From contig CAZSWV010000003.1 in assembly GCA_964611295.1 (NCBI GenBank), positions 6,449 to 70,448 on the forward strand: a stretch of 64,000 bases of DNA, written 5' to 3'. Positions 1 to 64,000 of this stretch are shown here, in pieces. The notes beneath the pieces were generated by a model. That model saw only the letters and a list, made by a program, of their open reading frames with translations, was not told the DNA's origin and ran no database searches. Origin of the DNA: an uncultured Thermodesulfobacteriota bacterium. GTDB lineage: Bacteria; Desulfobacterota; B13-G15. The translations under genes were made by a program, and so were the position numbers. Within the stretch, counting starts at the first letter, position 1. Each line of letters begins with the position of its first letter.

Positions 1-843
1 CTTCAAATCGCTTCTTCAGGTCCTCTCTTACCTTCTGCTTGAGCTCCTCAAGCCCTTGAAACCCCATCTCCTTGGCAAACTCATCTCCGAGGGTAGGCAA
101 TACCTTCTGCTTTAACTCCTTCACCTTCACCCTAAAGGTAAGCTCCTGCCCAGCAAGGTCCTTACGAGGATGATCCTCAGGCATCTTTAACTGAAACTCC
201 TTCTCCTGCCCTGAGGTCATACCAATCAAGGCCTCCTCAAACCCAGGCACCATCCTTCCACTGCCCACTTCCACTAAGTGGTTCTCCACCTTCCCCCCTT
301 CCACGAGCTTGCCGTCCTTATAGGCCTCAAAGTCCAACAAAACCCAATCGCCCTCCCTGATCTCCCTCTGTTCCTCAAGGGGCTTTATCTGAGCCATATA
401 TTCGCGCATCCTCTCGATTTCCCTCTGGACGTCCTCTTCTGACAACTCCTTAGGCCTTTTCACCTGAAGCACAAATCCTTTGTAACGGTTAAGCTTTACT
501 TCCGGCCTTACTTCCACTAAGGCCGTGTAGACAAAGGGGGCCTCTTCCTTTAATGACCCTGGCCTTACCTCCGGATAAACCACAGGTTCCAGGGCCTCTT
601 GCTTTAGGACCTCAGGCAAGGTCTGTTCTATAAGCCTCGAGGTGGCTTCCTTCTGGATCCAGTCCTTGTAAAGGGCCTTTACCAAAGAGAGCGGAGCCCT
701 CCCCTTCCTGAACCCTCTGAGGACAGCCTTTTGTCGGAGCTCTTTATAAATACCCTCTAATACCTCCCTTACACGTTCGGGAGGAACCTCTACCTCTAGC
801 CTGCGCCTGGTGGAAGAAAGCTCTTCTAATTGTACCTTCACCC
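1..843 (-). CDS. tig: trigger factor (ribosome-associated chaperone / FKBP-type PPIase), 3' end cut by window edge
   Basis: Minus-strand translation from GTG at 843-841 gives MKVQLEELSSTRRRLEVEV...GFRKGRAP...LLDFEAYKDGKLVEGGKVENHLVEVGSGRMVPGFEEALIGM. This matches the trigger-factor N-terminal ribosome-binding signature (GFRKGKVP) and the FKBP domain. The ORF runs off the window start, so it is absent from the ORF track. Confidence 0.85.
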
Positions 844-864
844 ATGCTCCTCAAGGCCATATTG

Positions 865-951
<87 letters not shown>

Positions 952-967
952 GTTTTCACCATCCACT

Positions 968-1043
968 GGTGGGCCGTCCGGGACTCGAACCCAGAACCTA
1001 CGGATTAAGAGTCCGTTGCTCTACCGGTTGAGCTAACGGCCCA
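968..1043 (-). tRNA. tRNA-Lys (anticodon CTT), 76 nt, encoded CCA
   Basis: Reverse complement is GGGCCGTTAGCTCAACCGGTAGAGCAACGGACTCTTAATCCGTAGGTTCTGGGTTCGAGTCCCGGACGGCCCACCA. Anticodon loop CTCTTAA with U33 and A37; T-loop TTCGAGT. Confidence 0.85.
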
Positions 1044-1048
1044 CCTTT

Positions 1049-1125
1049 GGCACGCCCGGGGCGACTTGAACGCCCGGCCTTCGGATTCGAAGTCCGACGC
1101 TCTTTCCAGCTGAGCTACGGGCGCT
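1049..1125 (-). tRNA. tRNA-Arg (anticodon TCG), 77 nt, encoded CCA
   Basis: Reverse complement is GCGCCCGTAGCTCAGCTGGAAAGAGCGTCGGACTTCGAATCCGAAGGCCGGGCGTTCAAGTCGCCCCGGGCGTGCCA. Anticodon loop CTTCGAA; D-loop AGCTGGAAA; T-loop TTCAAGT. Confidence 0.85.
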
Positions 1126-1142
1126 CCGTCCCTTCTTTTTAG

Positions 1143-1171
1143 GTATTAACACCTCTTGGTCCTGCGGTCAA
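1143..1171 (-). promoter_or_regulatory. putative sigma-70 promoter of the tRNA-Arg/Lys/Leu (and tig) transcription unit
   Basis: On the minus strand: TTGACC (1171-1166), a 17-nt spacer, then TAATAC (1148-1143). This places a start about 15 nt upstream of the tRNA-Arg 5' end. Pattern match only. Confidence 0.25.
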
Positions 1172-1352
1172 GTTTTTACCTATTGAGCCTATCACAAATA
1201 GCACCCTTTCTGGTGTGAAAATCCCATCGCCTGGAGGACATACAAACTTTCCAAGGGGAGATGAAAAACCAATAGGTGCAAAAACCCTTCGCTTATGGAG
1301 TTCAAATAAGGTATAAAAAGTTAGGTCTTTAAGGGATCAAAAGGAGGGGGAA

Positions 1353-3431
1353 ATGCCGCATTTTAAGAAACTGCTTGAGCCGGGTTTCATAGGTCCTTTT
1401 CGTTTGAAGAACCGCATACTGAAGATGGGCTCCACCTTGGGGTTTTATCCGTGGCAAGATGGGCACATCCAGCAAGAGGTGATAGATGCCTACGAGAACT
1501 TAGCAAAAGGAGGTGTAGCGCTTGTAACCGTAGGGGCCGCTCCCTTTGGCGTACCGCCTGGCAGGGGTTACCTTATGGACGACGACCGTTTTTTGCCCGA
1601 CATGGCGCGTCTTGCCGAGGCTATAAGGAAACACGACTGTATTGCCTTGGTGCAAGCCTTTCACATAGGGCCGATGTTACCTCCTTTTTTGCGTTCGGAA
1701 AAACTTGAACCGGTGGCTGCCTCTTCGTTGCGCAAGGAGGAACTGCCTCTGCCTTTCCTTTCACCCCCTAGAGGCTTGGAAAAAGGGGAGATAAAGCGGA
1801 TAATCGAGGACTTCGTATCCTTGGCCGTAAGGGCAAAAAAGGCTGGATTTCAAGGGATAGAGATAAATGCCGCTTGTAACCACTTCTTGAACACCTTCCT
1901 CTCACGCGCCTGGAACAAAAGGGATGACGAGTATGGTCCTCAAAATATCGAAAACCGTGCCAGGATCCTTACTGAGATCCTCGAAGGTATAAGGTCGGAA
2001 AACGGGAGGGACTTCCTAATAGTGGTCCTCATAAACGGGGCAGAAATCGGCCTCAAGGACGGCATTACCCCTGAGGAAAGCAGAGGGATAGCACAGGTAT
2101 TAGAAAAGGCAGGGGCAGATGCCATAAACATAAGGGCTGAGTTTTATTTCCCTGCAAGGGATCCCTCAAGGAAGGACAGTACCCATTTCCCTGATGTAGC
2201 CCTTTACCCTGAACCACCTTTCCCGGTGAAGGGGTTAATGGACGAACGTCGCTACGGCAGGGGCGGGTGGGTCCCGTTGGCCCACAACGTGAAGAAAGGG
2301 GTCTCCATACCGGTCATAGTAGCTGGAAGGCTTGACCCCCTTTTGGCCGAGGAGGTGCTTGAAAAGGGGTTTGTGGATTTCGTCTACCTTAACCGGGCGC
2401 TCATGGCCGACCCGGAGTTGCCGAAAAAGCTCCTCGAAGGACGCTTTGAGGATGTACGTCCCTGTACGGGCTGCCTGACCTGTTTTGACAACAACGAAAG
2501 GGGTAACCCCCCTCTCTGTCAGGTGAACCCCACGCTTGGAAAGGAGAAGGCCCTTGAAGTATGGATCGCAACCAAACGGAAGAAGGTCTTAGTGATAGGA
2601 GGTGGACCTGCCGGTATGGAAGCCGCACGCATGGCAGCCCTAAGGGGACACCAAGTGCTGCTATGCGATAAATCCCCAAGGCTTGGCGGTTCCATGCTCC
2701 TTGCCTCCATAGTAAAAGGCCTTGAACGTGAGGACCACCTCAAGCTTATAAGCTATTACGAAAGACAACTTAAAAAACTCAAGGTAGAAATAAGGCTCAA
2801 CCTTACAGTCGATCGGTCCTTTGTGGAAAAGGTGGCCCCTGACGTCTTAATCGTGGCTGTAGGCGGGGCACACCAAATTCCCTCTGTCCCAGGCATAGGA
2901 GGCAAAAAGGTCCTCACGGGCAAGGCCTTACAGGAAAAGCTCCGCTTTTTCCTCAGGTTCTTTGGCCCTAAGGCCCTCATCTCCTTGAGCCATATCTGGA
3001 TGCCCATTGGCAAAAGGGTGGCCATAATCGGAGGCCAAATACAGGGATGTCAACTAGCGGAGTTCTTGGTGAAAAGGGGAAGGAAGGTGTGGGTCCTTGA
3101 GGAGACCACCGAAGTAGGGAAGGGCCTCCCCGAGGTCCTGATCAAGCCGAGGCTTTTGGACTGGCTTGAGGCAAAAGGCGTCCGGATCCTATCTGAGGCA
3201 AAGGTCAAAAGGATCCATGAAAAAGGGGTTGAGGTAAGCATAGAAGGTCTGAGGGATGAGTTCATCGAGGTCGACACGGTGATCACGGCCTTGCCCCTTT
3301 TGCCAAACGAAAGGGCCGTTAAGGAGTTTGAAGGCCTTGCGCCAGAGGTTTATGCCATAGGCGACTGTAAAGAGCCGCAACTTATAGTTGACGCAATAGC
3401 GGCTGGCTTCAACCTCGGGAGGACCATTTAG
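1353..3431 (+). CDS. Old-yellow-enzyme family NADH:flavin oxidoreductase fused to an FAD/NAD(P)-binding domain (2,4-dienoyl-CoA reductase FadH / enoate reductase-like Fe-S flavoenzyme)
   Basis: 692 aa. N-terminal OYE TIM-barrel; CTGCLTCF...C 4Fe-4S motif between the domains; C-terminal VLVIGGGPAGMEAARMAALRGH dinucleotide fold. RBS AAAGGAGGGGG precedes the ATG. Confidence 0.8.
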   Translation: MPHFKKLLEPGFIGPFRLKNRILKMGSTLGFYPWQDGHIQQEVIDAYENLAKGGVALVTVGAAPFGVPPGRGYLMDDDRFLPDMARLAEAIRKHDCIALVQAFHIGPMLPPFLRSEKLEPVAASSLRKEELPLPFLSPPRGLEKGEIKRIIEDFVSLAVRAKKAGFQGIEINAACNHFLNTFLSRAWNKRDDEYGPQNIENRARILTEILEGIRSENGRDFLIVVLINGAEIGLKDGITPEESRGIAQVLEKAGADAINIRAEFYFPARDPSRKDSTHFPDVALYPEPPFPVKGLMDERRYGRGGWVPLAHNVKKGVSIPVIVAGRLDPLLAEEVLEKGFVDFVYLNRALMADPELPKKLLEGRFEDVRPCTGCLTCFDNNERGNPPLCQVNPTLGKEKALEVWIATKRKKVLVIGGGPAGMEAARMAALRGHQVLLCDKSPRLGGSMLLASIVKGLEREDHLKLISYYERQLKKLKVEIRLNLTVDRSFVEKVAPDVLIVAVGGAHQIPSVPGIGGKKVLTGKALQEKLRFFLRFFGPKALISLSHIWMPIGKRVAIIGGQIQGCQLAEFLVKRGRKVWVLEETTEVGKGLPEVLIKPRLLDWLEAKGVRILSEAKVKRIHEKGVEVSIEGLRDEFIEVDTVITALPLLPNERAVKEFEGLAPEVYAIGDCKEPQLIVDAIAAGFNLGRTI

Positions 3432-3445
3432 GCTATTGCCTGAAG

Positions 3446-3847
3446 GTGCAATTTAATGTTAATTACCACAATGCCATGCTGGGGAAGGTCTTCTTAAAGA
3501 CGCAGGCAAAGGAAGAGGTAGTAGATATAACGGACAAAGTCCAGGAAATCATAAGGTCGTCTGGGATAAACGAAGGTTTCGTCATCATCTATGTGCCCCA
3601 CGAGACAGCCGCAGTGAGCATACACAGTGCCCTAAAGGAGGAAGAGACCCCTAAGTGGCAGCAGATGCTAGAGGCCTTAAAGGCGTCCCAGAAGGCATCA
3701 GGTGAGACCAAGGCTGCCTTTGTGGCACCTACAGAGGTCGGAGTCGTCGAAGGGGGCAAGATGGTACTAGGACCTGAGCAAAGGATCTTCTTTTACGAGT
3801 TCGATGGCCCTAAGGAAAGGGTCGTATACGTATTTGTAGGTTGCTAA
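3446..3847 (+). CDS. YjbQ/UPF0047 family protein (secondary thiamine-phosphate synthase-like)
   Basis: 133 aa of typical YjbQ size, with the pattern ...VVDITDKVQEIIRSSGINEGFVIIYVPHETAAVSIH...RVVYVFVGC. Recognised by similarity to the YjbQ family only. Confidence 0.55.
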   Translation: MQFNVNYHNAMLGKVFLKTQAKEEVVDITDKVQEIIRSSGINEGFVIIYVPHETAAVSIHSALKEEETPKWQQMLEALKASQKASGETKAAFVAPTEVGVVEGGKMVLGPEQRIFFYEFDGPKERVVYVFVGC

Positions 3848-4026
3848 TGCGATTCCTCCTTGGCGTAATAGTGGGAGTAATGCTTACCCTTTTGTTTTTA
3901 CAGTTGGGCGGCCCAAGGTTCCTCAAGCGTTTCGGTGAAAAGGCCACACGTTGGGGTGAAAGGATGGAAAGGTACGAAAGGCTCTTGAAAGAGACCTTCC
4001 CTTCCAATAACCAAACCCGTCAATAA
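3847..4026 (+). CDS. small single-pass membrane protein (hypothetical), translationally coupled to yjbQ
   Basis: An ATG overlaps the yjbQ TAA stop as TAATG (3845-3849). The product MRFLLGVIVGVMLTLLFLQLGG... has a hydrophobic helix followed by a basic/charged tail. No family recognised. Confidence 0.3.
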   Translation: MRFLLGVIVGVMLTLLFLQLGGPRFLKRFGEKATRWGERMERYERLLKETFPSNNQTRQ

Positions 4027-4304
4027 CGGATGGAAAAGTCGTTGAACTCCCCTAAGTACTCTTCCCACTTTACTTGGACTTTTTCCACTACTGCAGCCGG
4101 TGGCCCTTTGTGACACCACTTTATCATCTCCTCCACCTTTTCCTTTGGCCCTTCAAAAAGGGCCTCCACAGTCCCGTCAGGGGCGTTCCTCACCCATCCC
4201 CTCAGCCCCAACCTTTGGGCCATCATCCTGGTGTTGTGACGGAAAAAGACACCTTGTACAAGTCCAAAGACCTTAACCCTTGCCCTTACCAGTTCCTCCG
4301 TCAT
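4020..4304 (-). CDS. acyP: acylphosphatase
   Basis: 94 aa. Carries VKVFGLVQGVFFR, matching the acylphosphatase signature VxGxVQGVxFR, and has the typical length. Confidence 0.8.
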   Translation of the reverse strand: MTEELVRARVKVFGLVQGVFFRHNTRMMAQRLGLRGWVRNAPDGTVEALFEGPKEKVEEMIKWCHKGPPAAVVEKVQVKWEEYLGEFNDFSIRY

Positions 4305-4948
4305 CTTTTCTTAAATTGCAACAGATACACCAAGTTATCAAGGACTGTGGTGAAATAGGCGTTTTTCACTATAACTCCCCTTGGTACCTTCAACTGCACA
4401 GGGGTGAAGTTCAATATACCCCGAATGTTGGCCTCCACAACCTTATCGGCCACCTTTTGGGCCTCAGAAGGGGGAACGGTAATGATGGCTATGTCTATCT
4501 TCCTCTCTCTGGCGACTTCCCTTAACTGGTCGATGTGAAAGACCTCAACAGGTCTCCCACTTCTTTCTGCCAGGCGTCCCACTACCTTCTCCGGATTCCT
4601 ATCAAAGGCAGCTACGATCCTATAGTTCTCCGTTAAGAAGTCCCTGTAATTCAAAACGGCTGTGCCCAAGTTCCCTATACCGATTACGGCAAGACGCCAC
4701 TCCCGGTTGAGCCCAAGGCTCTTCTTTATGTGCTCAAGCAGATCCTTTACATAGTAACCCACACCCCTTATCCCAAACTCCCCAAAATACGCCAAATCCT
4801 TACGCACCTGCGCGGCATTAAGACCACAGGCCTTGGCAAGCTGCGCCGAGGACACCACCTTCTCCCCCTTCTCGGCAAGGTCCTTTAAGTACCTCAGGTA
4901 CATGGATAAACGCCTTATGGTAACCTCAGGGATCTTTGGTTGCCTCAA
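4301..4948 (-). CDS. rex: redox-sensing transcriptional repressor Rex
   Basis: 215 aa. N-terminal winged helix (IPEVTIRRLSMYLRYL), Rossmann-fold NADH-binding core (RLAVIGIGNLG) and a conserved C-terminus. TTG start at 4948 with AGGAG 7 nt upstream. Confidence 0.85.
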   Translation of the reverse strand: MRQPKIPEVTIRRLSMYLRYLKDLAEKGEKVVSSAQLAKACGLNAAQVRKDLAYFGEFGIRGVGYYVKDLLEHIKKSLGLNREWRLAVIGIGNLGTAVLNYRDFLTENYRIVAAFDRNPEKVVGRLAERSGRPVEVFHIDQLREVARERKIDIAIITVPPSEAQKVADKVVEANIRGILNFTPVQLKVPRGVIVKNAYFTTVLDNLVYLLQFKKR

Positions 4949-5040
4949 GGCCTTACTCCTCCCTTTGTGAAAGTTTTCTTTTAGTTTAAGTTTTTCGATG
5001 GGTTTTTACAAGGGAACATTTCAGCAAGGGGCTTTTAAGC

Positions 5041-5985
5041 CTAGTGTTTGTCTTCAAGGACCTTGGGCCAAAATCTTTGGCCCAAAAGGCCTACTAGTCC
5101 TTGGGGGGCCAGGAGCATGACGGCTATAAGGACTAGGCCTTGGACCATAAGACTCAGGGTACCGTAGCGGGCAAGGAGGAAGTGGAGGAAGGTCACGAAA
5201 GCGCTCCCGACTATCGGCCCTTTGATCGTCCCTATACCGCCTATGACAGTGGACAACATGGCTATCATCGTCCATTTGACGTTAAAGGCGCTTGCTGGTT
5301 CGATGTAGCCTTGGTAGAGGTAAAAGGTGCTTCCTGCCACCGAAGCGATACAGGCGCTTATCATAAAAGACCTTAACTTCAAGGTATATACGTTTATCCC
5401 TGAGGCCTCCGCTGTCCTCTGGTTATCCCTTATGGCAGCAAGCCCCAGACCGAACTCCGAATTGACAATCCAATAGAGTACAGCCACCGAAAGTATGCCA
5501 ACTAGGGCCGAAAGGAGGTACACGCTTTGCATCCCCACCTTGCCTACTAGCATATAGCCAGCTCCCCCACCGTGAACTGTCCCTTTTATAGGACGCCAGA
5601 GGAAGAAGATGATGCGCATGGCCTCGGGTATGACGAGGGTGCCTATGGAAAAGTAAATGCCGCTCAGCCTAAAGGTAGGGATGGCTATCAAGGTCGCAAG
5701 GAGGCAGTTAGAAATAAGCCCTACGATAAAACCGATCCATAGGGGGACCTTGAGGAGCGAGAGCAGTATAAGGCAGTATCCTGCAAGTCCGAAGAAGGCA
5801 GAGGTACACAACGACACCAAACCGGAGAAACCAGCCAACAGGTTCCAAGAATTAGCAAGGGCCAAGTATACGAAGAAGAGGAAAAGGTAAAGGCTCACCT
5901 TGGGAGGTATCCCTAAAAAAGGTAGGACTAGGCAGACACCAAGCCATATGAAGATAAGGACCAATGTATCAAAGGCTTTCCTCAT
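5041..5985 (-). CDS. livM: branched-chain amino acid ABC transporter permease (LivM-like)
   Basis: 314 aa polytopic membrane protein. Last gene of a 5-gene minus-strand operon with 4-nt overlaps; LivM-type pattern. Confidence 0.75.
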   Translation of the reverse strand: MRKAFDTLVLIFIWLGVCLVLPFLGIPPKVSLYLFLFFVYLALANSWNLLAGFSGLVSLCTSAFFGLAGYCLILLSLLKVPLWIGFIVGLISNCLLATLIAIPTFRLSGIYFSIGTLVIPEAMRIIFFLWRPIKGTVHGGGAGYMLVGKVGMQSVYLLSALVGILSVAVLYWIVNSEFGLGLAAIRDNQRTAEASGINVYTLKLRSFMISACIASVAGSTFYLYQGYIEPASAFNVKWTMIAMLSTVIGGIGTIKGPIVGSAFVTFLHFLLARYGTLSLMVQGLVLIAVMLLAPQGLVGLLGQRFWPKVLEDKH

Positions 5986-6839
5986 CTCACCCCAAAAAGC
6001 CCCTGTGGCCTAAGAGCTAGGATCAGTAAGACCAAGGCGTATACCACAAGCATTTGGGCGGCACTGCCCAGGAGTTCTGCACTGACCACCTGTGCCACAC
6101 CAAGGATCACCCCTCCCAAGAAGGTACCGATCATACTCCCGAGTCCCCCTATGATGACCACTCCAAAGGCTATTATCAGGAAGGAGACGCCAGATTGGGG
6201 GTTAAAGGGGAAGGTGAGGCCTAAGCATATACCGGCCATGGCAGCTGTGACCATGGCAATGCCAAAGGACACGGCAAAGACCGTCCGGTAGTTAATACCC
6301 ACCATCTGAGCTGCCTTAAGGTCCTGAGAGGCTGCCCTTATTGCCTTGCCCAAAAAGGTCTTGCTCAAAAAGGCGTGTAATGCCACCATGGCGCCGAGGG
6401 ATACAAGGAAGTCCAATAAATAGGTAAAGGGTATGAAGACCTGCCCCAGGTCCAAGGCCTTGAGGCTATAGGGCGTCGTCAACCCCCTTGACATGGGCGA
6501 CCAGAGGATCTGGTGGAGGTTCTGGATCACCAGGGACATTCCAAAGGCCACTATCAGGGCCGCTTCGGCAGACCTCAAAAGGAACCTGGAGAAAAGGTAC
6601 CGTTGTACGATAAAACCAAACAGGAACATCGCCGGTACAAGGAGGCATAAGGAAAGGAAAGGATCCACACCCGCATAAGTGAAAAGGGCATAGGCCAAAT
6701 AGGTAGCCAAAAGGACGAAGTCCCCATGCGCCACGTTTATTATCCTCATGACCCCAAAGACCAAGGATAACCCCAAGGCCAATAAGGCATAAAGGCCCCC
6801 GAGGAGGGCCCCCATCAAAAAGGGAGTCGGTTCCATCAT
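5982..6839 (-). CDS. livH: branched-chain amino acid ABC transporter permease (LivH-like)
   Basis: 285 aa polytopic membrane protein with a HAAT-family permease pattern. ATGA overlaps with both neighbours. Confidence 0.75.
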   Translation of the reverse strand: MMEPTPFLMGALLGGLYALLALGLSLVFGVMRIINVAHGDFVLLATYLAYALFTYAGVDPFLSLCLLVPAMFLFGFIVQRYLFSRFLLRSAEAALIVAFGMSLVIQNLHQILWSPMSRGLTTPYSLKALDLGQVFIPFTYLLDFLVSLGAMVALHAFLSKTFLGKAIRAASQDLKAAQMVGINYRTVFAVSFGIAMVTAAMAGICLGLTFPFNPQSGVSFLIIAFGVVIIGGLGSMIGTFLGGVILGVAQVVSAELLGSAAQMLVVYALVLLILALRPQGLFGVR

Positions 6840-7552
6840 GTCTCACATACCCCGAAGTAGGCCTCCTTTATGGCCGGATATGCCTTCAACTCCTCACAGG
6901 ACCCAGACAGGACCACCTTCCCTGCTTCAAGTAAATAGGCCCTATCGGCCTCCTCCAAGCTCTTCTTCACGCTTTGTTCTACGAACAGGACGGCTATGCC
7001 CCTCTCCCTTATCCTCTTTAAGGCCAGGTAAATGGCGTTGACCACTACAGGGGCCAAACCGAGGGAAACCTCGTCCAAAAGCAACACTTGAGGGTCTGAC
7101 ATAAGGCCTCGGCCTATGGCCAGCATCTGTTGCTCACCCCCGCTTAGGGTCTTGGCTATTTGGAACCGCCTTTCGGCCAACCTCGGGAAAAGCCCGAAGA
7201 CGAAGTCGAGGTTCTCCTTTAACCTTTTGCGAGCCCTTTTGGTATAGGCCCCAAGAAGCAAGTTGTCCATGACGGTAAGCTCAGGGAACACGCGCCTCCC
7301 CTCAGGCACATGCGCTATACCCAGTTCCACTATCTCGTATGGCGAAAGCCCAGAGAGCTCCGTACCCTTGAAGAGGATCCTACCGCTTTCTGGACGCAAG
7401 AACCCTGAAATGGCATTCAACAGGGTGGACTTACCCGCACCGTTGGCGCCTATTAGAGCCACTATCTCCCCCTGGGACACGTGAAGGGTCACCTCGGTAA
7501 GTACCCTTAGTCTTCCGTAACTTACACAGAGTCCTTCTATTGACAGCATCAC
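6836..7552 (-). CDS. livF: branched-chain amino acid ABC transporter ATP-binding protein (LivF-like)
   Basis: 238 aa. Walker A GANGAGKST, LSGGEQQ signature, Walker B LLLDE. Confidence 0.8.
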   Translation of the reverse strand: MMLSIEGLCVSYGRLRVLTEVTLHVSQGEIVALIGANGAGKSTLLNAISGFLRPESGRILFKGTELSGLSPYEIVELGIAHVPEGRRVFPELTVMDNLLLGAYTKRARKRLKENLDFVFGLFPRLAERRFQIAKTLSGGEQQMLAIGRGLMSDPQVLLLDEVSLGLAPVVVNAIYLALKRIRERGIAVLFVEQSVKKSLEEADRAYLLEAGKVVLSGSCEELKAYPAIKEAYFGVCET

Positions 7553-8265
7553 CCCAGGTACGCCTCAATTACAGCCTTATCGCATAAGGCCTCAGACGGC
7601 TTTCCTTCGAAGATCTTCTTACCCCGATCCATCACCACCACGCGGTGTGCTATGCTGGTCAGTACCCTTATCACGTGCTCTATTATCATGAGCGTGACCC
7701 CCATCTCCCCATGGATCCGCCTGAGGATTTCCAAGAGCTCAGGTATCTCCCTTTCGGTGAGTCCTGCGGCGATCTCGTCTACCAAAAGAAGCTTGGGGGC
7801 GGTGGCCAAAGCCCTTGCCAGTTCGAGCCTTTTCAAGGAGATTTCGTCCAAATCCCCTGCACAATCCCCCTTCCCCTTCCAAAACCCCACAAAGTCAAGC
7901 ACTTTTTCGGCCTCCTCCAGGGCCTTCTTTTTGGGCAACCCCTTCACGTATATGAGGGGGACGGCCACGTTTTGAAGGCATGTAAGCTTCACAAAGGGTT
8001 GGGGGATCTGATAGGTACGGCTTATGCCCGCTTTGACCACCTTATGAGGCGGACAAGAGGTTATGTCTTTACCCCTGAACCACACCTTCCCTGAATCCGG
8101 CTTGAGTTCCCCTGAGATCACGTTAAGCAGGGTGGTTTTACCCGCCCCGTTGGGCCCCATGATCCCAAGGATCTCCCCCTCGTTAAGCTGAAGGGAAAAA
8201 CCATCTATTGCCACAACGCCCCCAAACCTCTTGGATACCCCTTCAAGCCGTAACAATACCTCCAA
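7549..8265 (-). CDS. livG: branched-chain amino acid ABC transporter ATP-binding protein (LivG-like)
   Basis: 238 aa. GPNGAGKTT, RTYQ, LLLVDE; LivG-type. Confidence 0.8.
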   Translation of the reverse strand: MEVLLRLEGVSKRFGGVVAIDGFSLQLNEGEILGIMGPNGAGKTTLLNVISGELKPDSGKVWFRGKDITSCPPHKVVKAGISRTYQIPQPFVKLTCLQNVAVPLIYVKGLPKKKALEEAEKVLDFVGFWKGKGDCAGDLDEISLKRLELARALATAPKLLLVDEIAAGLTEREIPELLEILRRIHGEMGVTLMIIEHVIRVLTSIAHRVVVMDRGKKIFEGKPSEALCDKAVIEAYLG

Positions 8266-8279
8266 CGCCTTCCTCTCCC

Positions 8280-9602
8280 TTAGGGTATAGGGAAGAGGGG
8301 CTTAGCGGTCGCCTTGATGAAGGGGTGTTTTGAGAAGACCACCGGACAGTCCCATACCCATTTGCTTTTCGTCTTCATCCACTGCCCATACACGATAGGA
8401 CCGCGGCTGAAATGGTTTTCGTCAAACTTCACCCTATGCCCTATGGTCATGAGGTCGGTCTGGGCAAGGGCCTTGTTAACTTCCTCGCCCTTCAGGGTAC
8501 CTGCCCTTTCTATGGCATCGATTAGGACTTGAACGCTCCTGTAACCAGGACCTATCCCCCTGTTCAAGGGCTTATTCTTTTCCTTTTGCCACCTTTCAGC
8601 AAGCGATTTCGGGGTGGTTCCACCTATGCCTGGCGACTCCTCAAAGGAGGGATCCCACCATATTTCACATCCAACCCCAAGGGGAAGATCACCACCCCAG
8701 GCCTTCACGTCTTCGTAAAAGAGCGGGGCCCTACCTATGGAGATGATCTTCGGTTTAAATCCCAAGGTCTTGGCCTGCCTCAGGAGCGTCCCAACGAAGG
8801 GCGCAGGCGCATTGCCCCAAAGGATCTCAGCCCCGAACTTCTTCCAGGCCCTTATAACCGATGAAAAATCCGTAGTCTCAAGGGGCAAAAGCCCCACCTT
8901 TTGCTCCACCCCGTATACCTCAAAGCCCTTTTCCTTCAAAAAGACCGGGAACAAGGCATACCAAGCCACCCCGTCAGGGTCATCCGCAGCAAAAACCGCC
9001 ACTTTCTTATTGGTCTTATCACCATAAAGGGCAAGCATCTCGTACCAGGTATCCACTATGGTGTAACCGGGCTTTGACCTGAAGTCACCTGCTGGGGCAG
9101 GTGTCGAGATGGCAAAAAGGCCTGTTGCCCAGGAATACTCCCATTTTCCCTTTGACCGCATCTCAGCCCATGCTTCCAAAGGCCCCGAAGAGCACACGTA
9201 TGGGACCTTGTAACGATCGGCCACCGTGGCCACCCCAGCATGCATGGGAGGTGGTTGGTCCCCTGAGAGCAAGAAGTGAACCTTACTCCTTACTATAAGG
9301 TCCTCCGCCAGAGAACCCGCTTTTACAGGGTCGCTTTCCGTGTTTACCACGATAAGCTTCAAAGGTATCCTGCGGTTGAACTCCTTAACAAACACACCAC
9401 CTAAACGGTTAACATCATCTATGGCCGCCTTTATCCCAAAATGCGCCCCTTCACCGAAACCGGCATACATCCCCGTAAGGGGTAAGGGAGCTCCTATGAG
9501 GATGGCCTCCGGCGCCTTAGGGGCCTGGGCATAAAGCAAGGCCCCTATAAAAAGAAACCCCAAAACACCCACCAAACCCTTTATCAACCCCAAGGCCTTC
9601 AT
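8280..9602 (-). CDS. livK: ABC transporter periplasmic substrate-binding protein, Leu/Ile/Val-binding family (LivK-like), unusually long (440 aa)
   Basis: N-terminal signal peptide (LGFLFIGALLYAQA) and type I periplasmic binding fold. First gene of the liv-type operon. Confidence 0.7.
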   Translation of the reverse strand: MKALGLIKGLVGVLGFLFIGALLYAQAPKAPEAILIGAPLPLTGMYAGFGEGAHFGIKAAIDDVNRLGGVFVKEFNRRIPLKLIVVNTESDPVKAGSLAEDLIVRSKVHFLLSGDQPPPMHAGVATVADRYKVPYVCSSGPLEAWAEMRSKGKWEYSWATGLFAISTPAPAGDFRSKPGYTIVDTWYEMLALYGDKTNKKVAVFAADDPDGVAWYALFPVFLKEKGFEVYGVEQKVGLLPLETTDFSSVIRAWKKFGAEILWGNAPAPFVGTLLRQAKTLGFKPKIISIGRAPLFYEDVKAWGGDLPLGVGCEIWWDPSFEESPGIGGTTPKSLAERWQKEKNKPLNRGIGPGYRSVQVLIDAIERAGTLKGEEVNKALAQTDLMTIGHRVKFDENHFSRGPIVYGQWMKTKSKWVWDCPVVFSKHPFIKATAKPLFPIP

Positions 9603-9717
9603 CCCCCACCTCCACCCTTGGATTAGTCAAATCCAATTTTGCAAGAAACATACCTGAACCCATGATGAAGCCCTCCGCCTCTACTTACAGCTTGATGCCG
9701 AAAACCAAACGCGCGTT

Positions 9718-11520
9718 ATGGTGCGAGGTCGCAAAAAAATGCGAAAGTCCCCTTCAAGGGAGGCCTTGAGGAGACAGGGCTTAGGGTTCGAAAGGGAATG
9801 GCACGTAGATTGCTCCTTTTGGGCCAAAAGGCCAAGGAGGCGCAGGGTGGAGGTTCGCTTCAGGAAGGCGATAGGCCCGGAGGAGAAACCTGCCCTTGAA
9901 TTCCTAGGTCCTCCTTTTACCAGACCTATGCCTGGGGTGGAGATCTTGAAAAAGGGGCGTGTCTTCCTCGAAGGAGGAAGGCCTTTGGCTTGTGATCTCC
10001 TCTGGGAGAGGGACCTTACTGTTACCTTGAGGGATGGGGTCAGGCTTTACCTTGACGTTTTCCGTCCTTTAGAGGTCGATGGTCCTGTACCGGCCATCGT
10101 CTCCTGGAGTCCTTACGGCAAGGGTGTACCCCAACCTCCACCTCCCGGGGTTCCAACCGAATGGGTTTCAGGGCTTCAGAAGTTCGAAGGGCCAGACCCC
10201 GCCTATTGGTGTCAGCACGGTTATGCGGTCGTAAACGTGGACACCCGGGGTGCCTTCAATTCTGAAGGGGACATCCACTTCTGGGGGCCAATAGACGCCC
10301 AAGACGGTTACGAGGTCATAGAATGGGTGGCTTCTCAGCCTTGGTGTAACGGTAGGGTGGCACTGTCAGGGAACTCCTGGCTTGCCATAGCCCAGTGGTT
10401 CATAGCTGCCCAAGCTCCTCCCCACCTAGCTGCCATAGCACCTTGGGAAGGCCTAACAGACCTTTACAGGCATGACGTCCTCCGCGGCGGCATCCCCAAT
10501 ACGGGCTTCAACGAGCTCATCATCCGTTCCTTGAGGGGCCATAACTTGGTAGAAGACATCCCGGCCATGGTGGAACAATACCCGCTTTTCAACGAGTACT
10601 GGCATCAGAAGGCCGCCCCCCTTGAAAAGGTGAAGGTCCCAGCATATGTAGTGGCAAGTTGGACAAATGACCTCCATACGCTGGGGACCTTGGAGGGCTT
10701 CAGGCGCATAGCTTCAGAGCACAAATGGCTTAGGGTCCACAATACGCATGAGTGGCACGATTACTACCACCCTGAAAACGTGGAAGACCTTCGGAGGTTC
10801 TTCGACTTCTTCTTGAAAGGGGTAAAAAACGGATGGGAGGAAACGCCAAAAGTGAGGCTCTCAATCCTTGACCCTGGGGGGGTAGACCGTACCGGCGTCG
10901 AGGAGAGCTCCTGGCCTGTGAGAGCAGACCGTGAAAGGTTTTACCTTGACGCGGGGACAAAGGGCCTTTCAAGGCGTTTACCCCCTTCAGAGGCCTTTTT
11001 GGAATACAAGGCGGACGACGGCCAAGGGAAGGCCGTTTTCGAGATGGCCTTCGAGGAAGACGTAGAGGTAATAGGTTACATAGAACTATGCCTTTACGTG
11101 GAGTCAAAAGGGGCTGACGACATGGATTTGTTTGTGCTGCTTGAAAAGTGCGATGCCCAAGGCAATCCCCTTAGGCATAAGGCTGGCATCTTCCCTTACT
11201 TTGGCCCCCATGGGAGGTTGAGGGTATCACATAGGGAACTGGAAGAGGGCCCTTCAGTTGAGGGACTGCCGGTTCACGCCCATAGGCGAGAACTCCCGCT
11301 AAAGGAAGGCGAGATCGTCTCATGTAGGATACCCCTCTGGCCCACAGGCATGAAGTGGCGAAAAGGTGAGAGGCTCCGGTTGACTATCTGCGGTTACAAC
11401 CCCGTCCCCTTCCACTTGCCCAACGTCCCGGGGCCTAAGCTGAGAAACAAGGGGATACACAGGGTTCACACAGGGGGCAAGTTCCCTTCCCACCTTTACT
11501 TGCCCCTTAGGAGGATTTGA
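9718..11520 (+). CDS. CocE/NonD family hydrolase (X-Pro dipeptidyl-peptidase S15-type alpha/beta hydrolase)
   Basis: LTVTLRDGVRLYLDVFRP...GPVPAIVSWSPYGK and GYAVVNVDTRG are hallmarks of CocE/NonD. The first ~70 codons (MVRGRKKMRKSPSRE...) look non-coding, so the true start is probably ATG 9928 (MPGVEIL...). Confidence 0.7.
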   Translation: MVRGRKKMRKSPSREALRRQGLGFEREWHVDCSFWAKRPRRRRVEVRFRKAIGPEEKPALEFLGPPFTRPMPGVEILKKGRVFLEGGRPLACDLLWERDLTVTLRDGVRLYLDVFRPLEVDGPVPAIVSWSPYGKGVPQPPPPGVPTEWVSGLQKFEGPDPAYWCQHGYAVVNVDTRGAFNSEGDIHFWGPIDAQDGYEVIEWVASQPWCNGRVALSGNSWLAIAQWFIAAQAPPHLAAIAPWEGLTDLYRHDVLRGGIPNTGFNELIIRSLRGHNLVEDIPAMVEQYPLFNEYWHQKAAPLEKVKVPAYVVASWTNDLHTLGTLEGFRRIASEHKWLRVHNTHEWHDYYHPENVEDLRRFFDFFLKGVKNGWEETPKVRLSILDPGGVDRTGVEESSWPVRADRERFYLDAGTKGLSRRLPPSEAFLEYKADDGQGKAVFEMAFEEDVEVIGYIELCLYVESKGADDMDLFVLLEKCDAQGNPLRHKAGIFPYFGPHGRLRVSHRELEEGPSVEGLPVHAHRRELPLKEGEIVSCRIPLWPTGMKWRKGERLRLTICGYNPVPFHLPNVPGPKLRNKGIHRVHTGGKFPSHLYLPLRRI

Positions 11521-11541
11521 AAAAAGAAAAGGAGGTGTAAG

Positions 11542-12582
11542 ATGAAGAGGTTTTTGGCGATTTTGTTTTCCATGTCCTTAACCTGGTTGGCCTTCCCCAT
11601 CAAGGGGGTTATGGCCCTGGAGAAGAAAGGGGAGGTCATCGAGCTTGTCTTCAGCAGTTCGAACCCGCCTGTTGCCCCCATTGTGCAATCTGCCCTTCAC
11701 TGGTTTGAGGTAGTCAAGAAAGAGACCAAGGGTAAGGTCCAATTCAAGGTCGTCACAGGTGGTGCACTGCTTACAGAACAAGAGGTCTTCAGGGGGATAC
11801 AAAGTGGGGTGGCAGACATAGCCACTTACATAGTGGACGAGCGCGATGGCTTTGTCCTCAATAGCGTTATAACCCTTCCCTTCTTGAAGTGGCCTTCGAG
11901 GGAAAAGGCCAATGAGATCTACGAGACGCTGATCCAAAGGATCCCAGAGGTAAAGGCCGAATGGAGGGGGGTGTTGCCCTTTGCCCTCTCCATGATGCCA
12001 CCAAACCATATCCATATGAGGAAAAAACAGGTAAGGACCCCCGCGGACCTCAAGGGGCAAAAGATCGCTGTGACCGGTAAATATGCCTCCCTCCTTAAGG
12101 CCTTAGGGGCAATCCCGGTGGAGGTCCCCATTCAGGATTGGTATTACGCCCTTGAGCGGGGGGTTGTGGACGGTTGCCTCAACCATTTTGCGGTCCTCAA
12201 GGTTTTCCAGCTCCTTGACCTGGTGAACACGCACACCCTCTTCGGTCCCGGCGGAGTGAACATGGGGGCCTTGGGGATAATCATGAACGAAAAGGCCTGG
12301 GAAAGCCTCCCCAAGGACGTACAAGAGGTCTTCGTGCAGACCCAAAGGGAATACACTCGTAAGCTTTACGAGATAGAGGAAACCCAATACCTCCAGGCTG
12401 CCATAGAGCACTGCAAGACACGTGGGCACACTTTCGTTGAGCTTTCGCCTGCTGAGATCACCGCATGGCAGAAGCTGGTGCAGAAGCCCATCGTCGAACA
12501 ATGGATAAAGGACTGTGAGAAAAAGGGGCTGCCTGGCAAGAAGGTCTACGAGGAAATGATCCGTATGATAGAAGGCAAGTAA
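11542..12582 (+). CDS. TRAP transporter solute-binding protein (DctP family), orphan (no adjacent DctQM)
   Basis: 346 aa with signal peptide and a DctP-type fold pattern. RBS AAAAGGAGGTG precedes the ATG. Confidence 0.65.
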   Translation: MKRFLAILFSMSLTWLAFPIKGVMALEKKGEVIELVFSSSNPPVAPIVQSALHWFEVVKKETKGKVQFKVVTGGALLTEQEVFRGIQSGVADIATYIVDERDGFVLNSVITLPFLKWPSREKANEIYETLIQRIPEVKAEWRGVLPFALSMMPPNHIHMRKKQVRTPADLKGQKIAVTGKYASLLKALGAIPVEVPIQDWYYALERGVVDGCLNHFAVLKVFQLLDLVNTHTLFGPGGVNMGALGIIMNEKAWESLPKDVQEVFVQTQREYTRKLYEIEETQYLQAAIEHCKTRGHTFVELSPAEITAWQKLVQKPIVEQWIKDCEKKGLPGKKVYEEMIRMIEGK

Positions 12583-12604
12583 AACCTCACGGAGGAGGTC
12601 ATAG

Positions 12605-13513
12605 ATGGACAGGATCATAGGCCTTTCCTGCGGAAGGATCGGTGGGAACTGTGAGATCCTTCTAAAAGAGGCCCTCATGGGGGCAGAGGAACTCGGAGTG
12701 AAAGGAGAAATCATAAGGGCCATGGAGCTTAGGGTTAAACCATGTAAGGGGTGCGAGACATGCACCCTCCTTATGGCCCAGGGGAAGGAACCCAAGTGTG
12801 CCATAACCGATGATGATGTGCCCTGGATTCTAGAAAAGGTACTTATGACAGATGCGGCCTTTATCTTGGCGGTCCCCGTCTACCACCTTCGGGCCAATGG
12901 TTACTTCGAGTGCATCCACGAAAGGATGTTGCCCTTTGTCTTCGGGCATCCTGAGATATTGGAAAAGAGGAAAGTAGCAGGTCTAATAGCTGTAGGAGGT
13001 GGAGAGCCAGAATGGACACCTCTTGGGGTGACTTCTGCCAACATCTTCATACAGCACTGTTGGAAACTGGTAGACCAAATGCAGGTGAACTTCTGCGGCC
13101 GTCCTGGGTCAGTGCTCTTGCACCCCCATTACCTCGAAAGGGCAAGGGAGCTCGGAAGGAACGTGGCCAGGGCAATGAGGCTTCCCATAGAGGAGGTAAA
13201 GTACATGGGGGAGGAAACTGAAGTCTCATGCCCTGTCTGCCACGGAAACGTCTTCAAGGTCCCTAGTGCGCATCCGGAGATATTCTGTCCCATATGTTGG
13301 ACAAGGGGGCAAGTCTCCTTGGAGGAGGGTAAGCTCTCGGTCCACTGGGATGAGGAAACCGTACAAAACCCGCGGTTTTCCCCTAAGGGGGTAGCGACGC
13401 ACGTCGAACTGATAAAGGACTTACAAAGACAGTATTACAGCAACCTTGAAAGGGTCAAAGCGGAAAAGGCCAAGTACGAAACCTGGGGCAAAGTCCTAAA
13501 ACCGGAGGCTTGA
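12605..13513 (+). CDS. iron-sulfur flavoprotein (Isf)-like NADPH-dependent FMN reductase-fold protein with C-terminal zinc-ribbon/rubredoxin-like Cys pairs
   Basis: Flavodoxin-like fold. Compact Isf-type motif CKGCETC...C near the N-terminus; C-terminal CPVCHG...CPICW. Confidence 0.55.
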   Translation: MDRIIGLSCGRIGGNCEILLKEALMGAEELGVKGEIIRAMELRVKPCKGCETCTLLMAQGKEPKCAITDDDVPWILEKVLMTDAAFILAVPVYHLRANGYFECIHERMLPFVFGHPEILEKRKVAGLIAVGGGEPEWTPLGVTSANIFIQHCWKLVDQMQVNFCGRPGSVLLHPHYLERARELGRNVARAMRLPIEEVKYMGEETEVSCPVCHGNVFKVPSAHPEIFCPICWTRGQVSLEEGKLSVHWDEETVQNPRFSPKGVATHVELIKDLQRQYYSNLERVKAEKAKYETWGKVLKPEA

Positions 13514-15573
13514 GTTTGGAGGACTTGGTAAGGGTTACCGTAGACGACCAGGTCTTTGAGGTACCGAGGGGCAGCTTGCTCATAGAGGTGGCCCTCCAGA
13601 ACGGTATTTACATCCCCCACCTCTGTCACCATCCTGACCTACCGCCCCTTGGGGAATGCGGCCTTTGTCTAATCGAAGTACAAGGCCTGGACAAGCCCGT
13701 GGAGGCCTGTACCTTTGAGGTGCAAGAAGAGGTCAACGTGAAAACCGATTCCCCGCTCTTAAGGGAGTTGCGACGGGAAAACCTGAAGAAGATTTTGCGA
13801 GGGCATCCGCCGGACTGTACTTCTTGTCCCAAGTACATGAGGTGCGAACTTCAGTCGTTAAAACAGTACTTGGGGGTTGGGGATCTTCCCATGGAGGGCG
13901 TCAAAGCCCTTCCTTTGGATGAAACCAACCCCCTCTTTGTCCTCGATCCCTCTAGGTGTGTCCTTTGCAAAAGGTGTATACGGGCCTGTAAGGACCTAAG
14001 GGGAATAGGGATCCTAGAGGTTAAGGAAAAGGACGGCTGGTCTTTTGTCGGGACACGTTCAGGTAAGCCCCTAGGGGAAGAAGGGTGTATGTTTTGCGGC
14101 AGCTGCGTTGAAGTCTGCCCTACAGGTGCCTTTAGGGACAAAGAAGGTTTGTTGAAGGGGAAGGGCAAAAGGGCAGCCCTTTTGCCCTGTGCCACGACCT
14201 GTCCTTTGGAAATAGACATACCCTCTTTTCTCAGGGCCGTAAAAAAGGGCGAAGGCCTCCTGGCTCGTTCCCTCTTGGAAAGGCGAACTCCCATGCCTTT
14301 GACCTTGACTTACGTATGCCAAGCGCCATGCGAGGAAGTATGCCGAAGGGGCCTTGTGAACGCCCCTATGGCTATAAGGGAACTTAAGAGGTTTGTGTTG
14401 GAGGAATTATCCCCTTTTGGTCTCAGAAGGGGTAAGCCTACTTCTGAAGGGACGGGGAAAATAGCCGTAATAGGATCAGGACCCGCAGGTCTGGTAGCAG
14501 CCTATTATTTGAGGCAAATGGGCCATCAGGTGACAGTCTTTGAAGCCATGCCCGAACCTGGGGGGATGTTGAGGTATGGGATACCTAGGTACAGGCTCCC
14601 TGAAGAGGTCCTACAGAAGGAACTACAGGAGCTTTTGGCCTGTGGAGTGGTGCTCAAGACCTCAAGCCCCATTGAGGACCTCGATCCCCTCCTTGGGGAG
14701 TACAATGCGGTAATAGTGGCCATTGGGGCCCAAAAAGGGGTCTCTCCCTTCCAAGACATGGGAAGCCGTTCCGGGATTTACACAGGTGTTGACTTTATGA
14801 AGATGGTCAACCAGGGCCTTGTCCCTGAGATCGGAAAAAGGGTCGCTGTCATAGGGGGAGGTGCGGTTGCCCTGGATTGCGCCAGAAGCGCCATAAGGCT
14901 TGGGGCCTCTGAGGTCTGGGTGATATGTCTCGAACGGAAAGACCAGATGCCAGCTGGCAGGAGGGAAATCGAGGAAGCCGAGGGCGAAGGGGTAAGGTTT
15001 ATCGACTCTGCCCATGTGACGGAACTAAAGGAAGGACCAAGGGGTAAAAGCCTCCGCTATGGAAGGGTCAAAGCCTTTGAGTTGGACCGAAAAGGCGGGC
15101 TGAATGTGGAACTTGAAGAGGGGGTCTTTGGAGAACTTTCTTTAGACACGGTGATATATGCAGTGGGGCAGAGGCCTTCTGTCCCTGAAGGGTTTGGATT
15201 AAAGCTGACCAGAGACGCTACCCTCTGGGTCGACCCTTTCACCTTGATGACCTCGCGCAGAGGGGTCTTTGCCGCAGGGGACGTCCTAACTGGTACCAGG
15301 ACGGTAGCCGAGGCCATGGCCTCCGGAAGAAGGGCAGCAGACGCAGTGGATAGGTTCCTAGGTGGGCAAGGCTTAGAAGATGAGCCCCCAAGGGAGGTAG
15401 AAGTCCGCATTGAGCCCCTGGCCGGTTTCTATAAGCTCGAGCGCTTGAAGGGGAAGGCCCGTTCTGCAAAAGAGGCCGCCTGCGAAGCCATGAGGTGCTT
15501 ACAGTGCGATCTGCGTCTCCGCATAAGGCCACCAAGGTTTTGGGCCGATTTCGCCCAAGGAGGACTCAAATGA
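13510..15573 (+). CDS. multi-cluster Fe-S protein: NuoG/HndD-like N-terminus (2Fe-2S, His-ligated 4Fe-4S, 2x4Fe-4S) fused to a GltD-like FAD/NAD(P)H oxidoreductase domain
   Basis: CHHPDLPPLGECGLC (2Fe-2S); HPPDCTSCPKYMRC; CVLCKRCIRAC and CMFCGSCVEVCP; then the GltD/NfnB-like pair KIAVIGSGPAGL and VAVIGGGAVALD. Confidence 0.75.
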   Translation: MSLEDLVRVTVDDQVFEVPRGSLLIEVALQNGIYIPHLCHHPDLPPLGECGLCLIEVQGLDKPVEACTFEVQEEVNVKTDSPLLRELRRENLKKILRGHPPDCTSCPKYMRCELQSLKQYLGVGDLPMEGVKALPLDETNPLFVLDPSRCVLCKRCIRACKDLRGIGILEVKEKDGWSFVGTRSGKPLGEEGCMFCGSCVEVCPTGAFRDKEGLLKGKGKRAALLPCATTCPLEIDIPSFLRAVKKGEGLLARSLLERRTPMPLTLTYVCQAPCEEVCRRGLVNAPMAIRELKRFVLEELSPFGLRRGKPTSEGTGKIAVIGSGPAGLVAAYYLRQMGHQVTVFEAMPEPGGMLRYGIPRYRLPEEVLQKELQELLACGVVLKTSSPIEDLDPLLGEYNAVIVAIGAQKGVSPFQDMGSRSGIYTGVDFMKMVNQGLVPEIGKRVAVIGGGAVALDCARSAIRLGASEVWVICLERKDQMPAGRREIEEAEGEGVRFIDSAHVTELKEGPRGKSLRYGRVKAFELDRKGGLNVELEEGVFGELSLDTVIYAVGQRPSVPEGFGLKLTRDATLWVDPFTLMTSRRGVFAAGDVLTGTRTVAEAMASGRRAADAVDRFLGGQGLEDEPPREVEVRIEPLAGFYKLERLKGKARSAKEAACEAMRCLQCDLRLRIRPPRFWADFAQGGLK

Positions 15574-16526
15574 AGGTCTGTGTCATATATTTCTCCCAAA
15601 CGGGGAACACCAAGAAGATAGCAGAATCCATAGTGGAAGGCATAAGGGATACAGGGGCCGAATGTGACCTCTTATCCATAAAGGAGGCTTCTGGAACCTC
15701 CCTTGATGGGTACCAATTGGTTGGGATTGGGAGCCCGGTTTGGTGTGGAGCAGAGCCCCCAAACGTAAGGGAGTTCATCCTGAGACTTCCAGGGCAAAGG
15801 GGACGACACGCCTTTTGTTTTTGCACCCACGGGGTCATGCCCGAGCATTACTTCCCCGTGGTCACAAGGAGGCTAAAGGGCAAGGGCTTTACGGTAATAG
15901 GCTTCAAGGGATGGTTCGGCAGCGTCCATTTCCAAATAGCGCCTTCGCCGTATTATACAGAAGGGCACCCAGACGAATTGGACCTAAGGGAAGCGCGGGA
16001 GTTCGGAAGGGAAATGGTCTACAAAAGCCGAAGGATAGCCAATGGCCATTCCGATTTAATACCACCCTTGCCCCCTTACCTATACACACCGCAACTTTGG
16101 GTATTAGCCGAGTTTTACAGGTATGGCCATAACCCCCATGGGCGTATAAGTTATGATCCAGAGAAGTGTAGGTATCCCCAGTGCAGGCTGTGCATGGAGA
16201 ACTGCCCCATGGGTTATATTGACTTCTCTCAACAACCACGGAGGTTTGGCTCAAAGGGTACCGAATGCGATATGTGGCTTGGTTGCACCTTCTGCGAGAT
16301 GATATGTCCAACGGGGGCCATTTACTGTGACTGGGAGGCCTTTCTTGAAGAGAGCAAGGAACTGCTTTCCGTCTTTGACTTCAATCCTCTCGAAGAGGCA
16401 GCAAGAAAGCTGGTCGAGGAAGGCCGTTTAAGGCTTTTGGTGAAATGGGAGGATGTAAGGTGGGATAGGCTTTATTTTATGGTCCACGACAAAAGGCCAC
16501 GGTTCAAAATAGGAGGGACGAGATGA
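15570..16526 (+). CDS. flavodoxin domain fused to a 2x[4Fe-4S] ferredoxin domain
   Basis: Start chosen at ATG 15570 (GGAGGACTCAAATGA, overlapping the upstream stop) rather than the ORF-track 15495. MKVCVIYFSQTGNTKK flavodoxin signature; C-terminal CRLCMENCP and CTFCEMICP. Confidence 0.65.
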   Translation: MKVCVIYFSQTGNTKKIAESIVEGIRDTGAECDLLSIKEASGTSLDGYQLVGIGSPVWCGAEPPNVREFILRLPGQRGRHAFCFCTHGVMPEHYFPVVTRRLKGKGFTVIGFKGWFGSVHFQIAPSPYYTEGHPDELDLREAREFGREMVYKSRRIANGHSDLIPPLPPYLYTPQLWVLAEFYRYGHNPHGRISYDPEKCRYPQCRLCMENCPMGYIDFSQQPRRFGSKGTECDMWLGCTFCEMICPTGAIYCDWEAFLEESKELLSVFDFNPLEEAARKLVEEGRLRLLVKWEDVRWDRLYFMVHDKRPRFKIGGTR

Positions 16527-17974
16527 GACACCTTGAGACAGAGATCGCAGTTATAGGGGCAGGACCTGCGGGTCTGGCAGCAGCCATATCGGCTGCTGAG
16601 CGAGGCAGCCAAGTAGTGGTACTTGAAAAAGGGGCCACTACAGGCGGAACGGCAAACATGGGAATGGGCCTTTTCGCTGTAGAAAGTAGGATACAAAAGG
16701 AAAAGCAGATAGCCTTGACTAAGGAAGAAGCCTTTCGGCTTTTCATGGATTACACCCATTGGCGAACCGATGCGAAGCTCGTGAAGTCTTATATCGACAA
16801 GTCCCCTGAGACCATATCCTGGCTTGAGGCAATGGGGGTGGAGTTTTACGATGTAGCGGCCTATTTCCCTGGGGCCCACTTCACTTGGCACATAGTGAAG
16901 CCTGAAGGCGGAGGGAGACCCGGCCCCGGTTGTGCTGCCACCATGACTAAGCTCATGACCAAACGGGCACAAGCCTTGGGGGTCACGTTCTTCTTGCAGT
17001 GCCCAGCTAAAAAGCTCTTAGGATCTGAAGAGGGGATAGAGGGGGTCCTTGCTGAAGATAGGGCTGGCGAGGAACTTTATGTCAAAGCGAAAGCCGTAGT
17101 CATCGCCACAGGAGGATTCGGCGACAACCCCGAATGGATAAAGCGCTTCACCGGTTTCCAGTGGGGGGTCGACCTCTTCTCCTTTAGGATACCAGGGCTT
17201 AACGGAGATGGGATAAGGATGGCATGGGATGTTGGCGCCGCGCGTTCGGAAATGAACTTGGAGCTGATATACGGCACTCCTGGGCTAGATGAGTTCCCTA
17301 CCCTAAGAGAGGTCTTCCGCCAACCCTTTGTCCTCATGCTGAACCTTCTCGGGGAACGTTTCATAAACGAGGAGATACTCCCCAACACCACCTTTACAGG
17401 CAATGCCGTAGCAAGGCAAAAGGAACGCTGTGCCTTCGCCGTACTGGATGACCACATATTGGAACGTTTGAAGAAAGGCCTTGAGGTCTTTTCCATGGTC
17501 TTTCCCGTGAAAGATGCCGCCTCTTTTGAGGATGAGTTTAAATCCGCCGTATCCAAGGGCGTAAAAGACCTCTTCATGGCCAATAACCTCCAGGAACTAG
17601 CAAGCCTCACCGGAATGGATGTAAAAGGGCTCCTTAGGACCTTTGAGGCTTACAATGCCTTTTGCGAGAGGGGAGTGGACAAAGAGCTTGGTAAAAGCCC
17701 TAAATACCTCTTCCCCCTTAAGGGACCGAGGTTCTTTGCAGCGAAGGTCTATCCGAGTGCATACGGCACATTAGGGGGGATAAAGATCAACCACCGGTGT
17801 GAGGTCCTCAACGAACAGTGGGGATCCATCCCTGGGCTTTACGCTGCTGGCACCGATGCCTGTTCCATCTATGGGGATAGCTACATGTTCTTATTGCCCG
17901 GCAACACCATGGGCTTTGCCGTCAACAGCGGACGAATTGCTGGCGAAAATGCCTCTTTTTACGTAAAGGGTTAA
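16523..17974 (+). CDS. FAD-dependent oxidoreductase, fumarate reductase/succinate dehydrogenase flavoprotein-like (FAD_binding_2)
   Basis: AVIGAGPAGLAAAISAAERGSQVVVLEKG...GGT N-terminal FAD fold and VIATGGFG motif. A soluble flavocytochrome-less fumarate-reductase / 3-ketosteroid-dehydrogenase-like architecture. Confidence 0.7.
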   Translation: MRHLETEIAVIGAGPAGLAAAISAAERGSQVVVLEKGATTGGTANMGMGLFAVESRIQKEKQIALTKEEAFRLFMDYTHWRTDAKLVKSYIDKSPETISWLEAMGVEFYDVAAYFPGAHFTWHIVKPEGGGRPGPGCAATMTKLMTKRAQALGVTFFLQCPAKKLLGSEEGIEGVLAEDRAGEELYVKAKAVVIATGGFGDNPEWIKRFTGFQWGVDLFSFRIPGLNGDGIRMAWDVGAARSEMNLELIYGTPGLDEFPTLREVFRQPFVLMLNLLGERFINEEILPNTTFTGNAVARQKERCAFAVLDDHILERLKKGLEVFSMVFPVKDAASFEDEFKSAVSKGVKDLFMANNLQELASLTGMDVKGLLRTFEAYNAFCERGVDKELGKSPKYLFPLKGPRFFAAKVYPSAYGTLGGIKINHRCEVLNEQWGSIPGLYAAGTDACSIYGDSYMFLLPGNTMGFAVNSGRIAGENASFYVKG

Positions 17975-17980
17975 GGCCCT

Positions 17981-18469
17981 CTATCCTACCCAGGGGATCT
18001 CCAAGACTTGAAGGCACCGGGAAGGGCAGACTGCAACGCATATGGGCTCTTTCCCATCGCGGACCCTATGGAGGCATAGGTCACACATGGCCACTGTCCC
18101 GTCTGGCAAGAACTCGGGGGCCCCTATGGGACAAGCCTCTTTACATAGACCGCACCCTGTACAGATATCCCTGTCCACTTCAAGGACGCCTTCTTGGGTT
18201 TGGAATATGGCCCCAAGCGGACATGCCTCCTTACAAAGAGGGTGCGTACATTGCCTACACACCACAACTCTAAAGGACTGCCCCACCTTTCCATCTACAA
18301 TAAAGGGGCCTCCTTCAAATACCCTTATGAAGGACGGTCCCTTGGGTTCGGCCTGGGGAGGGGAAGTGGGATAAGGGGGGAATTGGTGTTCCATCTTGCA
18401 GGCAACTGTACACGCGCGACATCCTATACATTTCCTTGGATCTACCTGGAGCTTAAGCCTCATCCTCAA
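17981..18469 (-). CDS. 4x[4Fe-4S] ferredoxin-type electron-transfer subunit of a molybdopterin oxidoreductase (DmsB/PsrB/BthL-like)
   Basis: Four Cys clusters: CIGCRACTVAC, CRQCTHPLCKEACP, CTGCGLCKEACP, CDLCLHR...CVAVCP. Overlaps and follows the Mo-subunit gene. Confidence 0.75.
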   Translation of the reverse strand: MRMRLKLQVDPRKCIGCRACTVACKMEHQFPPYPTSPPQAEPKGPSFIRVFEGGPFIVDGKVGQSFRVVVCRQCTHPLCKEACPLGAIFQTQEGVLEVDRDICTGCGLCKEACPIGAPEFLPDGTVAMCDLCLHRVRDGKEPICVAVCPSRCLQVLEIPWVG

Positions 18470-20579
18470 CCTCTGCCTTGGAGATGCGACATAACAAAGC
18501 CCTGAAGGTAGTAGACCCTATACATGGGTCATAAGGGGGGTCATTGCTAGTAAGTACATTGGCGTTGCTTATGAAAAGGCTCTGGACAGATGGGTCCTCT
18601 GGATAGTACCAGGAACTCTGAACCACAACGATCCTCGGATCCATTCCTGAGAAGAGCTTGGCCTTTTGCTTTATCCTACCCCTTGGGGTCTCAATCCACA
18701 CCCAATCGCCCTCTTTTATGCCGTACTTGGAAGCTGTTTCGGGGTGGATCTGAACGACGGGATAAGGTTGGAGCTCCCTAAGCCATGGGTTTTCCCTGTA
18801 CTGCGAATGGAAGTAATACGGGACACGCCCACCTGTAGTTAAGATCAAGGGGTAGACTCCGCTCAGGGAGCCATCAAGGGGGCTTTCGTTGGGTTCCTTA
18901 TAATGGGGCAATGGATCATAGCCTAACTTTTCCAAAGTCGTAGAATAAAGCTCCACCTTCCCTGTTGGCGTGGGGAATCCTCCTCCTTTGCGCCAATATC
19001 CCCTTTCGTGCTTGTTGTAATGTACCTCCCCTGTTGTGGCCAATACGCCTACTTCTTTGAACTCCTCCCATCTGATTCCGGCTTTCCTCAGTTGGTAATC
19101 AAGCATTTCCTCTACGTCCTCAAAGGGCCAATAGATGGGGGCAAGCCGCTTACCCAATTCGAGGAATATCCTGTTGTCTGGCCAGGCCTCACCCGGAGGT
19201 TCTACAGCCTTGACTATTGCTGAAACGAAGAACCTAGGATGCATGTCGTATATGTCGTCGGTCTCAAGCCAGTGGGCAGCCGGTAAGACCAAGTCTGCAA
19301 AACGCGCCGAAGGCCCCATGTAAAGGTCCACAACCGAGATGAACTCCACCTCTGAAAGGGCCTGGAATACCTCCTTGGCGTTTGCGTAAGCCAGTACTGG
19401 ATTGGTCCCCACAAGGTGCATCACTTTTACCTTCTTTTCGCCATAGAGGAGGTCTTTACAGACTGAGTCCCAATGACACATGGCAAAGGGGGGCATCGCC
19501 AGGAGTTTATGTTCGTTGGCCCCTATGGGCAGCTCCTCCGGCGCAGGCACCTCCAGGGCGAAGTCTTCCATAGGACCTGCCGGTGAAGGCACCCACTGGA
19601 CCATACTGCCGGGCCTCTCGATGTTGCCCGTTATGGCCAAGATGCAAATTATGGCCCTTAGGGTCTGGATGGAATTATTGCTCGCCTCAAGGGCTTGACC
19701 TATTTGGATGCAGGCGGGACCCTCACATGCTATAGCCCTCGCCATGGCCTTGATCTTCTCTTCCGGCACCCAGGTGATGTGGCTGACCCACTTTAGGTCA
19801 TATTGCCTGACCCTTTCCGCCAAGGCCTCAAAACCATAAGTCCATTTTTCCACAAACTCCCTGTCGTAGAGCTTTTCTTCTATTATGACCCTCAGGACCC
19901 CCAGGGCCAAGGCTGCATCTGTACCTGGCCTTATGGGGACCCAAAGGGTCGCTCTATGAGCCAAAGCAGTAGCCCTTGGGTCGACAAGGATGAAGTTTTG
20001 GGCCTTCTCCAAGGCCCTCAGGAACCAAACGCCCATTTCGCCATCGGCATTGCTGTATTCTAGTTGTTTTCCCCAATGGACGATGGTCTTTGGATGAACC
20101 CCACCCCATCCATGGTAGTCACAGAAAAGCCTCCCTCCCACTGTTAGGCCAAAGGCGGCCATCCTCGGTGCAAAACAGAAATGGGCAGGGAAAAGTACAT
20201 TGGGCGTACCGATGGACCGGGCAAAACGTAAGGTATAACGGTTATACCCCCTGCCTGTACCCTGGCCCACAAGGACAGAACTGGGACCGTAACGCCTTTG
20301 AGCTTCCCTTATCTTGTCCGCAATAAGGTCAAGGGCTTCTTGCCAAGGGATTTCAACCCACTTGCCACTTCCCCTTTCACCGACCCTTTTTAAGGGTTTG
20401 GTCAACCTATTGGGGTTTACGGTCTCAAGGATGCTAGCGATGCCTTTGGGACACATGGTCCCAAAGGTTAGAGAGTCCTTCTCCCCCTCTATATGAGAGG
20501 CCTTCCCGTTTACCACGGTCACAAGGACCCTACACCCTCCGTGACAGCCTTTACACGTGGTCCTGACCTTCTTGACCAT
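18453..20579 (-). CDS. cytoplasmic molybdopterin (Mo/W-bis-PGD) oxidoreductase catalytic subunit, acetylene-hydratase / transhydroxylase-like clade; no Tat signal
   Basis: 708 aa. N-terminal CKGCHGGC...C FS0 motif directly after Met, with no RRxFLK leader. The protein recalls acetylene-hydratase-type DMSOR-family members. Confidence 0.75.
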   Translation of the reverse strand: MVKKVRTTCKGCHGGCRVLVTVVNGKASHIEGEKDSLTFGTMCPKGIASILETVNPNRLTKPLKRVGERGSGKWVEIPWQEALDLIADKIREAQRRYGPSSVLVGQGTGRGYNRYTLRFARSIGTPNVLFPAHFCFAPRMAAFGLTVGGRLFCDYHGWGGVHPKTIVHWGKQLEYSNADGEMGVWFLRALEKAQNFILVDPRATALAHRATLWVPIRPGTDAALALGVLRVIIEEKLYDREFVEKWTYGFEALAERVRQYDLKWVSHITWVPEEKIKAMARAIACEGPACIQIGQALEASNNSIQTLRAIICILAITGNIERPGSMVQWVPSPAGPMEDFALEVPAPEELPIGANEHKLLAMPPFAMCHWDSVCKDLLYGEKKVKVMHLVGTNPVLAYANAKEVFQALSEVEFISVVDLYMGPSARFADLVLPAAHWLETDDIYDMHPRFFVSAIVKAVEPPGEAWPDNRIFLELGKRLAPIYWPFEDVEEMLDYQLRKAGIRWEEFKEVGVLATTGEVHYNKHERGYWRKGGGFPTPTGKVELYSTTLEKLGYDPLPHYKEPNESPLDGSLSGVYPLILTTGGRVPYYFHSQYRENPWLRELQPYPVVQIHPETASKYGIKEGDWVWIETPRGRIKQKAKLFSGMDPRIVVVQSSWYYPEDPSVQSLFISNANVLTSNDPPYDPCIGSTTFRALLCRISKAEVEDEA

Positions 20580-20776
20580 TTCCCCTTTAACGGAAAAGTT
20601 AACAACCTTTATGCCATTGATACTATGAAAAGGCCACCTTGGAAAGGACCTTTCACAGTTCGTAGCATTTTGCGAAAGGGGCTTGGAAATTTACGAGAAC
20701 TCTGAAGGACCTTAAAGGCCCTAGGTCATCCTCCCGATGCCGAATTAAAGGCATAGCGCTTGCTAAGGGAAATCCC

Positions 20777-21745
20777 GTGGTGGATCCCTCAAAGCTGAAA
20801 ATAGGGGTTGTAGGGGCTGGGCAGATGGGCCATGGGATAGCACAGGTCTTTGCCTGTGCTGGCTCAGGGGTGGTGATGGTGGACGTGGACATGGAGAGGT
20901 TGAAGAAGGCCCTTCGGCTTATAGAGGAAAACCTCGCCTTTTTGGCCGAAAAAGGGCTCTTCAGGGGAAGGCGCGAAGAGGTCCTCAGGAGGATTGAACC
21001 CTCCACGGCCCTTGATCCCCTGAAGGAGGCTGACTTAGTGGTTGAATCCGTCTATGAGGACCTCAAGTTAAAACAGGATCTCTTCTTCGAACTTGACCGT
21101 TTGTGTAGGCCTCAGACCGCCTTGGCCTCCAACACTTCGGTCATTAGCATCACTGAGATAGCTCAAAGGTGCCGAAGGAAGGAGAGGGTCCTTGGGACCC
21201 ACTTTTGGAATCCTCCCTTCCTTGTACCCCTTGTGGAGGTTGTAAAGACAGAGCACACTTCGGAGGAGGTCTTCGACTTCGCTTACGAGGTGCTTTTGGC
21301 CGTAGGCAAAAGGCCCATAAAGTGCTTAAGGGATGTACCTGGATTCATAGCCAATAGGCTCCAGCATGCCCTTTGGCGCGAGGCAGTCTCTTTGGTGGAA
21401 AAGGGTATAGCCGATCCCGAGACGGTGGACGAGGCCATAAAGTTGAGCTTTGGCTTGAGGCTCCCCGTCCTGGGTCCTTTGGAGAACGCTGATATGGTTG
21501 GGCTGGACCTGGTATTGTCCATACACGATTACATCTTCAAGTATCTCGATGCTTCAAAGGAAGCCTCACCCCTTTTAAGGGAGAAGGTGGAAAAAGGCGA
21601 GCTAGGCTTTAAGTCCCAGAAGGGCTTCTACACATGGACCGAGCAAAAGGCAAAGCAGAAGAGGGAAGAACTCTTAGAACACTTGGTGAGATGGCATCTT
21701 TCGCAAAAAGGCCAAGGAGGTGAAGATGGAAAAGCTCATAATTAG
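20777..21745 (+). CDS. hbd: 3-hydroxyacyl-CoA dehydrogenase (3-hydroxybutyryl-CoA dehydrogenase-like)
   Basis: KIGVVGAGQMGHGIAQVFA NAD fold. NTS motif (ASNTSVISITEIA) and HFWNPP region typical of the 3HCDH family. Confidence 0.8.
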   Translation: MVDPSKLKIGVVGAGQMGHGIAQVFACAGSGVVMVDVDMERLKKALRLIEENLAFLAEKGLFRGRREEVLRRIEPSTALDPLKEADLVVESVYEDLKLKQDLFFELDRLCRPQTALASNTSVISITEIAQRCRRKERVLGTHFWNPPFLVPLVEVVKTEHTSEEVFDFAYEVLLAVGKRPIKCLRDVPGFIANRLQHALWREAVSLVEKGIADPETVDEAIKLSFGLRLPVLGPLENADMVGLDLVLSIHDYIFKYLDASKEASPLLREKVEKGELGFKSQKGFYTWTEQKAKQKREELLEHLVRWHLSQKGQGGEDGKAHN

Positions 21746-22661
21746 CGCCGCTTTAACAGGGAACATCACCCTACCGACTCAGACCCCTTATTTACCAATA
21801 ACCCCAGAAGAGATAGCCGAAGAAGCCAGAAGAGCGGCAGAGGCAGGGGCGGCCATAGTCCACATACATGCACGGGATCCCAAAACGGGAAGGCCTACTA
21901 CAGACCCTGAAGTCTACAGGGAAATTGCGGTAAAGATCAAGGAAAGGACCGACGCCATAATATGCATAACCACTGGTGGTACCATGTACATGACCCCGGA
22001 GGAGAGGTTAAGGGTTGTCCCACTCCTGAAGCCTGAGCTCGCTACCTTTAACATGGGTTCCATCAACTTCTCCATCCATCCCATAGCCGATAGGTTCAAA
22101 GACGAGGAATGGAAGTACCCCTGGGAGAAGGAGTTTGCCGAAAGTACAAAGGACTTCATCTTCAGGAACACCTTCGGCGACATGGAAAAGTACTGTAAGA
22201 CCATGTACGAAAACGGCACTGTACCTGAGTGTGAGGTCTACGATGTAGGACACCTCTACAACATGAACTTCCTAATAAGGAAGGGGTTGTTGAGGAAACC
22301 CATATGGATGCAGTTCGTGACTGGCGTCCTGGGGGGTATAGGTGCTGATCCTGAAAACGTCATCTTTTTAAAACAAAGGGCTGACAAGCTCATCGGCCCT
22401 GATAACTATCGCTGGTCTGTCATAGGGGTTGGGTACCCTGCAGAATTCCACCTCGCTGCCCTTGCTATAGTGATGGGGGGACATGTGAGGGTAGGTTTTG
22501 AGGACAACATCTACATAAGCAGCGGGGTACTGGCTAAGAGCAACGCCGAATTGGTGGAGAAGGTGGTAAGGCTTGCAAGGGAGTTGGGTAGGGATATCGC
22601 CTCGCCTGAGGAAGTGCGTAAGACCTTGGGCTTGAAAGGTAAGGACAAGGTGAACTTTTAG
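21720..22661 (+). CDS. BKACE family enzyme (3-keto-5-aminohexanoate cleavage enzyme-like, DUF849)
   Basis: 313 aa TIM-barrel. IISAALTGN, IVHIHARD and ICITTGG match beta-keto acid cleavage enzymes. Confidence 0.75.
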   Translation: MKMEKLIISAALTGNITLPTQTPYLPITPEEIAEEARRAAEAGAAIVHIHARDPKTGRPTTDPEVYREIAVKIKERTDAIICITTGGTMYMTPEERLRVVPLLKPELATFNMGSINFSIHPIADRFKDEEWKYPWEKEFAESTKDFIFRNTFGDMEKYCKTMYENGTVPECEVYDVGHLYNMNFLIRKGLLRKPIWMQFVTGVLGGIGADPENVIFLKQRADKLIGPDNYRWSVIGVGYPAEFHLAALAIVMGGHVRVGFEDNIYISSGVLAKSNAELVEKVVRLARELGRDIASPEEVRKTLGLKGKDKVNF

Positions 22662-22679
22662 CCAAGAGGAGGTAAGAGG

Positions 22680-23444
22680 ATGGGCGGGCTTTTTGACTTG
22701 ACAGGGGAAGTGGCCATAGTGGTCGGAGGTTCTGGTGGCCTCGGGCAGGCTCAAGCGCTAGGACTTGCGGAAGCCGGGGCCCATGTGGTGGTAGCCGCTC
22801 GAAGGATGGAAAAACTCGAACCCGTAGTCGAGCAGATCAAGGCCATGGGCCGTAAGGGATTGGCCGTGAGCGTAGACGTGGTGGACGAAAGGTCTGTAGA
22901 GGCCATGGTGGAAAAGGTCCTTAAGGAATTCGGGAAAATCGACATCTTGGTGAATTCCCACGGGATTGCCATACGTAAACCTGCGGAGTCTTTCCCTATC
23001 GATGAATGGCGTCAGGTCATAGAGGTAAACGTAGTGGGGCTTTTCATATGTTGCCAAAAGGTGGGGCGTGTCATGATAGACCAGAGGAAGGGAAAGATAA
23101 TCAATATGTCCTCGGTAAGGGGGAGGTACGGGCTTCCTGCCAACTATACCGCTTATTGTGCAAGTAAGGGAGCAGTGGACACCCTGACAAGGACCCTGGC
23201 TTGCGAGTGGGCAAAGTACAACGTCCTTGTCAACGCCATAGCGCCCACCATCGTGGAAACAGAGCTGACACGCCCTGCACTTTCGGATCCAAACTTCGCC
23301 CAAACTATGAAGGCGCGCATACCCCTTGGAAGATGGGCTATGCCGGATGACATAGTCGGCCTGACGGTCTTTTTGGCCTCAAGGGCCTCGGATTTCATCA
23401 CCGGACAGGTCATCTATGTAGACGGTGGGGTCACTACCTGGTGA
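22680..23444 (+). CDS. SDR family oxidoreductase
   Basis: VVGGSGGLGQA, NSHG (NNAG-like) and YCASKGAV (YxxxK). Confidence 0.8.
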   Translation: MGGLFDLTGEVAIVVGGSGGLGQAQALGLAEAGAHVVVAARRMEKLEPVVEQIKAMGRKGLAVSVDVVDERSVEAMVEKVLKEFGKIDILVNSHGIAIRKPAESFPIDEWRQVIEVNVVGLFICCQKVGRVMIDQRKGKIINMSSVRGRYGLPANYTAYCASKGAVDTLTRTLACEWAKYNVLVNAIAPTIVETELTRPALSDPNFAQTMKARIPLGRWAMPDDIVGLTVFLASRASDFITGQVIYVDGGVTTW

Positions 23445-23466
23445 AAAAAACTTAGGAGGTGAGCAG

Positions 23467-24273
23467 ATGGGCAGGGAAGTCCTTGTAGACTTAAGCCACC
23501 CCTTTGGGGCTGGATGTCCCCTTTGGCCCTATTTTGAAGACGTGAAGATAGAGAGGATGCACTATTTCGCTAAATCAGGGGTCCTCTCCCAGAAGATAAC
23601 CACAGTCATGCACTGTACCACCCATATGGACGCCCCAGCACATGTATTTGAGGGTGGGAGGTATATCCACGAAATACCCCTCGATTCTTGCTACGGGGAC
23701 GCAGTGGTTTGGGACATACCAAAGGGAAAATGGGAGCTCATAACAGCCAAGGACTTGGAGGAAGCCAACCGTAAATTGCCCATCAAGCCAGGCGATATCG
23801 TGATCATACATACGGGATGGCACCATTATTGGGGCGACACGACCATGTATTTCTGTTACTCCCCTGGACTCGGCCGGGAGGCAGGAGAATGGTTCGTGGA
23901 TCATAAGGTGAAGGCCGTCGGGATAGACAACCAAGCCCTTGACCACCCCTTACACACCGCCATAGGTCCCCATGGGCCTGGCCCTTTACGTCCCGACATA
24001 TGTGAGGAATACAAACGGCTGACAGGAAGGGACGTCTTGGAGGATTTCCCTGAATGGGAACCTTGCCATAACATCATCCTGCGTGCAGGAATCGTAGGTT
24101 GGGAAAACGTAGGAGGCGACATAGACAAGGTGGTCGGTAAGAGATGTAAGATCATAGGTTTCCCCATAAGGTGGTACAGGGGAGATGGCTCCATTGTCAG
24201 GCTTGTAGCCATCATAGACGAGGAAGAACTCAACGACGCACCTGATTTCACCTATAAGTACGGGACCCTCTAA
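23467..24273 (+). CDS. cyclase family protein (kynurenine formamidase-like metal hydrolase)
   Basis: Start moved to ATG 23467 behind the AGGAGG RBS. Motifs HCTTHMDAPAH and IHTGWHHYW are typical of the cyclase/ArfB-like family. Confidence 0.6.
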   Translation: MGREVLVDLSHPFGAGCPLWPYFEDVKIERMHYFAKSGVLSQKITTVMHCTTHMDAPAHVFEGGRYIHEIPLDSCYGDAVVWDIPKGKWELITAKDLEEANRKLPIKPGDIVIIHTGWHHYWGDTTMYFCYSPGLGREAGEWFVDHKVKAVGIDNQALDHPLHTAIGPHGPGPLRPDICEEYKRLTGRDVLEDFPEWEPCHNIILRAGIVGWENVGGDIDKVVGKRCKIIGFPIRWYRGDGSIVRLVAIIDEEELNDAPDFTYKYGTL

Positions 24274-24277
24274 GCCC

Positions 24278-26131
24278 TCATGGGGATAAAGAGGTCCTCC
24301 TGAAGGAACGTTCGGGTGGCCTCTTTATCCCCAATTTCTTCATCCTGGCCCGTAGGGTAGATTCCTTCAGCCCTAAGATCTCGGCAGCTCCTCCCTTGCC
24401 GCTTACGCGCCAATTGGTGCTCTCCAAAACCTTCAAGATATGTGCCCTTTCCACCTCCTCTAGGCTTTGAGAAAGGGGCTCTGGAGGCAAAGGCGGCTTT
24501 TGCGGTTCAAGGTCCTCGATCACAAGGTAAGGGCCATCGGAGATGATCATAGCCCTTTCGATGACGTTTCGGAGTTCCCTTACGTTCCCAGGCCAGTGAT
24601 ACTCCATGAGCTTCTTTAGGGTCTGCTCAGGAACGCGAACGTCCCTTTTGCCCATACCTTGGCCTATCCTTTTGACGAAGTACTCCACAAGCAGGGGGAT
24701 ATCCTCCCTTCTGTCCCTCAAAGGGGGTATGTAGATGGGAAAGACGCTCAGGCGGTAATAGAGGTCTTGACGGAACCGCTTCTCCCTTACCAATTGCAAA
24801 AGGTCTTGGTTTGTAGCAGCTATGACCCTGACGTCTACTGTAACCGTTTTTGAACTCCCTACCCTTTCAAATTGCTTGTACTCCAATACCCGTAAGAGCT
24901 TCGCTTGAAGCTCCAAGGGGAGTTCGGATACCTCGTCCAAAAAGAGGGTAGAACCGTCAGCGGCCTCGAATCGACCGACCCTCGACCTCACAGCCCCTGT
25001 ATATGCCCCTTTTTCCACGCCGAAAAGCTCTGCCTCTATTAGGGTCGGAGGCAAGGCCGCACAGTTCACCGTGACCATAGGTCTGTCCCTTCTCGGGCTC
25101 ATGTTGTGTATGAGACGTGCAAGGAGCTCTTTCCCTGTACCAGTTTCGCCAATTATCAGGACACAGGTGTCTTCTTTGGCCACTTTCTCAGCCAGTTGTA
25201 AAACCCGCCTTATCGCCTCGCTTTGGCCGATGAACTCAAGCCTTCCAAAACGCGCTTCGATCTCCTGCCTCAGGTATATGTTTTCGTTCTCCAAACGTTC
25301 CTTTAAGGCCTTTATCTCTGCATAGGCCTGACGCAATTTCTCCTCAGCCTCTTTCCTAGCCGTTATGTCCCTAGTTATGGACAACAAGAGGCTCTGCCCC
25401 TCAAAATCAACCCTTCCCAGGGTCACCTCTACAGGGAAGGTGGAACCATCCTTCCTCCTATGGACCCCTTCAAAGGTGATGTATTCGCCTGGCCTCAACT
25501 TATGCCAAAAGCGGTCTTTATGCCTTTTGGACCTTACCTCTATGTCGATATCGCTTATGTTCATGCGCAGGAGTTCTTCCCTACTGTAACCTAAGGTCTC
25601 ACAAGCCCTGCGGTTTACCTCAAGGATTTGTCCTTCGTAGTCATGCACAAAGAAGGCATCCCCTGCTTGTTCTATCAACATCCGAAGCTGTAACTCGTTT
25701 TTTTGAAGCTTCAAGTTCGCATCTTTTTTGTCGGTTATGTCGGCTATGAACCCCTCTATAAAGGGGTTTTCATCTGAAACCCTTCGGGCATGTAAACAGA
25801 TCCAAAGGGGATCGCCACTGACCCTTTTGGAGCGCAACTCTTTGGAAAGGACCTCCCCGCGATCCTTGAGTTCCTCAAGAAGCGAAAGGAATCCCCCTTC
25901 AGATAACAATTGGGACATATGGGTTACTTCTGAGAGCATGGCTTGGCGGTCTTTGTAGCCGAAGATACGGGCCATCGTGTTGTTCACGTACCTTATAGAA
26001 CCGTCTTCAGTGGAAAGGAAAATTCCTATAGGAGCTTCGTTTATCAGGTCATCCCAAAGGGAGAGAAAGCGAGCGCTGAGGACCTTTTGCATTACAACAC
26101 TATTATATGTTTGCCCTTTCCCCAAGGGCAA
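24278..26131 (-). CDS. sigma-54-dependent transcriptional regulator with two N-terminal PAS domains and C-terminal Fis-type HTH
   Basis: [18 protein letters not shown] Walker A, GAFTGA-like GAYTGA loop, [16 protein letters not shown], and PAS blocks. No receiver domain. Confidence 0.85.
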
Positions 26132-26191
26132 GGCAGCCCGGAGGGCCTGGCTTTACTAGGCCTCTGGGGCAGTTATAAAATTTCCCTCGAC

Positions 26192-28219
26192 ATGGCTGGA
26201 GAAAAGCGTCTCAAAAAGACCCGAAACATAGGGTTCATGGCGCATATTGACGCTGGTAAGACCACTGTTACCGAGCGGGTCCTCTACTATACAGGCAAAA
26301 TCCACCGCATGGGGGAAGTGGACGAAGGGACAGCTACTATGGATTGGATGCCCCAGGAGCAGGAGAGGGGCATTACCATTACTTCAGCTGTAACAACCTG
26401 TTATTGGCGCGACCACATAATACAAATCATCGACACCCCTGGTCATGTGGACTTCACCATCGAAGTGGAACGCGCCTTGAGGGTCTTGGACGGGGCCATC
26501 GTTATATTTTCCGCTGTGGAAGGGGTCGAACCCCAATCTGAGACCGTATGGCACCAAGCATCGCGTTACCGTGTACCTAGGATTGCCTTTGTAAACAAGA
26601 TGGACCGTGTAGGGGCCGATTTCTTTGAGACCGTGAACCAGATGAGGGAAAAGTTGGGGGCTAATCCTTTGATCGTACAGATCCCTTGGGGGACAGAGGC
26701 CGAATTTGTGGGCGTCATCGACCTCATAAAGATGAAAGGGATCTTTTGGGAGGACGAATTAGGGGAAAGACCTGTGGAAACCGAAATACCCCAAGAACTC
26801 ATGCCCTTAGCTGAACGCTTCAGAGAAAAGATGCTCGAACAGGTGGCCGAGACCGATGAACTGTTGCTGGAAAAATACCTTGACGGACAGCCTATAACCG
26901 AAAGGGAGTTAAAGGAAGCCATAAGGAAGGCCACCATTGCCCTCAAATTACAGCCTACTTTATGTGGGTCGGCCCTTAAGAACAAGGGCATCCAGCCCCT
27001 GCTTGACGCCATAGTGGACTATTTGCCTTCACCTTTGGACATACCACCTATCAAAGGCTTAAACCCAAGGACCCAAAAAGAGGAGGAAAGGCCAAGCGAT
27101 GAGGCAGCGCCCTTGTGTGCCCTGGCCTTCAAGGTGATGATGGACCAAGGGAGAAAGCTTACCTATCTGCGGGTTTATTCCGGTGTAATGCACGAAGGCC
27201 AGGAAGTCTACAACGCCACTTTGGGCAAAAAGGAACGCATTGCCCGTATCTTTGAAATGCATGCCAATTACAAAAAGAGACTTGAGGTGGCCAGGGCTGG
27301 GGAAATCGTAGCCGTAGCTGGTCTAAAGGACACCCTTACAGGGCACACGCTCTGTGACGAATCCCATCCCATCTTACTTGAACCCATACAGGGCTATGAA
27401 CCCGTCATTTCAGTGGCTGTCGAACCGAAAACAAGCCAAGACCAGGATAAGTTGTCCATGGCCTTGGAGAAGATCATGGAGGAAGACCCTACCTTCAAGG
27501 TCAAGTATGACGAGGAAACCGGTCAGACCGTAATATCTGGGATGGGCGAACTACACCTGGACGTCATAATCAGGAGACTCAAGGACGAGTATGGCCTTGA
27601 GGTCAACGTGGGCAAACCTCAAGTGGTCTACCGCGAGACCATATCCCAAGGGGCAGAAGTCAAGGTCCAATTCTCCCGTCTTATAGAAGGGGCCCAAAGG
27701 TTTGCAGAGGTCACATTAGAGCTGATCCCAAACGAAAGGGGCAAGGGAGTGGAATTCATCCCCTTACTACCCGAAGGATTACCTGAGGAACACCTAAAGT
27801 CCATAGAGGAAGGGGTAAGGGAGGCCACTACCATAGGGGTCCTCGGCTATCCCTTGACGGACGTGAAAGTCCTTCTGAAGGAAGTCTCTTACAGCAAGGA
27901 CGAATGGGCACCGTTGGTGCTTAAGGCGGCGCTTTCCCAAGCCATCCAAGAGGCCTCCGAGAAGGCCAAACCCATCCTTCTTGAACCCATAATGGAACTT
28001 AACGTCGTAGTCCCCCTTGAGTTCATGGGAGAGGTCATAGGGGACCTTCAAGCACGTAAGGGGCAAATAGAGGGCATAACCACTAAAGGGAAGATAGCCA
28101 TAATCCGCGCGCTTGTCCCCCTCACGCGCCTTTTCGGGTATTCGACGGATTTAAGGTCCCTCACCCAGGGAAGAGGTAGCTTTTCGGCGAGGTTTTTGCG
28201 TTATGACAAGTTCCAATAA
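26192..28219 (+). CDS. fusA: elongation factor G paralog (EF-G2-type), located outside an str operon context
   Basis: [25 protein letters not shown]...DTPGHVDF...NKMD and full five-domain length. The ORF-track start at 25943 is an upstream in-frame extension. Confidence 0.85.
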
Positions 28220-29207
28220 AGGCCCTAGGTTGGAGAAACTCTTGAAGGCCCTAAGGGAAGAAAAAGGATTCGTCTCAGGGGAGAGATTAGGGGAAAAACT
28301 CGGCCTAACTAGGGCTTCCATATGGAAAATGGTAAAAAAGCTCAAGGAAAAAGGATATACCATAGCCTCAAAGCCCAAAATGGGATATGCCTTACTAAGG
28401 GAACCAGAAGCCTTAAACGAGTTGGCCATAAGAGAGGGACTTAGTTGTACGTTCTTTGGCAAAAAAGTCCACATCGCCCAGGAAGTGAACTCCACGAACA
28501 CTTGGGCCTTTGAGGAAGCCTTAAAAGGGGCTGAAGAGGGGGAAGTGTTTTTAGCCGAAGCACAGACCCATGGAAAAGGACGCCTGGGTAGGGTGTGGTT
28601 CTCCCCTCCCCATAGGAACATCTATATGTCCCTGATACTCAGGCCTAAACTTCCACCTCGAAAGGTACCTTTATTGGGGCTATTAGCCTCTCTGGCAGTA
28701 GCCGAGGTGTTGAAGCACAGTTACGGGTTAAACCCCTTTCTTAAGTGGCCAAATGACGTCTTGGTGAAGGGGAAGAAGATCTGCGGGATATTGGCCGAGG
28801 CCTACGGGGAGGCAGAAATGACCTCCTTTGTGGTGTTGGGAATAGGTATAAACGTAAACGTCAAGAGGATGGACCTGCCAGCCGAGCTTCAAGAAATTGC
28901 CACATCTCTCGCTGAGGAATTGGGGCATGAGGTCTCACGCAACGAATTGGTAAAAAAGGTGCTTGAGGCCTTTGAACCCCTTTACCTTGATCTGGGCCTT
29001 GGGAAAGAAAAGGAGCTCCTTGACCGCTATAAGGCTTATTTTCACATGGAAGGTTCTGAGGTTTTGGTAGAGGAGTTTGGACATGTCATAGAAGGGGTGG
29101 TTGAGGGCCTTGATGAGGAAGGAGCCCTCATCTTAAGGACCCTCCAAGGCCCAAAGAAGGTCTTCGCTGGGGATGTGAGGGTAAAAAAGTGGGCAAACTC
29201 CTGGTGA
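28203..29207 (+). CDS. birA: bifunctional biotin--[acetyl-CoA-carboxylase] ligase / biotin operon repressor
   Basis: N-terminal [15 protein letters not shown]-type biotin-binding loop, KWPNDVL, C-terminal SH3-like tail. Overlaps fusA by 17 nt. Confidence 0.8.
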
Positions 29208-29965
29208 TAGACATAGGGAACACCAATACCGTTATAGGCATCTTCGATGGAGAAGAATTAGTCTGTCATTGGAGGATAGCGACTTTAGTGGAAAGGACCG
29301 TGGATGAAGTGTCCGTGTTGCTTAAAGAACTCCTCTTACTTGAGGCCATAAGGTCAAAGGAGGTGGAAGGGGTTTCTATCTCAAGCGTTGTGCCCCCTCT
29401 TACGCCCATCTTCGAGGAGGCTTCAAGGAAGTTGTTTGGGGTAAAACCCCTTATAGTGGGCCCTGGGGTGAAAACAGGTATGCCCATCCTTTATGAAAAC
29501 CCCCATGAAGTTGGAGCAGACCGTATAGTGAACGCAGTAGCTGCTTACGAACAGTACCGAAGGGAGCTCATAGTCGTCGACTTCGGTACAGCTACGACCT
29601 TTGACTACGTCACCGCCAAGGGCGAATACCTTGGAGGAGCCATAGCCCCAGGGATAGGGGTATCCCTAGAAGCCCTATTCCAGAGGACGTCGAAATTACC
29701 ACGCGTAGAGTTCTCTAAACCCAAAGGGGTAATAGGTAGGAACACCGTCTGGAGCATCCAATCTGGGGTCTTTTACGGATACGTAGGACTTGTCGAGGCC
29801 CTGGTTAGGAGAATGGCACAGGAGAGGCAAAGTCGGCCCTTGGTGATCGCCACCGGCGGCTACGCACCCCTCATCGCCCCGGAGACCAAGGCCATAGACG
29901 TAGTGGATGAGTTCCTCACCCTTAAAGGGCTTAGGATCATTTATGAGAGGAACCTCAAGCGATGA
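29189..29965 (+). CDS. coaX: type III pantothenate kinase
   Basis: [16 protein letters not shown]...GADRIVN...DFGTATTFD matches CoaX. The birA-coaX adjacency is common. Confidence 0.85.
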
Positions 29966-29969
29966 AAGC

Positions 29970-30170
29970 TCAAAGACGACTACTCCAGCTTTCTATAAAC
30001 CTCTTAAGGGAACGATCGTAGGTCTTTTCCACCTCTGGTGGGAAAAGACACCCGGGCAATTGGCGTTTGGACCAGTGATAACTAAGGCACTCACAACACT
30101 TTCCTTTCCTAGGGCATGGTTCATAAGTACACGTACAGGCCTTCAGGTTGTTTTCCAGCTTACACTCCAT
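29970..30170 (-). CDS. small Cys-rich protein (hypothetical), 66 aa
   Basis: Cys arrangement CxC-x4-C-x6-CCxC (ACTCTYEPCPRKGKCCECLSYHW). Resembles small conserved cytosolic Cys-cluster proteins, but no family is assigned with confidence. Confidence 0.35.
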   Translation of the reverse strand: MECKLENNLKACTCTYEPCPRKGKCCECLSYHWSKRQLPGCLFPPEVEKTYDRSLKRFIESWSSRL

Positions 30171-30258
30171 AGGGCAACCTCCTTAAGGACTTGCGGGTCG
30201 CTGTCTATTTAGCACAACCCAAGGAATAGGGCAAACGATGCCTTTGCTTCAACCCCTT

Positions 30259-32442
30259 TTAAGAGCCCTCAAGGAGAACTTTTGGTGTCAAAGGCAGCCG
30301 TCTGATCCTCTTGCCTATGGCATCGAAAACCGCATTGGCAATGGCTGGGGCAGTAGGTGTAACCCCGGGTTCGCCAATGCCCCCTATGTTTTCTTTACCG
30401 CTCTCTATTATCTTCACCTCTATTTCAGGAACCTCACTCATCCTTATGACCTTGTAATCATCGAAGTTGGATGACTTAACGCCTCCTGATTCAAAAAGGA
30501 CTTCTTCCTTAAGCGCAGTGCTAACCCCTAATGTGATGGCACCTTCCATCTGGGCCACTACCGTATCTGGGTTTACACATATACCACAGTCGACAGCACA
30601 AAAGACCTTGTCCACCCTTATGTTGCCCGAACTTTCATCTACGGTCACCTCAGCCACCTGCGCCACATAAGTGCCGAAACACGTATGGAAGGCTATGCCA
30701 CGACCCCTGCCTCTCCCTAGAGGTTTACCCCACCCGGACATCTCCGCAACCGTTTCCAATACCTTAACTGCGCGGGGCTTATTCCTCAATAGATGCATGC
30801 GAAACTCCAAAGGGTCCTTACCCACAAAACGAGCCAGTTCATCTATAAAGCATTCCACCACAAAGGCATTCGGGGCATTTTGAACGGATCTCCACGGGGC
30901 AGCAGGGATGGGTAGTTCTGAAAGGTATTGCTCAACGTAAAAGTTCGGAAATTCATAAGCGGTAGTGGAATAAACCGGCGGGGGAGGAGAGTCGACGATC
31001 CCCCATAGGCAGAAGTAATCGACACCGTCCTTTATCCACGCGGGGTTGTAAAACTTCAAAATGGAAGTACAGACCACTTTGTGATGCCAAGCAATGACCT
31101 TCCCTTCCTTATCAAGCCCTGCCTTGATCCTTTGGCATGTCGCCGCCCTGAAACGGTCGCATTTAATGTCATCCTCACGTGTCCACACGAGCTTTACAGG
31201 GCCGTCCACTTGTTTTGCAATCTCACATGCCTCCATCACAAAATCGGCCTGTGAACGCCTCCCAAGGCCACACCCCAAAAAGGTGGTATGAACGTGGACC
31301 TTTTCTGGAGGCAAACCCGTGATCCTCGAAGCCACAAGCCTTGTCAGCGTCTGGGCTTGTGTGGGAACCCATATGTCGCACCTGTCCTTTTGGACATAAA
31401 CCGTGCAGTTCATAGGTTCCATTGTGACGTGGGCCACATGTGGCACGTAGTAAACAGCCTCGTAGACCTTGTCGGCTGCTGAAAGGGCCTTTTGCACATC
31501 CCCTACATGTTTGGCTACGGCCCCAGGTTTATCCAAACACTCTAAGAAGTACTTTTCGATATATTGGCTATCCATGTATGGATGAGATCCCCTGTCCCAT
31601 TTAACCTTTAAAGCTTCCCTCCCCTTGTAAGCAGAAAAGAAAGAATCCGCAACCACAGCGATCCCTTGTGGTATACGGACCACCTTCCTTACGCCCTTGA
31701 CGGCCAAAGCGGCCTGTTCATCGTAAGAGAGAGGTTTTGCATTATATGAAGGCGGATGCGCAACCACGGCGTAAAGCATGCCGGGTACTTCTACGTCCAT
31801 GCCAAAAATTGCTTTACCCTCTATCTTTTGAGGTATATCAAGACGTTTCATGGGCTTGCCGATGTACCTGAATTCCCTCTCTGCCTTGAGGGGGACCTCT
31901 GCCGGGACCGGTAATTGAGAAGCCACCCCTACTAACTTCCCGTAACTTATCTTCTTGTTTGACCGTGTGTGCCTAACCGTACCCAATTGGGCCACACACT
32001 CCTGCTCAGGGACTTTCCACAACTGGGCAGCTGCCTTCACAAAGAGGACCCTTCCTACAGCACCAGCCTTCCTCAAGGGTTCGAAAAACCCCCTTACGCT
32101 CGCACTTGCAACTGTAACCTGCGCACCAAGCAGGGGATTTTTAAAGGCATCGTCAGCCCCTACTTGTTTGACAACCACTCGCTTCCAGTCTACTTCAAGC
32201 TCATCCGCTATTATCATGGCCAAGGCCGTCATGGAACCTTGCCCCATCTCTGAATTGCCGAAGTAAATGAAGACGCTGTCATCTGGAAGGACCTCGTACC
32301 AAACAGTGGGTTTAAAGGCCCTGAGGGCCTCCTTGTCAGTAGAGGCATTTACCACTTTCACACCCAAAGGGGTAATGGAGGCTGCGATGACCAGACCGGC
32401 TGTTTTCAAAAATTCGCGCCTTGACATCTTGAGCTCATTCAT
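30259..32442 (-). CDS. xanthine dehydrogenase-family molybdopterin-binding subunit, IorB / membrane-bound aldehyde dehydrogenase-like, Tat-exported
   Basis: 727 aa. Twin-arginine leader MSRREFLKTAGLVIAAS; two aldehyde-oxidase/xanthine-DH Mo-binding domains. Confidence 0.75.
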   Translation of the reverse strand: MNELKMSRREFLKTAGLVIAASITPLGVKVVNASTDKEALRAFKPTVWYEVLPDDSVFIYFGNSEMGQGSMTALAMIIADELEVDWKRVVVKQVGADDAFKNPLLGAQVTVASASVRGFFEPLRKAGAVGRVLFVKAAAQLWKVPEQECVAQLGTVRHTRSNKKISYGKLVGVASQLPVPAEVPLKAEREFRYIGKPMKRLDIPQKIEGKAIFGMDVEVPGMLYAVVAHPPSYNAKPLSYDEQAALAVKGVRKVVRIPQGIAVVADSFFSAYKGREALKVKWDRGSHPYMDSQYIEKYFLECLDKPGAVAKHVGDVQKALSAADKVYEAVYYVPHVAHVTMEPMNCTVYVQKDRCDIWVPTQAQTLTRLVASRITGLPPEKVHVHTTFLGCGLGRRSQADFVMEACEIAKQVDGPVKLVWTREDDIKCDRFRAATCQRIKAGLDKEGKVIAWHHKVVCTSILKFYNPAWIKDGVDYFCLWGIVDSPPPPVYSTTAYEFPNFYVEQYLSELPIPAAPWRSVQNAPNAFVVECFIDELARFVGKDPLEFRMHLLRNKPRAVKVLETVAEMSGWGKPLGRGRGRGIAFHTCFGTYVAQVAEVTVDESSGNIRVDKVFCAVDCGICVNPDTVVAQMEGAITLGVSTALKEEVLFESGGVKSSNFDDYKVIRMSEVPEIEVKIIESGKENIGGIGEPGVTPTAPAIANAVFDAIGKRIRRLPLTPKVLLEGS

Positions 32443-32903
32443 CCTTTAACCTCCTTCTTCATGAGTTCAATGGCTAGCCTTACCGCCTTCTTTATCCGCG
32501 GATAGGTCCCACACCTACAAATCACGTCATCGAGTTGCCGTATGACCTCTTCATGGTTTGGCAAAGGCCTCTTGGACAAAAGGTATGCCACCTGCATGAT
32601 TATCCCCGGCTGACAATACCCACATTGGGGAACTTGCTCTATCAACCAAGCCCTTTTTACAGGATGGTCCGCAGGAAGCCCTTCTATCGTCACCACTTCC
32701 TTACCTTCAACTTCCCCCACAGGAAGCACACAAGACCTCTGCGCCGCCCCGTCCACGTGAACCGTACAAGCACCACATTCCCCTACCCCACATGCATACT
32801 TGGTACCCGTAAGTTTCAAATGATCCCTTAAAACCCACAAAAGGGGCGTATCAGGAGAAACATCCACTTTATATACCTTACCGTTCACCTTTAACCTCAA
32901 CAT
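32439..32903 (-). CDS. (2Fe-2S)-binding small subunit of the Mo hydroxylase (IorA-like)
   Basis: 154 aa with CGVGECGAC (plant-type 2Fe-2S) and CGYC...C (second 2Fe-2S). Translationally coupled to the large subunit. Confidence 0.8.
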   Translation of the reverse strand: MLRLKVNGKVYKVDVSPDTPLLWVLRDHLKLTGTKYACGVGECGACTVHVDGAAQRSCVLPVGEVEGKEVVTIEGLPADHPVKRAWLIEQVPQCGYCQPGIIMQVAYLLSKRPLPNHEEVIRQLDDVICRCGTYPRIKKAVRLAIELMKKEVKG

Positions 32904-33011
32904 CTAAGCCCTCCACATAGTGGTGACTTAATTCTGTTTTATAAAATTAAATTTGTCAATGGCCTTAAAGATGAAAGCCATGGCGTTGTCTTTTTATAGT
33001 GGCAAATTCTA

Positions 33012-34064
33012 TTAAAGTTCGCTTTCTAAGGTGCGAATGGCGCGGAGAGGTAAAACCACGTATGCGTGGTCTTTTGGCCTAAGGCCTAAGTGGTTATAAG
33101 TTTCCTCTTCCATTTCCACCAAGATCCTCTTTGGGCCTACGGTTAGTTCTACCCTTACGAAAGGAGGGTCGTGTTCTACCTTTTCCACGGCTCCCATAAG
33201 CCGATTGACGTTAGGTCCGGGAGGAGGGTCTTTTGAGAGGTGCACATTCCATGGTAGAAAGGAAATCCTCGTTATCTTCTTCCCTGTATAGGGGACCAAG
33301 AGCAATAACCCCCCTACGTCCACCTGTGCAAGACCGGAGTCCAGAGGCGTAAAGGAACGGCATTCGAAGACGTTTGGCCCTCCGAAATAGCGGGAAACTA
33401 GGTCGTTGGAGGGCTTGAACATGAGCTCTTCGGGTATACCTACTTGTTGTATCTTGCCTTCGGCCATCAAGGCCACGCGGTCCCCCATCTCGAAGGCCTC
33501 GGTAACATTATGTGTCACAAATATGGTGGTTATTTTGAGGGAACGCTGTAGCCTCTTGAATTCCGTCCTCAGGTATTTTGAGGTCCGAAGGTCAAGCTTA
33601 GAAAAGGGCTCATCTAGAAGGAGCACCCTTGGCCACGGTGCCAAGGTCCTGCCCAAGGCCACCCTTTGGGCCTCACCACCGCTTAGGTCTTTTGGGTATC
33701 TGCCCCTCAAATGGGAGATCCTGAGGAGTTCCAACACCTCCTCTACCCTCTGCTCAAGGGCCTGCCCCTTTAGCCCTTTTGCCTTAAGGCCAAAAGCGAC
33801 GTTTTCCCAAACGGTCATGTGTGGAAACAGGGCCAAGCCTTGGAAAAGGTAACCCACTTGACGTCTTTCAGGCGGCAAGTGGTCAATTGGATTTTGGCCT
33901 ATCTTCACCTTCCCCTTATAGGGTACAAGGCCGGCTATGGCGTTAAGGAGGGTGGTCTTCCCTGCCCCTGTAGGACCTACAAGGGCAACTACCTCTCCTT
34001 CCCCCACCGTTAAATCGACCCCTTTTAGGGCGAAGTTCTCAAGGCCCTCGACCCTTACCTCCAC
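33012..34064 (-). CDS. ABC transporter ATP-binding protein with C-terminal TOBE-like extension
   Basis: GPTGAGKTT, LSGGEAQRV, LLLDEP, plus about 120 aa of C-terminal beta-rich domain as in ModC/CysA-type ATPases. Confidence 0.75.
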   Translation of the reverse strand: MEVRVEGLENFALKGVDLTVGEGEVVALVGPTGAGKTTLLNAIAGLVPYKGKVKIGQNPIDHLPPERRQVGYLFQGLALFPHMTVWENVAFGLKAKGLKGQALEQRVEEVLELLRISHLRGRYPKDLSGGEAQRVALGRTLAPWPRVLLLDEPFSKLDLRTSKYLRTEFKRLQRSLKITTIFVTHNVTEAFEMGDRVALMAEGKIQQVGIPEELMFKPSNDLVSRYFGGPNVFECRSFTPLDSGLAQVDVGGLLLLVPYTGKKITRISFLPWNVHLSKDPPPGPNVNRLMGAVEKVEHDPPFVRVELTVGPKRILVEMEEETYNHLGLRPKDHAYVVLPLRAIRTLESEL

Positions 34065-34810
34065 CTGGTAAACCTCCGTTCAAGCCAAAGGAAGGACCTC
34101 TCGAAGGCAAAACACAGAAAGCTCAACACCCCTAAGCACACCAATATGACGTCCACCCTCATCAAGCTTTCGGCCTTCCACATGAGGGCTCCAATCCCGG
34201 TGGGTATGGCTATCATCTCAGCTGCAAGTAGCACTCTCCAAGCCATACCGGCTTCAAGTCTCAAGCCCGTCAAGATCTGGGGCAGGGCCAAGGGAAGGAG
34301 CACCTCCTTTAGCGTCCTCAAGGGGGATGCCCCTAGGACTTTGGAAGCGTAAAGGAGCTCTCTAGGCACACCCCTTATACCTGTCAAGGTGTTGTAAAGG
34401 ACCGGGAACATGGAACAGATGAAGATCAAAGCCACAGAGAGCCCCTCCCCTGGTCCTAACCATATAAGTAAAAGGGGAAGCCACCCCAAAGAGGGTATGG
34501 GGTAAAGGAGGGAAAAGATGGGGGAAAGCCACCGGTCCAATGTCTCCTTTAGCCCCATAAGCACGCCGAAGGCAAAGCCCACTGAAGCCCCAAGTGAAAG
34601 CCCGATCAAAACCCTCAGGGAGCTTTTAACCAACGCCCACAGGAACTCCTTCCCTTTCAGAAGCCATAAAAAGGTCCAAAGGAGGTCTGAAGGCGGAGGC
34701 AAAAGGATTGCCTCCTTTAGGCCTACCCTTGAGGCAACCTCCCAGGCGGAAAAGGCCACAATTACCGGTATAAAGGCGTTAGGGGCCTTTAACCTCCTCA
34801 TGGCCTCCAA
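34055..34810 (-). CDS. ABC transporter permease, NitT/TauT (SsuC/TauC-like) family
   Basis: 251 aa with 6 TM segments and an EAA-like loop (LRLEAGMAWRVLLAAEM). Confidence 0.7.
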   Translation of the reverse strand: MEAMRRLKAPNAFIPVIVAFSAWEVASRVGLKEAILLPPPSDLLWTFLWLLKGKEFLWALVKSSLRVLIGLSLGASVGFAFGVLMGLKETLDRWLSPIFSLLYPIPSLGWLPLLLIWLGPGEGLSVALIFICSMFPVLYNTLTGIRGVPRELLYASKVLGASPLRTLKEVLLPLALPQILTGLRLEAGMAWRVLLAAEMIAIPTGIGALMWKAESLMRVDVILVCLGVLSFLCFAFERSFLWLERRFTRWR

Positions 34811-35760
34811 AGGACCTCTTTGGGGTCTATGGATTTAGAAACGTAGCCATAACGCAAGAGCAATTCCAAGGTCCATTTGACGTCTTCTTCTGTAAGGGTG
34901 GAATCGAAGGCCATCCTCGAAAAGGCCCGGAGGAAAACCCCTTCGTTTGGTTTAGGTAAAGGCATTTCCCCTCCTATATCCACCGGGAGGTTCATGGCAA
35001 AATGACGCGAAAGGATCCTTGCCCCCTCTTCAGGGTGATCCCTAAGCCACCTGGTAGCGCGCTCAGTGATTTCTTTAAGCTTTAAGGCCGAAGCCGCAGG
35101 AAGCCCCTCGGTCACCACCAGGACGCTCCCGGGCATTTTAGGAAATACGTCGCTTGCGGAAAGCAATACCTTGAAACCCATCTGTTCGGCCAGACTTACC
35201 CAGTGCTCGGGCAAAAAAGCAGCCCCGATCTGTCCTCGTGAAAGGGCCAAGACCGTCAAAAAGGGGTTCATCCGTAAAACCTCTTCCTTTCTGTGTCCCT
35301 GAAGGCCTCCGTAGCGTTCGTAAACCCCTTTCATAAAAAGGTCCACTGTCGTCCCCTCCCTCAGACAGCCAACCTTAACCTTGGAGAGATCCTCTACGGC
35401 CTTCACCTTTGAAGGATCGACCACAAGTCCATAGCCGTACCTATGGGTTAGCGTAAGACACCTGAGGGGCACATTGGCGTTACAAAAGGCCAAAAGTGCA
35501 GGGGCAAGGCACATATAGGCCACTTCGATCTTCTTCCTCTGTAAGGCAGCTGCAAGGGCCGTACCGGTCAGAAAGGCCTCATAGGATTCGACCTCTATCG
35601 CAGCCTCTTGAAACCAACCCTTTTCAAGGGCAACCCAAAAGGGTGCAGAATGGGCGTTATACTCCACCGCAAAACGGAAAGGCCAGCAGGCCGTTTTATA
35701 CCCCAGTATCAAACACCCTATGAAGGACAAAGACAAGAAGAACTTCTTTGAAAAGACCAT
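34798..35760 (-). CDS. ABC transporter substrate-binding protein, NitT/TauT (NMT1/SsuA-like) family
   Basis: 320 aa with signal peptide and an SsuA/NMT1-like pattern. First gene of the transporter operon. Confidence 0.55.
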   Translation of the reverse strand: MVFSKKFFLSLSFIGCLILGYKTACWPFRFAVEYNAHSAPFWVALEKGWFQEAAIEVESYEAFLTGTALAAALQRKKIEVAYMCLAPALLAFCNANVPLRCLTLTHRYGYGLVVDPSKVKAVEDLSKVKVGCLREGTTVDLFMKGVYERYGGLQGHRKEEVLRMNPFLTVLALSRGQIGAAFLPEHWVSLAEQMGFKVLLSASDVFPKMPGSVLVVTEGLPAASALKLKEITERATRWLRDHPEEGARILSRHFAMNLPVDIGGEMPLPKPNEGVFLRAFSRMAFDSTLTEEDVKWTLELLLRYGYVSKSIDPKEVLWRP

Positions 35761-35856
35761 CTGACCTCCTCCTTTCCTTATAAACCTCCAAGAACCTTTT
35801 CCATTCTATCACGGTATGTTATTTTTGTTAGGCGAAAAAGGGAAAGGAGGGGCGGC

Positions 35857-36516
35857 ATGGAGGTAAAGTGGTTGGGGCATGCGGCCTTTTTGATAAAGGG
35901 AAGCGATGGTTTTAGGGTCATCACTGATCCCTATAAACCCGGGGCTTACGGAGGGGGAATAGCTTATGGGGCCATTAAAGAAGAAGCGGATGTCGTGACC
36001 GTCAGCCACGATCACGAAGATCACAATTGGGTTTCAGACATTAAGGGCTCACCGGTCGTCCTAAAAGGGGCTGGGGTCCACGAGGTACGTGGCAGGACCT
36101 TCAAGGGCATAGCTACCTTTCACGACCCATCAGGGGGAAAGGAAAGGGGTAAAAACACGGTCTTCTGTTTCACAGTGGATGGCATAAGGATATGCCATCT
36201 GGGTGACCTAGGACATGTACTTTCGGACGATCACCTGAGGGAAATAGGGGAAGTTGATCTCTTGCTTATTCCTGTAGGTGGGTATTACACCATAGATGCG
36301 AAAGAGGCCACACAGGTCCTTTCACAGATAAGGCCTAAGAAGGCCATACCCATGCATTTCAAAACCCCTAAGTGTGGTTTCCCCATCTCCCCTGTTGAGG
36401 ATTTCTTAAAGGATAAGGAACGCGTACAGAGGGTGGGGTCAAGTGTTATCTCCCTTGGACCAGAGGACTTCAAAGGGGAAGGTCCAGAGATCATAGTGTT
36501 AGAACCCGGCCTCTAG
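35857..36516 (+). CDS. MBL-fold metallo-hydrolase
   Basis: HxHxDH motif (VSHDHEDHNW) and further His/Asp ligands. Preceded by a GGAGGGG RBS. Confidence 0.7.
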   Translation: MEVKWLGHAAFLIKGSDGFRVITDPYKPGAYGGGIAYGAIKEEADVVTVSHDHEDHNWVSDIKGSPVVLKGAGVHEVRGRTFKGIATFHDPSGGKERGKNTVFCFTVDGIRICHLGDLGHVLSDDHLREIGEVDLLLIPVGGYYTIDAKEATQVLSQIRPKKAIPMHFKTPKCGFPISPVEDFLKDKERVQRVGSSVISLGPEDFKGEGPEIIVLEPGL

Positions 36517-36522
36517 ACGGAG

Positions 36523-37050
36523 ATGGCTGAAGGCATCAGGCTCCTCTTTTCCCGCGAGGAGATACAGGAGGCTGTAAGGCGCCTTGGGGAAGAAATATCG
36601 CGCGACTACAGGGATAAGTCCCTCTTAATGATCGGGGTTTTGAAAGGGGCTTTCGTATTTTTGGCTGACTTGGTAAGGGTTTTGTCCATCCCTGTACAGG
36701 TGGATTTCGTCAGGCTTTCTAGTTACGGTCACAGGACTGAAACCTCAGGTGATATAAAGATGACCAAGGGGCTTGAATGTGATCCGAGGGACAAGGATGT
36801 CCTCATCGTGGAAGACATAGTGGATACGGGCCTTAGTTTGAAGTTCCTGATAGAGGAGCTTTTGGCCCGCGGTCCTAAAAGCGTCAAGGTCTGTGCCCTT
36901 TTGGACAAAAGGCAGAGGCGAAAGGTGGACGTCCCCTTACATTACGTGGGCTTTGTGGTAGACAAAGGGTTTGTAGTGGGTTACGGTATAGACTACAACG
37001 AGCGCTACAGGGAGCTTCCCGATATCTATGTCCTTGAAGAGGCCCCTTGA
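36523..37050 (+). CDS. hpt: hypoxanthine phosphoribosyltransferase
   Basis: LIVEDIVDTGLSL PRPP-binding motif and 175 aa length. Confidence 0.85.
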   Translation: MAEGIRLLFSREEIQEAVRRLGEEISRDYRDKSLLMIGVLKGAFVFLADLVRVLSIPVQVDFVRLSSYGHRTETSGDIKMTKGLECDPRDKDVLIVEDIVDTGLSLKFLIEELLARGPKSVKVCALLDKRQRRKVDVPLHYVGFVVDKGFVVGYGIDYNERYRELPDIYVLEEAP

Positions 37051-38518
37051 ACTGTTTTTACCCCTTCTGGCACTGGTCCTTTCCTGTATGCCCGAAAAAA
37101 GGGTCTTTTACCCTCCGCTTTCCGAACAACAGTTAAAGGAAGTCCTTTTTGCTTCAAACAAGGCATATGGAGAAGGTAAAGCGACAGAAGTCGTTTCGAT
37201 GCTTGAACCTTTGATCGATCGCTTCCCTCAAGGCCCTCTTAAAAAGGAGGCCCTAAAGCTCTTGGCCTTTTCCTATTTCAGCCTGAAGCGATATGAGAAA
37301 TCCTCTCTTTACTTCCAGGAGCTACTGGGGTCCTTTCCTGAATCGGGTAGGGATAAGTCCATAACCCTCCAGGCCATCAGGTCCTTTGAAAAAGCAGGCG
37401 AAACCCATAAGATCCCTCCCCTTGCCGAAGGCCTCTTGAAAACGCCCTTGTCCTCGGAGGAAAAAAAGGAAGTCCTAAAGATCCTCGCCAAGTCTCTGGG
37501 CCGTATCAACCCCGTTAAGGCCCTCAAGAACTACGAGCTGCTCCAAAAGGAAGGGGTATCGGAAGCGCGGCAAGAGGCTTTCTCTCTCATAGAGGAATGT
37601 AGTAGGGAACAGCTCATAGAAGTAGAAAAGGCCTTTTCAAATCATCCCTATGGGGTCTTGGCAAGGATTACCCTTGCCCGATTGCACTTAAAAGAGGGAC
37701 AACCGGCAAAGGCCTTCTTCGCTTTGGAAACCCTAAGGGACAAGGCCAAAGAAAAAGGGGTGCTCAACCAATGGCAAAAGGCCTGGAACGACGTAAGGAC
37801 AGAGGTGAAGTCACAGGTGTTGAGGGTGCGTATGTTTCCAGATGGGAAAAGGGGGCTAGATTTCTTGAAAGGGGCCTTTTTGGCAGGTGGGGTTTTCGGA
37901 GAAAGGGTACCGTGGAAGATGCGGCTTAAGTTCGAAAGGTCACCTGAGGATACATCAGGTACCCTCCTTTTCGGCGTTTACGGCTTTGAGAAAGGGATAA
38001 AGGGTCTCCTTGAACTAGCCAAAAGGGAAGGACTTACCGAGTTAGCGCTAATTGGCCCTGGAGGAGAACGTTTGAAGGAAGTGGTTTCCAAGGCAGCAAA
38101 GGCCCAAGGGCTTGAGGTTTTACGTCTTGGGCCCGATGACAAGGATAAAAAGGAAAAGGCCAAGGGTTTGCTTTTGGTGGGCGAGGAAAAGGACATCTGT
38201 TCTGTCCTCGCCCAAGGCGAGGGAAAGGGGCCTAAGGTCTTCGTCTTATTGCCCAAGGATCCTTCGGGGCTTCTTAGGGTTTGCGGTCGATATATGGAAG
38301 GGGCCTTTTTGGCCTGTCCTTTTTGGGAAAGTAGCACAAGGGATGGGGTAAGGGAATTCGTCCAGGGGTATCGTTCCGTATATGGCGAATCCCCATCTTT
38401 CCAAGCGGCCCTGGGGTATTTCGAGGTCATCAAGGCCCTTGATCCTAGCTTTCGGTCCCCTTTGGAGGATCCCTTCCTGCTGAAGGTCACCCGTGGATCT
38501 GCCCTCGAGCTACGTTGA
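37028..38518 (+). CDS. lipoprotein with N-terminal TPR-like repeats and C-terminal periplasmic-binding-protein-like domain (LpoA/LppC-like)
   Basis: Lipobox LALVLSC. Helical repeat region, then a PBP type-I-like C-terminal half. Architecture resembles penicillin-binding-protein activator LpoA. Confidence 0.4.
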   Translation: MSLKRPLELFLPLLALVLSCMPEKRVFYPPLSEQQLKEVLFASNKAYGEGKATEVVSMLEPLIDRFPQGPLKKEALKLLAFSYFSLKRYEKSSLYFQELLGSFPESGRDKSITLQAIRSFEKAGETHKIPPLAEGLLKTPLSSEEKKEVLKILAKSLGRINPVKALKNYELLQKEGVSEARQEAFSLIEECSREQLIEVEKAFSNHPYGVLARITLARLHLKEGQPAKAFFALETLRDKAKEKGVLNQWQKAWNDVRTEVKSQVLRVRMFPDGKRGLDFLKGAFLAGGVFGERVPWKMRLKFERSPEDTSGTLLFGVYGFEKGIKGLLELAKREGLTELALIGPGGERLKEVVSKAAKAQGLEVLRLGPDDKDKKEKAKGLLLVGEEKDICSVLAQGEGKGPKVFVLLPKDPSGLLRVCGRYMEGAFLACPFWESSTRDGVREFVQGYRSVYGESPSFQAALGYFEVIKALDPSFRSPLEDPFLLKVTRGSALELR

Positions 38519-39188
38519 TAAGCTAAAGGCCCTTCAACGACAATTGGCCTCAAAGGTGAGGCTTGAACCCTTCAGCGGACCGTTGGGTTTCATCGGCGGG
38601 GCCGATGTGGCCTATGTGGGTCCGTGGGCCATCGGTGTGGTCGTGGTAATGCGGTGGCCAGATCTCCAATTAATAGACATGGGAAGGGCTGTTGAGCTTG
38701 TATCCTTTCCCTATGTGCCCGGCTTCCTCTCCTTCAGGGAGGTATCTGTTCTGGTGGAGGCCTACTATGCGACAGTTAAGCGGCCCGAGTTGCTCCTTGT
38801 CGACGGACAGGGGATAGCCCACCCTCGTGGGATAGGCTTGGCGAGCCATTTGGGGGTGATGCTTGGGATCAGGACAATAGGTTGCGCTAAGGAGGTCCTC
38901 ATAGGAAAGGCAAACCCTCCTGGGAGAAAAAGGGGGGCTTATTCCCCACTAGTCTTTGAAGGGAAGACCATCGGTGTGCTTTTGAGGACAAAGGAGAGTG
39001 TGAAACCTATATGCGTTTCACCTGGCCATAGGATAGACCTTTGGGGATCCATTAGGTGGACCTTGGAAAGCACAAGGGGGGCAAGGTTGCCCGAACCCAT
39101 CAGAATGGCTCATCAGCTTGCTCAGATGTCGAAAGCCCTTTTTCTGAAGGCAGAAGCCCCAGGCCCAGTAGGACCCCGCAGACGATAA
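38493..39188 (+). CDS. nfi: endonuclease V (deoxyinosine 3' endonuclease)
   Basis: GADVAY, YVPGFLSFRE and LLLVDGQGIAHPRGIGLASHLGV match Nfi catalytic motifs. Confidence 0.8.
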   Translation: MDLPSSYVDKLKALQRQLASKVRLEPFSGPLGFIGGADVAYVGPWAIGVVVVMRWPDLQLIDMGRAVELVSFPYVPGFLSFREVSVLVEAYYATVKRPELLLVDGQGIAHPRGIGLASHLGVMLGIRTIGCAKEVLIGKANPPGRKRGAYSPLVFEGKTIGVLLRTKESVKPICVSPGHRIDLWGSIRWTLESTRGARLPEPIRMAHQLAQMSKALFLKAEAPGPVGPRRR

Positions 39189-39729
39189 AGGCTGCAGCCA
39201 GCAAGAAGGTCTTCCTGAAACCGAAGACATCGGAAAGCATGCCGCCGGTCACCGGACCTATGATCCACCCCAAATTCCAAGCGGTGTTATAAACCCCAAG
39301 GGCCGCTCCTCTTTTTTCCTGCGGCACAAGGTCCGCCACCAAGGCGTTTGCAGACGTCCCCATTGCACCCCAAGCGGTCCCTTCAAGCAACATCACTAAG
39401 AACATGTGCTCCGCTTTGGCCACGAAGGCAAAGCCACTAAAAACCAACACAAAGGCAGACATGGCCCCCAAAAGCACGGGTTTCCTTCCTATGCGGTCGG
39501 CCAACCTCCCAAACAAAGGCGAAGCTATAGCACCAGCCAAAGCCCCTACTGTATAAAGGAGACCTATCTGGCTCTTCTTGAATCCAAGATCGGCCATGTA
39601 AAGGGAGAGAATTGTGTAAACGATCCCAGAACAGACAAGTAAGGGAAAGATGGCCACACACACCAATACCACATGGCGCATGACATCCCCCTTTTTACAA
39701 GACAAAAGGATAGAGAGAACGGATGGCAA
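39100..39729 (-). CDS. MFS transporter N-terminal half only (6 TM), possibly truncated / pseudogene remnant
   Basis: GRLADRIGRKPVL MFS loop motif and six predicted helices, then a stop. No continuation in any frame. The 3' end overlaps the nfi 3' end convergently by about 89 nt. Confidence 0.45.
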   Translation of the reverse strand: MPSVLSILLSCKKGDVMRHVVLVCVAIFPLLVCSGIVYTILSLYMADLGFKKSQIGLLYTVGALAGAIASPLFGRLADRIGRKPVLLGAMSAFVLVFSGFAFVAKAEHMFLVMLLEGTAWGAMGTSANALVADLVPQEKRGAALGVYNTAWNLGWIIGPVTGGMLSDVFGFRKTFLLAAAFIVCGVLLGLGLLPSEKGLSTSEQADEPF

Positions 39730-39875
39730 ACTGCAGACTAATCATAGGACACCTTTTTAGAAATTAAACAGTGGAACCCACCCCTTCAAGTGAACGTCCT
39801 TTTTGCCGTGTATCTAAGGGTTGAAAAGGCGGAAACTAAGGCTATAGTGTCAAGCAAAAAGGAAGGAGGCAAAGA

Positions 39876-40088
39876 ATGCCAGAAGGCAAGGTGGCTAGGG
39901 TGACGCATATCATCGCGAGCTCCCCTAAGGGCTTTGAGGACGCCATACAGGTAGGGTTCAAGAGGGCTATAAAAACCCTAAGGGGGATCACCGGCCTTAG
40001 GGTTAAAGAGCTCGAGGTGGTGGTCGATGGCGATAAGATCGCTGAATACAGGGTCGAGTTGGAGGTCGTCTTTCTTTTAGAGGATTAA
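39876..40088 (+). CDS. dodecin family flavin-binding protein
   Basis: 70 aa. GKVARVTHIIASSPKGFEDAIQVGFKRA...ELEVVFLLED matches the dodecin fold. RBS GGAAGGAGG. Confidence 0.75.
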   Translation: MPEGKVARVTHIIASSPKGFEDAIQVGFKRAIKTLRGITGLRVKELEVVVDGDKIAEYRVELEVVFLLED

Positions 40089-40504
40089 GGAGAAGGGGAC
40101 TCCTTTCCCACTATCATCATCGTCCCTTTTCCTTCGGCAGCAACGGTACCATCAGGCAGAAGGGCCATGGTCTTTATGAACAAGAGCCCCTTTCTCTGCC
40201 CCTCGAGTTCCCCTTTGAAAAGCAAGGGCGTACCAATAGGTACAGGCTTCCTATACCTTACCTCGAGCCTGGCGGTTAGGGCCTTGTAACCTAAAAACCG
40301 CGAGGTCCAGCCCAAGAGTTCATCAAACAGGAGGCTGATGACCCCTCCATGGAGGTACTTATTCCACCCCCTGAAGGTTCCTTCTGCCACGAACTCAAAC
40401 TCCGCCCCTTTATCCCATCGTCTGACCGAAAGCCTAAAGCCTCGTGGATTCTCTTGACCGCAAACAAAGCAGGTCCCATCCTTAACTAATTCTCCTGCTT
40501 GCAC
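40085..40504 (-). CDS. PaaI-family hotdog-fold thioesterase
   Basis: 139 aa. LHGGVISLLFDELLG motif typical of PaaI/YbgC-like thioesterases. Confidence 0.75.
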   Translation of the reverse strand: MQAGELVKDGTCFVCGQENPRGFRLSVRRWDKGAEFEFVAEGTFRGWNKYLHGGVISLLFDELLGWTSRFLGYKALTARLEVRYRKPVPIGTPLLFKGELEGQRKGLLFIKTMALLPDGTVAAEGKGTMMIVGKESPSP

Positions 40505-41268
40505 TTGAAGCCCTCCAATAAGGATTTAGCGGCCTCCAAGGCCTTAAGCGCCTTTGCCTCCTCATAGACCTCCACAGTGAAGATCAGGGCGTCCTTTCCG
40601 GGTAAAAGGGGTAAAAGTCCCAGGAAGTCAATCCTCCCTTCTCCTGGAGGGAGATGTTCGTCTTTTGAGCCGTGGTTGTCATGTAAGTGCACCTCAAGAA
40701 GCCTATCGGAGAAGGCCTCCATCCAATTTCCCAAATCGGAATTTGCAAAGGTAAACCAGTGCCCTAAGTCGAAACAAAAACCAAAGGGAAGACCGATGCC
40801 CTCAAAAAGCCCCTTTAAGACCTCAGGGCCTTCCTCGAATACGTTCTCAAGGGAAATCACTAGGCCGAGTTGCTCTGCCCTCCTTCCCACTAAGTACCAG
40901 GTCTCCTGGGCCCTTTTCACCCATTCTTCAAGGTACTCTTTATGGACCACGGGCATATAACCAGGATGGAAGACCACGTTAAGGGGGGAAAACCACACCG
41001 CCGTTTCCAGGAGTTTGTAAAAACGCCTAAGGGTCAAACGCCTTACCTCTGGGTCAATAGCCCCTGGTGAGAGGTCTGAATAGGGGGCATGGACCGTACA
41101 GGTTAGCCCTTTTTTAAAAAGGGCCCTACAAAGGGGTTTCAGCTCCTTAAGGTCTAGCCCTTCGAGGGTCTCAGCATCAAAGTACACCTCTGGACTTATC
41201 CCATGTGATAGGACCTCCTCAATGCGTTCCTTTAGGAGGAAGTAAGGTATGGACAGGTGGATCCTCAT
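40486..41268 (-). CDS. sugar phosphate isomerase/epimerase (xylose-isomerase-like TIM barrel)
   Basis: 260 aa with an AP-endonuclease-2 / xylose isomerase-like TIM pattern: HAPY, LENV, HLHDN. Confidence 0.6.
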
Positions 41269-42257
41269 CTGTTCTTGGCCCTTTTACCCCTCTTCAGTTT
41301 CGGCCTTATCTCTTCGAAAAGCAAGATATCCTTTGAGCGTATGAGGGTCCTCAGCCTCTCGATGGCCTCGGCTTCTATCTGCCTTATACGCTCCCGGGTT
41401 ATACCATAGGCCCTACCGATGGCTTCAAGTGTCTTTGGTTCTCCATCCAGGAGCCCAAAACGTAGCTCTATGACCCTACGCTGTTGGGGTGTAAGTAGCT
41501 TAAGCCAAGAATCCAATAGTTTTACGAGTTCCATGTATTCGGTAAGGGAAAAAGGACTCCTCGTCTCTGATCTCAGTACGTCCTTTATGGAAAAAGTTTC
41601 CCCCTCATCTTCTGCTAAAGGGGCTTCTATTGAGCTAACCCTTAAGACGGCTTGCATCAAACGTTCCACCTCTTCGCGGCTCATCCCTACTTCGGCTGCT
41701 ACCTCTTCAGGGGTGGGTTCCCTCTGTAAGTCCTGCCCCAAGTGCCTTATAGCCCTGAGGACCCTCCTCAGTTCACTGGAGACATGTGTAGGTACCCGTA
41801 CGGACTTGCTCTGGCTCACAATCGCCCTCTCTATGGCCTGGCGGATCCACAAGGTGGCATAAGTGGAAAAACGACAACCCTTGTGGGGATCGAACTTTTC
41901 CACCGCCTTTATGAGGCCAATGTTACCTTCCTCTATAAGGTCCAGTAGAGGAAGCCCCTGCCCTACATATCTTTTTGCTATGGTCAGGACAAGTCGGAGG
42001 TTTGCCTCTATAATCCTCCGCCGGGCCTGTTGGTCGCCTCGGGAGGCCCTTTCGGCCAATTCCTTTTCCTCCTCAGGGGTCAGGAGGGGGTAGCGCCTGA
42101 CCTGTTCCAGGTAAAGCTTCAATAAGCGGTCATCGTACCTAGCATCTTCATCGGATCTATGGCCTTCGCCCCATTCCGGATCTCGAAGTGTAAATGAGGA
42201 GTCGTAGCGTTCCCCGTCCTTCCCACCCGGGCGATCACTTCGCCCCTTTCTACCCAC
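41265..42257 (-). CDS. RNA polymerase sigma factor, group 2 (RpoS/RpoD-like) downstream of nlpD
   Basis: Regions 1.2-4.2 are present ([13 protein letters not shown]; [36 protein letters not shown]; 4.2 [25 protein letters not shown]). The ATG 42257 start overlaps nlpD by 138 nt. An alternative TTG at 42121-42123, overlapping the nlpD stop, would start the protein at region 1.2. Confidence 0.8.
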
Positions 42258-42769
42258 TGCCCCTCCCTCACAAGGTTTACTAAGTTATGGGCGTAAACTG
42301 TGTAAAACCCCCCAGAATGCTCAAGGACCACCACATTGCCATACCCTCTGAGGACGCCGCTGAAGACCACCTTCCCCTTCATAGCAGCCCTTATGGGGGT
42401 CCCAAGGGGGGCCAAAATGTCGACCCCGCAATGTCTTGCTTCCCCCTCTGAAAAACCGCGACTTATCATGCCCAAAACAGGCCAAAGGAACTGAGGCTCC
42501 TCTTCAAGGACACGAGACGGAGGGAGGGCTACCTCTAACACCTCTTTGGCCCCTGGTATAAAGATCCTCTGGCCCACATGGACCTTGGTTGGATCATGGA
42601 GACCGTTTAGCCTGGCTACCTCTTCCAAGTTGACCCCATAAGCCTTACATATGCGCCAAAGGGTCTCACCCGGTTTAACCGTATGATATACCCCTCTTGG
42701 TTCAACCTTTATAACCCTTGGGGCACAGGCTAATAGGGCAAGGAGCAAAAAGACCAGATAAAAGGTCAT
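42119..42769 (-). CDS. nlpD: LysM-M23 peptidase lipoprotein (NlpD-like)
   Basis: Lipobox LLACA, LysM ([18 protein letters not shown]) and M23 HxxxD/HLHFE motifs. Confidence 0.8.
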
Positions 42770-43227
42770 CTGCCCTCCAACATCTTTAGAAGCATCTGCA
42801 CTGCCTCTTCCGGACCTTGGGCCTGAGGAAGGAGACCGTCCAAAGCGAAGCTCTTAAGGGACACGACGGGCTTTGAGGTCTTCAAGGCGATGGCGATCTC
42901 CGAAAGGGTCCCCGGTCCTCCTGATATGGCAATGAGGCCATCGGAACTGTGGACGATTATGACGTTTCTCGCGTGACCCATATCGGTGGCAATGACCACA
43001 TCCACCCACCTATTAGCTGCATCCTTGGAAGGCCCTGGCAGTATCCCCACTGTCAACCCACCGGCTTCCTTTGCCCCCCTACAGGCGGCCTCCATCACAC
43101 CACCAAGCCCTCCGCAGACCAAAATGTGCCCCAATCGGGCTATTTCCCTCCCCACCCTTAAGGCAAGTTCGTAGATCTCCTCCGAACAACTTCCAGCCCC
43201 TATAACCCCTATTTGTCGTCTTTCCAT
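42766..43227 (-). CDS. TIGR00725-family Rossmann-fold protein (LOG/DprA-like)
   Basis: 153 aa with GVIGAGS...VCGGLGGVMEAACRGA...SGGPGTLSE pattern. Confidence 0.5.
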   Translation of the reverse strand: MERRQIGVIGAGSCSEEIYELALRVGREIARLGHILVCGGLGGVMEAACRGAKEAGGLTVGILPGPSKDAANRWVDVVIATDMGHARNVIIVHSSDGLIAISGGPGTLSEIAIALKTSKPVVSLKSFALDGLLPQAQGPEEAVQMLLKMLEGR

Positions 43228-43850
43228 CCTTCCTTCCCTATGAGTTTGACAAACCTACAAGGTCCGAGGTCTTCGCGCTTGTACCCATTGCTTAAGGCGG
43301 TTATACGGAAAAGCCTCTCCTGTCCATTTACGATCACAGGTATCACCATCTTGCCGCCTTCTTTGAGCTGGCTCAGCAGAGGCGAAGGAACTTGAGGGGC
43401 TGAAGCGCTAACCACGATCTTATCAAAAGGGGCCTCTTCAGGCCACCCCACGCTCCCATCCCCTACCTTTATCAGGACTTTCTCATATCCAAGGGCATCC
43501 AAAAGCCTCCTAGCCCTTTGTGCCAACTCGGGGATCCTTTCTACAGAAAAGACCCTCTGACAAAGTTCGGCCAAAAGGGCAGTCATATAGCCTGAACCCG
43601 TCCCTATTTCGAGGACCTTATTCCCCTCCTCGAGCTCTAAGGCCTCAAGCATCAAGGCTACAGTATAGGGCTGGGATATGGTTTGACCATATCCTATGGG
43701 CAAGGCCAAATCGAGATATGCTTTATCGGCCAAGGCCTCGGGCACAAACAGATGCCTCGGTACCTTAGACATAGCTTTTATTACCCTCCAATCCTTGATC
43801 CCTCTGGATAGGAGCTGCTCTTGTACCATCCTCCTGAGCGGTCCCCTCAT
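43209..43850 (-). CDS. pcm: protein-L-isoaspartate O-methyltransferase
   Basis: VPRHLFVP; SQPYTVALMLEALEL; VLEIGTGSGY SAM motif. Confidence 0.85.
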   Translation of the reverse strand: MRGPLRRMVQEQLLSRGIKDWRVIKAMSKVPRHLFVPEALADKAYLDLALPIGYGQTISQPYTVALMLEALELEEGNKVLEIGTGSGYMTALLAELCQRVFSVERIPELAQRARRLLDALGYEKVLIKVGDGSVGWPEEAPFDKIVVSASAPQVPSPLLSQLKEGGKMVIPVIVNGQERLFRITALSNGYKREDLGPCRFVKLIGKEGWKDDK

Positions 43851-46408
43851 CCCTCAAGCTGTTTCCATCTGAAAAGGAGTTTCAGGGCCTCAAGAGGCGT
43901 TAGATAATTGGGATCTATAGACCTTAACTCCTCCAGGACCTTCGAGCGAGGCTGGTGGAAAAGGGAAAGCTGGAGGTCCTTTTTGCCCATCAGTGTCCCT
44001 TCCTGGGCCCTCCTTTCGAGTTCCTTGAGGACTTCCTTTGCCCTTTGGAGGACAACCTCCGGCAAACCGGCCAGTTTGGCCACCTGGATCCCATAGCTCT
44101 TGCTCATCCCCCCTGGCCTCAGTTCCCTAAGGAAGACGACCTCGCCCCGATATTCCTTGACGGCAATATGGTAGTTCTTGACCCTGGGCAATAACGATTC
44201 CAACTCCACAAGCTCGTGGTAATGGGTGGCAAACAAGGTCTTTGAGCGGTTGACGTTGTGTAGATGTTCCACAACCGCCCAGGCTATCGAAATGCCATCG
44301 TAAGTACTTGTGCCTCGTCCTATTTCATCAAGGACCACAAGGCTACGGCACGTGGCCTCCCTTAAGATAGTGGCCGTCTCCTTCATCTCCACCATGAAGG
44401 TGCTTTGTCCTCGGGCGATGTCGTCCGAAGCCCCTATCCGTGAGAAGATCCTATCGGTCAAGGCAATTTTGGCCTCTTTAGCGGGGACAAAAGACCCCAT
44501 GTGGGCCATCAAGACGATCAAGGCTACTTGTCGGATATATGTGGATTTCCCCGCCATGTTCGGCCCGGTGATTATTAGGACCTGGTTATCCCTGAGGTCA
44601 AGCCTTGCGTCATTCGGTACAAAAGGCTCAGAGATGGACCTTTCGATCACAGGATGCCTTCCCTCGATTATCACGATCTCATCGCCTTCGTGCACTTCGG
44701 GCCTAACGTAATGGTTCCTTGAAGCCGCTTCTGCCAGGGATTGAAGTGCGTCAATCACCCCTATCCCCTGGGCGATGAGTTGTAGTTGCCTGAGGTAGCC
44801 CAAAGCACGTTCCCGTATCTCGGAAAAAAGCTCACGCTCAAGCCCCCTGATCCTTTCTTCAGCGCTCAAGACTTTCTCCTCGTATTCCTTCAGTTCGGCT
44901 GTAACGAAGCGCTCAGCACCTACTAAGGTCTGTTTCCTTACGTAGTCCTTGGGCACAAGATGGAGGTTTGACCTGGTCACCTCTATGTAGTAACCGAAGA
45001 CCTGGTTATACCCCACGCGAAGGTTTTGAATGCCAGTCCTTTGTCTTTCCCTTTCTTCCAGTTCGGCTATCCACCTTTTGGCATTGCGGCTCAGGTTCCG
45101 CAGTTCATCAAGCTCTTGGTTATACCCTTCCCTTATTATCCCTCCCTCTGATAGGGATTGGGGCGGATCGTCCACAAGGGCCTTCTGTAGAAGCTCAAGG
45201 AGCTCCTGAGGGACTTTTAGGGAAGACCTCGTCCTTACCAAAAGGGGTGAGGAAAACCCCTCCAATAGCCGGGCGATTTCGGGTATCTTGCTGAGGGCTT
45301 CCCTAAGCAAGCCAAGATCCCTTGGGGTTGTCCTGTTTAAGGCCAATCGCGAACAAAGCCTTTCGAGGTCCACTAAGCCCTTGAGCGCTTCCCTCAACTT
45401 GGATCGTTCCCAAGGGCTTTCCTTCAACTCCTCAACGGCCTCTTGCCTCTCCCTTATCGCCCCGAGGTCCAAAAGCGGATAAAGGAGCCAATGCCTTAAC
45501 TTCCTCTTGCCTATGGATGTCACCGTAAAGTCCAGGACCGAAAGGAGGGTCGGGGCTCCTCTTTGGGATTGCACTAGCTCTAGATTCCTCTGCGTAGTCT
45601 CATCTATCACCAGAAATTCCCTGAGCTCATAGGACTCAAAAGGCCTTATGTGTAAAGGCTCGCCCCCTTGTGTGGTTTGGACATACCTTAGGACCGCAGA
45701 AGCCGCACGTTTAAGCCCTGAAGGTATAGCCTCAGGTAGGAAAGGGTCCTCGAGTTCTGAAAAATCCCCTTCTGGCAGAAATTCTATAAGGACCCGCTCG
45801 AGCTCCTTTGACAACCACCCCCTTAGTAACTCCTCGCCTTCTGGCAGTAAGATCTCCCTTGGCGAGTTTCTCTTCAACTCCGCCAGAAGAAGCCCTTCCT
45901 CTTCTATAAGGGTCCCACGGAACTCACCTGTGGAAAGGTCGAAGAACACAAGTCCGTATTTGCCGCCTTGGGGGTAAAGGGAAGCAAGGTAGTTGTTACC
46001 TTCTGGCAGGTTCTCCTCTTCTACCACCATCCCCGGGGTTATAACCCTCACTACCTCCCTTTTCACAATTCCCTTTGCCTGTCGAGGATCCTCTACCTGT
46101 TCGCATATAGCTACCTTATACCCATGGTCCAGAAGTTTGGATATGTAAGAAGCAGCCGCCTTCATAGGTACCCCGCACATGGGGATGGGGTTTTCCTTGC
46201 CCTTTTCGCGGGTGGTCAAGGCTATGTCCAAGACACGGGAGGCCGTAATAGCGTCTTCGAAGAACATTTCGTAGAAATCACCCATCTGGAAAAAGAGGAT
46301 ACAATCGGGAAAGCGGGCCTTAAGCTCTAGGTACTGCCTCATTGCGGGGGTGAGTTCTTCCCCCTGTACTCCTTTTAGCACCTCAAAACCCATGGAAGGC
46401 AAAGACAA
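43847..46408 (-). CDS. mutS: DNA mismatch repair protein MutS
   Basis: 853 aa with GPNMAGKST Walker A, DEIGRGTSTYDG, and mismatch-binding N-terminal domain. Confidence 0.9.
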   Translation of the reverse strand: MSLPSMGFEVLKGVQGEELTPAMRQYLELKARFPDCILFFQMGDFYEMFFEDAITASRVLDIALTTREKGKENPIPMCGVPMKAAASYISKLLDHGYKVAICEQVEDPRQAKGIVKREVVRVITPGMVVEEENLPEGNNYLASLYPQGGKYGLVFFDLSTGEFRGTLIEEEGLLLAELKRNSPREILLPEGEELLRGWLSKELERVLIEFLPEGDFSELEDPFLPEAIPSGLKRAASAVLRYVQTTQGGEPLHIRPFESYELREFLVIDETTQRNLELVQSQRGAPTLLSVLDFTVTSIGKRKLRHWLLYPLLDLGAIRERQEAVEELKESPWERSKLREALKGLVDLERLCSRLALNRTTPRDLGLLREALSKIPEIARLLEGFSSPLLVRTRSSLKVPQELLELLQKALVDDPPQSLSEGGIIREGYNQELDELRNLSRNAKRWIAELEERERQRTGIQNLRVGYNQVFGYYIEVTRSNLHLVPKDYVRKQTLVGAERFVTAELKEYEEKVLSAEERIRGLERELFSEIRERALGYLRQLQLIAQGIGVIDALQSLAEAASRNHYVRPEVHEGDEIVIIEGRHPVIERSISEPFVPNDARLDLRDNQVLIITGPNMAGKSTYIRQVALIVLMAHMGSFVPAKEAKIALTDRIFSRIGASDDIARGQSTFMVEMKETATILREATCRSLVVLDEIGRGTSTYDGISIAWAVVEHLHNVNRSKTLFATHYHELVELESLLPRVKNYHIAVKEYRGEVVFLRELRPGGMSKSYGIQVAKLAGLPEVVLQRAKEVLKELERRAQEGTLMGKKDLQLSLFHQPRSKVLEELRSIDPNYLTPLEALKLLFRWKQLEG

Positions 46409-46468
46409 TCTACCACAAACCCCAAGCCTTAAAAAGACGCCTTTTGGAAACAGGCCCCTTATATCACA

Positions 46469-47695
46469 TCAGGGCGATTCTGGAGTTGGCGGGTAACCTG
46501 CCTTACGTAAGGCTTCCTCAAGGGCTTCTTTAGGGACTTGGCCTTCAACCCCCACCTTTTTCTCCTTCAGGTCCACTACCACGCGTTCTACCCCTTCTAA
46601 CTGCTTCAAGGTCTCCTCTATACGGGCCTTACAACCCTCGCAGCTCATAGTAGGTACTCGAAATGTGTATCTCATAACCTCTACCTCCCCTCTACTTGCC
46701 TTGGACAGACGTTCCCTCAAAAAAGCCCCTCCTATAACGAGAACGAGCAAAGCCCCTGTGATCCCTTTTAACCAAGGAGGTAAGAACTCGCCACCCGGTT
46801 TGAAGAACTCCGGAACCCCCTCTGCCCATCCCCATAACAGATTCATAACCCAACCCAAGAGGAAGGCCGAACCTATGACCGAGAGCAAATAAGTGGAAAC
46901 CGCCTTCTTGCCGAGGCGCGAGTACACAAAGCCTACGGTCACAGCGTTTGTGGCAGGGCCGGCTATGAGAAACACCAGGGCAGCCCCTGGGGACATCCCC
47001 TTTGCCATCAAGGCGAAGGCGATGGGGATAGACCCTGTAGCGCATACGTAAAGGGGAACCGATACGCCTAATATCGCTAAGAACTCCAGTAATTGACGTT
47101 CCCTGAGGGGTTCAAAGGCCCCTTGGGGAACAAAGGCACCTAAGGCACCGCCTACAAGGACTCCCAAAACCAGCCATTTCCCTATGTCCTTTGGAAGCTC
47201 TACAAAACCGTAACGGAAAGTCTCTAAAAACCTATTGGCATAAGGCCTTTGGGAAAGGTGGCATTTGGCCCCCTTGTCCCTTTCCTCCGGAAATAGAAAA
47301 GATAAAAGGCCCACGGCAAGCCCAGACAGCATGGAGGCAAGGGGTCTGAAGATGGCAAAGAGAGGACCGAGTAGGGAATAAGTAGCCAAAATGGAATCGA
47401 CACCTGTAGTCGGGGTCGAGGTCATGAAGGCAAGGACCGCCCCTTTGGAGGCCCCTTGTTGGTGCAAGGTGGCAGCAACTGGAATCACCCCACATGAACA
47501 AAGGGGCAAAGGTATTCCAAACAAGGTGGCCTTCCACACCGAAGAAAAGGAAGGGTTACCTAGATGCTTGGTAATGAACCCCTCGCGTAAAAAGGCATGG
47601 ATTATACCCCCCATTAACATCCCTAAAAGGAGGTATGGGCTCATCTCCACCCATAGCCTCGTAGAGCCTTTTACTAGCTCGTAAAGGTAATTCAT
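46469..47695 (-). CDS. permease of the ArsP/DUF318 (PF03773-like) family fused to a C-terminal heavy-metal-associated (HMA) domain
   Basis: PLCSCG permease motif and about 8 TM segments. C-terminal MSCEGCKARIE HMA fold. Confidence 0.6.
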   Translation of the reverse strand: MNYLYELVKGSTRLWVEMSPYLLLGMLMGGIIHAFLREGFITKHLGNPSFSSVWKATLFGIPLPLCSCGVIPVAATLHQQGASKGAVLAFMTSTPTTGVDSILATYSLLGPLFAIFRPLASMLSGLAVGLLSFLFPEERDKGAKCHLSQRPYANRFLETFRYGFVELPKDIGKWLVLGVLVGGALGAFVPQGAFEPLRERQLLEFLAILGVSVPLYVCATGSIPIAFALMAKGMSPGAALVFLIAGPATNAVTVGFVYSRLGKKAVSTYLLSVIGSAFLLGWVMNLLWGWAEGVPEFFKPGGEFLPPWLKGITGALLVLVIGGAFLRERLSKASRGEVEVMRYTFRVPTMSCEGCKARIEETLKQLEGVERVVVDLKEKKVGVEGQVPKEALEEALRKAGYPPTPESP

Positions 47696-48138
47696 CCGGA
47701 AAGGACCTCTACTTCGTCTCCTGCCCTAACTTGCCCACCCCTTATGACCCTGGCAAAGACGCCCTCACGCGGCATTATACAATCACCCACCTGCCGGTAG
47801 ATGGCACACCTCGAGTGGCATTCCTTGCCTATCTGGGTCACCTCCAGAATGACCTCACCTACCCTGAGCCTTGTCCCCGGTTTGAGGTCCGATAACCTTA
47901 TACCCCTGATAGTGAGGTTTTCGGCAAAGTCCCCTGGACCCACCTCAAGCCCAAGGCTTCTCATGTAGAGGATACTCTCTTCGGAAAGGAGGCTCACTTG
48001 TCTCGACCCCCCTTTTTCGGCATGGCCATCTCCTATAAGCCCGTAATCTACTTCAAAGGAACCCACCTCAACAGGCCTCTTCTTCGTCCCCTTTTCGGGG
48101 CTGAGACACACTGCCAATACCTCTCCCTTCAGTTTCAC
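47692..48138 (-). CDS. MOSC domain-containing protein
   Basis: 148 aa. Conserved Cys in GKECHSRCAIY and a MOSC beta-barrel pattern. Confidence 0.75.
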   Translation of the reverse strand: MKLKGEVLAVCLSPEKGTKKRPVEVGSFEVDYGLIGDGHAEKGGSRQVSLLSEESILYMRSLGLEVGPGDFAENLTIRGIRLSDLKPGTRLRVGEVILEVTQIGKECHSRCAIYRQVGDCIMPREGVFARVIRGGQVRAGDEVEVLSG

Positions 48139-48878
48139 GCCTTACCTCCACACACTGGACAAAGGGGGTTCCTTTCTACCTTTACCACCGTAAACTCCAT
48201 GGTCTCGGCATTTATCAGCAACAACCTACCTATAAGCGGTTCCCCTATCCCAGCAAGTACCTTTATGGCTTCTGCAACTTCAAGGCTAGACACTACCACA
48301 GGCGTAAATCCAAAGACAGGGAAGGGTCTTGGGCCTTCTATGTCTTTTGGGAAAACACACCGTAAACAAGGACCTTGTCCGGGCAAGACAGTGGTCACCT
48401 GACCCATAAAACCATAGATCCCCCCGTGTACGAAAGGTATGCCAAGCTCTATACAGGCCTTGTTGAGTACAAAACGCGTAGCCATGTTGTCCATGGCATC
48501 GACCACAAGCTGAGCCCCATTTAAAAGTTCAAAAACGTTCTCCTCTGTTATCCTTTCCTCAAAAGCCTTGAATTGGACCGTAGGGTTTAGCCTCTGTAAT
48601 TTCCTCAAGGCAGATTCTACCTTCATCCTCCCGATGTCCTCGTCCCAGTGCAGGAGCTGGCGGTTGAGGTTTGACAGCTCGACCTTGTCGCAGTCTATTA
48701 TGGTGATCCTCCCCACACCAGCTGCCGCAAGCAACATGGAAGCCGTGGATCCCAACCCTCCCACGCCTGCCACAACCACGTGAGCCCCTTTTAACTTCCT
48801 TTGCCCTTCCTCCCCGAAAGAAGGCCAGAGGATCTGCCTACTGTAGCGCTCAAGGTCATAGGGGGTTAGTTCTACCAT
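48135..48878 (-). CDS. ThiF/MoeB-family E1-like adenylyltransferase
   Basis: YSRQIL; GVGGLGS glycine-rich ATP loop; CLRC...CPVC zinc motif. Confidence 0.8.
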   Translation of the reverse strand: MVELTPYDLERYSRQILWPSFGEEGQRKLKGAHVVVAGVGGLGSTASMLLAAAGVGRITIIDCDKVELSNLNRQLLHWDEDIGRMKVESALRKLQRLNPTVQFKAFEERITEENVFELLNGAQLVVDAMDNMATRFVLNKACIELGIPFVHGGIYGFMGQVTTVLPGQGPCLRCVFPKDIEGPRPFPVFGFTPVVVSSLEVAEAIKVLAGIGEPLIGRLLLINAETMEFTVVKVERNPLCPVCGGKA

Positions 48879-48881
48879 CTC

Positions 48882-49166
48882 CTATGTCTTTTCCCGCTCC
48901 TTTTCAGACAAAAAAGAGCAATAGGCTCTAAAGAGGGCCTCTTTGTAATCCACCTCGTAGTTTTGAGGCACGTAATTCCTCTTGGATACTTCCTCTAAGA
49001 GGGCTTCTTTTACTTCCTCCTCGTCCTTTATGCCCCTTTGCATTACGTTAAGAAAGGCCTCTTCAAGGCCTATAACTCCAACCAATACGCCTTTTATCTG
49101 GAGCATCTTTAAGTCTTCTTGAACAGCCCCCGTACAACAGGTACAGATGGGTTTATCCTTTTCCAT
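48882..49166 (-). CDS. small hypothetical protein with N-terminal CTCC (CxxC) motif, hcp-associated
   Basis: 94 aa, PICTCCTG then an acidic helical tail. Located between hcp and the E1/MOSC genes in the same orientation. Confidence 0.35.
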   Translation of the reverse strand: MEKDKPICTCCTGAVQEDLKMLQIKGVLVGVIGLEEAFLNVMQRGIKDEEEVKEALLEEVSKRNYVPQNYEVDYKEALFRAYCSFLSEKEREKT

Positions 49167-49262
49167 TGCCTCTTGCTATCTTTCATCCTACATCATCTCC
49201 TGACACATTGAAAGATGCCCTCTGCCTCCGCAACTCTCCATAGGCTTCGTAAAGGCCACACG

Positions 49263-50903
49263 TTAACTTTCCCTGGAGAGTGCCTGGGCTAGGTCCTTTA
49301 GAGGGTCTGTCACGGTCCTTATGTCGTAATCCCTCCTTAGAAGTTCAAGGACCTTAGGCGTTAAGAAGGCAGGAAGGCTTGGGCCGATCATTATCCCCTT
49401 TATACCGAGGTAAAGGAGGGTGAGCAGTATGGCCAGGGCCTTTTGCTCATACCAGGAGACGACAAGCGTCAAGGGGAGTTGGTTTACCTCTACACCCAGG
49501 GCATCTGCTAAGGCCTGGGCCACCTTTATGGCAGAGTAGGCGTCGTTGCATTGACCCATATCAAGGATACGGGGAATACCCTCTATCGTGCCTAGGTCCT
49601 CGGCAAAGAAGCGGAACTTCCCGCACGCAAGGGTCAATACCACTGTGTCTTTTGGGGCCCTGAGGACGAACTCTCGGTAATAGTCCCTTTCTTTCTTCCT
49701 GCCATCACATCCGCCTACAAGGAAAAAGTGCCTGATTTTGCCCTCGCGCACCGCATCTAGGACCTTGTCTGCTAACTCCATCACCGCGTTTCTTGCAAAA
49801 CCCACCATGACCTGTCCCTTTTCCTCCTCGGTATCAAACCCGGGTAGCTCAAAGGCCGTCTTTATGACCTCCGAGAAGTCCTCGCCTCTTACGTGTTTCA
49901 CGCCAGGGTAGCCCACAGGACCGCAGGTGAACAGCCTTCCTTTGTAGTCCTCCTTAGGCGGCACAAGGCAGTTAGTAGTCATAAGGATAGGACCAGGGAA
50001 AAGGGGGAACTCCTTCTGTTGGTTCGCCCAAGAGGTACCGTAATGGCCGTATAAGTGGCCGAACTCCTTGAGTTTGGGGTAACCATGGGCAGGAAGCATC
50101 TCACCGTGGGTGTAAACGTAAACGCCCTTGTCTGCTGTCTGACGCAAAAGTAGTTCGAGATCCCTTAGGTCGTGCCCAGAGATCAAAACGGCCTTGCCAG
50201 CCTTATGCCCCAAGGGGACCACCGTAGGCTTCGGATGACCATAAGCAGACGTATTTGCTTCGTCCAGAAGCTCCATAGTCCTCAGATTGACCTTGCCCGC
50301 CTCAAGAAGAAGTCCCAACCAGGAGGCCACATCCACCTTTTGGGGCTCAAGATAAGCGGCAAGTCCTTTGTAAAGGAAGTCATAAATGGCCTGGTCCTCC
50401 TTGCCGAGCCTCTGGGCATGATAGGCATAAGCCGCTATACCCTTAAGCGCGACAAGTAACGTGTAGCTGAGATAGAAGACCTCAGGATCCAAAACCTCTT
50501 TCCTCGTTTCCGGACTAACCCTCTTTGCCTGTTCAAGGAGCGTACCTTCATCTTGAGCCGGTACAAAGTCTACAGCCTCATGCGAGGGCACAGTCCTCGA
50601 TTTCTCTGAAAGCCTCCACTTCAACTCATCCCTATAATCTATGGTTCTCTTGAGGTATTCCCTCATACGTTCCTTGTCGAAATTCACGTTGGTCTTAGTG
50701 GAGAAAAGGGCCTCGCACAAAAAGGCGTTTATCTGATTCAAGTCAATCCCCGTTTCCCTGGCCTCCTGGAGACAAAGGGCCAATCCGCCCAGGACGTATA
50801 CCAGGAGGTCCTGAAGGTAAGCCACTTCTGGGGGTTTCCCACAGACCCCTAATTTAACACACCCTTGTCCCTTCGCCGTCTCTTCGCATTGAAGGCATAA
50901 CAT
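49263..50903 (-). CDS. hcp: hybrid cluster protein (hydroxylamine reductase / NO reductase)
   Basis: MLCLQCEETAKGQGC N-terminal cluster motif and 546 aa length. Confidence 0.85.
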   Translation of the reverse strand: MLCLQCEETAKGQGCVKLGVCGKPPEVAYLQDLLVYVLGGLALCLQEARETGIDLNQINAFLCEALFSTKTNVNFDKERMREYLKRTIDYRDELKWRLSEKSRTVPSHEAVDFVPAQDEGTLLEQAKRVSPETRKEVLDPEVFYLSYTLLVALKGIAAYAYHAQRLGKEDQAIYDFLYKGLAAYLEPQKVDVASWLGLLLEAGKVNLRTMELLDEANTSAYGHPKPTVVPLGHKAGKAVLISGHDLRDLELLLRQTADKGVYVYTHGEMLPAHGYPKLKEFGHLYGHYGTSWANQQKEFPLFPGPILMTTNCLVPPKEDYKGRLFTCGPVGYPGVKHVRGEDFSEVIKTAFELPGFDTEEEKGQVMVGFARNAVMELADKVLDAVREGKIRHFFLVGGCDGRKKERDYYREFVLRAPKDTVVLTLACGKFRFFAEDLGTIEGIPRILDMGQCNDAYSAIKVAQALADALGVEVNQLPLTLVVSWYEQKALAILLTLLYLGIKGIMIGPSLPAFLTPKVLELLRRDYDIRTVTDPLKDLAQALSRES

Positions 50904-50960
50904 CTTTCATACCTCCTTTTGTTTTTTCCTAACTATAACCCATACCCTATTTTGGAAACC

Positions 50961-50974
50961 TTGACTTAGGTCAA
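50961..50974. promoter_or_regulatory. perfect palindrome TTGAC-N4-GTCAA: candidate HcpR/FNR-type box
   Basis: TTGACTTAGGTCAA lies in the 114-bp divergent hcp/hcpR intergenic region. It is 58 bp upstream of the hcp ATG and 43 bp upstream of the hcpR ATG. Confidence 0.4.
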
Positions 50975-51017
50975 AAGCCCCCTTGTCTTGAAAATGGCTT
51001 TTTGATAGGGATGGTGT

Positions 51018-51710
51018 GTGTTTCGGGTATCAAAGGAAAAACTGCGACAGATCCCGCTTTTTTCAGGCCTGAGCGATGAGGACCTTGAGGCCCTTTCCGA
51101 AACTTTTCTCTTTAAATCCTTCAGGCCCAAAGAGGTCATCTTCTATGAAGGGGAGGAAGGGCATGGATTCTTTGTGGTCCTTCGGGGTTTAGTTGAGGTC
51201 TTTAAGCTTTCAAGCGAAGGCAAAAAGCAGATCTTACATATCCTTGGTCCTGGAGAGCCTTTCGGTGAAGCAGCCGTGTTCGAGGGGGGGAAGTTCCCTG
51301 CCCATGCTTTGTCTTTGAGACAAAGCGAAGTCCTTTATTTCCCCAAGGAAAGTTTTTTAAAGCTCGTCAGGGAGAGGCCTGAAATCGCTCTGAGGATGCT
51401 TGCTGTAATGGCCCGTAGGCTTAAGGAGATGGTGTCTCTGGTTGAGGACCTGTCGCTGAAGGAGGTAACAGCACGTCTTGCTAGCTTCCTCTTTTACGCC
51501 TATCAGAGGGAGGGGAAAAAGGACTTACACCTTGAGTTCTCTAAGACCCAACTGGCAGGGCTTTTGGGTACGGTCCCGGAGACCTTGTCCCGCGCCTTGA
51601 AACGTCTAAGCGAAGAGGGCCTAATTTCAGTTGAACCCAAGAGGATCGTGGTCAAGGACCCCTTGGGGTTACTAAAAAGAGGTACGGGAGATCTCGAGGC
51701 GTTTTTTTGA
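51018..51710 (+). CDS. hcpR: Crp/Fnr-family transcriptional regulator, HcpR-like
   Basis: cNMP-binding beta-barrel plus C-terminal HTH (TQLAGLLGTVPETLSRALKRL). Divergent from hcp. Confidence 0.75.
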   Translation: MFRVSKEKLRQIPLFSGLSDEDLEALSETFLFKSFRPKEVIFYEGEEGHGFFVVLRGLVEVFKLSSEGKKQILHILGPGEPFGEAAVFEGGKFPAHALSLRQSEVLYFPKESFLKLVRERPEIALRMLAVMARRLKEMVSLVEDLSLKEVTARLASFLFYAYQREGKKDLHLEFSKTQLAGLLGTVPETLSRALKRLSEEGLISVEPKRIVVKDPLGLLKRGTGDLEAFF

Positions 51711-53197
51711 AGGAGAGGGACCAAAAGGAAAAAATCGGCCTCAAGGGAAAGGAATGGACCTTTTGGGCACTCCTTGGGGGAGTGTCCTTATGGCTAGTCC
51801 TATATTTATATGTAACCCCTTATGACCTTTCACCTGACGAGGCCTATTATTGGACCTGGTCGAAAAGGCTGGCCTGGGGTTATTACAGCAAACCCCCTCT
51901 TGTAGCCCTGATAATTTGGGCGACCACTTCCTTAGGGGGAGACACCCCCTTCTTTGTGAGGCTTGGGGCACCCTTGCTTTGGACCATAACGGCCTTTGCC
52001 CTTTACAGACTCTCACAGGGCCTCCTCGGCCCAAAATCCGCCATTAGGGCCTTTTTGCTAGGGCTTTTCACTCTCTGGACACCTTTAGGGGGATTTCTCA
52101 TGACCATCGACCCGCCTCTTATGGCCTTTTGGGGACTTACGCTCCTTTTCCTCTTCAGGGCCTTACAGGGTAACCGACCTTACTGGTATCTCGGAGGGGT
52201 GACCTTAGGACTTGGGCTCCTTAGCAAATACACCATGGCCCTTCTCCCTTTGTCCTTTTTCCTTTACCTCTTGAGCTATAAATCCCAGAGACCTTGGCTT
52301 AAGCGGAAAGAACCTTACCTGTTCCTCCTAATAGCCTTCATCTTCTTTTTCCCCCATCTCCTATGGGAGTGGAGGCACGGTCTTATCGCCTTTAAACACA
52401 CAGCCTCCTTAGTCTCCAAAAAAGGAGAAGACCTGCGGCATCTTTGGGAGTTCCTGGGAGGACAGGCCCTACTCCTTACACCCTTGACCTTTTTGTTGGT
52501 ACAGCTCGGGTCAGCCTTTGGCCTGAAAAAGGCCCTTTTGGGTGATGAACGATACGGTTTTCTCCTTTTCCCCTATCTTTTCCCCTTTGGAATATGCCTA
52601 CTTTTGAGCCTAAAGGGTCCGTGTTACGCGAATTGGCCAGCCCCAGCTTACTTGAGCGGACTCATAATGGCACAGGCGGCCCTTGAGGACCTGGGACTTC
52701 GCCCAAAGGTGAGGGAGATCCTTTACCGAACAGCCTTAGGGGTCGGTGCCCTCTTTTTGGCCCTCTCTTACAGCCTTGAGGCCTTCAAACCCCTCCTTCC
52801 AAAAGGGGTAAATCCCACCTCCAAGGTCACCGGGTGGAAAGAGCTTGGGGCAGAGGTCATGTCCCTTATGACCTCCTTTGAGAAGGAGCCCTTTTTGCTT
52901 TCTCCAGACAGGAAGATAGCCTCAGAGCTTGCCTTTTACGCCAAGGCCTTCCCCAGGACCTATGCCTTCAACCCCTCGAAAGTCCCTAGTAGCCAATTCG
53001 ACCTATGGGGAGGCCTTGAAGGGGAAAAGGGGGAAAATGCCATCGTAGTCCTCAAGGAGGGCAAGGAACTACCACAAGCCTTACGGGAAGCCTTTGAGAG
53101 TTGTAAGCTCTATAAGGACTTTTACGTCTTCCAAGGGGGTGAAAGGACTGTGGGTTTCCGGATCTTCGTATGTCATAACCTTCAAGGTGACCTGTAG
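51707..53197 (+). CDS. glycosyltransferase family 39 (ArnT/PMT-like) membrane protein
   Basis: Polytopic N-terminal half with DEAYYW motif region (SPDEAYYWTWSKRLAWGYYSKPPL). Confidence 0.65.
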   Translation: MKERDQKEKIGLKGKEWTFWALLGGVSLWLVLYLYVTPYDLSPDEAYYWTWSKRLAWGYYSKPPLVALIIWATTSLGGDTPFFVRLGAPLLWTITAFALYRLSQGLLGPKSAIRAFLLGLFTLWTPLGGFLMTIDPPLMAFWGLTLLFLFRALQGNRPYWYLGGVTLGLGLLSKYTMALLPLSFFLYLLSYKSQRPWLKRKEPYLFLLIAFIFFFPHLLWEWRHGLIAFKHTASLVSKKGEDLRHLWEFLGGQALLLTPLTFLLVQLGSAFGLKKALLGDERYGFLLFPYLFPFGICLLLSLKGPCYANWPAPAYLSGLIMAQAALEDLGLRPKVREILYRTALGVGALFLALSYSLEAFKPLLPKGVNPTSKVTGWKELGAEVMSLMTSFEKEPFLLSPDRKIASELAFYAKAFPRTYAFNPSKVPSSQFDLWGGLEGEKGENAIVVLKEGKELPQALREAFESCKLYKDFYVFQGGERTVGFRIFVCHNLQGDL

Positions 53198-53820
53198 AGA
53201 CCCCTTTTGAGGATGTGTTCTTCTACAGGTGCGGGAACGAGGTATTTTATGGATTTACCTGTCTTTACTAATTCCCTTATCTGGGTGGCAGAGACCTTAA
53301 TGGAGGTAACTGGGATCAAGAACAAAGGGACGCCTTTTTGGGAAAGGTAGAGAGACGGACCATTGGGTTCAAAGCCCAGTTCCTTTAGGAACCCCTGGAG
53401 GTCTTCATCGGTCCTTTTCATCACCACAAAAGGGCACAGCCCCAATAACACGTCCCATTCCTTCCACGTCTTAATGGCCCTGAAGGCGTCTTCTCCAATG
53501 ATGAAGCAAAGTCGCTTGCCGTAAACAAGCAGGAGTTCCCTTATAGTGTCCACGGTGTAGGAAAACCCCTCCCTGTTGAGTTCTACGTCGCTTGCCTCAA
53601 AATAGGGGTTGCCTTCAAGGGCTTTTAGGAGCATATGCCAACGGTCCTCTGCAGGGGCGTGGGCTAATCCGCCTTTGTGGGGCGGACGGGCCGAGAGGAC
53701 AAATAGGACCTTTTTCAACCCTAGGGCTTCCCTCACCTCTTCGACTGCCCTGAGGTGTCCGATGTGAATAGGGTCAAAGGTCCCTCCGAAGACGCCTATC
53801 TCAAGTCCTGATCTGCCCAT
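53182..53820 (-). CDS. nadD: nicotinate-nucleotide adenylyltransferase
   Basis: [14 protein letters not shown] (H/T)xGH motif; SATQIR (ISSTxxR). Confidence 0.8.
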
Positions 53821-55057
53821 CGCCGTAAACGATGTATTTGGTGGTGGTCAGGTCCTCTGCCCCCATAGGACCGAAAGCATGGAGTTTAGTGGTACTTATC
53901 CCTATTTCGGCCCCAAGGCCGAACTGATAACCGTCACTGAAGCGAGTAGAGGCGTTCACCAAGACCGTAGAGGAATCTACCTCCCTTATGAACCTCTGGG
54001 CGTTACGGTAATCAGAGGTGATGATGGCGTCGGTGTGTTTAGAACCGTAACGTAGGATGTGATCGATGGCCTCATCTATGCTGTCTACAACCCTTACTGC
54101 CAAGATAAGGTCAAGGTACTCGGCATACCAATCCTCCTCTGTGGCCTCCTTCGCCCATGGGAGGATCTCCCTTGTCCTCGGACAACCCCTGAGTTCGACC
54201 CCTGCCTCACGGAACTTCTCCCCCATAACGGGTAAGAAGACAGGGGCTATGTCCTTGTGGACCAAAAGGGTCTCCATGGCGTTACAGACACCTGGCCTCT
54301 GCACCTTGGCGTTGAAGCATACTTCAAGAGCCATCTTCAGGTCTGCTGAGGCATCCACGAATATATGGCATACGCCCTTGTAATGCTTTATGACGGGTAT
54401 CCTCGAATTCTCCGTGACAAACCTTATCAACTCTTCACCACCGCGAGGGATTATGAGGTCGATGTAGTCTTCCAGTTTCAACATCTCCCTTACCGCTTCC
54501 CTGTCGGTGAAGGGGACTACTTGGACGGCCTCCTTCGGTATCCCTGAGGCCTCAAGGGCTTCTTGTATGACTTTGGCTATGGCGAGGTTTGAATTTATGG
54601 CCTCTGAGCCCCCACGCAATATAACGGCATTGCCTGCCTTAAGACAGAGGCCTGCTGCATCCGAGGTCACGTTGGGCCTTGATTCATAGATGACCCCAAT
54701 GACCCCTAAGGGGATCCTCATCTTGCCCACCCAAAGCCCGTTCGGCCTCCTCCACATCTTCACCACTTCCCCTACGGGATCGGGCTGTGCAGCTATCTCC
54801 CTCAAGCTCTGAGCCATCCCTTCGATTACCTTCTCTGTGAGCGTCAAGCGGTCAATCATGGCACGCGACAGCCCTTTCCTTTGGGCGTATTCCAAGTCCT
54901 TTTTGTTCTCCTCCATCAGGTAAGTAGCGGCCTTCAACAGCCCCTCAGCCATCTTAAGGAGTGCTTGGTCCTTCACGGCCGAAGAAAGGGTGGCAAGCTT
55001 TGGTGCTACAGCCTTTGCTGCCTTGGCCATCTTTAAGATTTCTTCCCTTAGGTCCAT
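53801..55057 (-). CDS. proA: glutamate-5-semialdehyde dehydrogenase (gamma-glutamyl phosphate reductase)
   Basis: 418 aa with an ALDH-fold ProA pattern. Overlaps nadD by 20 nt. Confidence 0.85.
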
Positions 55058-55128
55058 AAGAACCCTCCTCCCCTTGGGTCTATGGCAATCGAAATACCAC
55101 TTGGGGCTTTTTTTCGCAAGCAGAACCG

Positions 55129-55413
55129 CTAAGGGGCCTCAGGCCTTTGTCGCCGGAGCCGCACCTCTACAAGGTTTTCGGGATCGGGACATTGCACGAC
55201 CACTTCGTCTCCCTCCCACCAAGGCATCGATCCCCCAAATTGCAAGGTCGCAAGGGTGGGGAAGATGGCATGATAGAAGAAACCGCAAAGCCCCCCAGGG
55301 TTGTGACAACTTATTTCGAACTTTTCTCCCACATGATGGCCGGCGCTACAGTTTCCCCTAACGGAAATGACTTCCGCTATGACCTTATATCCTATCCCTG
55401 GATCTCTTGCCAT
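55129..55413 (-). CDS. TIGR04076-family small protein
   Basis: 94 aa. [17 protein letters not shown]...[17 protein letters not shown] matches my recollection of the TIGR04076 Cys/His pattern. Confidence 0.5.
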
Positions 55414-55495
55414 GGCTTCCTCCTTGGTTTAAAGGGATAGCTGCTCTATTATAATAGGGTATTATACAAGGCCTTACATCAGGGGAGGAAAAAGG

Positions 55496-58400
55496 ATGGG
55501 TCGGTTCTTCATAGGTGTGGATATCGGTTCCGTTAGTGCCAACACCGTGGTGATGGACGAAGCCCTTGAGGTGCTCGAAGAACATTACGACAGGATAAAG
55601 GGAAGGCCCCTTGAGGTCGTAAAGGGGAGACTTGAGGAGATCTTGAGCCGAATACCCCTTGAGGAGATCTCCGGCCTTGCCTTCACTGGGAAAGGCAGCA
55701 AGCTTTTGGCTGAGATCCTTGAAGCACCCTTTTACAACGAGGTAATAGCCCAAACCAAAGCCGTGGAACGGTTTTATCCGGAGGCACGCACCATTATAGA
55801 CATCGGGGGTCAGGACTCTAAGTTCATTTTATTAGAACAAGAAGGGGGCAAACTCAGGATAAAGGACTTTGGTATGAACACCCTGTGTGCCGCAGGAACC
55901 GGCAGCTTCTTGGACCAACAGGCGAGCCGTCTCGGGTTGACCATCGAGGAGTTTTCGCTCCTTGCACTGAAGTCCAAGAACCCGCCTCGTATCGCAGGTC
56001 GTTGTAGCGTTTTTGCCAAAAGTGACATGATCCACTTACAACAGATAGCTACTCCGGACTACGACATAGTAGCCGGGCTCTGTTATGCCCTTGCACGTAA
56101 CTTTAAGAGCAACATAGCAAGGGGGGCAGAACTCAGGCCTGTGGTGGTCTTCCAAGGAGGGGTAGCAGCCAATTTGGGCATGCGAAAGGCCCTAAAGGAG
56201 GTCCTTGAGCTTGAGGACCACGAGTTCCTTGTACCTACCCATTTTGCCTCAATGGGGGCAATAGGCGCAGTGCTTTTGGCCCTTGAAGAAGGGGCGATGA
56301 GGGGTCTTGGAGGTCTTAAACCCCTTGAGACCTTCCTCAGCTCTTATAAACAGGAGTACAGCTCCTGGGAACCCCTAAGCCTAAGCGAATCGCACCTTAA
56401 ACCAAAGGCCCATGTTTGGGTCTCAAAACCCGAAGTGGGCAAGAAGATCCCAGCCTACCTCGGTATAGATGTGGGGTCCATATCCACCAACTTGGTGGTG
56501 ATAGACGAACAAGGGAGGGTCCTCGCGAAGCGTTACCTCATGACAGCGGGAAGGCCCTTGGAAGCGGTGCGCCAAGGTTTAAAGGAGATAGGCGAAGAGA
56601 TAGGCCACCTCGTGGAGATAAAAGGGGTGGGGACCACTGGTTCAGGGCGCTACCTCACAGGGGACTTCGTGGGGGCTGATGTGGTGAGGAACGAGATCAC
56701 CGCACAGGCGACAGCTGCCATCCACATAGACCCAGAGGTAGACACCATTTTCGAGATAGGGGGACAGGACTCCAAATACATAAGCATCGACCGCGGGGTG
56801 ATAGTGGACTTTGAGATGAACAAGGTTTGCGCAGCCGGAACCGGCAGTTTCCTTGAGGAACAGGCCGAAAGGCTGGGCCTTGACGTGAAATCCAATTTCC
56901 AGGAATTGGCCCTTAAGGCCCCTGCGCCGGTGAAGATGGGGGACCGTTGTACTGTCTTCATCGAATCAGACCTCATACACCACCAACAGCGCGGGGCAAG
57001 GTTAGACGACCTCGTGGCTGGTCTCTGCTATTCCATCGTGCTGAACTACTTGAACAAGGTAGTTGGTGACAGGAGGATCGGCCAGAAGATCTTCTTCCAA
57101 GGAGGAACCGCCTTCAACAAAGGGGTGGTGGCGGCCTTCGAGAAGGTCTTGGGACGTCCCATTACGGTACCTCCACATCATGAGGTCACTGGAGCGATAG
57201 GGGCTGCCCTTTTGGCCATGAAGGAAAGGACCTGGGAGAAATCCAACTTCAAGGGTTTTGACCTCTCGAACCGCCGCTATGAGATAAACACCTTCGAATG
57301 CAAAGGTTGCCCCAATATGTGCCTGATCAGGAAGGTCACCATTGAAGGCGAGAGGGATCCTCTATATTACGGGAGCCGTTGTGAAAAGTACGATGTGTTG
57401 AGGCGGCGTAAGAAGTCAGAGATACCTGACCTATTCCGTGAAAGGGAGAGGTTGCTTTTGGCCCCCTACCCTGGAGAAGATAGGCTTCCGGAGGAGGCCC
57501 CTCAGGTAGGGATACCAAGGTGTTTGGCCTTCATGGAACTTTTGCCCTTTTTTAAGGCCTTTTTCACAGAACTTGGATTCAAAGTGGTCCTTTCGGACAG
57601 GACTAACAAAGAACTCATACGCCAAGGGGTGGAGGCCGTGGTGGCCGAAACCTGTTTCCCCGTCAAGGTGGGTCACGGCCATGTGTTAAACCTCCTTCAG
57701 AAGGGGCTTAAACGGATCTTTGTCCCGAGCATCGTGGGGATGCCCAAGTTCCACCCAGATATGGAGCACTCGCAAAACTGCCCGTATGTACAATCCTTCC
57801 CCTATGTGATCAGGTCAGCCATTCCCTTTGAGGACTATGGGGTGGAGTTGCTTAGCCCGGTGGTGCCCTTCGGGTGGGGCGAAAAAGAAGTAGAGGAGGC
57901 CCTGATAGAATTCGGATGCTCCCTGGGCAAAAGCCCTTCAGAGGTTAGATGGGCCCTAAGGTGCGCATGGGATTTCTACCAGAGGTTCCTCAAGGCCTGC
58001 AAGGCCAAGGGGCGTGAGGTTTTGGAAGAGCTGAAGGGTTGGGAAAGGGCCATGGTGATAGTGGGAAGGCCTTACAACACCTGTGATCCAGAGGTAAGCC
58101 TTGAGATACCCAAGAAGCTGAGGGAGATGGGCGTTTTGGCAATCCCCATGGACTTTTTGCCTTTGGAAGAAAAGGCGAACAGGGAGGGTGTGAAGGAGAT
58201 GTACTGGCGCTATGGCCAGAGGATCCTGGCCTGTGCCCATTTCATCCGGGAGGACAAGAGGCTATACCCCATTTACATATCCAACTTCGGCTGTGGTCCT
58301 GACTCCTTTATCATCCACTTCTTTAGGGAGATAATGGGCGACAAACCCGCCTTGATCTTAGAGATAGATGAACACAGCGCAGATGCAGGGATTATAACGA

Positions 58401-59707
58401 GGCTTGAGGCCTTTATGGACAGCCTTAAGAACGCCAAACCCAAAGGTTCGGTCTTCCAAAGACGTGGTAGGATAGGGGGTGACCCAGAAAGGGTCATATA
58501 CATACCTTATATGTGCGACCATGCCTTTGCCTTTAAGGCAGCCTTTGAGGCCTGTGGGGTGAAGGCCGAGGTCTTCCCTGAATCTGACCAAGAGACCCTC
58601 TTCTGGGGAAGGAAATACACTTCGGGGAAGGAGTGCCTGCCTTGTGTCTTGACCACTGGTGACATGGTGCGCATTGTGAAAAGCCCAGGGTTTGACCCAA
58701 AGAAAGCGGCCTTTTTCATGCCTTCGGGAAACGGTCCGTGCCGATTCGGCCAATACCATCGCTTTCATAGGAAGGTCCTGGACGAACTGGGCTTTGAGGA
58801 CGTCCCTATCTATTCACCCAATCAGGACGAAACCCTTTACAGGGACCTTGGCATCTTGGGGTCTAAGTTCTCCAGGCTCGGCTGGTGGGCCATAGTGGGG
58901 GTAGATTTACTGCAGAAGAAGCTTCTAGAGACCCGTCCCTATGAGGTGAACCCCGGTGAGGCCGAAAGGACCTATTGGGAGTGTTTGAATGGGTTCTGTG
59001 AGCTCTTACGAAGGGACCCTGACATAGAGGAGGTGGTTCAATACCTCATCTCCTGCAGGAACCGCATGGACGCTATCCCTCTAAAGGACAAAGGGAGCAA
59101 ACCCAAAATAGGGGTAGTTGGGGAGATTTACATTCGGCTTAACCGTTTTGGGAACGAAGACGTCATAAAGAAGATAGAGCAGCTCGGGGGTGAAGCGAGG
59201 CTTGCCCCGTTAACTGAATGGGTGCATTACATAAACAAAATGGCCAAGCGAAGGGCTTCAAAGAGAAAGCACTGGAAAAACCTAATGGGTATCCTCATAA
59301 GGGAGTTTTACCAACACAAGGACGAGAGGAAACTTGCCGAGGCCTTCTATGGTTCTATAGAAGAGCCGCTTGAACCACCGACAGAGTGGATCCTTAACTT
59401 GGCAAGTCCCTATGTCCATGATTCCTTTGAAGGCGAGGCCATTCTAACCATCGGTAAGACCATCGATTACGCCTTGAAGGGGGCCTCGGGGGTAGTTAAC
59501 GTCATGCCCTTCACTTGTATGCCTGGAACCATTACTACGGCTATCTTGAAGCGATACAAGGAGCTAAACGGCAATTTCCCTGTTCTCAACATCTCTTATG
59601 ATGGGCAAGAACAGGGAGACGTCTTGACGCGCCTTGAGGCCTTTATGTATCAAGTGAGGCAGTACCAAGAAAGGCTTAAAGAAAAAGGGCTTCAAGGGGA
59701 ACCATAG
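55496..59707 (+). CDS. giant fusion protein: two tandem BadF/BadG/BcrA/BcrD-type ATPase (acyl-CoA dehydratase activase HgdC-like) domains plus DUF2229/HgdB-like C-terminal domains
   Basis: 1403 aa. FIGVDIGSVSANTVV and YLGIDVGSISTNLVV are sugar-kinase/actin-fold ATPase N-termini. Each domain carries a conserved Cys pair for a bridging 4Fe-4S (NTLCAAGTGSF; NKVCAAGTGSF). A CKGCPNMC linker follows. C-terminal half resembles the dehydratase D-component. Confidence 0.8.
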   Translation: MGRFFIGVDIGSVSANTVVMDEALEVLEEHYDRIKGRPLEVVKGRLEEILSRIPLEEISGLAFTGKGSKLLAEILEAPFYNEVIAQTKAVERFYPEARTIIDIGGQDSKFILLEQEGGKLRIKDFGMNTLCAAGTGSFLDQQASRLGLTIEEFSLLALKSKNPPRIAGRCSVFAKSDMIHLQQIATPDYDIVAGLCYALARNFKSNIARGAELRPVVVFQGGVAANLGMRKALKEVLELEDHEFLVPTHFASMGAIGAVLLALEEGAMRGLGGLKPLETFLSSYKQEYSSWEPLSLSESHLKPKAHVWVSKPEVGKKIPAYLGIDVGSISTNLVVIDEQGRVLAKRYLMTAGRPLEAVRQGLKEIGEEIGHLVEIKGVGTTGSGRYLTGDFVGADVVRNEITAQATAAIHIDPEVDTIFEIGGQDSKYISIDRGVIVDFEMNKVCAAGTGSFLEEQAERLGLDVKSNFQELALKAPAPVKMGDRCTVFIESDLIHHQQRGARLDDLVAGLCYSIVLNYLNKVVGDRRIGQKIFFQGGTAFNKGVVAAFEKVLGRPITVPPHHEVTGAIGAALLAMKERTWEKSNFKGFDLSNRRYEINTFECKGCPNMCLIRKVTIEGERDPLYYGSRCEKYDVLRRRKKSEIPDLFRERERLLLAPYPGEDRLPEEAPQVGIPRCLAFMELLPFFKAFFTELGFKVVLSDRTNKELIRQGVEAVVAETCFPVKVGHGHVLNLLQKGLKRIFVPSIVGMPKFHPDMEHSQNCPYVQSFPYVIRSAIPFEDYGVELLSPVVPFGWGEKEVEEALIEFGCSLGKSPSEVRWALRCAWDFYQRFLKACKAKGREVLEELKGWERAMVIVGRPYNTCDPEVSLEIPKKLREMGVLAIPMDFLPLEEKANREGVKEMYWRYGQRILACAHFIREDKRLYPIYISNFGCGPDSFIIHFFREIMGDKPALILEIDEHSADAGIITRLEAFMDSLKNAKPKGSVFQRRGRIGGDPERVIYIPYMCDHAFAFKAAFEACGVKAEVFPESDQETLFWGRKYTSGKECLPCVLTTGDMVRIVKSPGFDPKKAAFFMPSGNGPCRFGQYHRFHRKVLDELGFEDVPIYSPNQDETLYRDLGILGSKFSRLGWWAIVGVDLLQKKLLETRPYEVNPGEAERTYWECLNGFCELLRRDPDIEEVVQYLISCRNRMDAIPLKDKGSKPKIGVVGEIYIRLNRFGNEDVIKKIEQLGGEARLAPLTEWVHYINKMAKRRASKRKHWKNLMGILIREFYQHKDERKLAEAFYGSIEEPLEPPTEWILNLASPYVHDSFEGEAILTIGKTIDYALKGASGVVNVMPFTCMPGTITTAILKRYKELNGNFPVLNISYDGQEQGDVLTRLEAFMYQVRQYQERLKEKGLQGEP

Positions 59708-60477
59708 CTCTTTACGGGGTTCCTTAAGGTACCTATCCCTTCGATCCGTATTTCTACTACGTCGCCTTCCTTAAGGGGACCTATGCCTGAAGGGGTGCCT
59801 GTTGCGATGACATCTCCAGGCATAAGGGTCATCACCTTTGATACGAAACACAGCAGCTCAAGGGGGCTAAAGACCATCTTCGAGGTACGGCTCGATTGTT
59901 TAAGTTGGCCGTTTACCAGGGTTTCTATCTTCAGGTCCGATGGGTCTATATCGGTGACTATCCATGGTCCTAAAGGGGCAAAGGTGTCAAATCCTTTTGC
60001 CCTTGTCCATTGGCCATCGCGTAGCTGGAGGTCTCGGGCTGTAACGTCGTTGAAACAACAATATCCAAGTACGTATTTGTGGGCTTCTTCTAAACGCACA
60101 TCTCTACAGGGCTTAGCCACCACTAGGGCAAGTTCTCCCTCGTAATCTACCCTTTGAGAATCGGGGGGTAGGAATATAGGTTCATCAGGCCCTATGACGG
60201 CCGAAGGGGGTTTAAGGAATATCACTGGTTCTTTGGGCACCTCTAGTCCTACCTCCTCGGCATGATCCTTGTAGTTCAACCCCACCCCAACTACCTTAGT
60301 GGGTAGGACCGGAGGGAGAAGTTTTACCTCGGATAGTTCGGTTTTGACCCTCAGAGGCCTCATCCCTTTAAATGGATCCCCTTCCTGGAGTTCTATAACT
60401 CCACCTTCAATGACCCCAAAGCAACATCTCCCGTTTCTCAAATAGACCCTGACTATCTTCAACCTCTTCTCCTCCAA
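59692..60477 (-). CDS. fumarylacetoacetate hydrolase (FAH) family protein
   Basis: VGVGLNYKDHAEE, GELALVV, GDVIATGTPSGIG. Confidence 0.8.
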   Translation of the reverse strand: MEEKRLKIVRVYLRNGRCCFGVIEGGVIELQEGDPFKGMRPLRVKTELSEVKLLPPVLPTKVVGVGLNYKDHAEEVGLEVPKEPVIFLKPPSAVIGPDEPIFLPPDSQRVDYEGELALVVAKPCRDVRLEEAHKYVLGYCCFNDVTARDLQLRDGQWTRAKGFDTFAPLGPWIVTDIDPSDLKIETLVNGQLKQSSRTSKMVFSPLELLCFVSKVMTLMPGDVIATGTPSGIGPLKEGDVVEIRIEGIGTLRNPVKSYGSP

Positions 60478-60563
60478 TAGTTTTTAAGGGCATGTTGCCA
60501 AGTTCTTGCTGAGTATTCTATAAAAAAGGCAACTTTTAAATACAGAACTAAGGGGGTTAAGCC

Positions 60564-61871
60564 TTGGCATCCCAAAGGCAGAAAGAAGCGGTGGAAAAGT
60601 GGATTTTGGCTGAAGACTTCATTTTTAAAGACAATCACGCAAAGAAAAGGTACCAAACATATTTGCAGAGGTTTGTCGACTCGGTCTTTTTGGAGAAACA
60701 ACCTGATAGGGTCCCTGTATTCATAACGGGTACCTTTCTTGTCCCGAACCTTTATGGCTTGAGTCCTTACGAGGCTATGTACGACTACGAGGCTGTGATC
60801 GAAGCCCACATCAGGTTTTTAAGGGATTTTGACCCGGACTATGCCCTTACCCCAACCACCATAGGATCAGGTAAGGTCCTTGAAATCATAGGTTTCAAAC
60901 AGTATAGATGGCCGGGCCATGGGGTTCCTTCGACTTCTGTCTACCAATACGTAGAAAGACCCTATATGGAAGACCACGAATACGAGATCCTTATCAATGA
61001 TCCCTCGGATTTTTGGTTGAGATGTTATCTCCCCAGGGTGTGTGAAGTTTTTGAACCCTTTGCCAAAATACCGCCCTTAACAGACCTATGGGAGATTATC
61101 AACTATACCCCCTTTTTTTCTGCCTTCGGTATAGATGAGGTCCAGAAGGCCTTAAACAAGCTTTCAGAAGCAGGAAAGGAGGCGAAGTCTTGGGTAGAGA
61201 AAGTCAAGTCCTTCTCTTTAGAAGCCAAAGCCTTAGGATATCCTGTGCTAGTTGGCGGGACCACGAAGGCGCCCTTCGATTTAATTGCTGACACGTTGAG
61301 GGGAACCAAAGGTGCTTTAATTGATATGTACAAGAGGCCAGACCTATTACAAAAAGCATTGGAGCGGCTTACTCCCATAGCCATTTTGCAAGGAATAAGA
61401 GGGGCAAGAGCTAGTGGTAATCCTGTGGTATTTATACCCCTTCATAAGGGCAGCGACGAATTTATGTCTGATAGGCAATTTAAGACGTTCTATTGGCCAA
61501 CCTTAAGGACCCTTATCGAGGGACTTGTGGAAGAAGGTTGCATACCTTACGTATTCGCGGAAGGCTCTTTTAACAGTCGTTTGGATTACCTTAAAGAACT
61601 GCCCAAAGCTTCCTGTTTTTGGAGGTTTGAGAGGACAGACATGGCAGAGGCCAAAAAGAAAGTGGGCGATTGGGTCTGTATTTCAGGTAACGTACCCCCT
61701 GCCATACTAATGCATGGCAGTCCCCAAGAAGTGAAGGATTATTGCAAAAGACTTATAGATACCTGCGCAGCTGGTGGTGGCTTTATTCTATCCCCCGCTT
61801 CAACTCTTGACGAAGCCAGGCCAGAAAACATAAAGGCTATGATTGAAATATGCAGGGAATATAAAGGTTAG
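60564..61871 (+). CDS. uroporphyrinogen decarboxylase (URO-D) family protein (MtaA/CmuA-like methyltransferase-type)
   Basis: TTG start with AAGGGGG RBS. C-terminal GGGFILSPASTLDEARPENIKAMIE matches the URO-D family C-terminus. At 435 aa it is longer than hemE. Confidence 0.5.
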   Translation: MASQRQKEAVEKWILAEDFIFKDNHAKKRYQTYLQRFVDSVFLEKQPDRVPVFITGTFLVPNLYGLSPYEAMYDYEAVIEAHIRFLRDFDPDYALTPTTIGSGKVLEIIGFKQYRWPGHGVPSTSVYQYVERPYMEDHEYEILINDPSDFWLRCYLPRVCEVFEPFAKIPPLTDLWEIINYTPFFSAFGIDEVQKALNKLSEAGKEAKSWVEKVKSFSLEAKALGYPVLVGGTTKAPFDLIADTLRGTKGALIDMYKRPDLLQKALERLTPIAILQGIRGARASGNPVVFIPLHKGSDEFMSDRQFKTFYWPTLRTLIEGLVEEGCIPYVFAEGSFNSRLDYLKELPKASCFWRFERTDMAEAKKKVGDWVCISGNVPPAILMHGSPQEVKDYCKRLIDTCAAGGGFILSPASTLDEARPENIKAMIEICREYKG

Positions 61872-61874
61872 CGT

Positions 61875-63182
61875 TCAATAGGTGATATAAGCTGGAAGAA
61901 ATGTTACGATGATTGGGAAAACAGTTATAATAACTGTCGCAATGATAAGGGCAACTACAAAAGGAATAATGCCTTTAAATATTTGCTCTATTGGAACATC
62001 CTGAACAATTCCTTTTACTACAAACACGTTAACACCTACAGGTGGTGTCAAAACGCCCATTTCTCCCAGTAGCACTATAATGACACCGAACCAAATTGGA
62101 TCAAATCCTAATTCTGTTACAAGAGGGTAAAATATAGGTACAGTTAATACTATCAAAGCCATTGAATCCATAAAAAACCCTCCGAAAAAGTAGGTGAGCA
62201 TTATGATCACCATCACAACTATAGAAGGGACATTGAGGGATTTCACAAATTCTATCAATTCAAAGGGAATCCTCGTAACCGCGATGAAGTAACCGAAAAG
62301 GGTAGCACCTACGATGATGAAGAACACCATACACGAAGTCCTTAGGCCTTCTCGACAGGCCCAAAGCAAGGCCTTTTTGTTCAATTTCCCTCTGGCTAAG
62401 CCTATCACTAACGCGCCAGCAGCCCCTACTGCTCCTGCTTGTGTCGGGCTAAACCATCCTAAGAAAAGACCTCCCAATGCCAATGCAAACAATATTGCTA
62501 CTTCTGTAACGTTGACAAGGACCTTTACCTTTTCCTTAAAGGTAAAGTTCTTCCCCCTAGGTGCTACTTCAGGTCGTTTCAAACACGTTAAGTAAACCGT
62601 CAAAGCAAAAAGCAAACTCACCAAAATCCCTGGTAGGATCCCTGCCACGAAAAGTTTGCCAATAGATTGTTCCGTTAATATCCCATAGATTATGAGCACT
62701 GTACTAGGGGGAATCAATATCCCCAATGTTCCACCTGCAGCAACTGTTCCACTTGCAAAAGAATCATCGTAACCGTACTTTCTCATCTCGGGTAAAGCAA
62801 TCTGCCCCATTGCTGCAGTTGTAGCTGTACTTGAACCACATATTGCGCCAAAACTAGCACATGCAAAAATCGTAGCTATGCCTAACCCACCTCGCCAGTG
62901 GCCTAACCACGTGTAAGCAGCCCTATAAAGTCTCTCACTTATACCTGAAGCCGATGCAAATGTACCCATTAACACGAACATTGGTATTACACTAAGGGGA
63001 TAGGAAGAAAGCTCTTCAAAAAAAACCCGAGATATCATCAGCAAAGCACCATCTAAGTTTGTCAACCAAATAAGCCCACAAAAGCCCACAACGCCCATCG
63101 CAAATGCAACAGGCATCCCTAAAAGAAATAACAATATCAGACAACATATCCCTATAACTCCTATATCTCCCGGACTCATCAA
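61875..63182 (-). CDS. dctM: TRAP transporter large permease subunit
   Basis: 435 aa, about 12 TM, DctM pattern. AT-rich coding. Confidence 0.8.
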   Translation of the reverse strand: MMSPGDIGVIGICCLILLFLLGMPVAFAMGVVGFCGLIWLTNLDGALLMISRVFFEELSSYPLSVIPMFVLMGTFASASGISERLYRAAYTWLGHWRGGLGIATIFACASFGAICGSSTATTAAMGQIALPEMRKYGYDDSFASGTVAAGGTLGILIPPSTVLIIYGILTEQSIGKLFVAGILPGILVSLLFALTVYLTCLKRPEVAPRGKNFTFKEKVKVLVNVTEVAILFALALGGLFLGWFSPTQAGAVGAAGALVIGLARGKLNKKALLWACREGLRTSCMVFFIIVGATLFGYFIAVTRIPFELIEFVKSLNVPSIVVMVIIMLTYFFGGFFMDSMALIVLTVPIFYPLVTELGFDPIWFGVIIVLLGEMGVLTPPVGVNVFVVKGIVQDVPIEQIFKGIIPFVVALIIATVIITVFPIIVTFLPAYITY

Positions 63183-63201
63183 AATACCCCTAATCCTTTG
63201 T

Positions 63202-63702
63202 TTATGTCTTACGTAATTCTTCCGAAATTCTTTCTAAATACTTTAAAACAAAAGGCAACAACCCAATAGATATAACCAAAGGGAAAGGGAACAAAGGAAT
63301 TTTGGCGGTAGCACTATGTTCTCCGCTTTTGTAAAAAGAATAACCTAATAGTGCCAACCGCCATATAGCTATAGAGGTAAAAGCTATGAGTACAAAATAC
63401 ACACAAAGGTTTATGACTTTTTGAGATTTTCTGGATAGTCTTCTTAAGAAGAACTCTACCGTAATATGTCTGCCCGCTAATAACGTAGCACCTGCAGACA
63501 ACGAAATAGCAACAACCTGAGATAACATTACAATATCTATTGCACCAAATAGCCTCCACTTTAAAAGTTTAGCTCCAACAATATCTACACATGTCACACA
63601 CATTATCACAAGGATAGCTACAGCTCCTATACTTTCAAGTTGGTGCGAAATATACTGCACAAACTTCCCCTCTTTTTCTCCTAAAGAACACAACCTCCGC
63701 AT
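63202..63702 (-). CDS. dctQ: TRAP transporter small permease subunit
   Basis: 166 aa, 4 TM, immediately upstream of dctM. Confidence 0.6.
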   Translation of the reverse strand: MRRLCSLGEKEGKFVQYISHQLESIGAVAILVIMCVTCVDIVGAKLLKWRLFGAIDIVMLSQVVAISLSAGATLLAGRHITVEFFLRRLSRKSQKVINLCVYFVLIAFTSIAIWRLALLGYSFYKSGEHSATAKIPLFPFPLVISIGLLPFVLKYLERISEELRKT

Positions 63703-63736
63703 TACAGAAAAACCTCTTTCTACTGCTCTGGACCTC

Positions 63737-64000
63737 TCATTTCACAACTACCAAGTTCTCTGGGAGGATTGCTTCTGGCCCTGCAGGAGAAGGTATGTGC
63801 AGTTCTATTTGCTGTTTAGTCCAGTAGTCAATTCGTTGTTTAATAAAATCTATCCATCCTCTTACTTCGCTTTCTTTGTAACCTTTTTCCACCATGCGTT
63901 TCACGTAACTTTCTATCACAGGCTGCACGGCTTCGACCCACCTTTTAGCTTCAGTGTCTGGTAGCCAATAAAATTGCACACCGCGTTCTCTAGCAAACTT
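63737..64000 (-). CDS. dctP: TRAP transporter solute-binding protein, C-terminal part (gene continues beyond window end)
   Basis: The open frame runs to the window edge. It sits upstream of dctQM in P-Q-M order. The C-terminal helices resemble the DctP family only weakly. Confidence 0.4.
   Translation of the reverse strand, partial: KFARERGVQFYWLPDTEAKRWVEAVQPVIESYVKRMVEKGYKESEVRGWIDFIKQRIDYWTKQQIELHIPSPAGPEAILPENLVVVK

Follow-up and report, generated by a model that had tools for sequence, protein, structure and literature searches.

An eight-kilobase redox gene cluster comprises two separable modules of a probable plant polyphenol degradation island

Does a compact run of six cofactor-rich redox genes encode a single molybdoenzyme complex? 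The genes occupy about 8 kb of the 64-kb window, the whole stretch of DNA analysed here, and a sequence-only reading had proposed them as a candidate undescribed system around a cytoplasmic Mo/W centre. All six open reading frames are present, their domain assignments were borne out by Pfam and NCBIfam profile searches, and no description of the gene set as such was found in the literature searched. The flavoprotein unit and the Mo+FeS pair recur apart from each other, however, and we conclude that the six genes are two separable modules of a larger island, not one NAD(P)H/ferredoxin-coupled molybdoenzyme complex. The island would extend over ~16.5 kb (~9.8-26.1 kb), with the 8-kb redox stretch as its middle, and would comprise three modules that are separate elsewhere. 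Modules 1 and 2 contain the following genes:

9847-11520, + strand: cytoplasmic CocE/NonD-family alpha/beta hydrolase (Peptidase_S15 and PepX_C; TIGR00976, 228 bits)
11542-12582, + strand: TRAP solute-binding protein with a signal peptide (DctP, 119.5 bits; hydrophobic N-terminus)
12605-13513, + strand: FLR-like ene-reductase, FMN (FMN_red; Isf-type 4-Cys motif; C-terminal CxxC...CxxC ribbon)
13510-15573, + strand: NAD(P)H-oxidising FeS flavoprotein (Fer2_4, NADH-G_4Fe-4S_3, Fer4_Nqo3, Fer4_20 and Pyr_redox_2)
15570-16526, + strand: fusion of flavodoxin and 2x[4Fe-4S] ferredoxin (Flavodoxin_5/3/1 and Fer4; two cluster motifs)
16523-17974, + strand: stand-alone FAD_binding_2 reductase, VprA-like (FAD_binding_2, 192.7 bits)
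17981-18469, - strand: FeS electron-transfer subunit, four [4Fe-4S] (Fer4_11; DmsB-like, 98 bits; 16 Cys, four cluster motifs)
18453-20579, - strand: Mo/W-bisPGD catalytic subunit (Molybdop_Fe4S4, Molybdopterin and Molydop_binding; no Tat leader)

Module 1 (9847-17974, + strand) would form one operon. Its redox genes overlap by 4 nt at 13510/13513, 15570/15573 and 16523/16526, which suggests translational coupling, and exactly 6 nt (17975-17980) separate its last stop from the convergent stop of module 2 (17981-20579, - strand). The Mo and FeS genes also overlap (18453 versus 18469), and the closest relatives likewise have the FeS gene after the Mo gene. The hydrolase and the TRAP binding protein are present upstream of the redox cluster, as had been noted. 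The hydrolase carries a GNSWLA nucleophile motif and most likely starts at GTG 9847 rather than at the listed position 9718; a sigma-54 promoter (9799-9814) lies upstream of this GTG. The TRAP protein is an orphan locally, but DctM and a probable DctQ open reading frame (166 aa) are found in the window at 61875-63702; in loci L121, L132 and L135 the TRAP homologue is followed by DctQ and DctM and adjoins FLR-FAD-CocE genes.

The N-terminus of the Mo subunit, MVKKVRTTCKGCHGGC, is without a twin-arginine leader, and the enzyme is cytoplasmic, as had been proposed. Comparison with PDB entries, profiles and relatives revealed that it is neither a formate dehydrogenase nor a member of another well-characterised clade; by sequence it is placed in an uncharacterised clade of the catechol-dehydroxylase/acetylene-hydratase branch. 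The tight clade around it shares 53-78% identity. Nearest to it are the Gordonibacter soluble catechol dehydroxylases (33-35% identity and 362-404 bits for Cldh, Dodh and a third homologue), followed by the acetylene hydratases (30-31%, 314-318 bits), while formate dehydrogenase and pyrogallol transhydroxylase are far removed. Dehalococcoidia homologues are of the membrane type (FeS-NrfD-Mo) and lie in a different context. The best match of solved structure is acetylene hydratase from Pelobacter acetylenicus (PDB 2E7Z, 317 bits), which is likewise cytoplasmic with an N-terminal [4Fe-4S] cluster, but lacks the FeS partner subunit. Cys135 of the Mo subunit aligns with a conserved Cys of acetylene hydratase, in a stretch that we take to hold the W ligand. 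In place of Asp13 of acetylene hydratase, the residue after the second cluster Cys and presumably essential, the Mo subunit has His13, and a His occupies this position in all 14 aligned family members. The resulting Cys-His in the N-terminal motif is shared with Cldh and Dodh, whereas acetylene hydratase has Cys-Asp.

Cldh and Dodh act on plant polyphenol metabolites (Maini Rekdal et al. 2020, PMC7028382). Both match the Mo subunit over the full length, score higher against it than any other characterised relative, and share with it bisPGD, the lack of a Tat signal and a small 4Fe-4S partner. The window protein is nevertheless only about one third identical to them and ~80-90 residues shorter, its four-Cys N-terminal cluster motif is complete where theirs is CH-x-GC only, and it is found with a phloroglucinol pathway rather than with MFS transporters. 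The likeliest functional analogue of the Mo+FeS enzyme is PGTL, the pyrogallol-phloroglucinol transhydroxylase of Pelobacter acidigallici. This Mo enzyme, also cytoplasmic and built of two subunits, supplies the same downstream pathway with phloroglucinol. PGTL belongs to a different branch and is Ser-ligated (PMC10100899). It shares 22% identity (82 bits) with the Mo subunit and is not among its PDB matches at E<=1e-10; PF21423 (AhtL-like) was not found by Pfam in the Mo subunit, but is present in the true relative at locus L167.

The phloroglucinol pathway genes, overlooked in the sequence-only reading, lie immediately downstream of the Mo+FeS pair (20777-24273) and make up module 3:

20777-21745, + strand: candidate (S)-3-hydroxy-5-oxohexanoate dehydrogenase, TfD (3HCDH_N and 3HCDH; 3-hydroxyacyl-CoA-dehydrogenase family)
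21720-22661, + strand: candidate triacetate acetoacetate-lyase, TAL (BKACE, 367 bits)
22680-23444, + strand: candidate phloroglucinol reductase, PGR, an SDR (adh_short_C2, 219 bits; cluster position)
23467-24273, + strand: candidate dihydrophloroglucinol cyclohydrolase, DPGC, cyclase family (PF04199)

The same four families are clustered in Clostridium scatologenes, where a reductase, a ring-opening cyclohydrolase, a dehydrogenase and a lyase constitute an anaerobic phloroglucinol pathway (Zhou et al. 2023, PMC10470551), and the TfD candidate corresponds to that system in family and cluster position. The top NCBIfam match of the TAL candidate is the 3,5-dioxohexanoate-specific model NF053538 (413 bits versus a cut-off of 430). 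The DPGC candidate is 68% identical to a 266-aa protein of Rubrivivax gelatinosus and 61-63% identical to a 290-aa protein of A. fulgidus DSM 8774, both of which tie to DPGC homologues of a published survey by organism and length, not by accession. The survey in PMC10470551 already includes Archaeoglobus and sulfate reducers; the searched text, Fig. 8 legend and supplements of that paper name no Mo/W enzyme for these clusters. No CoA-transferase or thiolase gene lies beside the phloroglucinol cluster in the window.

The association of the Mo+FeS pair with this pathway is not confined to the window. Both in the window's own lineage and in Archaeoglobus, further archaeal MAGs and a proteobacterial MAG, the pair lies inside or beside phloroglucinol genes. 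In A. fulgidus DSM 8774 it is positioned between TfD and DPGC and adjoins CoA-transferase and thiolase genes, and in the proteobacterial MAG the order on one strand is cyclase-cupin-BKACE-SDR-HCDH-Mo-FeS; loci L004, L016 and L085 provide further examples. Further close Mo homologues adjoin Fcr-like, SnoaL, FLR-like and phloretin-hydrolase-like genes, and most genomes with a Mo homologue have no phloroglucinol genes within 10 kb.

Two neighbourhood surveys bear on whether the flavoproteins and the Mo+FeS pair could form one complex. Within 10 kb of the Mo homologue, none of 80 species-level genomes (homologue at 53-74% identity) has GltD, Fld-Fdx or FAD genes. Conversely, among 82 metagenomic loci surveyed for the FAD reductase, only L087 and L159 have an intact Mo gene, the copy in L158 being frameshifted. 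The neighbours at these 82 loci are GltD-like (32), CocE-like (29), FLR-like (26), NuoE/F-like (14), Fld-Fdx (9), Fcr-like (8) and phloretin-hydrolase-like (8) genes; these counts are lower bounds, since many of the contigs are short, and the loci are not phylogenetically independent. The FAD-CocE pair is the commonest cassette. The flavoprotein genes form a separate unit that recurs without a Mo gene in dozens of loci, an outcome that the sequence-only reading had itself named as contrary to its proposal. Synteny of all six genes is limited to three contigs, L084, L087 and L158, which belong to the lineage of the window. The tight juxtaposition of both units kept in L084 and L087, the same order in L158 (with the Mo gene broken by frameshifts) and the probable co-regulation of both units favour one NAD(P)H/ferredoxin-coupled, possibly bifurcating complex centred on the Mo/W site.

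The NAD(P)H-oxidising flavoprotein also lends itself to that reading. It is a NuoG/HydA-type N-terminus fused to a GltD/NfnB-type FAD module, with 26 Cys in total, and its top PDB matches are subunits of Bfu-type bifurcating complexes (9bov, 387 bits; 9n5u NfnA, 347 bits; 8oh5, 319 bits). Bfu-type transhydrogenases (StnABC/NfnABC; PDB 8OH5, 9BOV, 9N5U) and NfnAB have the same GltD-like FAD/NADPH module with two clusters; in the window this module stands behind the NuoG/HydA-type cluster domain, in a chain of 687 aa compared with 963-1178 aa for the Bfu-type chains. However, a NuoE/F-like gene adjoins the GltD-like gene in 14 related loci, and the NuoF-type subunit is absent from the window. 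The bifurcating architecture is thus incomplete, and the suggestion of electron bifurcation is unsupported. Given also that the two units are convergent rather than one operon, we consider a single complex very unlikely.

The remaining module 1 proteins point to polyphenol reduction. The first flavoprotein, which had been called Isf-like, has an Isf-type four-Cys motif but is a full-length homologue of the flavone reductase FLR, its sole PDB match (7D38, E 8e-30, residues 3-296 against 2-303, 28-31% identity). Both have a flavodoxin-like FMN domain, an extended C-terminal domain and both Cys motifs. Gly106, His271 and Ile275 of FLR, implicated in apigenin turnover, are replaced by Leu, Thr (with His one position later) and Leu; the window protein may act on a substrate other than a flavone. 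FLR from Flavonifractor plautii (302 aa) cannot use NAD(P)H (Yang et al. 2021, PMC7862272). The window gene overlaps the next gene, in a run with genes for the NAD(P)H-oxidising flavoprotein and the Fld-Fdx fusion, whereas for FLR neither such a gene run nor an electron donor was found reported in the literature searched. The Fld-Fdx fusion is EFR1-like (NF038196, 73.4 bits versus a cut-off of 75) and is a putative internal electron carrier.

The FAD reductase, earlier described as fumarate-reductase-like, shares the FAD_binding_2 fold with VprA, flavocytochrome c3 fumarate reductase and urocanate reductase. Alignment with Fcc3 revealed that the fumarate-binding residues H365, H504 and R545 are replaced by Tyr250, Tyr414 and Tyr454, and that the proton-donor Arg, R402, is not conserved. 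The protein contains no haem or FMN_bind domain. Its PDB matches include Fcc3 (151 bits) and UrdA (108 bits), and its top NCBIfam match is the vinyl phenol reductase VprA (325 bits, cut-off 600), aligned over the whole length. Models for ChcC1/ChcC2 and KstD are matched as well, and the enzyme has a Tyr-rich active site like that of KstD. FAD_binding_2 relatives interconvert cyclohexanone, cyclohexenone and phenol, which could fit module 1 being a dearomatising reductase plus ring-cleaving hydrolase for resorcinol- or hydroxyhydroquinone-type benzenes rather than flavonoids; in this scheme, reduction of the keto tautomer would fall to the FAD enzyme and opening of the cyclohexanedione ring to the CocE-like hydrolase. 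The prevalence of the FAD-CocE cassette agrees with this, and the low-potential donor chain would suit the ferredoxin-dependent resorcinol reductase mentioned in PMC10470551, for which no sequence was found for comparison. The recurrent FLR-like, phloretin-hydrolase-like and Fcr-like partners indicate flavonoids instead (phloretin-hydrolase-like, FLR, SnoaL and FAD-reductase genes lie together in L168), making this alternative distinctly improbable.

Gene content, homologies, modular co-occurrence across genomes and the promoter are observed directly, whereas the substrates, the direction of electron flow, the assignment of reductases to steps and any feeding of module 2 by module 1 are inferred. 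Most likely, the island breaks down plant flavonoid-type polyphenols via phloroglucinol. In module 1, NAD(P)H would be oxidised at the GltD/NfnB-like FAD site, and the NuoG-type cluster chain would hand electrons to the Fld-Fdx fusion, which would in turn supply the two enzymes that reduce the substrates, namely the FLR-like FMN/FeS ene-reductase and the VprA-like FAD enzyme. Both would hydrogenate enone-type C=C bonds of polyphenols, for example flavone to flavanone, or chalcone-type enones. The CocE-like hydrolase may cut an ester or beta-diketone-type bond and free the phloroglucinol-type ring; this role is a guess, as neither a phloretin-hydrolase-family gene nor a chalcone isomerase is present in the window. 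Module 2, in which a four-cluster subunit accompanies a soluble Mo/W-bisPGD enzyme related to the soluble catechol dehydroxylases, would remove or relocate a ring hydroxyl and so let more highly hydroxylated rings (pyrogallol, tetrahydroxybenzene or catechol-type products) into the pathway. Module 3 (20777-24273, + strand), with PGR, DPGC, TfD and TAL, would yield acetoacetate and acetyl-CoA. The substrate roles of modules 1 and 2 are drawn from neighbourhood and from homologies of 28-35% identity.

A looser coupling would keep the enzymes separate, with the GltD and Fld-Fdx chain serving also as donor to a reductive Mo/W dehydroxylase in this lineage; the neighbourhood would then reflect a common electron supply. 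Catechol dehydroxylases are reductive, and a small FeS protein is the sole partner of the soluble ones. A Pyr_redox_2 flavoprotein gene lies directly upstream of the Mo gene in L008, L009 and L017, so the feeding of a soluble Mo+FeS enzyme by an NAD(P)H-oxidising flavoprotein is not absurd; L008, L010 and L017 have FLR-like genes no more than 10 kb from the Mo gene, and the convergent layout is kept in the window's relatives. Against this, the pair has no dedicated donor gene in Archaeoglobus or the proteobacterial operon, an arrangement equally compatible with redox-neutral hydroxyl transfer or a general ferredoxin. We regard such coupling as unlikely.

Regulatory features that may tie the modules together are the following:

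9799-9814, + strand: sigma-54 (-24/-12) promoter TGGCACGTAGATTGCT of the hydrolase-to-FAD-reductase operon
20601-20616, - strand: candidate sigma-54-like promoter with 2 mismatches, preceding the Mo gene by 22 nt, weak alone
20749-20764, + strand: candidate sigma-54-like promoter with 2 mismatches, ahead of the phloroglucinol operon
24278-26131, - strand: sigma-54 enhancer-binding activator with two PAS domains (Sigma54_activat, 239 bits; PAS; HTH_8)

The first site is the only perfect TGGCAC-N5-TTGCW match in the 64-kb window (~0.06 expected by chance, a rough estimate) and is followed by AAGGAGG and then by the in-frame GTG at 9847. Sites with two mismatches occur at chance density window-wide (23 found versus 26.8 expected). 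Sites like that at 20601-20616 also precede the Mo gene in L084 and L158; the site at 20749-20764 is uncertain, as it lies too close to GTG 20777 to leave room for a normal leader. The activator, whose gene adjoins the cyclase gene also in L084, L087 and L158, presumably regulates the island, and together with the perfect promoter it suggests one regulon.

Separability of the modules in most genomes would also be expected of unrelated neighbouring operons, with the flavoprotein operon in another pathway and only the Mo+FeS and phloroglucinol genes linked. However, the order of 14 genes from CocE to the sigma-54 activator is identical in L084, L087 and L158, at protein identities of 42-91% (FeS subunit 42-47%, GltD protein 54-55%) and with differing flanks, and the arrangement is therefore not due to chance. 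The FAD enzyme also has independent ties of this kind: FAD reductase and Fld-Fdx are joined directly to a phloroglucinol cluster in L131, a Mo homologue accompanies the enzyme in L159, and CocE-FLR-FAD adjoins a true AthL-type transhydroxylase-like enzyme in L167. Unrelated operons are accordingly an extremely improbable explanation. As a whole, the best explanation, and a moderately probable one, is a three-module sigma-54-controlled island for flavonoid/hydroxybenzene-type plant polyphenols.

Two further loci lie outside this island:

1353-3431, + strand: OYE and Pyr_redox_2 FeS flavoenzyme of the enoate-reductase/Fcr type (profile search)
5041-9602, - strand: Liv-type ABC transporter and its binding protein, transcribed divergently from the hydrolase operon

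The flavoenzyme is a possible further pathway member; an Fcr-type homologue lies a few genes from the island in L084, on the activator side, and such homologues adjoin Mo or FAD genes in 16 loci. Transporters similar to the Liv-type system flank Mo/phloroglucinol genes in L169 and FLR/FAD genes in L168.

All six open reading frames of the redox cluster were recovered, and Pfam and NCBIfam profile searches agreed with the cofactor content that the sequence-only reading had ascribed to them. The genes and their immediate neighbors are as follows.

9847-17974 (+): module 1, a CocE-like hydrolase, a TRAP binding protein and the next four genes
12605-13513 (+): FMN_red-type flavoprotein with an Isf-like C-x2-C-x2-C-x11-C motif (FLR-like protein)
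13510-15573 (+): GltD protein of 687 aa, a NuoG/HydA-type cluster domain fused to a GltD/NfnB-type FAD/NAD(P)H module
15570-16526 (+): flavodoxin-2x[4Fe-4S] fusion (Fld-Fdx)
16523-17974 (+): stand-alone FAD_binding_2 protein (FAD enzyme)
17981-20579 (-): module 2, a Mo/W-bisPGD subunit of 708 aa that begins directly with a cluster motif, without a twin-arginine leader, and an FeS partner of 162 aa with four cluster motifs
20777-24273 (+): module 3, a 3-hydroxyacyl-CoA-dehydrogenase (HCDH) family protein, BKACE, SDR and a "cyclase" (PF04199)

The plus-strand redox genes overlap as had been claimed, by 4 nt at three junctions, and the two units meet head-on across a 6-nt gap. A terminator scan of this convergent junction found none within the gap and a single weak hairpin, inside the FeS gene. 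The gene order, beginning with the CocE-like hydrolase and ending with a sigma-54 activator, was found again in three other contigs (L084, L087 and L158), with protein identities to the window ranging from 42-47% for the FeS subunit to 90-91% for the cyclase, and is thus conserved and no coincidence. The cluster is real, conserved and cofactor-rich. The proposal that it constitutes one system built around the Mo centre was not borne out: two separable modules meet here, and the cluster is their junction within a probable polyphenol-to-phloroglucinol-to-acetyl-CoA island.

Divergence among these three relatives is uneven. The FeS subunit is far less similar to that of the window than is its Mo partner (76-78% identity), and the GltD fusion (54-55%) diverges much faster than its operon neighbors (64-78%). 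In L158 the Mo gene (11900-14011) is broken by frameshifts into four pieces over two reading frames in an otherwise syntenic contig, and is either a pseudogene or an assembly error.

The genes of the cluster had been read correctly, but the phloroglucinol-pathway context that adjoins them had been missed. The four genes of module 3 lie directly downstream and are divergent from the Mo gene. The anaerobic pathway of Clostridium scatologenes comprises phloroglucinol reductase, dihydrophloroglucinol cyclohydrolase, (S)-3-hydroxy-5-oxohexanoate dehydrogenase and triacetate acetoacetate-lyase (PMC10470551), and all four of these families (PGR, DPGC, TfD and TAL) are encoded together in the window. 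The top NCBIfam model for the BKACE protein was NF053538 (3,5-dioxohexanoate), at 413.4 bits against a cut-off of 430. A role of the BKACE and HCDH proteins in carnitine or lysine fermentation was set aside, as this best model is for the 3,5-dioxohexanoate enzyme and the four-gene set fits a phloroglucinol cluster. The cyclase falls in a very tight group; its identity is 68% to a 266-aa protein of Rubrivivax gelatinosus and 61-63% to a 290-aa protein of Archaeoglobus fulgidus DSM 8774. The survey of DPGC homologues in the supplement of PMC10470551 has entries with those organisms and lengths; matched in this way, by organism and length rather than accession, the window cyclase is a probable DPGC orthologue by comparison with these two proteins. 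PDB searches with the SDR and the cyclase returned generic relatives only. The assignment to the phloroglucinol pathway is among our strongest inferences, together with the Mo+FeS association and the FLR homology described below. A small Cupin_2 protein (111-143 aa), absent from the window, recurs in phloroglucinol clusters of other loci (L004, L015/L169, L016, L018, L085, L086 and L131), mostly together with the Mo+FeS pair.

Relatives of the Mo subunit (53-74% identity) were collected from 80 loci, one genome per species, and these loci were searched with all 14 window proteins. An FeS-subunit homologue lies beside the Mo gene in most of them, and none of the GltD fusion, the Fld-Fdx fusion and the FAD enzyme was found within 10 kb of the Mo gene, the sole exception being a weak 35% match to the GltD fusion in L078. 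On synteny the single-system reading stood only in part: the six-gene order is kept in L084, L087 and L158, but in the 80 Mo loci, L078 apart, the GltD, Fld-Fdx and FAD genes are not near the Mo gene. The closest soluble two-gene Mo+FeS forms adjoin phloroglucinol genes. The order in A. fulgidus DSM 8774 is BKACE, SDR, HCDH, transporter, Mo, FeS, cyclase, CoA-transferase A/B and thiolase, and a proteobacterial MAG carries cyclase-cupin-BKACE-SDR-HCDH-Mo-FeS on a single strand; the association is also present in L004, L016 and an archaeal MAG (L085). Other close forms lie near flavonoid-type genes, for Fcr-like OYE, SnoaL-like, FLR-like and phloretin/DAPG-hydrolase-like proteins (L005/L170, L008-L012 and L017).

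More distant homologues from Dehalococcoidia are membrane-type FeS-NrfD-Mo enzymes with a different conserved context. In these loci (L023-L039 and similar; Mo identity 53-58%) the conserved FeS-NrfD-Mo unit is accompanied by a carboxylesterase, a URO-D protein, a TPP enzyme and a Zn-ADH. The unit has the look of a membrane-bound system for transforming polyphenols, possibly a respiratory one, and its presence in non-dehalogenating Dehalococcoidia hints at polyphenol respiration. Close by, several genes in tandem encode matches to PF01917, the archaeal flagellin domain (38 ORFs in 15 loci), which is odd for Chloroflexi.

The Mo subunit has the architecture of the DMSO-reductase (Mo/W-bisPGD) superfamily, with Molybdop_Fe4S4, Molybdopterin and Molydop_binding domains all above Pfam cut-offs. 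BLAST comparisons with reference sequences that Maini Rekdal et al. 2020 (PMC7028382) made available in their deposited alignment gave 33-35% identity (362-404 bits) to the Gordonibacter catechol dehydroxylases Cldh and Dodh and a third Gordonibacter homologue, and 30-31% (314-318 bits) to acetylene hydratases. Acetylene hydratase was also the best solved structure in a phmmer search of the PDB (317 bits), followed by PsrA (237) and FdhF (221); the neighbor-joining tree of the subunit is a rough one without bootstrap. The soluble Gordonibacter dehydroxylases lack a Tat leader, are smaller and have a small 4Fe-4S protein as their partner (PMC7028382). The Mo+FeS pair resembles them in architecture: its N-terminus (MVKKVRTTC...) has no Tat leader, its small partner carries four clusters, and no NrfD-like gene, and so no membrane anchor, adjoins it in the window ORF list. 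Cys135 is invariant in 14 family members and, by alignment, corresponds to the conserved Cys in the MCIGN motif of acetylene hydratase and to that in LCTAPR of PsrA. We take the MCIGN Cys to be the W ligand, and Cys135 would then be the Cys ligand expected of the dehydroxylase/acetylene-hydratase branch. Asp13 of acetylene hydratase, adjoining the second cluster Cys, is presumably required for hydration; the Mo subunit lacks this Asp in the family alignment and has an invariant His (His13) in its place. The likeness to the Gordonibacter enzymes, Cys135 and the replacement of Asp by His place the pair, as judged from sequence, in an uncharacterised clade of the dehydroxylase/acetylene-hydratase branch.

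Four named functions were considered for the Mo subunit and rejected. Acetylene hydratase fails on the missing Asp. The sequence-only reading was to be abandoned if the six genes were syntenic in no other genome and the Mo subunit belonged to a well-characterised clade such as formate dehydrogenase; the subunit falls outside the formate dehydrogenase family, scoring 291 bits with the Fdh-alpha model against a cut-off of 666. Thiosulfate/polysulfide reductase is similarly remote (PhsA model, 307 bits against 694). Pyrogallol transhydroxylase (PGTL), which belongs to a Ser-ligated group (PMC10100899), was ruled out by a BLAST score of 82 bits at 22% identity and the lack of a match to PF21423, the AthL-type N-terminal domain.

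Judging by its genomic context, the Mo+FeS pair would remove or transfer a ring hydroxyl and thereby admit polyhydroxybenzenes, or products of the catechol type, to the phloroglucinol route. Acting in this way, it would be a functional analogue of the Pelobacter transhydroxylase, yet outside its family. The reaction may be redox-neutral or reductive; no donor gene adjoins the pair in the Archaeoglobus locus or the proteobacterial operon, and a Pyr_redox_2 flavoprotein gene lies directly 5' of the Mo gene in L008, L009 and L017. From Archaeoglobus to Proteobacteria, phloroglucinol clusters contain members of this widespread, uncharacterised soluble Mo/W clade, which could have evolved independently as a second funnel of polyhydroxybenzenes into phloroglucinol.

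For the flavoprotein module, homologues of the FAD enzyme (51-69% identity) were gathered from 80 metagenomic loci, to which L167 and L168, reached through protein look-ups, were added, and all ORFs were clustered.

Neighbors of the FAD enzyme, with the number of the 82 loci in which each was found
GltD-like: 32
CocE-like hydrolase: 29
FLR-like: 26
NuoE/F-like fusion: 14
Fld-Fdx: 9
Fcr-like OYE: 8
Phloretin-hydrolase-like: 8
URO-D-type methyltransferase: 7
SnoaL-like: 5

An intact Mo gene is present in only two of these loci (L087 and L159). In L131 a phloroglucinol cluster is followed directly by the FAD enzyme and Fld-Fdx; L168 has phloretin-hydrolase-like, FLR, SnoaL and FAD enzyme genes and then a CoA ligase; and in L132 and L135 a complete TRAP transporter precedes FLR-FAD-CocE. 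L167 (7233-18918) carries CocE-FLR-FAD, then DUF1302, DUF1329 and a 987-aa AthL-type Mo enzyme with a 279-aa FeS subunit. This true transhydroxylase-like enzyme belongs to another Mo clade, unrelated to the first but found among the same kinds of neighbors, and the locus is flanked by glycine-cleavage-T-like and URO-D genes. In L130 (174-9799) FAD enzyme and Fcr-like OYE genes alternate twice (FAD, OYE, FAD, OYE), which suggests the OYE protein as the partner of the FAD enzyme in some organisms, in place of a GltD protein.

The first redox protein of the operon had been labeled Isf-like. Its Cys motif is indeed of that kind, but its single PDB match is 7D38, the flavone reductase FLR of Flavonifractor plautii, over the full length and with both Cys motifs in common. 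FLR reduces the C2=C3 bond of flavones and flavonols, and Yang et al. delimited its family by an identity of at least 30%, a coverage of at least 80% and an E-value of at most 1e-10 (PMC7862272). Compared with F. plautii FLR, the window protein lies within the latter two limits (coverage ~97%, E 8e-35 to 8e-30), and its identity is 28% by BLAST and 31% over aligned columns. Identity is likewise 28% between F. plautii FLR and a C. butyricum candidate that shares 70% with the characterised FLR of C. ljungdahlii. Of the FLR pocket, Trp149 and Gly146 are kept, Gly106 and Ile275 are each replaced by Leu, and His271 aligns to a Thr, with a His one position later.

The FAD enzyme matched the NCBIfam model for the vinyl phenol reductase VprA over its whole length, with a score (324.8 bits) below the equivalog cut-off of 600. 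Residues H365, H504 and R545 of flavocytochrome c3 (Fcc3) align to Tyr250, Tyr414 and Tyr454, which are invariant or nearly so in 13 homologues, and R402 is not conserved, aligning to Pro/Asn. We take these Fcc3 residues to be the carboxylate-binding His/Arg set and, for R402, the proton-donor Arg. With the former replaced by Tyr and R402 lost, the FAD enzyme is no fumarate or urocanate reductase, and fumarate, urocanate and tricarballylate were rejected as substrates. The predicted pocket suits a neutral or phenolic enone; a role as resorcinol reductase is retained as a rival assignment. This large family of Tyr-lined FAD reductases, present in metagenomes of sediment, soil and peat, is linked time and again to genes for flavonoid degradation.

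The established enzymes by which bacteria degrade flavones are FLR, Fcr and Phy, and in clostridia the genes for them form clusters. Given this and the recurrent neighbors, the flavoprotein operon is best read as a flavonoid-type ene-reductase system of environmental anaerobes that has an electron supply of its own, driven by NAD(P)H. The CocE-like hydrolase is among its frequent partners; the roles assigned to the hydrolase and to the FAD enzyme are our weakest inferences. How flavonoids and tannins are broken down without oxygen matters for carbon storage in peat and sediment (the "enzyme latch" debate) and for the polyphenol metabolites that gut microbes produce.

The GltD module gave its top scores against GltD-like subunits of Bfu-type complexes. 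A survey of ORFs and Pfam domains found neither a NuoF-type (FMN, NADH) subunit nor an NfnA partner within the island; in 14 related loci a NuoF-type gene lies beside the GltD gene. Electron bifurcation, which the cluster had been said to recall, is not supported in the window because no NuoF-type subunit is encoded; bifurcation at the GltD-type FAD itself is conceivable. The NuoG-type cluster domain is a separate protein of ~240 aa in three loci, lying between the FLR and GltD genes in L112 and L113 and beside a NuoE/F-like gene in L017, so the GltD protein of the window is a gene fusion.

The electron donor chain of FLR was left open by its discoverers (PMC7862272), and the GltD flavoprotein with Fld-Fdx offers a concrete candidate. 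We consider it improbable that these two proteins are the FLR donor chain and also belong to an integrated, energy-coupled polyphenol-reducing system of strict anaerobes. In such a system the GltD FAD would split the NAD(P)H electron pair, the first path driving the exergonic reduction of C=C bonds by the FLR-like protein and the FAD enzyme and the second providing low-potential reducing power for ring dehydroxylation by the neighboring Mo/W enzyme.

The sole perfect sigma-54 consensus in the window lies at 9799-9814, just 5' of a Shine-Dalgarno sequence and the in-frame GTG at 9847. This GTG is probably the true start of the CocE-like hydrolase gene; the L084 homologue is correspondingly shorter. 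The 197-nt divergent region contains two sigma-54 sites with two mismatches, one oriented toward the Mo gene and the other toward the phloroglucinol operon, and comparable sites are present in L084 and L158. As the two-mismatch pattern occurs at chance level across the window (23 found, 26.8 expected), these sites derive their weight from position alone and are suggestive only. A PAS-PAS-sigma-54 activator ends the island, a position it keeps in the relatives though the flanking genes differ. The perfect promoter, the candidate sites and the position-conserved activator argue that the modules are co-regulated and move together.

Sigma-54, MutS and EF-G point to a bacterial source for the window. 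Several other genes in the window are of note. The gene for a 692-aa OYE + Pyr_redox_2 FeS flavoenzyme of the enoate-reductase/Fcr type lies ~6 kb upstream of the island, and its product may act as the pathway's flavanone-cleaving reductase; in L084 the homologous gene is a few genes away from the island, on the side of the activator. These genes are as follows.

1353-3431 (+): OYE + Pyr_redox_2 flavoenzyme
30259-32903 (-): second molybdoenzyme, of the xanthine-dehydrogenase family, with 727-aa MoCoBD and 154-aa 2Fe-2S subunits and no FAD subunit seen adjoining them
55496-59707 (+): 1403-aa protein with two BcrAD/BadFG ATPase stretches and DUF2229, a type known as activators of radical dehydratases or reductases
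60564-63702: URO-D-type protein beside DctM and a 166-aa ORF, probably DctQ

The DctM and probable DctQ may be the membrane partners of the TRAP binding protein that had been called an orphan. The URO-D-type family recurs near Mo and FAD genes in other loci, and G+C falls to 41-45% in the last 4 kb of the window.

Follow-up and report, generated by a model that had tools for sequence, protein, structure and literature searches.

In a 64,000-nucleotide stretch of DNA from an uncultured Thermodesulfobacteriota bacterium (hereafter, the window), we identified a pair of genes, alpha and beta, predicted to encode a soluble, cytoplasmic Mo/W-bis-pyranopterin enzyme whose metal would be either Mo or W. 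The pair is divergent from an operon whose products appear to constitute the four-enzyme anaerobic phloroglucinol pathway. Because alpha–beta lies beside, and is probably co-regulated with, phloroglucinol genes in bacteria and archaea, it probably supplies this pathway with its substrate; on balance, we lean toward a redox-linked enzyme that processes aryl C–O bonds and makes phloroglucinol from a presumed, more oxygenated benzenoid.

Results

Table 1. Features of the alpha–beta locus and its surroundings in the window
Feature	Position	Strand	Description
CocE/NonD-family hydrolase and TRAP DctP-type solute-binding protein	9718..12582	+	kept at the island edge
Convergent four-gene redox/phenolic module	12605..17974	+	candidate electron supply (presumed)
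Beta subunit	17981..18463	minus	DmsB/PsrB-type four-[4Fe-4S] ferredoxin; 160 aa from ATG 18463, 162 aa if TTG 18469
Alpha (catalytic) subunit	18453..20579	minus	708 aa; Tat-less Mo/W-bisPGD enzyme; FS0 [4Fe-4S] site C9/C12/C16/C43; K45; putative metal ligand Cys135; invariant His13
Sigma-54-type -24/-12 element TGGCATAAAGGTTGTT	20601..20616	minus	22 nt upstream of the alpha start codon
Sigma-54-type -24/-12 element AGGCATAGCGCTTGCT	20749..20764	+	13 nt upstream of the phloroglucinol operon
3-hydroxyacyl-CoA-dehydrogenase-family enzyme	20777..21745	+	predicted counterpart of (S)-3-hydroxy-5-oxohexanoate dehydrogenase (Pfam; PMC10470551)
BKACE-family enzyme	21720..22661	+	predicted counterpart of triacetate acetoacetate-lyase; Pfam E 8e-110
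SDR-family enzyme	22680..23444	+	predicted counterpart of phloroglucinol reductase
'Cyclase'-family enzyme	23425..24273	+	predicted counterpart of dihydrophloroglucinol cyclohydrolase
PAS-PAS-AAA+-HTH sigma-54-dependent activator	24278..26131	minus	presumed regulator of both divergent operons

The catalytic subunit begins with MVKKVRTTCKGCHGGC and contains the Pfam domains Molybdop_Fe4S4, Molybdopterin, and Molydop_binding. Its start codon, ATG 20579, is preceded by AAAGGGGA and is the first past an upstream in-frame stop, so that a longer N-terminus is impossible; no twin-arginine motif is present in alpha, and no upstream start could add one. The original prediction of a cytoplasmic protein without a twin-arginine leader is thus upheld, and the cryptic Tat signal at an alternative upstream start that it had named as a possible objection is absent. 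The predicted CX2CX3C...C motif (FS0) is likewise retained, with the cluster ligands arranged as C9-x2-C12-x3-C16...C43.

The beta reading frame (17981..18469) encodes 16 Cys in four ferredoxin motifs (CX2CX2CX3C, CX2CX4CX3CP, CX2CX2CX3CP, and CX2CX11CX3CP), in agreement with the suggestion that alpha is paired with a four-cluster ferredoxin subunit, and such a beta is present in most loci of the alpha family. Its best matches are DmsB/PsrB-type proteins, with Thermus thermophilus PsrB as its closest match in the PDB. The two open reading frames do overlap and are translationally coupled, but the 17 nt originally reported holds only with a start at TTG 18469. We take the beta start as ATG 18463, which an AGAGG precedes at suitable spacing and from which the gene (160 aa) is annotated on a contig 99% identical in sequence; hence, the overlap is 11 nt.

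The families encoded by the divergent operon, 3HCDH, BKACE, SDR, and cyclase, are those by which the anaerobic phloroglucinol pathway has been defined (PMC10470551). With the NCBIfam model '3,5-dioxohexanoate:acetyl-CoA acetone transferase', the BKACE protein reaches 413 bits, below the cut-off of 430. The original prediction did not mention this adjacent phloroglucinol-degradation operon, which is the decisive context of the locus. On the other side of alpha–beta, the redox/phenolic module encodes an FMN_red-like protein (302 aa), a 2Fe-2S/4Fe-4S/GltD-like NAD(P)H flavoprotein (687 aa), an EFR1 flavodoxin-ferredoxin, and a VprA-like FAD ene-reductase. The module is kept in locus L086, from a 78%-identical relative, and FMN_red homologues occur near alpha homologues in L009, L011, and L018. 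The sigma-54-dependent activator occupies the same position in L085 and L086.

The two sigma-54-type elements (20749-20764 and 20601-20616) form an inverted repeat, one facing each operon, and L086 has equivalents of both: GGGCATGGCCCTTGCT before the alpha orthologue, and AGGCACAATCTTTGC for the element of the phloroglucinol operon. This pattern is not enriched in the window (23 matches vs 26.8 expected); what stands out is solely where the two elements lie and which way they face. Expression of alpha–beta would be sigma-54 dependent and shared with the phloroglucinol operon via the adjacent PAS-domain activator; such shared regulation of both operons is probable, given the functions presumed for the elements and the activator.

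Phloroglucinol-pathway genes adjoin an alpha homologue in each of 11 independent loci (the window, L086, L001, L005, L088, L087, L089, L006, L091, L016, and L017), which span Desulfobacterota, Archaeoglobus, Bathyarchaeia, and others, and so include both bacteria and archaea. In four of these loci (L016, L017, L087, and L091), alpha and the phloroglucinol genes form a single co-directional operon, and LIV-type ABC, TRAP, or SSF transporters are encoded within the operons of linked loci. The linked loci make up one clade (A) in an NJ tree, with a cyclase homologue no more than 8 kb from alpha in 6/6; two further linked loci fall in the sister clade. In the Chloroflexi and Dehalococcoidales clades, which account for ~80% of the sampled loci, alpha does not adjoin phloroglucinol genes; therefore, the link is confined to a subclade, and the clades of the family probably differ in substrate. 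Clade B members are found with genes for a CoA ligase, ACAD, OYE-ER, and SnoaL_4, without phloroglucinol genes. Individual Dehalococcoidia genomes, in peat, aquifers, and sediments, often contribute several paralogues to the sampled loci.

Other genes recur around alpha. A Pyr_redox_2 NAD(P)H-flavoprotein gene abuts alpha–beta in six loci (L009, L010, L018, L091, L090, and L023); that of L091 is part of the phloroglucinol operon. An Amidohydro_2 gene, of a family that includes aromatic-acid decarboxylases, directly follows alpha in L017, and a UbiD gene is found ~6 kb downstream in L087. No homologue of AthL, the large subunit of pyrogallol-phloroglucinol transhydroxylase, was found in the 11 phloroglucinol-linked loci. 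Homologues extend past the family defined by >50% identity: among 8,000 scored candidates, >4,500 had E <= 1e-20.

The resemblance to the acetylene hydratase (AH) branch that the original prediction had noted is borne out: of the PDB entries, AH of Pelobacter acetylenicus (2e7z) matches alpha best, both in sequence (E 2.8e-93, ~31% identity, 303 bits) and in predicted fold (Foldseek E 3.5e-46, TM 0.81). Alpha C135 aligns with AH Cys141, the W ligand, and C9, C12, C16, and C43 align with the AH cluster residues Cys9/12/16/46; Lys45 is conserved too, and Cys135 and the four cluster Cys are invariant in 88 alpha homologues. The hydrophobic substrate pocket of AH, reportedly described by Seiffert in 2007, consists of Ile14, Ile113, Ile142, Trp179, Trp293, and Trp472. 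In alpha, the first five of these align to G14, G109, F136, D179, and I293, while Trp472 belongs to an insertion present only in AH, adjacent to the invariant H447; invariant Asp, Glu, and His residues take the place of the pocket. In AH, where Trp179 and Trp472 lie near the active site, Asp13 directly follows the second cluster Cys, is specific to the AH subfamily, and is essential, the D13A mutant being inactive (PMC12096430). The corresponding position in alpha is His13, invariant in all 88 family sequences, and the true, D13-type AH relatives form clusters apart from the alpha family. These exchanges suggest an AH-like scaffold re-tooled with His, Asp, and Glu in place of Asp13 and the hydrophobic pocket.

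By these comparisons, alpha is assigned to the AH/catechol-dehydroxylase superclade, on the AH side of the DMSOR family as originally proposed, and within a compact, highly conserved family (>50% identity). Alpha is closer to putative reductive dehydroxylases than to AH: identities are 40% (510 bits) to the enzyme of the Thauera AR-1 3,5-DHB cluster, 39% (454 bits) to that of the Streptomyces yatakemycin cluster, and 37% (424 bits) to that of the Streptomyces CC-1065 cluster, all three comparators, taken from an eLife 2020 supplementary alignment, being genetically implicated homologues only. Motifs common to alpha and these enzymes are CxxCH-GGC, C[FY]xPR, CDY, and DG. The Eggerthella (A2) Tat-type dehydroxylase sequences carry CRGCGKMEC, not the CxxCHG of the alpha family. 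One family member, P0004 of A. fulgidus DSM 8774 (74% identical to alpha), is identical in sequence to taxon 93 in the Fig. 7 dataset of dehydroxylase homologues retrieved by Cldh/Dadh criteria, a bis-MGD clade with AH as its nearest characterized outgroup, where it stands uncharacterised in the tree (Maini Rekdal et al. 2020, PMC7028382).

Discussion

As an accessory 'feeder', alpha–beta would act on an aromatic C–O bond of a benzenoid more oxygenated than phloroglucinol; the likeliest candidates are pyrogallol, 1,2,3,5-tetrahydroxybenzene, a gallate-derived compound, or a phlorethol-type aryl ether. The substrate would bind at the metal held by Cys135, in a site lined by the invariant acid/base residues His13, Asp154, His156, Asp179, Glu181, and His447; the AF2 model of alpha has low confidence in the active-site loops. 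Electrons would move to or from the metal, the direction being presumed, via FS0 and the four beta clusters, with an NAD(P)H/ferredoxin-linked flavoprotein as their putative ultimate source. The phloroglucinol released would then be converted by the neighboring reductase, cyclohydrolase, dehydrogenase, and lyase to acetoacetate and acetoacetyl-CoA. We infer such a feeder role, with its substrate and direction of electron flow, for alpha–beta. The originally suggested range of an uncharacterised cytoplasmic hydratase, transhydroxylase, or reductase is compatible with the evidence, which favors reductase- or transhydroxylase-like chemistry over a hydratase.

Several points weigh against the feeder role. 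To our knowledge, no common natural phenol yields phloroglucinol by single-step reductive dehydroxylation; 1,2,3,5-tetrahydroxybenzene is rare, and the conversion of pyrogallol is a net isomerization. Most family members are without adjoining phloroglucinol genes, and the candidate electron-donor genes in the window are convergent, not co-transcribed, with alpha–beta. Further, the phloroglucinol pathway of Clostridium scatologenes works without such a molybdoenzyme (PMC10470551).

One version of the feeder role, itself rather doubtful, is a non-orthologous pyrogallol-phloroglucinol isomerase, redox neutral overall, that functionally replaces AthL/BthL: pyrogallol would be oxidized, with oxygen added at C5 and removed at C2, and the five Fe-S clusters would do no more than buffer electrons internally or poise the redox state. 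Consistent with this version, a cytoplasmic alpha–beta Mo enzyme is tied to the pathway in 11 loci, at the point where the classical pathway puts the transhydroxylase and where AthL is missing, and the nearby genes of the Amidohydro_2 and UbiD decarboxylase families, along with carboxylate transporters, fit a conversion of gallate to pyrogallol. Conversely, six loci have dedicated partner genes for an NAD(P)H flavoprotein, which points to a net input of electrons, and true AthL homologues occur beside alpha-family members in Dehalococcoidales (e.g., at L083, E 1.7e-141), so the two enzymes are not simply interchangeable. The originally noted likeness to the transhydroxylase (PDB 4v4c) reduces to the family fold: AthL ranks 17 by fold (TM 0.65, 18% identity), is not among the best 60 of the 61 PDB sequence matches of alpha at E<=1e-5, and has a Ser ligand and no FS0. 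We rejected orthology on these grounds.

More tentatively, the alpha family may represent an unrecognized way in which sulfate reducers and archaea enter the phloroglucinol pathway, either as an AH-derived pyrogallol-phloroglucinol isomerase or as an NAD(P)H-linked aryl C–O reductase. The latter could possibly remove a substituent between two hydroxyls (e.g., from 1,2,3,5-tetrahydroxybenzene) or release phloroglucinol units from brown-algal phlorotannins by splitting their phlorethol-type diaryl ethers. If so, module and pathway would have been transferred jointly between Archaea and Bacteria, and the large Dehalococcoidia expansion (NrfD-anchored yet Tat-less) would comprise polyphenol C–O reductases important for anoxic carbon turnover.

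The plant phenol phloroglucinol is a hub intermediate of anaerobic tannin and flavonoid breakdown, and the only feeder molybdoenzyme known to us is pyrogallol transhydroxylase. Alpha–beta is a candidate for a gap, namely the supply of phloroglucinol from more oxygenated phenols in sulfate reducers, Archaeoglobus, Bathyarchaeia, and Chloroflexi; the conservation and probable co-regulation of this Mo/W enzyme make the question testable in the culturable A. fulgidus DSM 8774. How phenols are turned over anaerobically in peat, aquifers, and sediments matters for the 'enzyme latch' view of carbon storage, and alpha–beta offers a starting point for a large family of homologues.

A general, catechol-type polyphenol reductive dehydroxylase, serving as an electron sink or in ring tailoring on substrates that do not yield phloroglucinol (e.g., flavonoid B-ring catechols or hydroxycinnamates), appears unlikely. 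On that view, the genes would be neighbors only through membership in a common 'polyphenol island', a notion that agrees with the grouping of alpha with putative dehydroxylases, with neighbors such as the VprA-like phenolic ene-reductase, OYE enoate reductase, CocE/NonD hydrolase, and XDH-family Mo enzyme, and with the clade B contexts. A loose island is, however, a poor fit to the tight operons of L016, L087, and L091, which hold phloroglucinol genes and a transporter only, to the cyclohydrolase in every clade A locus, and to the sigma-54-type elements common to both operons.

It is very improbable that the enzyme is a cytoplasm-facing Psr/Phs-type polysulfide/thiosulfate reductase or a formate dehydrogenase. 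PhsA and Fdh-alpha (TIGR01591) are the best NCBIfam models for alpha, beta is closest to PsrB, and Dehalococcoidales relatives of alpha carry an NrfD anchor; yet the scores fall far below the cut-offs (307 bits vs 694 and 291 vs 666, respectively), the alpha–beta locus has no NrfD gene, no sulfur or formate genes lie nearby, and the context is one of aromatic catabolism. The ligand Cys135 is followed by Phe in the alpha clade, with no Sec/Cys-His pair. Formate dehydrogenase orthology, which the original prediction had posed as a challenge, is not borne out, and alpha is not a Psr/Phs orthologue either. Least probable of all is an acetylene hydratase or other AH-type non-redox hydratase, an identity we rejected: AH is the closest solved structure and shares the Cys ligand, FS0, and Lys45, but its essential Asp13 and hydrophobic ring are lost in alpha, its true relatives cluster separately, and a monomeric hydratase needs neither a four-cluster partner nor the reductase partner seen in other loci.

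Comparison with known systems

AH resembles alpha in being cytoplasmic, Tat-less, and of similar size, with FS0, a Cys metal ligand, and a Lys between FS0 and the pterin; it differs in being monomeric, without an electron-transfer partner, whereas alpha has its beta and sits in a context of phenol catabolism. PsrABC of T. thermophilus (PDB 2vpw), the second-best PDB match of alpha and the best of beta, has the ligand-Cys motif CTAPR where alpha has CFAPR; it is Tat-exported, has an NrfD-type anchor, and reduces polysulfide, whereas the alpha–beta locus is without anchor, Tat signal, or sulfur context. AthL/BthL of Pelobacter acidigallici is, like alpha–beta, a cytoplasmic alpha–beta Mo enzyme of the same superfamily; it feeds phloroglucinol to the same downstream pathway, and we propose that the two fill the same physiological slot. 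Its alpha subunit is larger (875 aa) and differs in ligand and FS0 as above, and its beta subunit, of 274 aa, carries three clusters.

The enzymes of Thauera aromatica AR-1 and of the Streptomyces CC-1065 and yatakemycin clusters, Tat-less like alpha and 37-40% identical over their full length, have been linked on genetic grounds to polyhydroxy-aromatic metabolism or reductive dehydroxylation (PMC7028382). They belong to other 50%-identity clusters than the alpha family, which has its own representative, and to different pathways, and their function, too, is putative. Closest in architecture, as likened by published description, are the soluble Gordonibacter catechol dehydroxylases (Dodh/Cldh type), in which a smaller catalytic subunit without Tat signal is encoded next to a small 4Fe-4S protein and near a transporter gene, with AH as nearest characterized relative (PMC7028382). 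They match alpha–beta in lacking an anchor as well, and the combination originally singled out, here a Tat-less, AH-related enzyme with a small 4Fe-4S partner, had thus already been described. The Gordonibacter enzymes are from gut Actinobacteria and have catechol side-chain compounds as substrates, whereas the alpha family is environmental (Desulfobacterota, Archaea, and Chloroflexi) and linked to phloroglucinol.

Organization of the alpha and beta genes

The ATG of the catalytic subunit, alpha, is preceded by AAAGGGGA and is the first start codon past the upstream stop; a start-codon check up to the in-frame stop showed that neither a longer N-terminus nor a twin-arginine leader, including a cryptic one at an alternative start, is possible. 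Alpha carries the Pfam domains Molybdop_Fe4S4, Molybdopterin and Molydop_binding, while the protein encoded downstream, beta, is closest to DmsB/PsrB-type four-cluster subunits. The ORFs, Pfam domains and cysteine motifs confirmed the original prediction of a Tat-less catalytic subunit with a four-cluster ferredoxin partner. The two genes do overlap, but more likely by 11 nt than by the 17 nt first proposed, because AGAGG lies six bases upstream of ATG 18463, and a 99%-identical contig has a 160-aa gene call. No TorD/DmsD-type chaperone was matched among 60 ORFs of the window, representing most of those of at least 140 aa (Pfam, E <= 1e-5).

Features of the molybdoenzyme island and of other genes in the window
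Feature	Coordinates	Strand or orientation	Remarks
OYE-type enoate reductase	1353-3431		Oxidored_FMN + Pyr_redox_2, 692 aa
Rex-like repressor	4301-4948		adjoins enoate reductase
DctP	11542		no adjoining Q/M genes
FMN_red-like protein	12605-13513		302 aa; no NCBIfam match
beta ORF	17981-18469	minus	downstream of alpha; 16 cysteines, four ferredoxin motifs
alpha ORF	18453-20579	minus	708 aa; N-terminus MVKKVRTTCKGCHGGC
Divergent intergenic region	20580-20776		197 bp
Sigma-54-type element TGGCATAAAGGTTGTT	20616..20601	minus	22 nt before alpha ATG
AAGGACCTT copies	20644, 20705		within intergenic region
Sigma-54-type element AGGCATAGCGCTTGCT	20749-20764	facing pathway operon	13 nt before pathway operon
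3HCDH-family dehydrogenase	20777-21745	divergent from alpha	
BKACE enzyme	21720-22661	divergent from alpha	
SDR	22680-23444	divergent from alpha	
'Cyclase'-family protein	23425-24273	divergent from alpha	
PAS-PAS-AAA+-HTH sigma-54 activator	24278-26131		after pathway genes
EF-G	26195-28219		
Xanthine-dehydrogenase/aldehyde-oxidase-family enzyme	30259-32903	minus	MoCoBD large and 2Fe-2S small subunits
496-aa ORF	37028-38518		no Pfam match at E <= 1e-5
ThiF/MoeB-like and MOSC-domain genes	47692-48878		
Prismane/hybrid-cluster protein	49263-50903		
BcrAD/BadFG ATPase with DUF2229 ('CoA enzyme activase')	55496-59707		1403 aa

An acetylene hydratase-like scaffold with His13

None of the NCBIfam curated models attained its cut-off for either subunit, the top models for alpha being PhsA (307 bits; cut-off, 694) and formate dehydrogenase alpha (291 bits; cut-off, 666). 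Among solved structures, acetylene hydratase (AH; 2e7z) was the best relative of alpha by sequence (E 2.8e-93), followed by T. thermophilus PsrA (3e-69). It was also the best Foldseek match (E 3.5e-46, TM 0.81) to an AlphaFold model of alpha (pLDDT 77.8); every other match fell at 1e-35 or weaker, and pyrogallol transhydroxylase (4v4c_A) ranked 17th (TM 0.65). The predicted resemblance to the acetylene-hydratase branch was thus borne out by both sequence and predicted fold. Orthology to pyrogallol transhydroxylase, to Psr/Phs or to formate dehydrogenase was rejected on the basis of the NCBIfam scores and the ranking of PDB sequences and folds.

In the HMMER alignment, alpha retains the cluster cysteines, Lys45 (AH Lys48) and Cys135 (AH Cys141), so that the metal-ligand position is Cys, but AH Asp13, described as essential for, and specific to, the AH subfamily (PMC12096430), is replaced by His13. 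The AH pocket residues I14, I113, I142, W179 and W293 correspond to G14, G109, F136, D179 and I293 in alpha, while W472 lies within an AH-only insertion beside alpha H447. Across 88 sequences of the family (relatives of alpha with more than 50% identity), C9, C12, H13, G14, C16, C43, K45, C135, D154, H156, D179, E181 and H447 are invariant. Because Asp13 has become an invariant His and the pocket residues are lost, AH function was ruled out, and alpha, judged from these alignments, has an AH-like scaffold without being an acetylene hydratase.

A word-index search returned more than 4,500 alpha homologues, the best 120 of which are all about 710 aa long and 57-99% identical. In a 50%-identity library, a single representative (55%, 822 bits) stands for the whole family, and past it there is a gap before relatives of 42-44% identity (564 bits or less); the nearest clusters outside the family carry generic names only. 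Residue 13 varies among distant representatives (His in 56 of 152, Asp in 5 of 152), some of which have Tat leaders.

Linkage to phloroglucinol degradation genes

Four enzymes have been shown to make up anaerobic phloroglucinol degradation (PMC10470551), namely a reductase, dihydrophloroglucinol cyclohydrolase, 3-hydroxy-5-oxohexanoate dehydrogenase and triacetate acetoacetate-lyase, and the four genes divergent from alpha are predicted to encode exactly the enzyme families of this pathway: 3HCDH, BKACE, SDR and 'cyclase'. With the NCBIfam model '3,5-dioxohexanoate:acetyl-CoA acetone transferase', whose cut-off is 430 bits, the BKACE protein scored 413. Phloroglucinol clusters have been described in sulfate reducers and Archaeoglobus, with no mention of a molybdoenzyme in them (PMC10470551).

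Alpha is linked to the pathway genes in 11 independent loci. In A. fulgidus DSM 8774, alpha and beta lie within the phloroglucinol cluster, in the order BKACE, F420_oxidored, cupin, SDR, 3HCDH, SSF transporter, alpha, beta, a gene without assigned function, cyclase, CoA transferase and thiolase. L086, a bacterial relative with 78% identity, repeats the whole island, and the pathway genes adjoin alpha in L087, L088 (archaeal-type), L089, L006 (Bathyarchaeia) and L005. Single co-directional operons containing the four pathway genes, cupin, alpha, beta and a transporter occur in L016 and L091, and L017 has the same arrangement without beta. A neighbour-joining tree with AH as its root (L088, L089 and L091 left out) grouped the window, its near-identical copy L085, L086, L087, L001, L005 and L006 in one clade, in which the cyclohydrolase was found within 8 kb of alpha in six of six cases; L016 and L017 fell in its sister clade. 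A Chloroflexi/Dehalococcoidales clade, 53-58% identical, is without the pathway genes. No UbiD-type gallate decarboxylase was detected by Pfam among the scanned window ORFs; among relatives, L087 has a UbiD gene some 6 kb downstream and L037 a distant one.

Two small proteins recur in these clusters. One is a cupin of some 113 aa, with 58-89% identity among archaeal and bacterial copies, that lies directly upstream of the SDR gene in most molybdoenzyme-bearing phloroglucinol clusters (L001:6135-6479, L005:551-895, L087:5096-5479, L088:3475-3813, L091:4273-4617; also L016, L017 and L019) but is missing from the window and L086. The other, some 190 aa long (AF_0136_C by Pfam in L088), is found beside the molybdoenzyme in archaeal phloroglucinol clusters only (L001:12586-13149, L005:7016-7606, L087:4462-5043, L088:10061-10624).

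The nearest named relatives of the window EF-G come from Deltaproteobacteria/Desulfobacterota MAGs and share no more than 77% identity with it. As this protein places the window in an uncultured Desulfobacterota lineage while alpha has 74% identity to Archaeoglobus proteins, the comparison suggests that the module of molybdoenzyme and phloroglucinol genes was transferred between domains.

Promoter-like elements between the divergent operons

The intergenic region contains two outward-facing sigma-54-type -24/-12 elements that jointly form a 23-nt inverted repeat, and L086 has GGGCATGGCCCTTGCT ahead of alpha and AGGCACAATCTTTGC ahead of the dehydrogenase gene. The sigma-54 pattern is not enriched across the window (23 matches; 26.8 expected), and the argument for promoters therefore rests on the position, orientation and conservation of the two elements, not on window-wide frequency. 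A scan for sigma-70 promoters and terminators yielded nothing beyond chance. We consider the coupling of alpha-beta to phloroglucinol catabolism to be tight and conserved, and the two operons are probably co-regulated. The window has 10 copies of the 9-mer AAGGACCTT (1.4 expected), and one of the two intergenic copies falls inside the near-palindrome GAAAGGACCTTTC; they may represent sites for the activator or a peculiarity of composition.

Redox partners and possible function

In six loci, alpha-beta is directly adjoined by a Pyr_redox_2 flavoprotein (about 410 aa) that resembles ferredoxin or rubredoxin reductases. Those of L009, L010, L018 and L091 share 67-77% identity, L090 and L023 have more distant versions, and in L091 the gene separates the pathway genes from alpha. 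Such a set of three components speaks for electron flow linked to NAD(P)H and against a pure hydratase. The window has no homologue of this partner; it encodes a convergent, conserved module comprising the FMN_red-like protein, a 687-aa 2Fe-2S/4Fe-4S/GltD-like NAD(P)H flavoprotein, an EFR1 flavodoxin-ferredoxin and a VprA-like phenolic ene-reductase, which could serve as the electron donor of alpha-beta. L009, L011 and L018 have homologues of the FMN_red-like protein close to their family members, with 62-72% identity, similar to the identities of the molybdoenzyme itself.

Hints to the substrate include carboxylate-type and LIV-type transporters within the operons, the UbiD gene near L087, and an Amidohydro_2 gene immediately after alpha in L017, this family including aromatic-acid decarboxylases. 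Only loss of the C2 substituent from a 1,2,3,5-tetraoxygenated ring, a hydroxyl in tetrahydroxybenzene or an aryloxy group in phlorethols, would give phloroglucinol in one step; the other route is a net isomerisation of pyrogallol. We somewhat favor a redox-linked role in which alpha-beta processes aryl C-O bonds and so feeds the phloroglucinol pathway. Within this proposal, a pyrogallol isomerase, which would use the second route, is a tentative variant. Set against the conserved linkage, a general polyphenol dehydroxylase that merely shares an island with the pathway genes seems unlikely. A search of the literature since 2018 for tetrahydroxybenzene and phloroglucinol together with molybdenum found no paper describing the enzyme, and the literature searched seems to contain no description of the coupling to phloroglucinol catabolism or of the re-tooling of the AH active site to His13 throughout a large environmental family.

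Other family members and neighboring genes

The Dehalococcoidales clade (L024-L084) comprises 56 loci, often several per genome, in which the gene for a 230-aa FeS protein is followed by those for a 295-aa NrfD-type membrane anchor and the catalytic subunit (e.g., L033:8303-12127, L056:8230-12178). The catalytic subunit lacks a Tat leader and has His next after the ligand Cys; from this gene content, the complex would be membrane-anchored but apparently cytoplasm-facing. A true homologue of the pyrogallol transhydroxylase large subunit (L083:3563-6214, E 1.7e-141 to 4v4c_A), also present in L073, L074 and L075, lies a few kilobases from such members, near which carboxylesterase, Zn-ADH, TPP-enzyme and URO-D-like genes are common.

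Elsewhere in the window, a second molybdoenzyme lies 10 kb away, and the ThiF/MoeB-like and MOSC-domain genes have a possible link to Mo-cofactor sulfur chemistry. In L086 and in loci from Anaerolineales and Deltaproteobacteria, molybdoenzymes of the family are flanked by reductases of the same OYE type together with SnoaL_4 proteins. Between 60000 and 64000, GC content drops from about 0.52 to 0.41-0.45; this segment encodes TRAP DctM/DctQ and a URO-D-like protein (435 aa) of the family found around Dehalococcoidales members.

Comparison with catechol dehydroxylases

Catechol dehydroxylases form a bis-MGD clade whose nearest characterised relative is AH, and in their soluble Gordonibacter subtype the catalytic subunit is smaller, lacks a Tat signal and is paired with a small 4Fe-4S protein (Maini Rekdal et al., PMC7028382). 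By that description, the combination that the original prediction held to be unusual had already been described, and its interpretation is, overall, partly supported. Taxon 93 of the Fig. 7 dataset in the same paper, 'Archaeoglobus fulgidus DSM 8774', is identical in sequence to P0004, the A. fulgidus relative with 74% identity to the window alpha.

Homologues for comparison were taken from the supplementary alignment of PMC7028382, in which entries bear contig labels only, so that none could be assigned to the biochemically supported enzymes Cldh, Dodh and Dadh. Identity to alpha was highest for the homologue from the Thauera aromatica AR-1 3,5-dihydroxybenzoate cluster (40%, 510 bits), followed by those from Kuenenia (39%, 485 bits), the Yatakemycin cluster (39%, 454 bits), D. 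tiedjei (37%, 461 bits) and the CC-1065 cluster (37%, 424 bits), with AH at 31% (303 bits). Alpha and most of these homologues have the motifs CxxCH-GGC, C[FY]xPR, CDY and DG in common, whereas the cluster motif of Eggerthella Tat-type sequences differs, reading CRGCGKMEC. Genetic evidence is reported to show that the CC-1065 enzyme is essential, and it 'likely catalyzes reductive dehydroxylation'; growth of the Thauera mutant on 3,5-dihydroxybenzoate is reported to be poor (PMC7028382). Work on catechol dehydroxylases had thus described the alpha-beta architecture before, and the published tree includes an uncharacterised relative with 74% identity.

Follow-up and report, generated by a model that had tools for sequence, protein, structure and literature searches.

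The hcp locus studied here, positions 46469-51710 of a 64,000-nt stretch of DNA (the window), contains two neighbouring units. One is a textbook nitric-oxide defence pair, hcpR-hcp; the other, at about an even chance in our estimate, is a separate soft-metal(loid) efflux module equipped with a sulfur-relay pair, which read-through from hcp may reach. An earlier note had proposed a single N-hydroxylamine/nitric-oxide detoxification pathway under HcpR control, and the downstream module is probably not such a hydroxylamine-detoxifying system. The combination of a cysteine-rich adaptor, an E1 enzyme, a MOSC protein and an efflux permease is undescribed: as the note had supposed, literature searches found no published operon of this composition. 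The features of the locus are as follows.

51018..51710, plus strand: hcpR, HcpR1-type Crp/Fnr-family regulator (cNMP_binding and HTH_Crp_2)
50961..50974, no strand assigned: HcpR operator TTGACTTAGGTCAA, a perfect TTGACnnnnGTCAA that fits the published HcpR consensus
50932..50937, minus strand: TATAGT, candidate hcp promoter -10 hexamer, read from sequence
49263..50903, minus strand: hcp, hybrid cluster protein with class I cysteine spacing (NF003658, TIGR01703)
49167..49262, minus strand: intergenic spacer of 96 nt separating hcp from the 94-aa gene, without terminator
49185..49213, minus strand: candidate internal promoter (TTTCAA, 17 nt, TAGGAT), the sole conserved block of the spacer
48882..49166, minus strand: 94-aa CxCC protein, putative adaptor (no Pfam or NCBIfam model for the family)
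48135..48878, minus strand: ThiF/MoeB-type E1-like adenylyltransferase (PF00899)
47692..48138, minus strand: minimal 148-aa MOSC-domain protein (PF03473 only)
46469..47695, minus strand: SO_0444-family (ArsP_1 superfamily) permease with C-terminal HMA domain (NF033936; ArsP_1 and HMA)
47492..47500, minus strand: CSC motif of the permease, Cys66-Ser67-Cys68
46493..46666, minus strand: HMA domain of the permease, residues 344-401, with MSCEGC metal site (PF00403, 65 bits)

All six open reading frames are confirmed at these coordinates; the Crp/Fnr regulator is encoded on the plus strand, the other five on the minus strand. Domain searches bear out the assignments of the earlier note (ArsP/DUF318 permease with HMA, MOSC, ThiF with a Zn motif, hcp, Crp/Fnr), and the CTCC motif of the 94-aa protein is present as C8-T-C10-C11. 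Five minus-strand genes had been said to follow hcp; gene set and strand are right, but their number is four, or five including hcp itself. The four genes are indeed closely packed, yet the reported 3-4 nt overlaps exist only at the ThiF/MOSC and MOSC/permease junctions (4 nt each), while a 3-nt spacer separates the 94-aa gene from ThiF, and a 96-nt gap lies between hcp and the 94-aa gene.

The identification of hcp and a divergent HcpR-type regulator is borne out by domains, family scores, operator match and specificity residues. The regulator carries cNMP_binding and HTH_Crp_2 domains (Pfam search) and has no cysteine at all, thus excluding an FNR-type Fe-S site. In a by-eye alignment with E. 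coli CRP, its recognition helix GTVPETLSR places Pro and Glu at CRP positions 180/181, a specificity class which Rodionov et al. 2005 (PMC1274295) tie to TTGAC boxes, with wyTTGACnnnnGTCAArw as HcpR consensus. The perfect TTGACnnnnGTCAA box is unique within the 64-kb window, and the relative L028 carries a one-mismatch version at the equivalent position. The operator is centred approximately 42.5 nt upstream of the likely hcp start, which would correspond to class II activator geometry. The hcp product, a Prismane/hydroxylamine reductase, scores 750 bits on NF003658 (cutoff 367) and 721 bits on TIGR01703, and its N-terminal cysteines are spaced C3-x2-C6-x8-C15-x5-C21. HcpR bound to the TTGACTTAGGTCAA box would accordingly activate hcp from a class II position, as in a standard nitrosative-stress pair. 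With a regulator that lacks FNR cysteines, divergent orientation, an operator preceding hcp and Pro/Glu at the specificity positions, the pair resembles the HcpR-hcp regulon of anaerobes. In contrast, an E1/MOSC/ArsP_1-HMA set is missing from the regulon extensions named in the available part of the same study (PMC1274295), which comprise the ferredoxin-like FrdX, nitrite/nitrate reductases, genes of sulfate reduction, and a permease paired with a ferredoxin.

HcpR control of the genes downstream of hcp, as originally proposed, is put in doubt by the 96-nt spacer. Its only block kept among three species (the window, L017 and L028) has promoter geometry, with conserved hexamers flanking 17 nt of variable sequence. 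This candidate promoter is weak compared to the consensus (3/6 matches in the -35 hexamer) and was missed by a consensus scan. Moreover, a hairpin follows hcp in L028 (-31 kcal/mol, z -5.0), and no HcpR box was found in front of the four-gene module. The module probably has a weak promoter of its own. In the window, a scan of the spacer found no terminator-like site, and its RNA folds no better than shuffled sequences (z -0.49); since no terminator separates hcp from the module, HcpR-driven read-through may add to module expression. Given this lack of a terminator and the hcp adjacency kept in all three close relatives, the module may still be co-transcribed with hcp.

The module is also conserved without hcp. 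Two other lineages harbour the order ThiF-LarE-MOSC-permease/HMA with no adjacent hcp. In L029/L030 the genes overlap, the 6-kb flanks contain no hcp, and the module is preceded by its own TTGCAA/TATAAA promoter-like site and, in place of hcp, by a divergent CysRS gene. L019 carries the same gene quartet, the L020 module has no hcp within about 1 kb upstream, and in L018 a small gene-ThiF-LarE array is preceded by 556 nt of AT-rich non-coding DNA. LarE scores above its model cutoff in these module relatives. The window ThiF shares 69-89% identity with the other module ThiFs and at most 51% with the next-nearest E1s, and the ThiF-(LarE)-MOSC-permease/HMA order and the gene overlaps are kept down to 55-69% protein identity. 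Linkage of hcp to the module, on the other hand, is seen only in three closely related species and weighs little as evidence, because these are syntenic throughout.

At the core of the second unit, a permease of the SO_0444/ArsP superfamily would export soft metal(loid)s and may bind its substrate via the membrane CSC motif and the cytosolic HMA domain. The permease passes the SO_0444 Cu/Zn-efflux model NF033936 (341 bits versus a cutoff of 300), and its HMA domain matches CopZ, CopA and ZntA N-terminal domains in the PDB. It shares the CSC motif with SO_0444 Cu/Zn transporters, SaoE and ArsP (ArsP_1, PF03773; Organo-Arsenical Exporter family in TCDB), and HMA fusions occur elsewhere too: an Aureibacter plasmid permease of the same ArsP_1 and HMA architecture is annotated as SO_0444 family. 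An ArsP/DUF318 relative has been reported to be required for zinc resistance in Shewanella. Unlike these systems, the window permease shares its operon with ThiF, MOSC and a putative CxCC adaptor, and no metal-sensing regulator (ArsR, MerR/ZntR, CsoR) is encoded beside the module in the window.

The 94-aa protein had been suggested to belong to the DUF1858 or hcp-associated redox-disulfide families; that identity fails, as domain searches give no Pfam or NCBIfam match. The open reading frame is a real gene, as indicated by 200 cluster representatives (E<=1e-3) and a confident AlphaFold model (pLDDT 86, pTM 0.73) with a disordered cysteine-rich N-terminus, a beta-hairpin and three helices; Foldseek searches of PDB and BFVD with this model gave no match. 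This family is at home in ars-type islands, which are headed by ArsR and contain an ArsP_1 permease, an MTH895/ArsE thioredoxin-like protein, DGC, ArsC and Acr3. Many of its members there show translational coupling with the permease or occur as fusions with an ArsE-type thioredoxin. In Methanolinea (L013/14) and L032 the relative directly follows an ArsP_1 gene, with stop and start overlapping, and in L011 and L015 both share an ArsR-headed island. Fusion partners are exclusively thiol or redox modules, Thioredoxin_3/ArsE-type domains in 16 of 60 relatives and ferredoxin in others, and the invariant residues of the family include no cysteine. The protein might therefore act as an adaptor. Its conserved Cys-free helical domain would dock on the permease, or else on a common partner, and its flexible CxCC tail would offer thiols; in relatives, the CxxC of a thioredoxin or an Fe-S ferredoxin takes the place of this tail. 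The window differs from ars-type islands in that ArsR, ArsC, Acr3, DGC and thioredoxin genes are absent, and the island permeases, with approximately 100 bits on the SO_0444 model versus 341 for the window permease, are on these scores a different subfamily.

ThiF and MOSC are best understood as a putative sulfur-relay pair, which would combine adenylation-driven sulfur activation with a cysteine sulfur carrier; in relatives, the sulfur insertase LarE joins the pair. In published work, ThiF, LarE and MOSC/YiiM figure as sulfur-relay neighbours, and MOSC is counted among the predicted sulfur carriers. ThiF (PF00899, 256 bits) retains all four zinc-site cysteines in two CxxC pairs (Cys171/174, Cys240/243), like the E1-like enzymes of the MoeB/ThiF-MoaD/ThiS, TtuC-TtuB-TtuA and UbaA-SAMP relays, and its relatives likewise pair with the PP-loop enzyme LarE or with GG-ended proteins. 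Unlike in these relays, no GG-ended beta-grasp carrier was found in the window, and the 94-aa neighbour is not beta-grasp in the AlphaFold model. For the MOSC protein, more than 7,900 relatives exist at E<=1e-20, and the 120 matches listed are mostly 60-68% identical. One relative adjoins IscS-NifU-MnmA-YcaO-FdhD, and one ThiF-x-MOSC cluster includes two GG-ended Cys-rich proteins under an IscR/CymR-like Rrf2 regulator. The export step may need a sulfur-containing ligand or a certain thiol state, which the pair would provide or repair. To our knowledge, no metal exporter requires an E1 or MOSC protein, so that a coupling of export to sulfur relay is conjecture. By analogy only, the pathways for PDTC and thioquinolobactin, and LarE of the nickel-pincer cofactor, employ E1-type or PP-loop adenylating enzymes to make thiocarboxylates, together with a transporter for the metal-binding product. 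Module relatives carry a bona fide LarE; the window module, in contrast, has lost it, and there was no sign of LarA, LarB or LarC, nor of pdt-type genes.

Alternatively, ThiF (as MoeB) and a cofactor-handling MOSC could be housekeeping genes for Mo/W-cofactor synthesis or general thiolation, tied to an otherwise unrelated metal exporter and adaptor by nothing more than a common transcript. We regard this as unlikely, yet the most credible competitor. The best NCBIfam matches of ThiF are MoeB models, the MOSC protein resembles the C-terminal half of MoaC/MOSC fusions, and MOSC proteins have been reported in Mo/W-cofactor operons. Furthermore, an E1 that is 48% identical over its full length has a tungsten AOR and a MoaD-like protein ending in -AGG as neighbours, xanthine-dehydrogenase-type and molybdopterin oxidoreductase frames lie elsewhere in the window, and MOSC is equally conserved in all contexts (63-66% identity in unrelated ones), so that it may be a housekeeping protein merely co-transcribed with the module. 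However, ThiF stays below every NCBIfam MoeB/ThiF equivalog cutoff, no moaA, moaC, moaD, moaE, moeA or mog lies within 10 kb on either side of the locus, and the order and overlaps, kept over such distances, would be difficult to account for if ThiF and MOSC had no functional tie to the permease.

Somewhat less likely still is a metal efflux coupled to nitric oxide, in which the module is co-transcribed with hcp, NO frees Zn, Cu or Fe from thiolate sites, and exporter, thiol adaptor and sulfur-relay pair clear the metal and repair thiol and sulfur sites. NO does mobilise zinc from metalloproteins, and Salmonella requires the zinc exporters ZntA and ZitB for NO resistance (PMC6094482); the Cu/Zn-efflux family of the permease, the missing terminator and the hcp adjacency in three species also fit. 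Yet the hcp linkage is restricted to one clade, a strong stem-loop follows hcp in L028, and the module lacks an HcpR box.

A single pathway, where Hcp reduces NO and hydroxylamine, MOSC with Moco reduces N-hydroxylated compounds, the E1 serves Moco and the permease removes the product, is improbable: HcpR box and hcp are genuine, the window lacks a terminator, three species maintain the arrangement and molybdoenzymes are encoded elsewhere in the window, but linkage among syntenic species carries little weight, other lineages have the module without hcp, a promoter-like block precedes it, and the 94-aa protein goes with ArsP_1 permeases rather than DUF1858. Reduction of N-hydroxylated compounds is established for the MOSC proteins YcbX, YiiM and mARC, and the window protein shares with them and the Moco sulfurase C-terminal domain the beta-barrel, as well as a cysteine aligned with that of YiiM. 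Yet it differs in its 148-aa length, its lack of MOSC_N, 3-alpha or ferredoxin domain and of an electron-donor partner, an additional invariant C-H-x2-C...C motif (C107, H108, C111, C120) and relatives in sulfur-relay rather than detoxification contexts. The earlier note had itself named independent transcription of the downstream genes, or an E1/MOSC pair that forms a conserved part of a molybdopterin biosynthesis locus unrelated to hcp, as observations that would count against its proposal; the analysis bears out each of them in part, with a module that occurs without hcp, candidate separate transcription signals, a MOSC protein with relatives in sulfur-relay contexts and a 94-aa family linked to ArsP_1.

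The locus is best read as two adjacent units, a reading that we give about an even chance: the hcpR-hcp pair, and a predicted soft-metal(loid) efflux module with a CxCC adaptor and a ThiF-MOSC sulfur relay. All functional statements on the module derive from homology and gene context. At its core a permease with a heavy-metal-associated (HMA) domain would export a soft metal(loid), the 94-aa CxCC protein would serve as its adaptor, and the sulfur relay might produce or restore a sulfur ligand or thiol state that export requires. The earlier note had combined all these genes into one HcpR-controlled operon with five genes after hcp; the ORF coordinates give four. The features of the locus are as follows.

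51018-51710, divergent from hcp: Crp/Fnr regulator gene
49263-50903, minus strand: hcp, hybrid cluster protein (546 aa)
49213-49185, minus strand: candidate promoter-like block, from spacer conservation in three species; leader of ~12 nt in the window
48882-49166, minus strand: 94-aa ORF, directly downstream of hcp
48135-48878, minus strand: ThiF-family gene
47692-48138, minus strand: MOSC gene
46469-47695, minus strand: ArsP_1 permease gene with C-terminal HMA domain

From upstream to downstream the minus-strand genes are hcp, the 94-aa ORF, ThiF, MOSC and permease-HMA. The 3-4 nt overlaps claimed for them exist between ThiF and MOSC and between MOSC and the permease (4 nt each), but the 94-aa ORF and ThiF are 3 nt apart and hcp and the 94-aa ORF 96 nt. 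The flanks (10 kb on each side) are made up of housekeeping genes, including mutS, pcm, a sigma factor, proA, nadD and a glycosyltransferase, and hold neither molybdenum-cofactor nor ars genes. Rfam yielded no match in the locus or in the leaders of its relatives, and hence no Moco or other riboswitch; three tRNAs are the entire Rfam content of the window.

The first unit is a canonical hcpR-hcp pair as judged by domains, operator and recognition helix, with a predicted activation of hcp by HcpR, and here the proposal of a divergent HcpR-type regulator is borne out. The regulator consists of a cNMP-binding domain (PF00027, 84 bits) and a Crp-type helix-turn-helix domain (PF13545, 61 bits), and it lacks an FNR-type cysteine cluster, with zero cysteines in its 230 residues. 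Its recognition helix GTVPETLSR was aligned by eye and without gaps to the helix GCSRETVGR of E. coli CRP, and thereby shows a proline at CRP position 180 and a glutamate at position 181. Rodionov et al. (PMC1274295) give the lack of an FNR-type cysteine cluster as a mark of HcpR1, and pair the Pro/Ser180 and Glu181 class with the motif wyTTGACnnnnGTCAArw. The 64-kb window contains a single perfect copy of the HcpR-type box TTGACnnnnGTCAA, at 50961-50974 between the regulator gene and hcp, and L028, one of two closely syntenic species, carries a one-mismatch copy at the matching place. With TATAGT (50937-50932) as the candidate -10 element of hcp, the centre of the box would lie at about -42.5, a class II activator position. 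Hcp matches NF003658 (750 bits, cutoff 367) and TIGR01703 (721 bits, cutoff 361) over its full length and has the N-terminal four-cysteine cluster C-x2-C-x8-C-x5-C (Cys3, 6, 15 and 21).

Sites with at most one mismatch to the FNR/HcpR-like palindrome number six in the window, where 1.6 are expected. A one-mismatch palindrome of this kind, TTGACCCATATCAA at 49551-49564, lies within the hcp coding region, ~380 nt from the start of the module; it was rejected as a second HcpR box that would act as an internal promoter and is probably due to chance, since neither L028 nor the other closely syntenic species, L017, has a counterpart at that position.

For the four genes behind hcp, independent transcription appears at least as likely as control by HcpR. 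In favour of a single operon, neither a terminator scan of the window nor RNA folding (z -0.49) reveals a terminator in the 96-nt spacer between hcp and the 94-aa gene, so that read-through from hcp is possible. Against it stands an alignment of the spacers of the window, L017 and L028, which has almost no conservation except for a block just upstream of the 94-aa gene, AGGGCnTCTT(TC)(CT)AAT ... GTAGGAT. The elements of this block (TTTCAA or TTCTAA, then 17 nt that vary in sequence, and an invariant TAGGAT) display the conservation pattern of a promoter and suggest an internal one. In L028 the spacer extends to 246 nt, compared to 96 nt in the window, and a 14-bp GC-rich hairpin (L028 4726-4757; -31 kcal/mol, z -5.0) directly follows the hcp stop codon; because this hairpin is absent from the window and L017, the spacer differs sharply among close relatives. 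No HcpR-like box was found in front of the module. Given the promoter-like block, the hairpin and the missing box, HcpR is no more than a candidate regulator of the four genes, and genes behind hcp should not automatically be annotated as members of the HcpR nitrosative-stress regulon.

The linkage itself is phylogenetically narrow. It was seen in the window, L017 and L028 only, whose ThiF proteins are 89% (L017) and 86% (L028) identical to that of the window, and as these loci share full synteny from proA to the sigma factor, their common hcp adjacency says little. Beyond them the co-occurrence of hcp with ThiF and MOSC is not kept among the contexts sampled (twelve locus look-ups, plus one scan of genomes and one of metagenomes, the latter with ThiF as query). 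The metagenome scan and context look-ups yielded the locus L019, which is organized as ThiF-LarE-MOSC-permease/HMA-HAD (identity to the window 74% for ThiF, 71% for MOSC and 60% for the permease). The same module genes occur in L029/L030 (assembly GCA_964543765.1; 69%, 63% and 55%, respectively), where neighbouring genes overlap, the next gene upstream is a divergent CysRS fusion, and ThiF is preceded by a promoter-like site, TTGCAA...TATAAA. In L018 a small gene (50% identical to the 94-aa protein), ThiF (79%) and LarE follow 556 nt of AT-rich non-coding DNA. L020 holds a decayed copy, in which (2594-2908) MOSC is truncated after ~69 matching residues and permease/HMA is deleted, whereas the sister contig L019 retains both (1659-3319); in L020 the module has naturally lost its export half, with ThiF-LarE remaining, and the 1 kb upstream of its module contains no hcp. 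Linkage to hcp is likewise absent in L029/L030 and L018. The additional gene of these relatives passes the LarE model (283 bits, cutoff 150). As the module is found without hcp in L029/L030, L020 and L018, the conserved entity is [small protein]-ThiF-[LarE]-MOSC-permease/HMA, and by this comparison the lineage of the window has cleanly lost LarE and has the module next to hcp.

The permease is predicted to be a Cu/Zn exporter of the SO_0444 family within the ArsP_1 superfamily. It scores 341 bits on the SO_0444 model NF033936 (cutoff 300), its L029 orthologue scores 344 bits, and it harbours the motif Cys66-Ser67-Cys68. Haft and Gwadz regard Cys-Ser-Cys as the signature of these permease families and the families as heavy-metal exporters. 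Zinc resistance of Shewanella loihica depends on an ArsP/DUF318 relative that adjoins ZntR, and Shewanella relatives are the only ones with a known copper- or zinc-resistance phenotype. The HMA domain (MSCEGC) matches the domains of CopZ, CopA and ZntA, and a 39%-identical protein on an Aureibacter plasmid shares the permease-HMA architecture and is annotated as SO_0444 family. Against an ArsP organoarsenical exporter, an ars operon context (ArsR, ArsC, Acr3 etc.) is missing within 10 kb on each side, and the SaoE model is matched with 172 bits, below its cutoff of 325. Permeases of the ArsP_1/DUF318 kind abound in anaerobes and archaea but are, like their small thioredoxin-like and DGC neighbours, obscure in mechanism.

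The 94-aa protein belongs to a family without a Pfam or NCBIfam model. It has no Pfam or NCBIfam match at E<=0.01, and therefore does not represent DUF1858 or an hcp-associated redox-disulfide family, as the earlier note had considered; in 60 relatives the same searches found no family apart from fused thioredoxin domains. A word-indexed search returned the query only, and the relatives came from an exhaustive HMMER search (200 cluster representatives at E<=1e-3). They share a domain of ~70 residues (I-x-G-x2-VGI-x-GL ... NYVP ... Y-x2-AL-x-EY), in which Asn64, Tyr65 and Tyr74 are invariant and no cysteine is conserved. Cysteines are confined to appendages, which vary: a CC or CxCC tail at the N-terminus (CxCC in the window), a Thioredoxin_3/MTH895-ArsE domain at the C-terminus (16 of the 60 relatives), a DGC domain or a ferredoxin of the 2x[4Fe-4S] type. 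A confident AlphaFold model (pLDDT 86, pTM 0.73) combines a beta-hairpin with three helices and leaves the Cys-rich tail disordered; Foldseek retrieved nothing comparable from the PDB (best E 0.79) or BFVD, and a PDB profile search with the family matched the fused thioredoxin columns only. A role as ubiquitin-like sulfur carrier of ThiF was rejected, given a C-terminus (...EREKT) without GG and a predicted model without beta-grasp.

The relatives reside in ArsR-headed islands of the arsenic type. In Methanolinea, ArsR precedes ArsP_1, an overlapping small protein, Thioredoxin_3 and DGC ... DsbD, and an archaeal contig has ArsR ... ArsP_1, the small protein (4-nt overlap) and Acr3. Other islands combine ArsR, a small-thioredoxin fusion and Acr3 ... 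ArsC, ArsP_1, or Thioredoxin_3, the small protein, two DGC genes and ArsC ... Acr3, and a Thermodesulfobacteriota MAG encodes ArsP_1, an ArsE-type thioredoxin and a small-thioredoxin fusion. No ars-type context surrounds one ferredoxin-fused member. The permeases of these islands belong to a different subfamily, with ~100 bits on the SO_0444 model compared to 341 for that of the window. The simplest reading is that the family provides an adaptor domain, which would bring a thiol/redox head to an ArsP_1-type permease. The family adds a further putative partner of these permeases, a ~70-residue domain with interchangeable heads (CC tail, ArsE-type thioredoxin or ferredoxin).

An unusually rich thiol/redox cluster of the ars type was observed in L012 (1495-11073, on a 1.56-Mb contig). 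This ArsR-headed island of ~10 kb includes the small-protein family, ArsC, Acr3, Thioredoxin_3, GcvH, a lipoate ligase, a radical SAM protein, OsmC, a pyridine-nucleotide disulfide oxidoreductase, three DGC proteins, DUF169 and a NifU-like protein.

ThiF is a typical MoeB/ThiF-type E1 (PF00899, 256 bits) with a zinc tetracysteine site (Cys171/174 and Cys240/243). It shares 48% full-length identity with an E1 whose neighbours are a tungsten AOR and a MoaD-like protein ending in -AGG. It reaches none of the curated equivalog cutoffs for MoeB, ThiF, MoeZ and UbaA (best scores 268, 242, 234 and 217 bits; cutoffs 449, 450, 266 and 275, respectively). GG-ended carriers adjoin related E1s in the relatives' loci L022 and L034; the 64-kb window contains no plausible GG-ended ORF of 45-130 aa that could be a beta-grasp carrier. 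By eye, from ORF translations only, the window also encodes proteins resembling the xanthine dehydrogenase family (30259-32903; a 2Fe-2S subunit and one of 727 aa with a Tat-like leader at its N-terminus) and a molybdopterin oxidoreductase of 708 aa (18453-20579), and with such enzymes the organism would need a Mo/W cofactor, hence a MoeB.

The MOSC protein is a minimal form of 148 aa (MOSC domain PF03473 only, 53 bits) that resembles the MOSC half of MoaC/MOSC fusions in NCBIfam. Its family is widespread and highly conserved, with >7,900 matches at E<=1e-20, mostly 60-68% identity among the 120 matches listed, and invariant residues C107, H108, C111 and C120; the alignment of Cys107 with the YiiM family cysteine comes from a weak profile match (E 0.37). 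A relative on a Syntrophales contig lies in the order IscS-NifU-MnmA-NadA-MOSC ... YcaO-FdhD. Earlier work predicted a sulfur-carrying role for MOSC domains and reported their presence in Mo/W-cofactor operons, and a 2026 survey finds ThiF, LarE and MOSC/YiiM among the sulfur-relay neighbours of Thi4.

What looks like an undescribed E1/Ubl/MOSC sulfur-relay system was observed in L034 (4181-7180; also in L035). There five genes lie behind that of an IscR/CymR-like Rrf2 regulator and encode a 63-aa Cys-rich protein ending in AGG, a 350-aa ThiF, a Cys-rich protein of 152 aa that is rich in CxxC near its N-terminus and ends in GGG, the conserved MOSC, and a secreted protein of 243 aa with CC/CCC motifs. 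In NCBIfam all three small proteins stay below the cutoffs: two lack any match, and the 63-aa protein has a marginal match only.

An unlikely alternative, yet one to be weighed, is that ThiF and MOSC serve as housekeeping genes for a cofactor or thiolation and have no more than the transcript in common with the exporter. Rather improbable, in our view, is an arrangement that couples metal efflux to NO; it draws its plausibility from the release of zinc by NO and the protection that zinc exporters give Salmonella against NO (PMC6094482). We assign a similarly small likelihood to an extended mechanism, in which the four genes, plus LarE and the HAD phosphatase in relatives, constitute an undescribed form of sulfur-relay-dependent soft-metal export. 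A ligand built by ThiF, MOSC and LarE would capture Cu, Zn, As or similar, the permease would extrude the complex, and, placed behind hcp in this lineage, the system would clear NO-released metal under nitrosative stress. This ligand could be a thiocarboxylate or persulfide on the CxCC adaptor, or a small pincer-like molecule, a product at which LarE and the HAD phosphatase may hint and for which PDTC is an analogue. The integrated hydroxylamine pathway of the earlier note is the most doubtful reading, for the MOSC protein, which it took for a reductase of N-hydroxylated compounds, lacks the MOSC_N, 3-alpha or 2Fe-2S domains of YcbX/YiiM/mARC, no reductase or ferredoxin gene in the module offers an electron donor, its relatives occur in sulfur-trafficking neighbourhoods, and neither domains nor contexts point to N-hydroxylamine reduction.

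While hcp and HcpR are already known, the favoured efflux module joins known kinds of components, a metal exporter and a sulfur relay, with a small protein family that lacks a Pfam or NCBIfam model. Genes for one permease subfamily keep a stable linkage with those for an E1-like enzyme, LarE and the minimal form of MOSC; if functional, this link would tie sulfur-relay chemistry to metal(loid) export, which is absent from current models, and would give the minimal MOSC protein a testable role.

Elsewhere in the window, a 617-aa minus-strand ORF covers 24.3-25.9 kb, and a 94-aa Cys/His-rich ORF without a Pfam match (55129-55413, minus strand) adjoins the gene for a giant 1403-aa BcrAD_BadFG/DUF2229 protein (55496-59707, plus strand) that resembles 2-hydroxyacyl-CoA dehydratase activators. 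Across 60000-64000 the G+C content falls from ~0.52 to 0.41-0.45, with a strongly negative GC skew over the last 2 kb, which may mark the border of a region of different origin.
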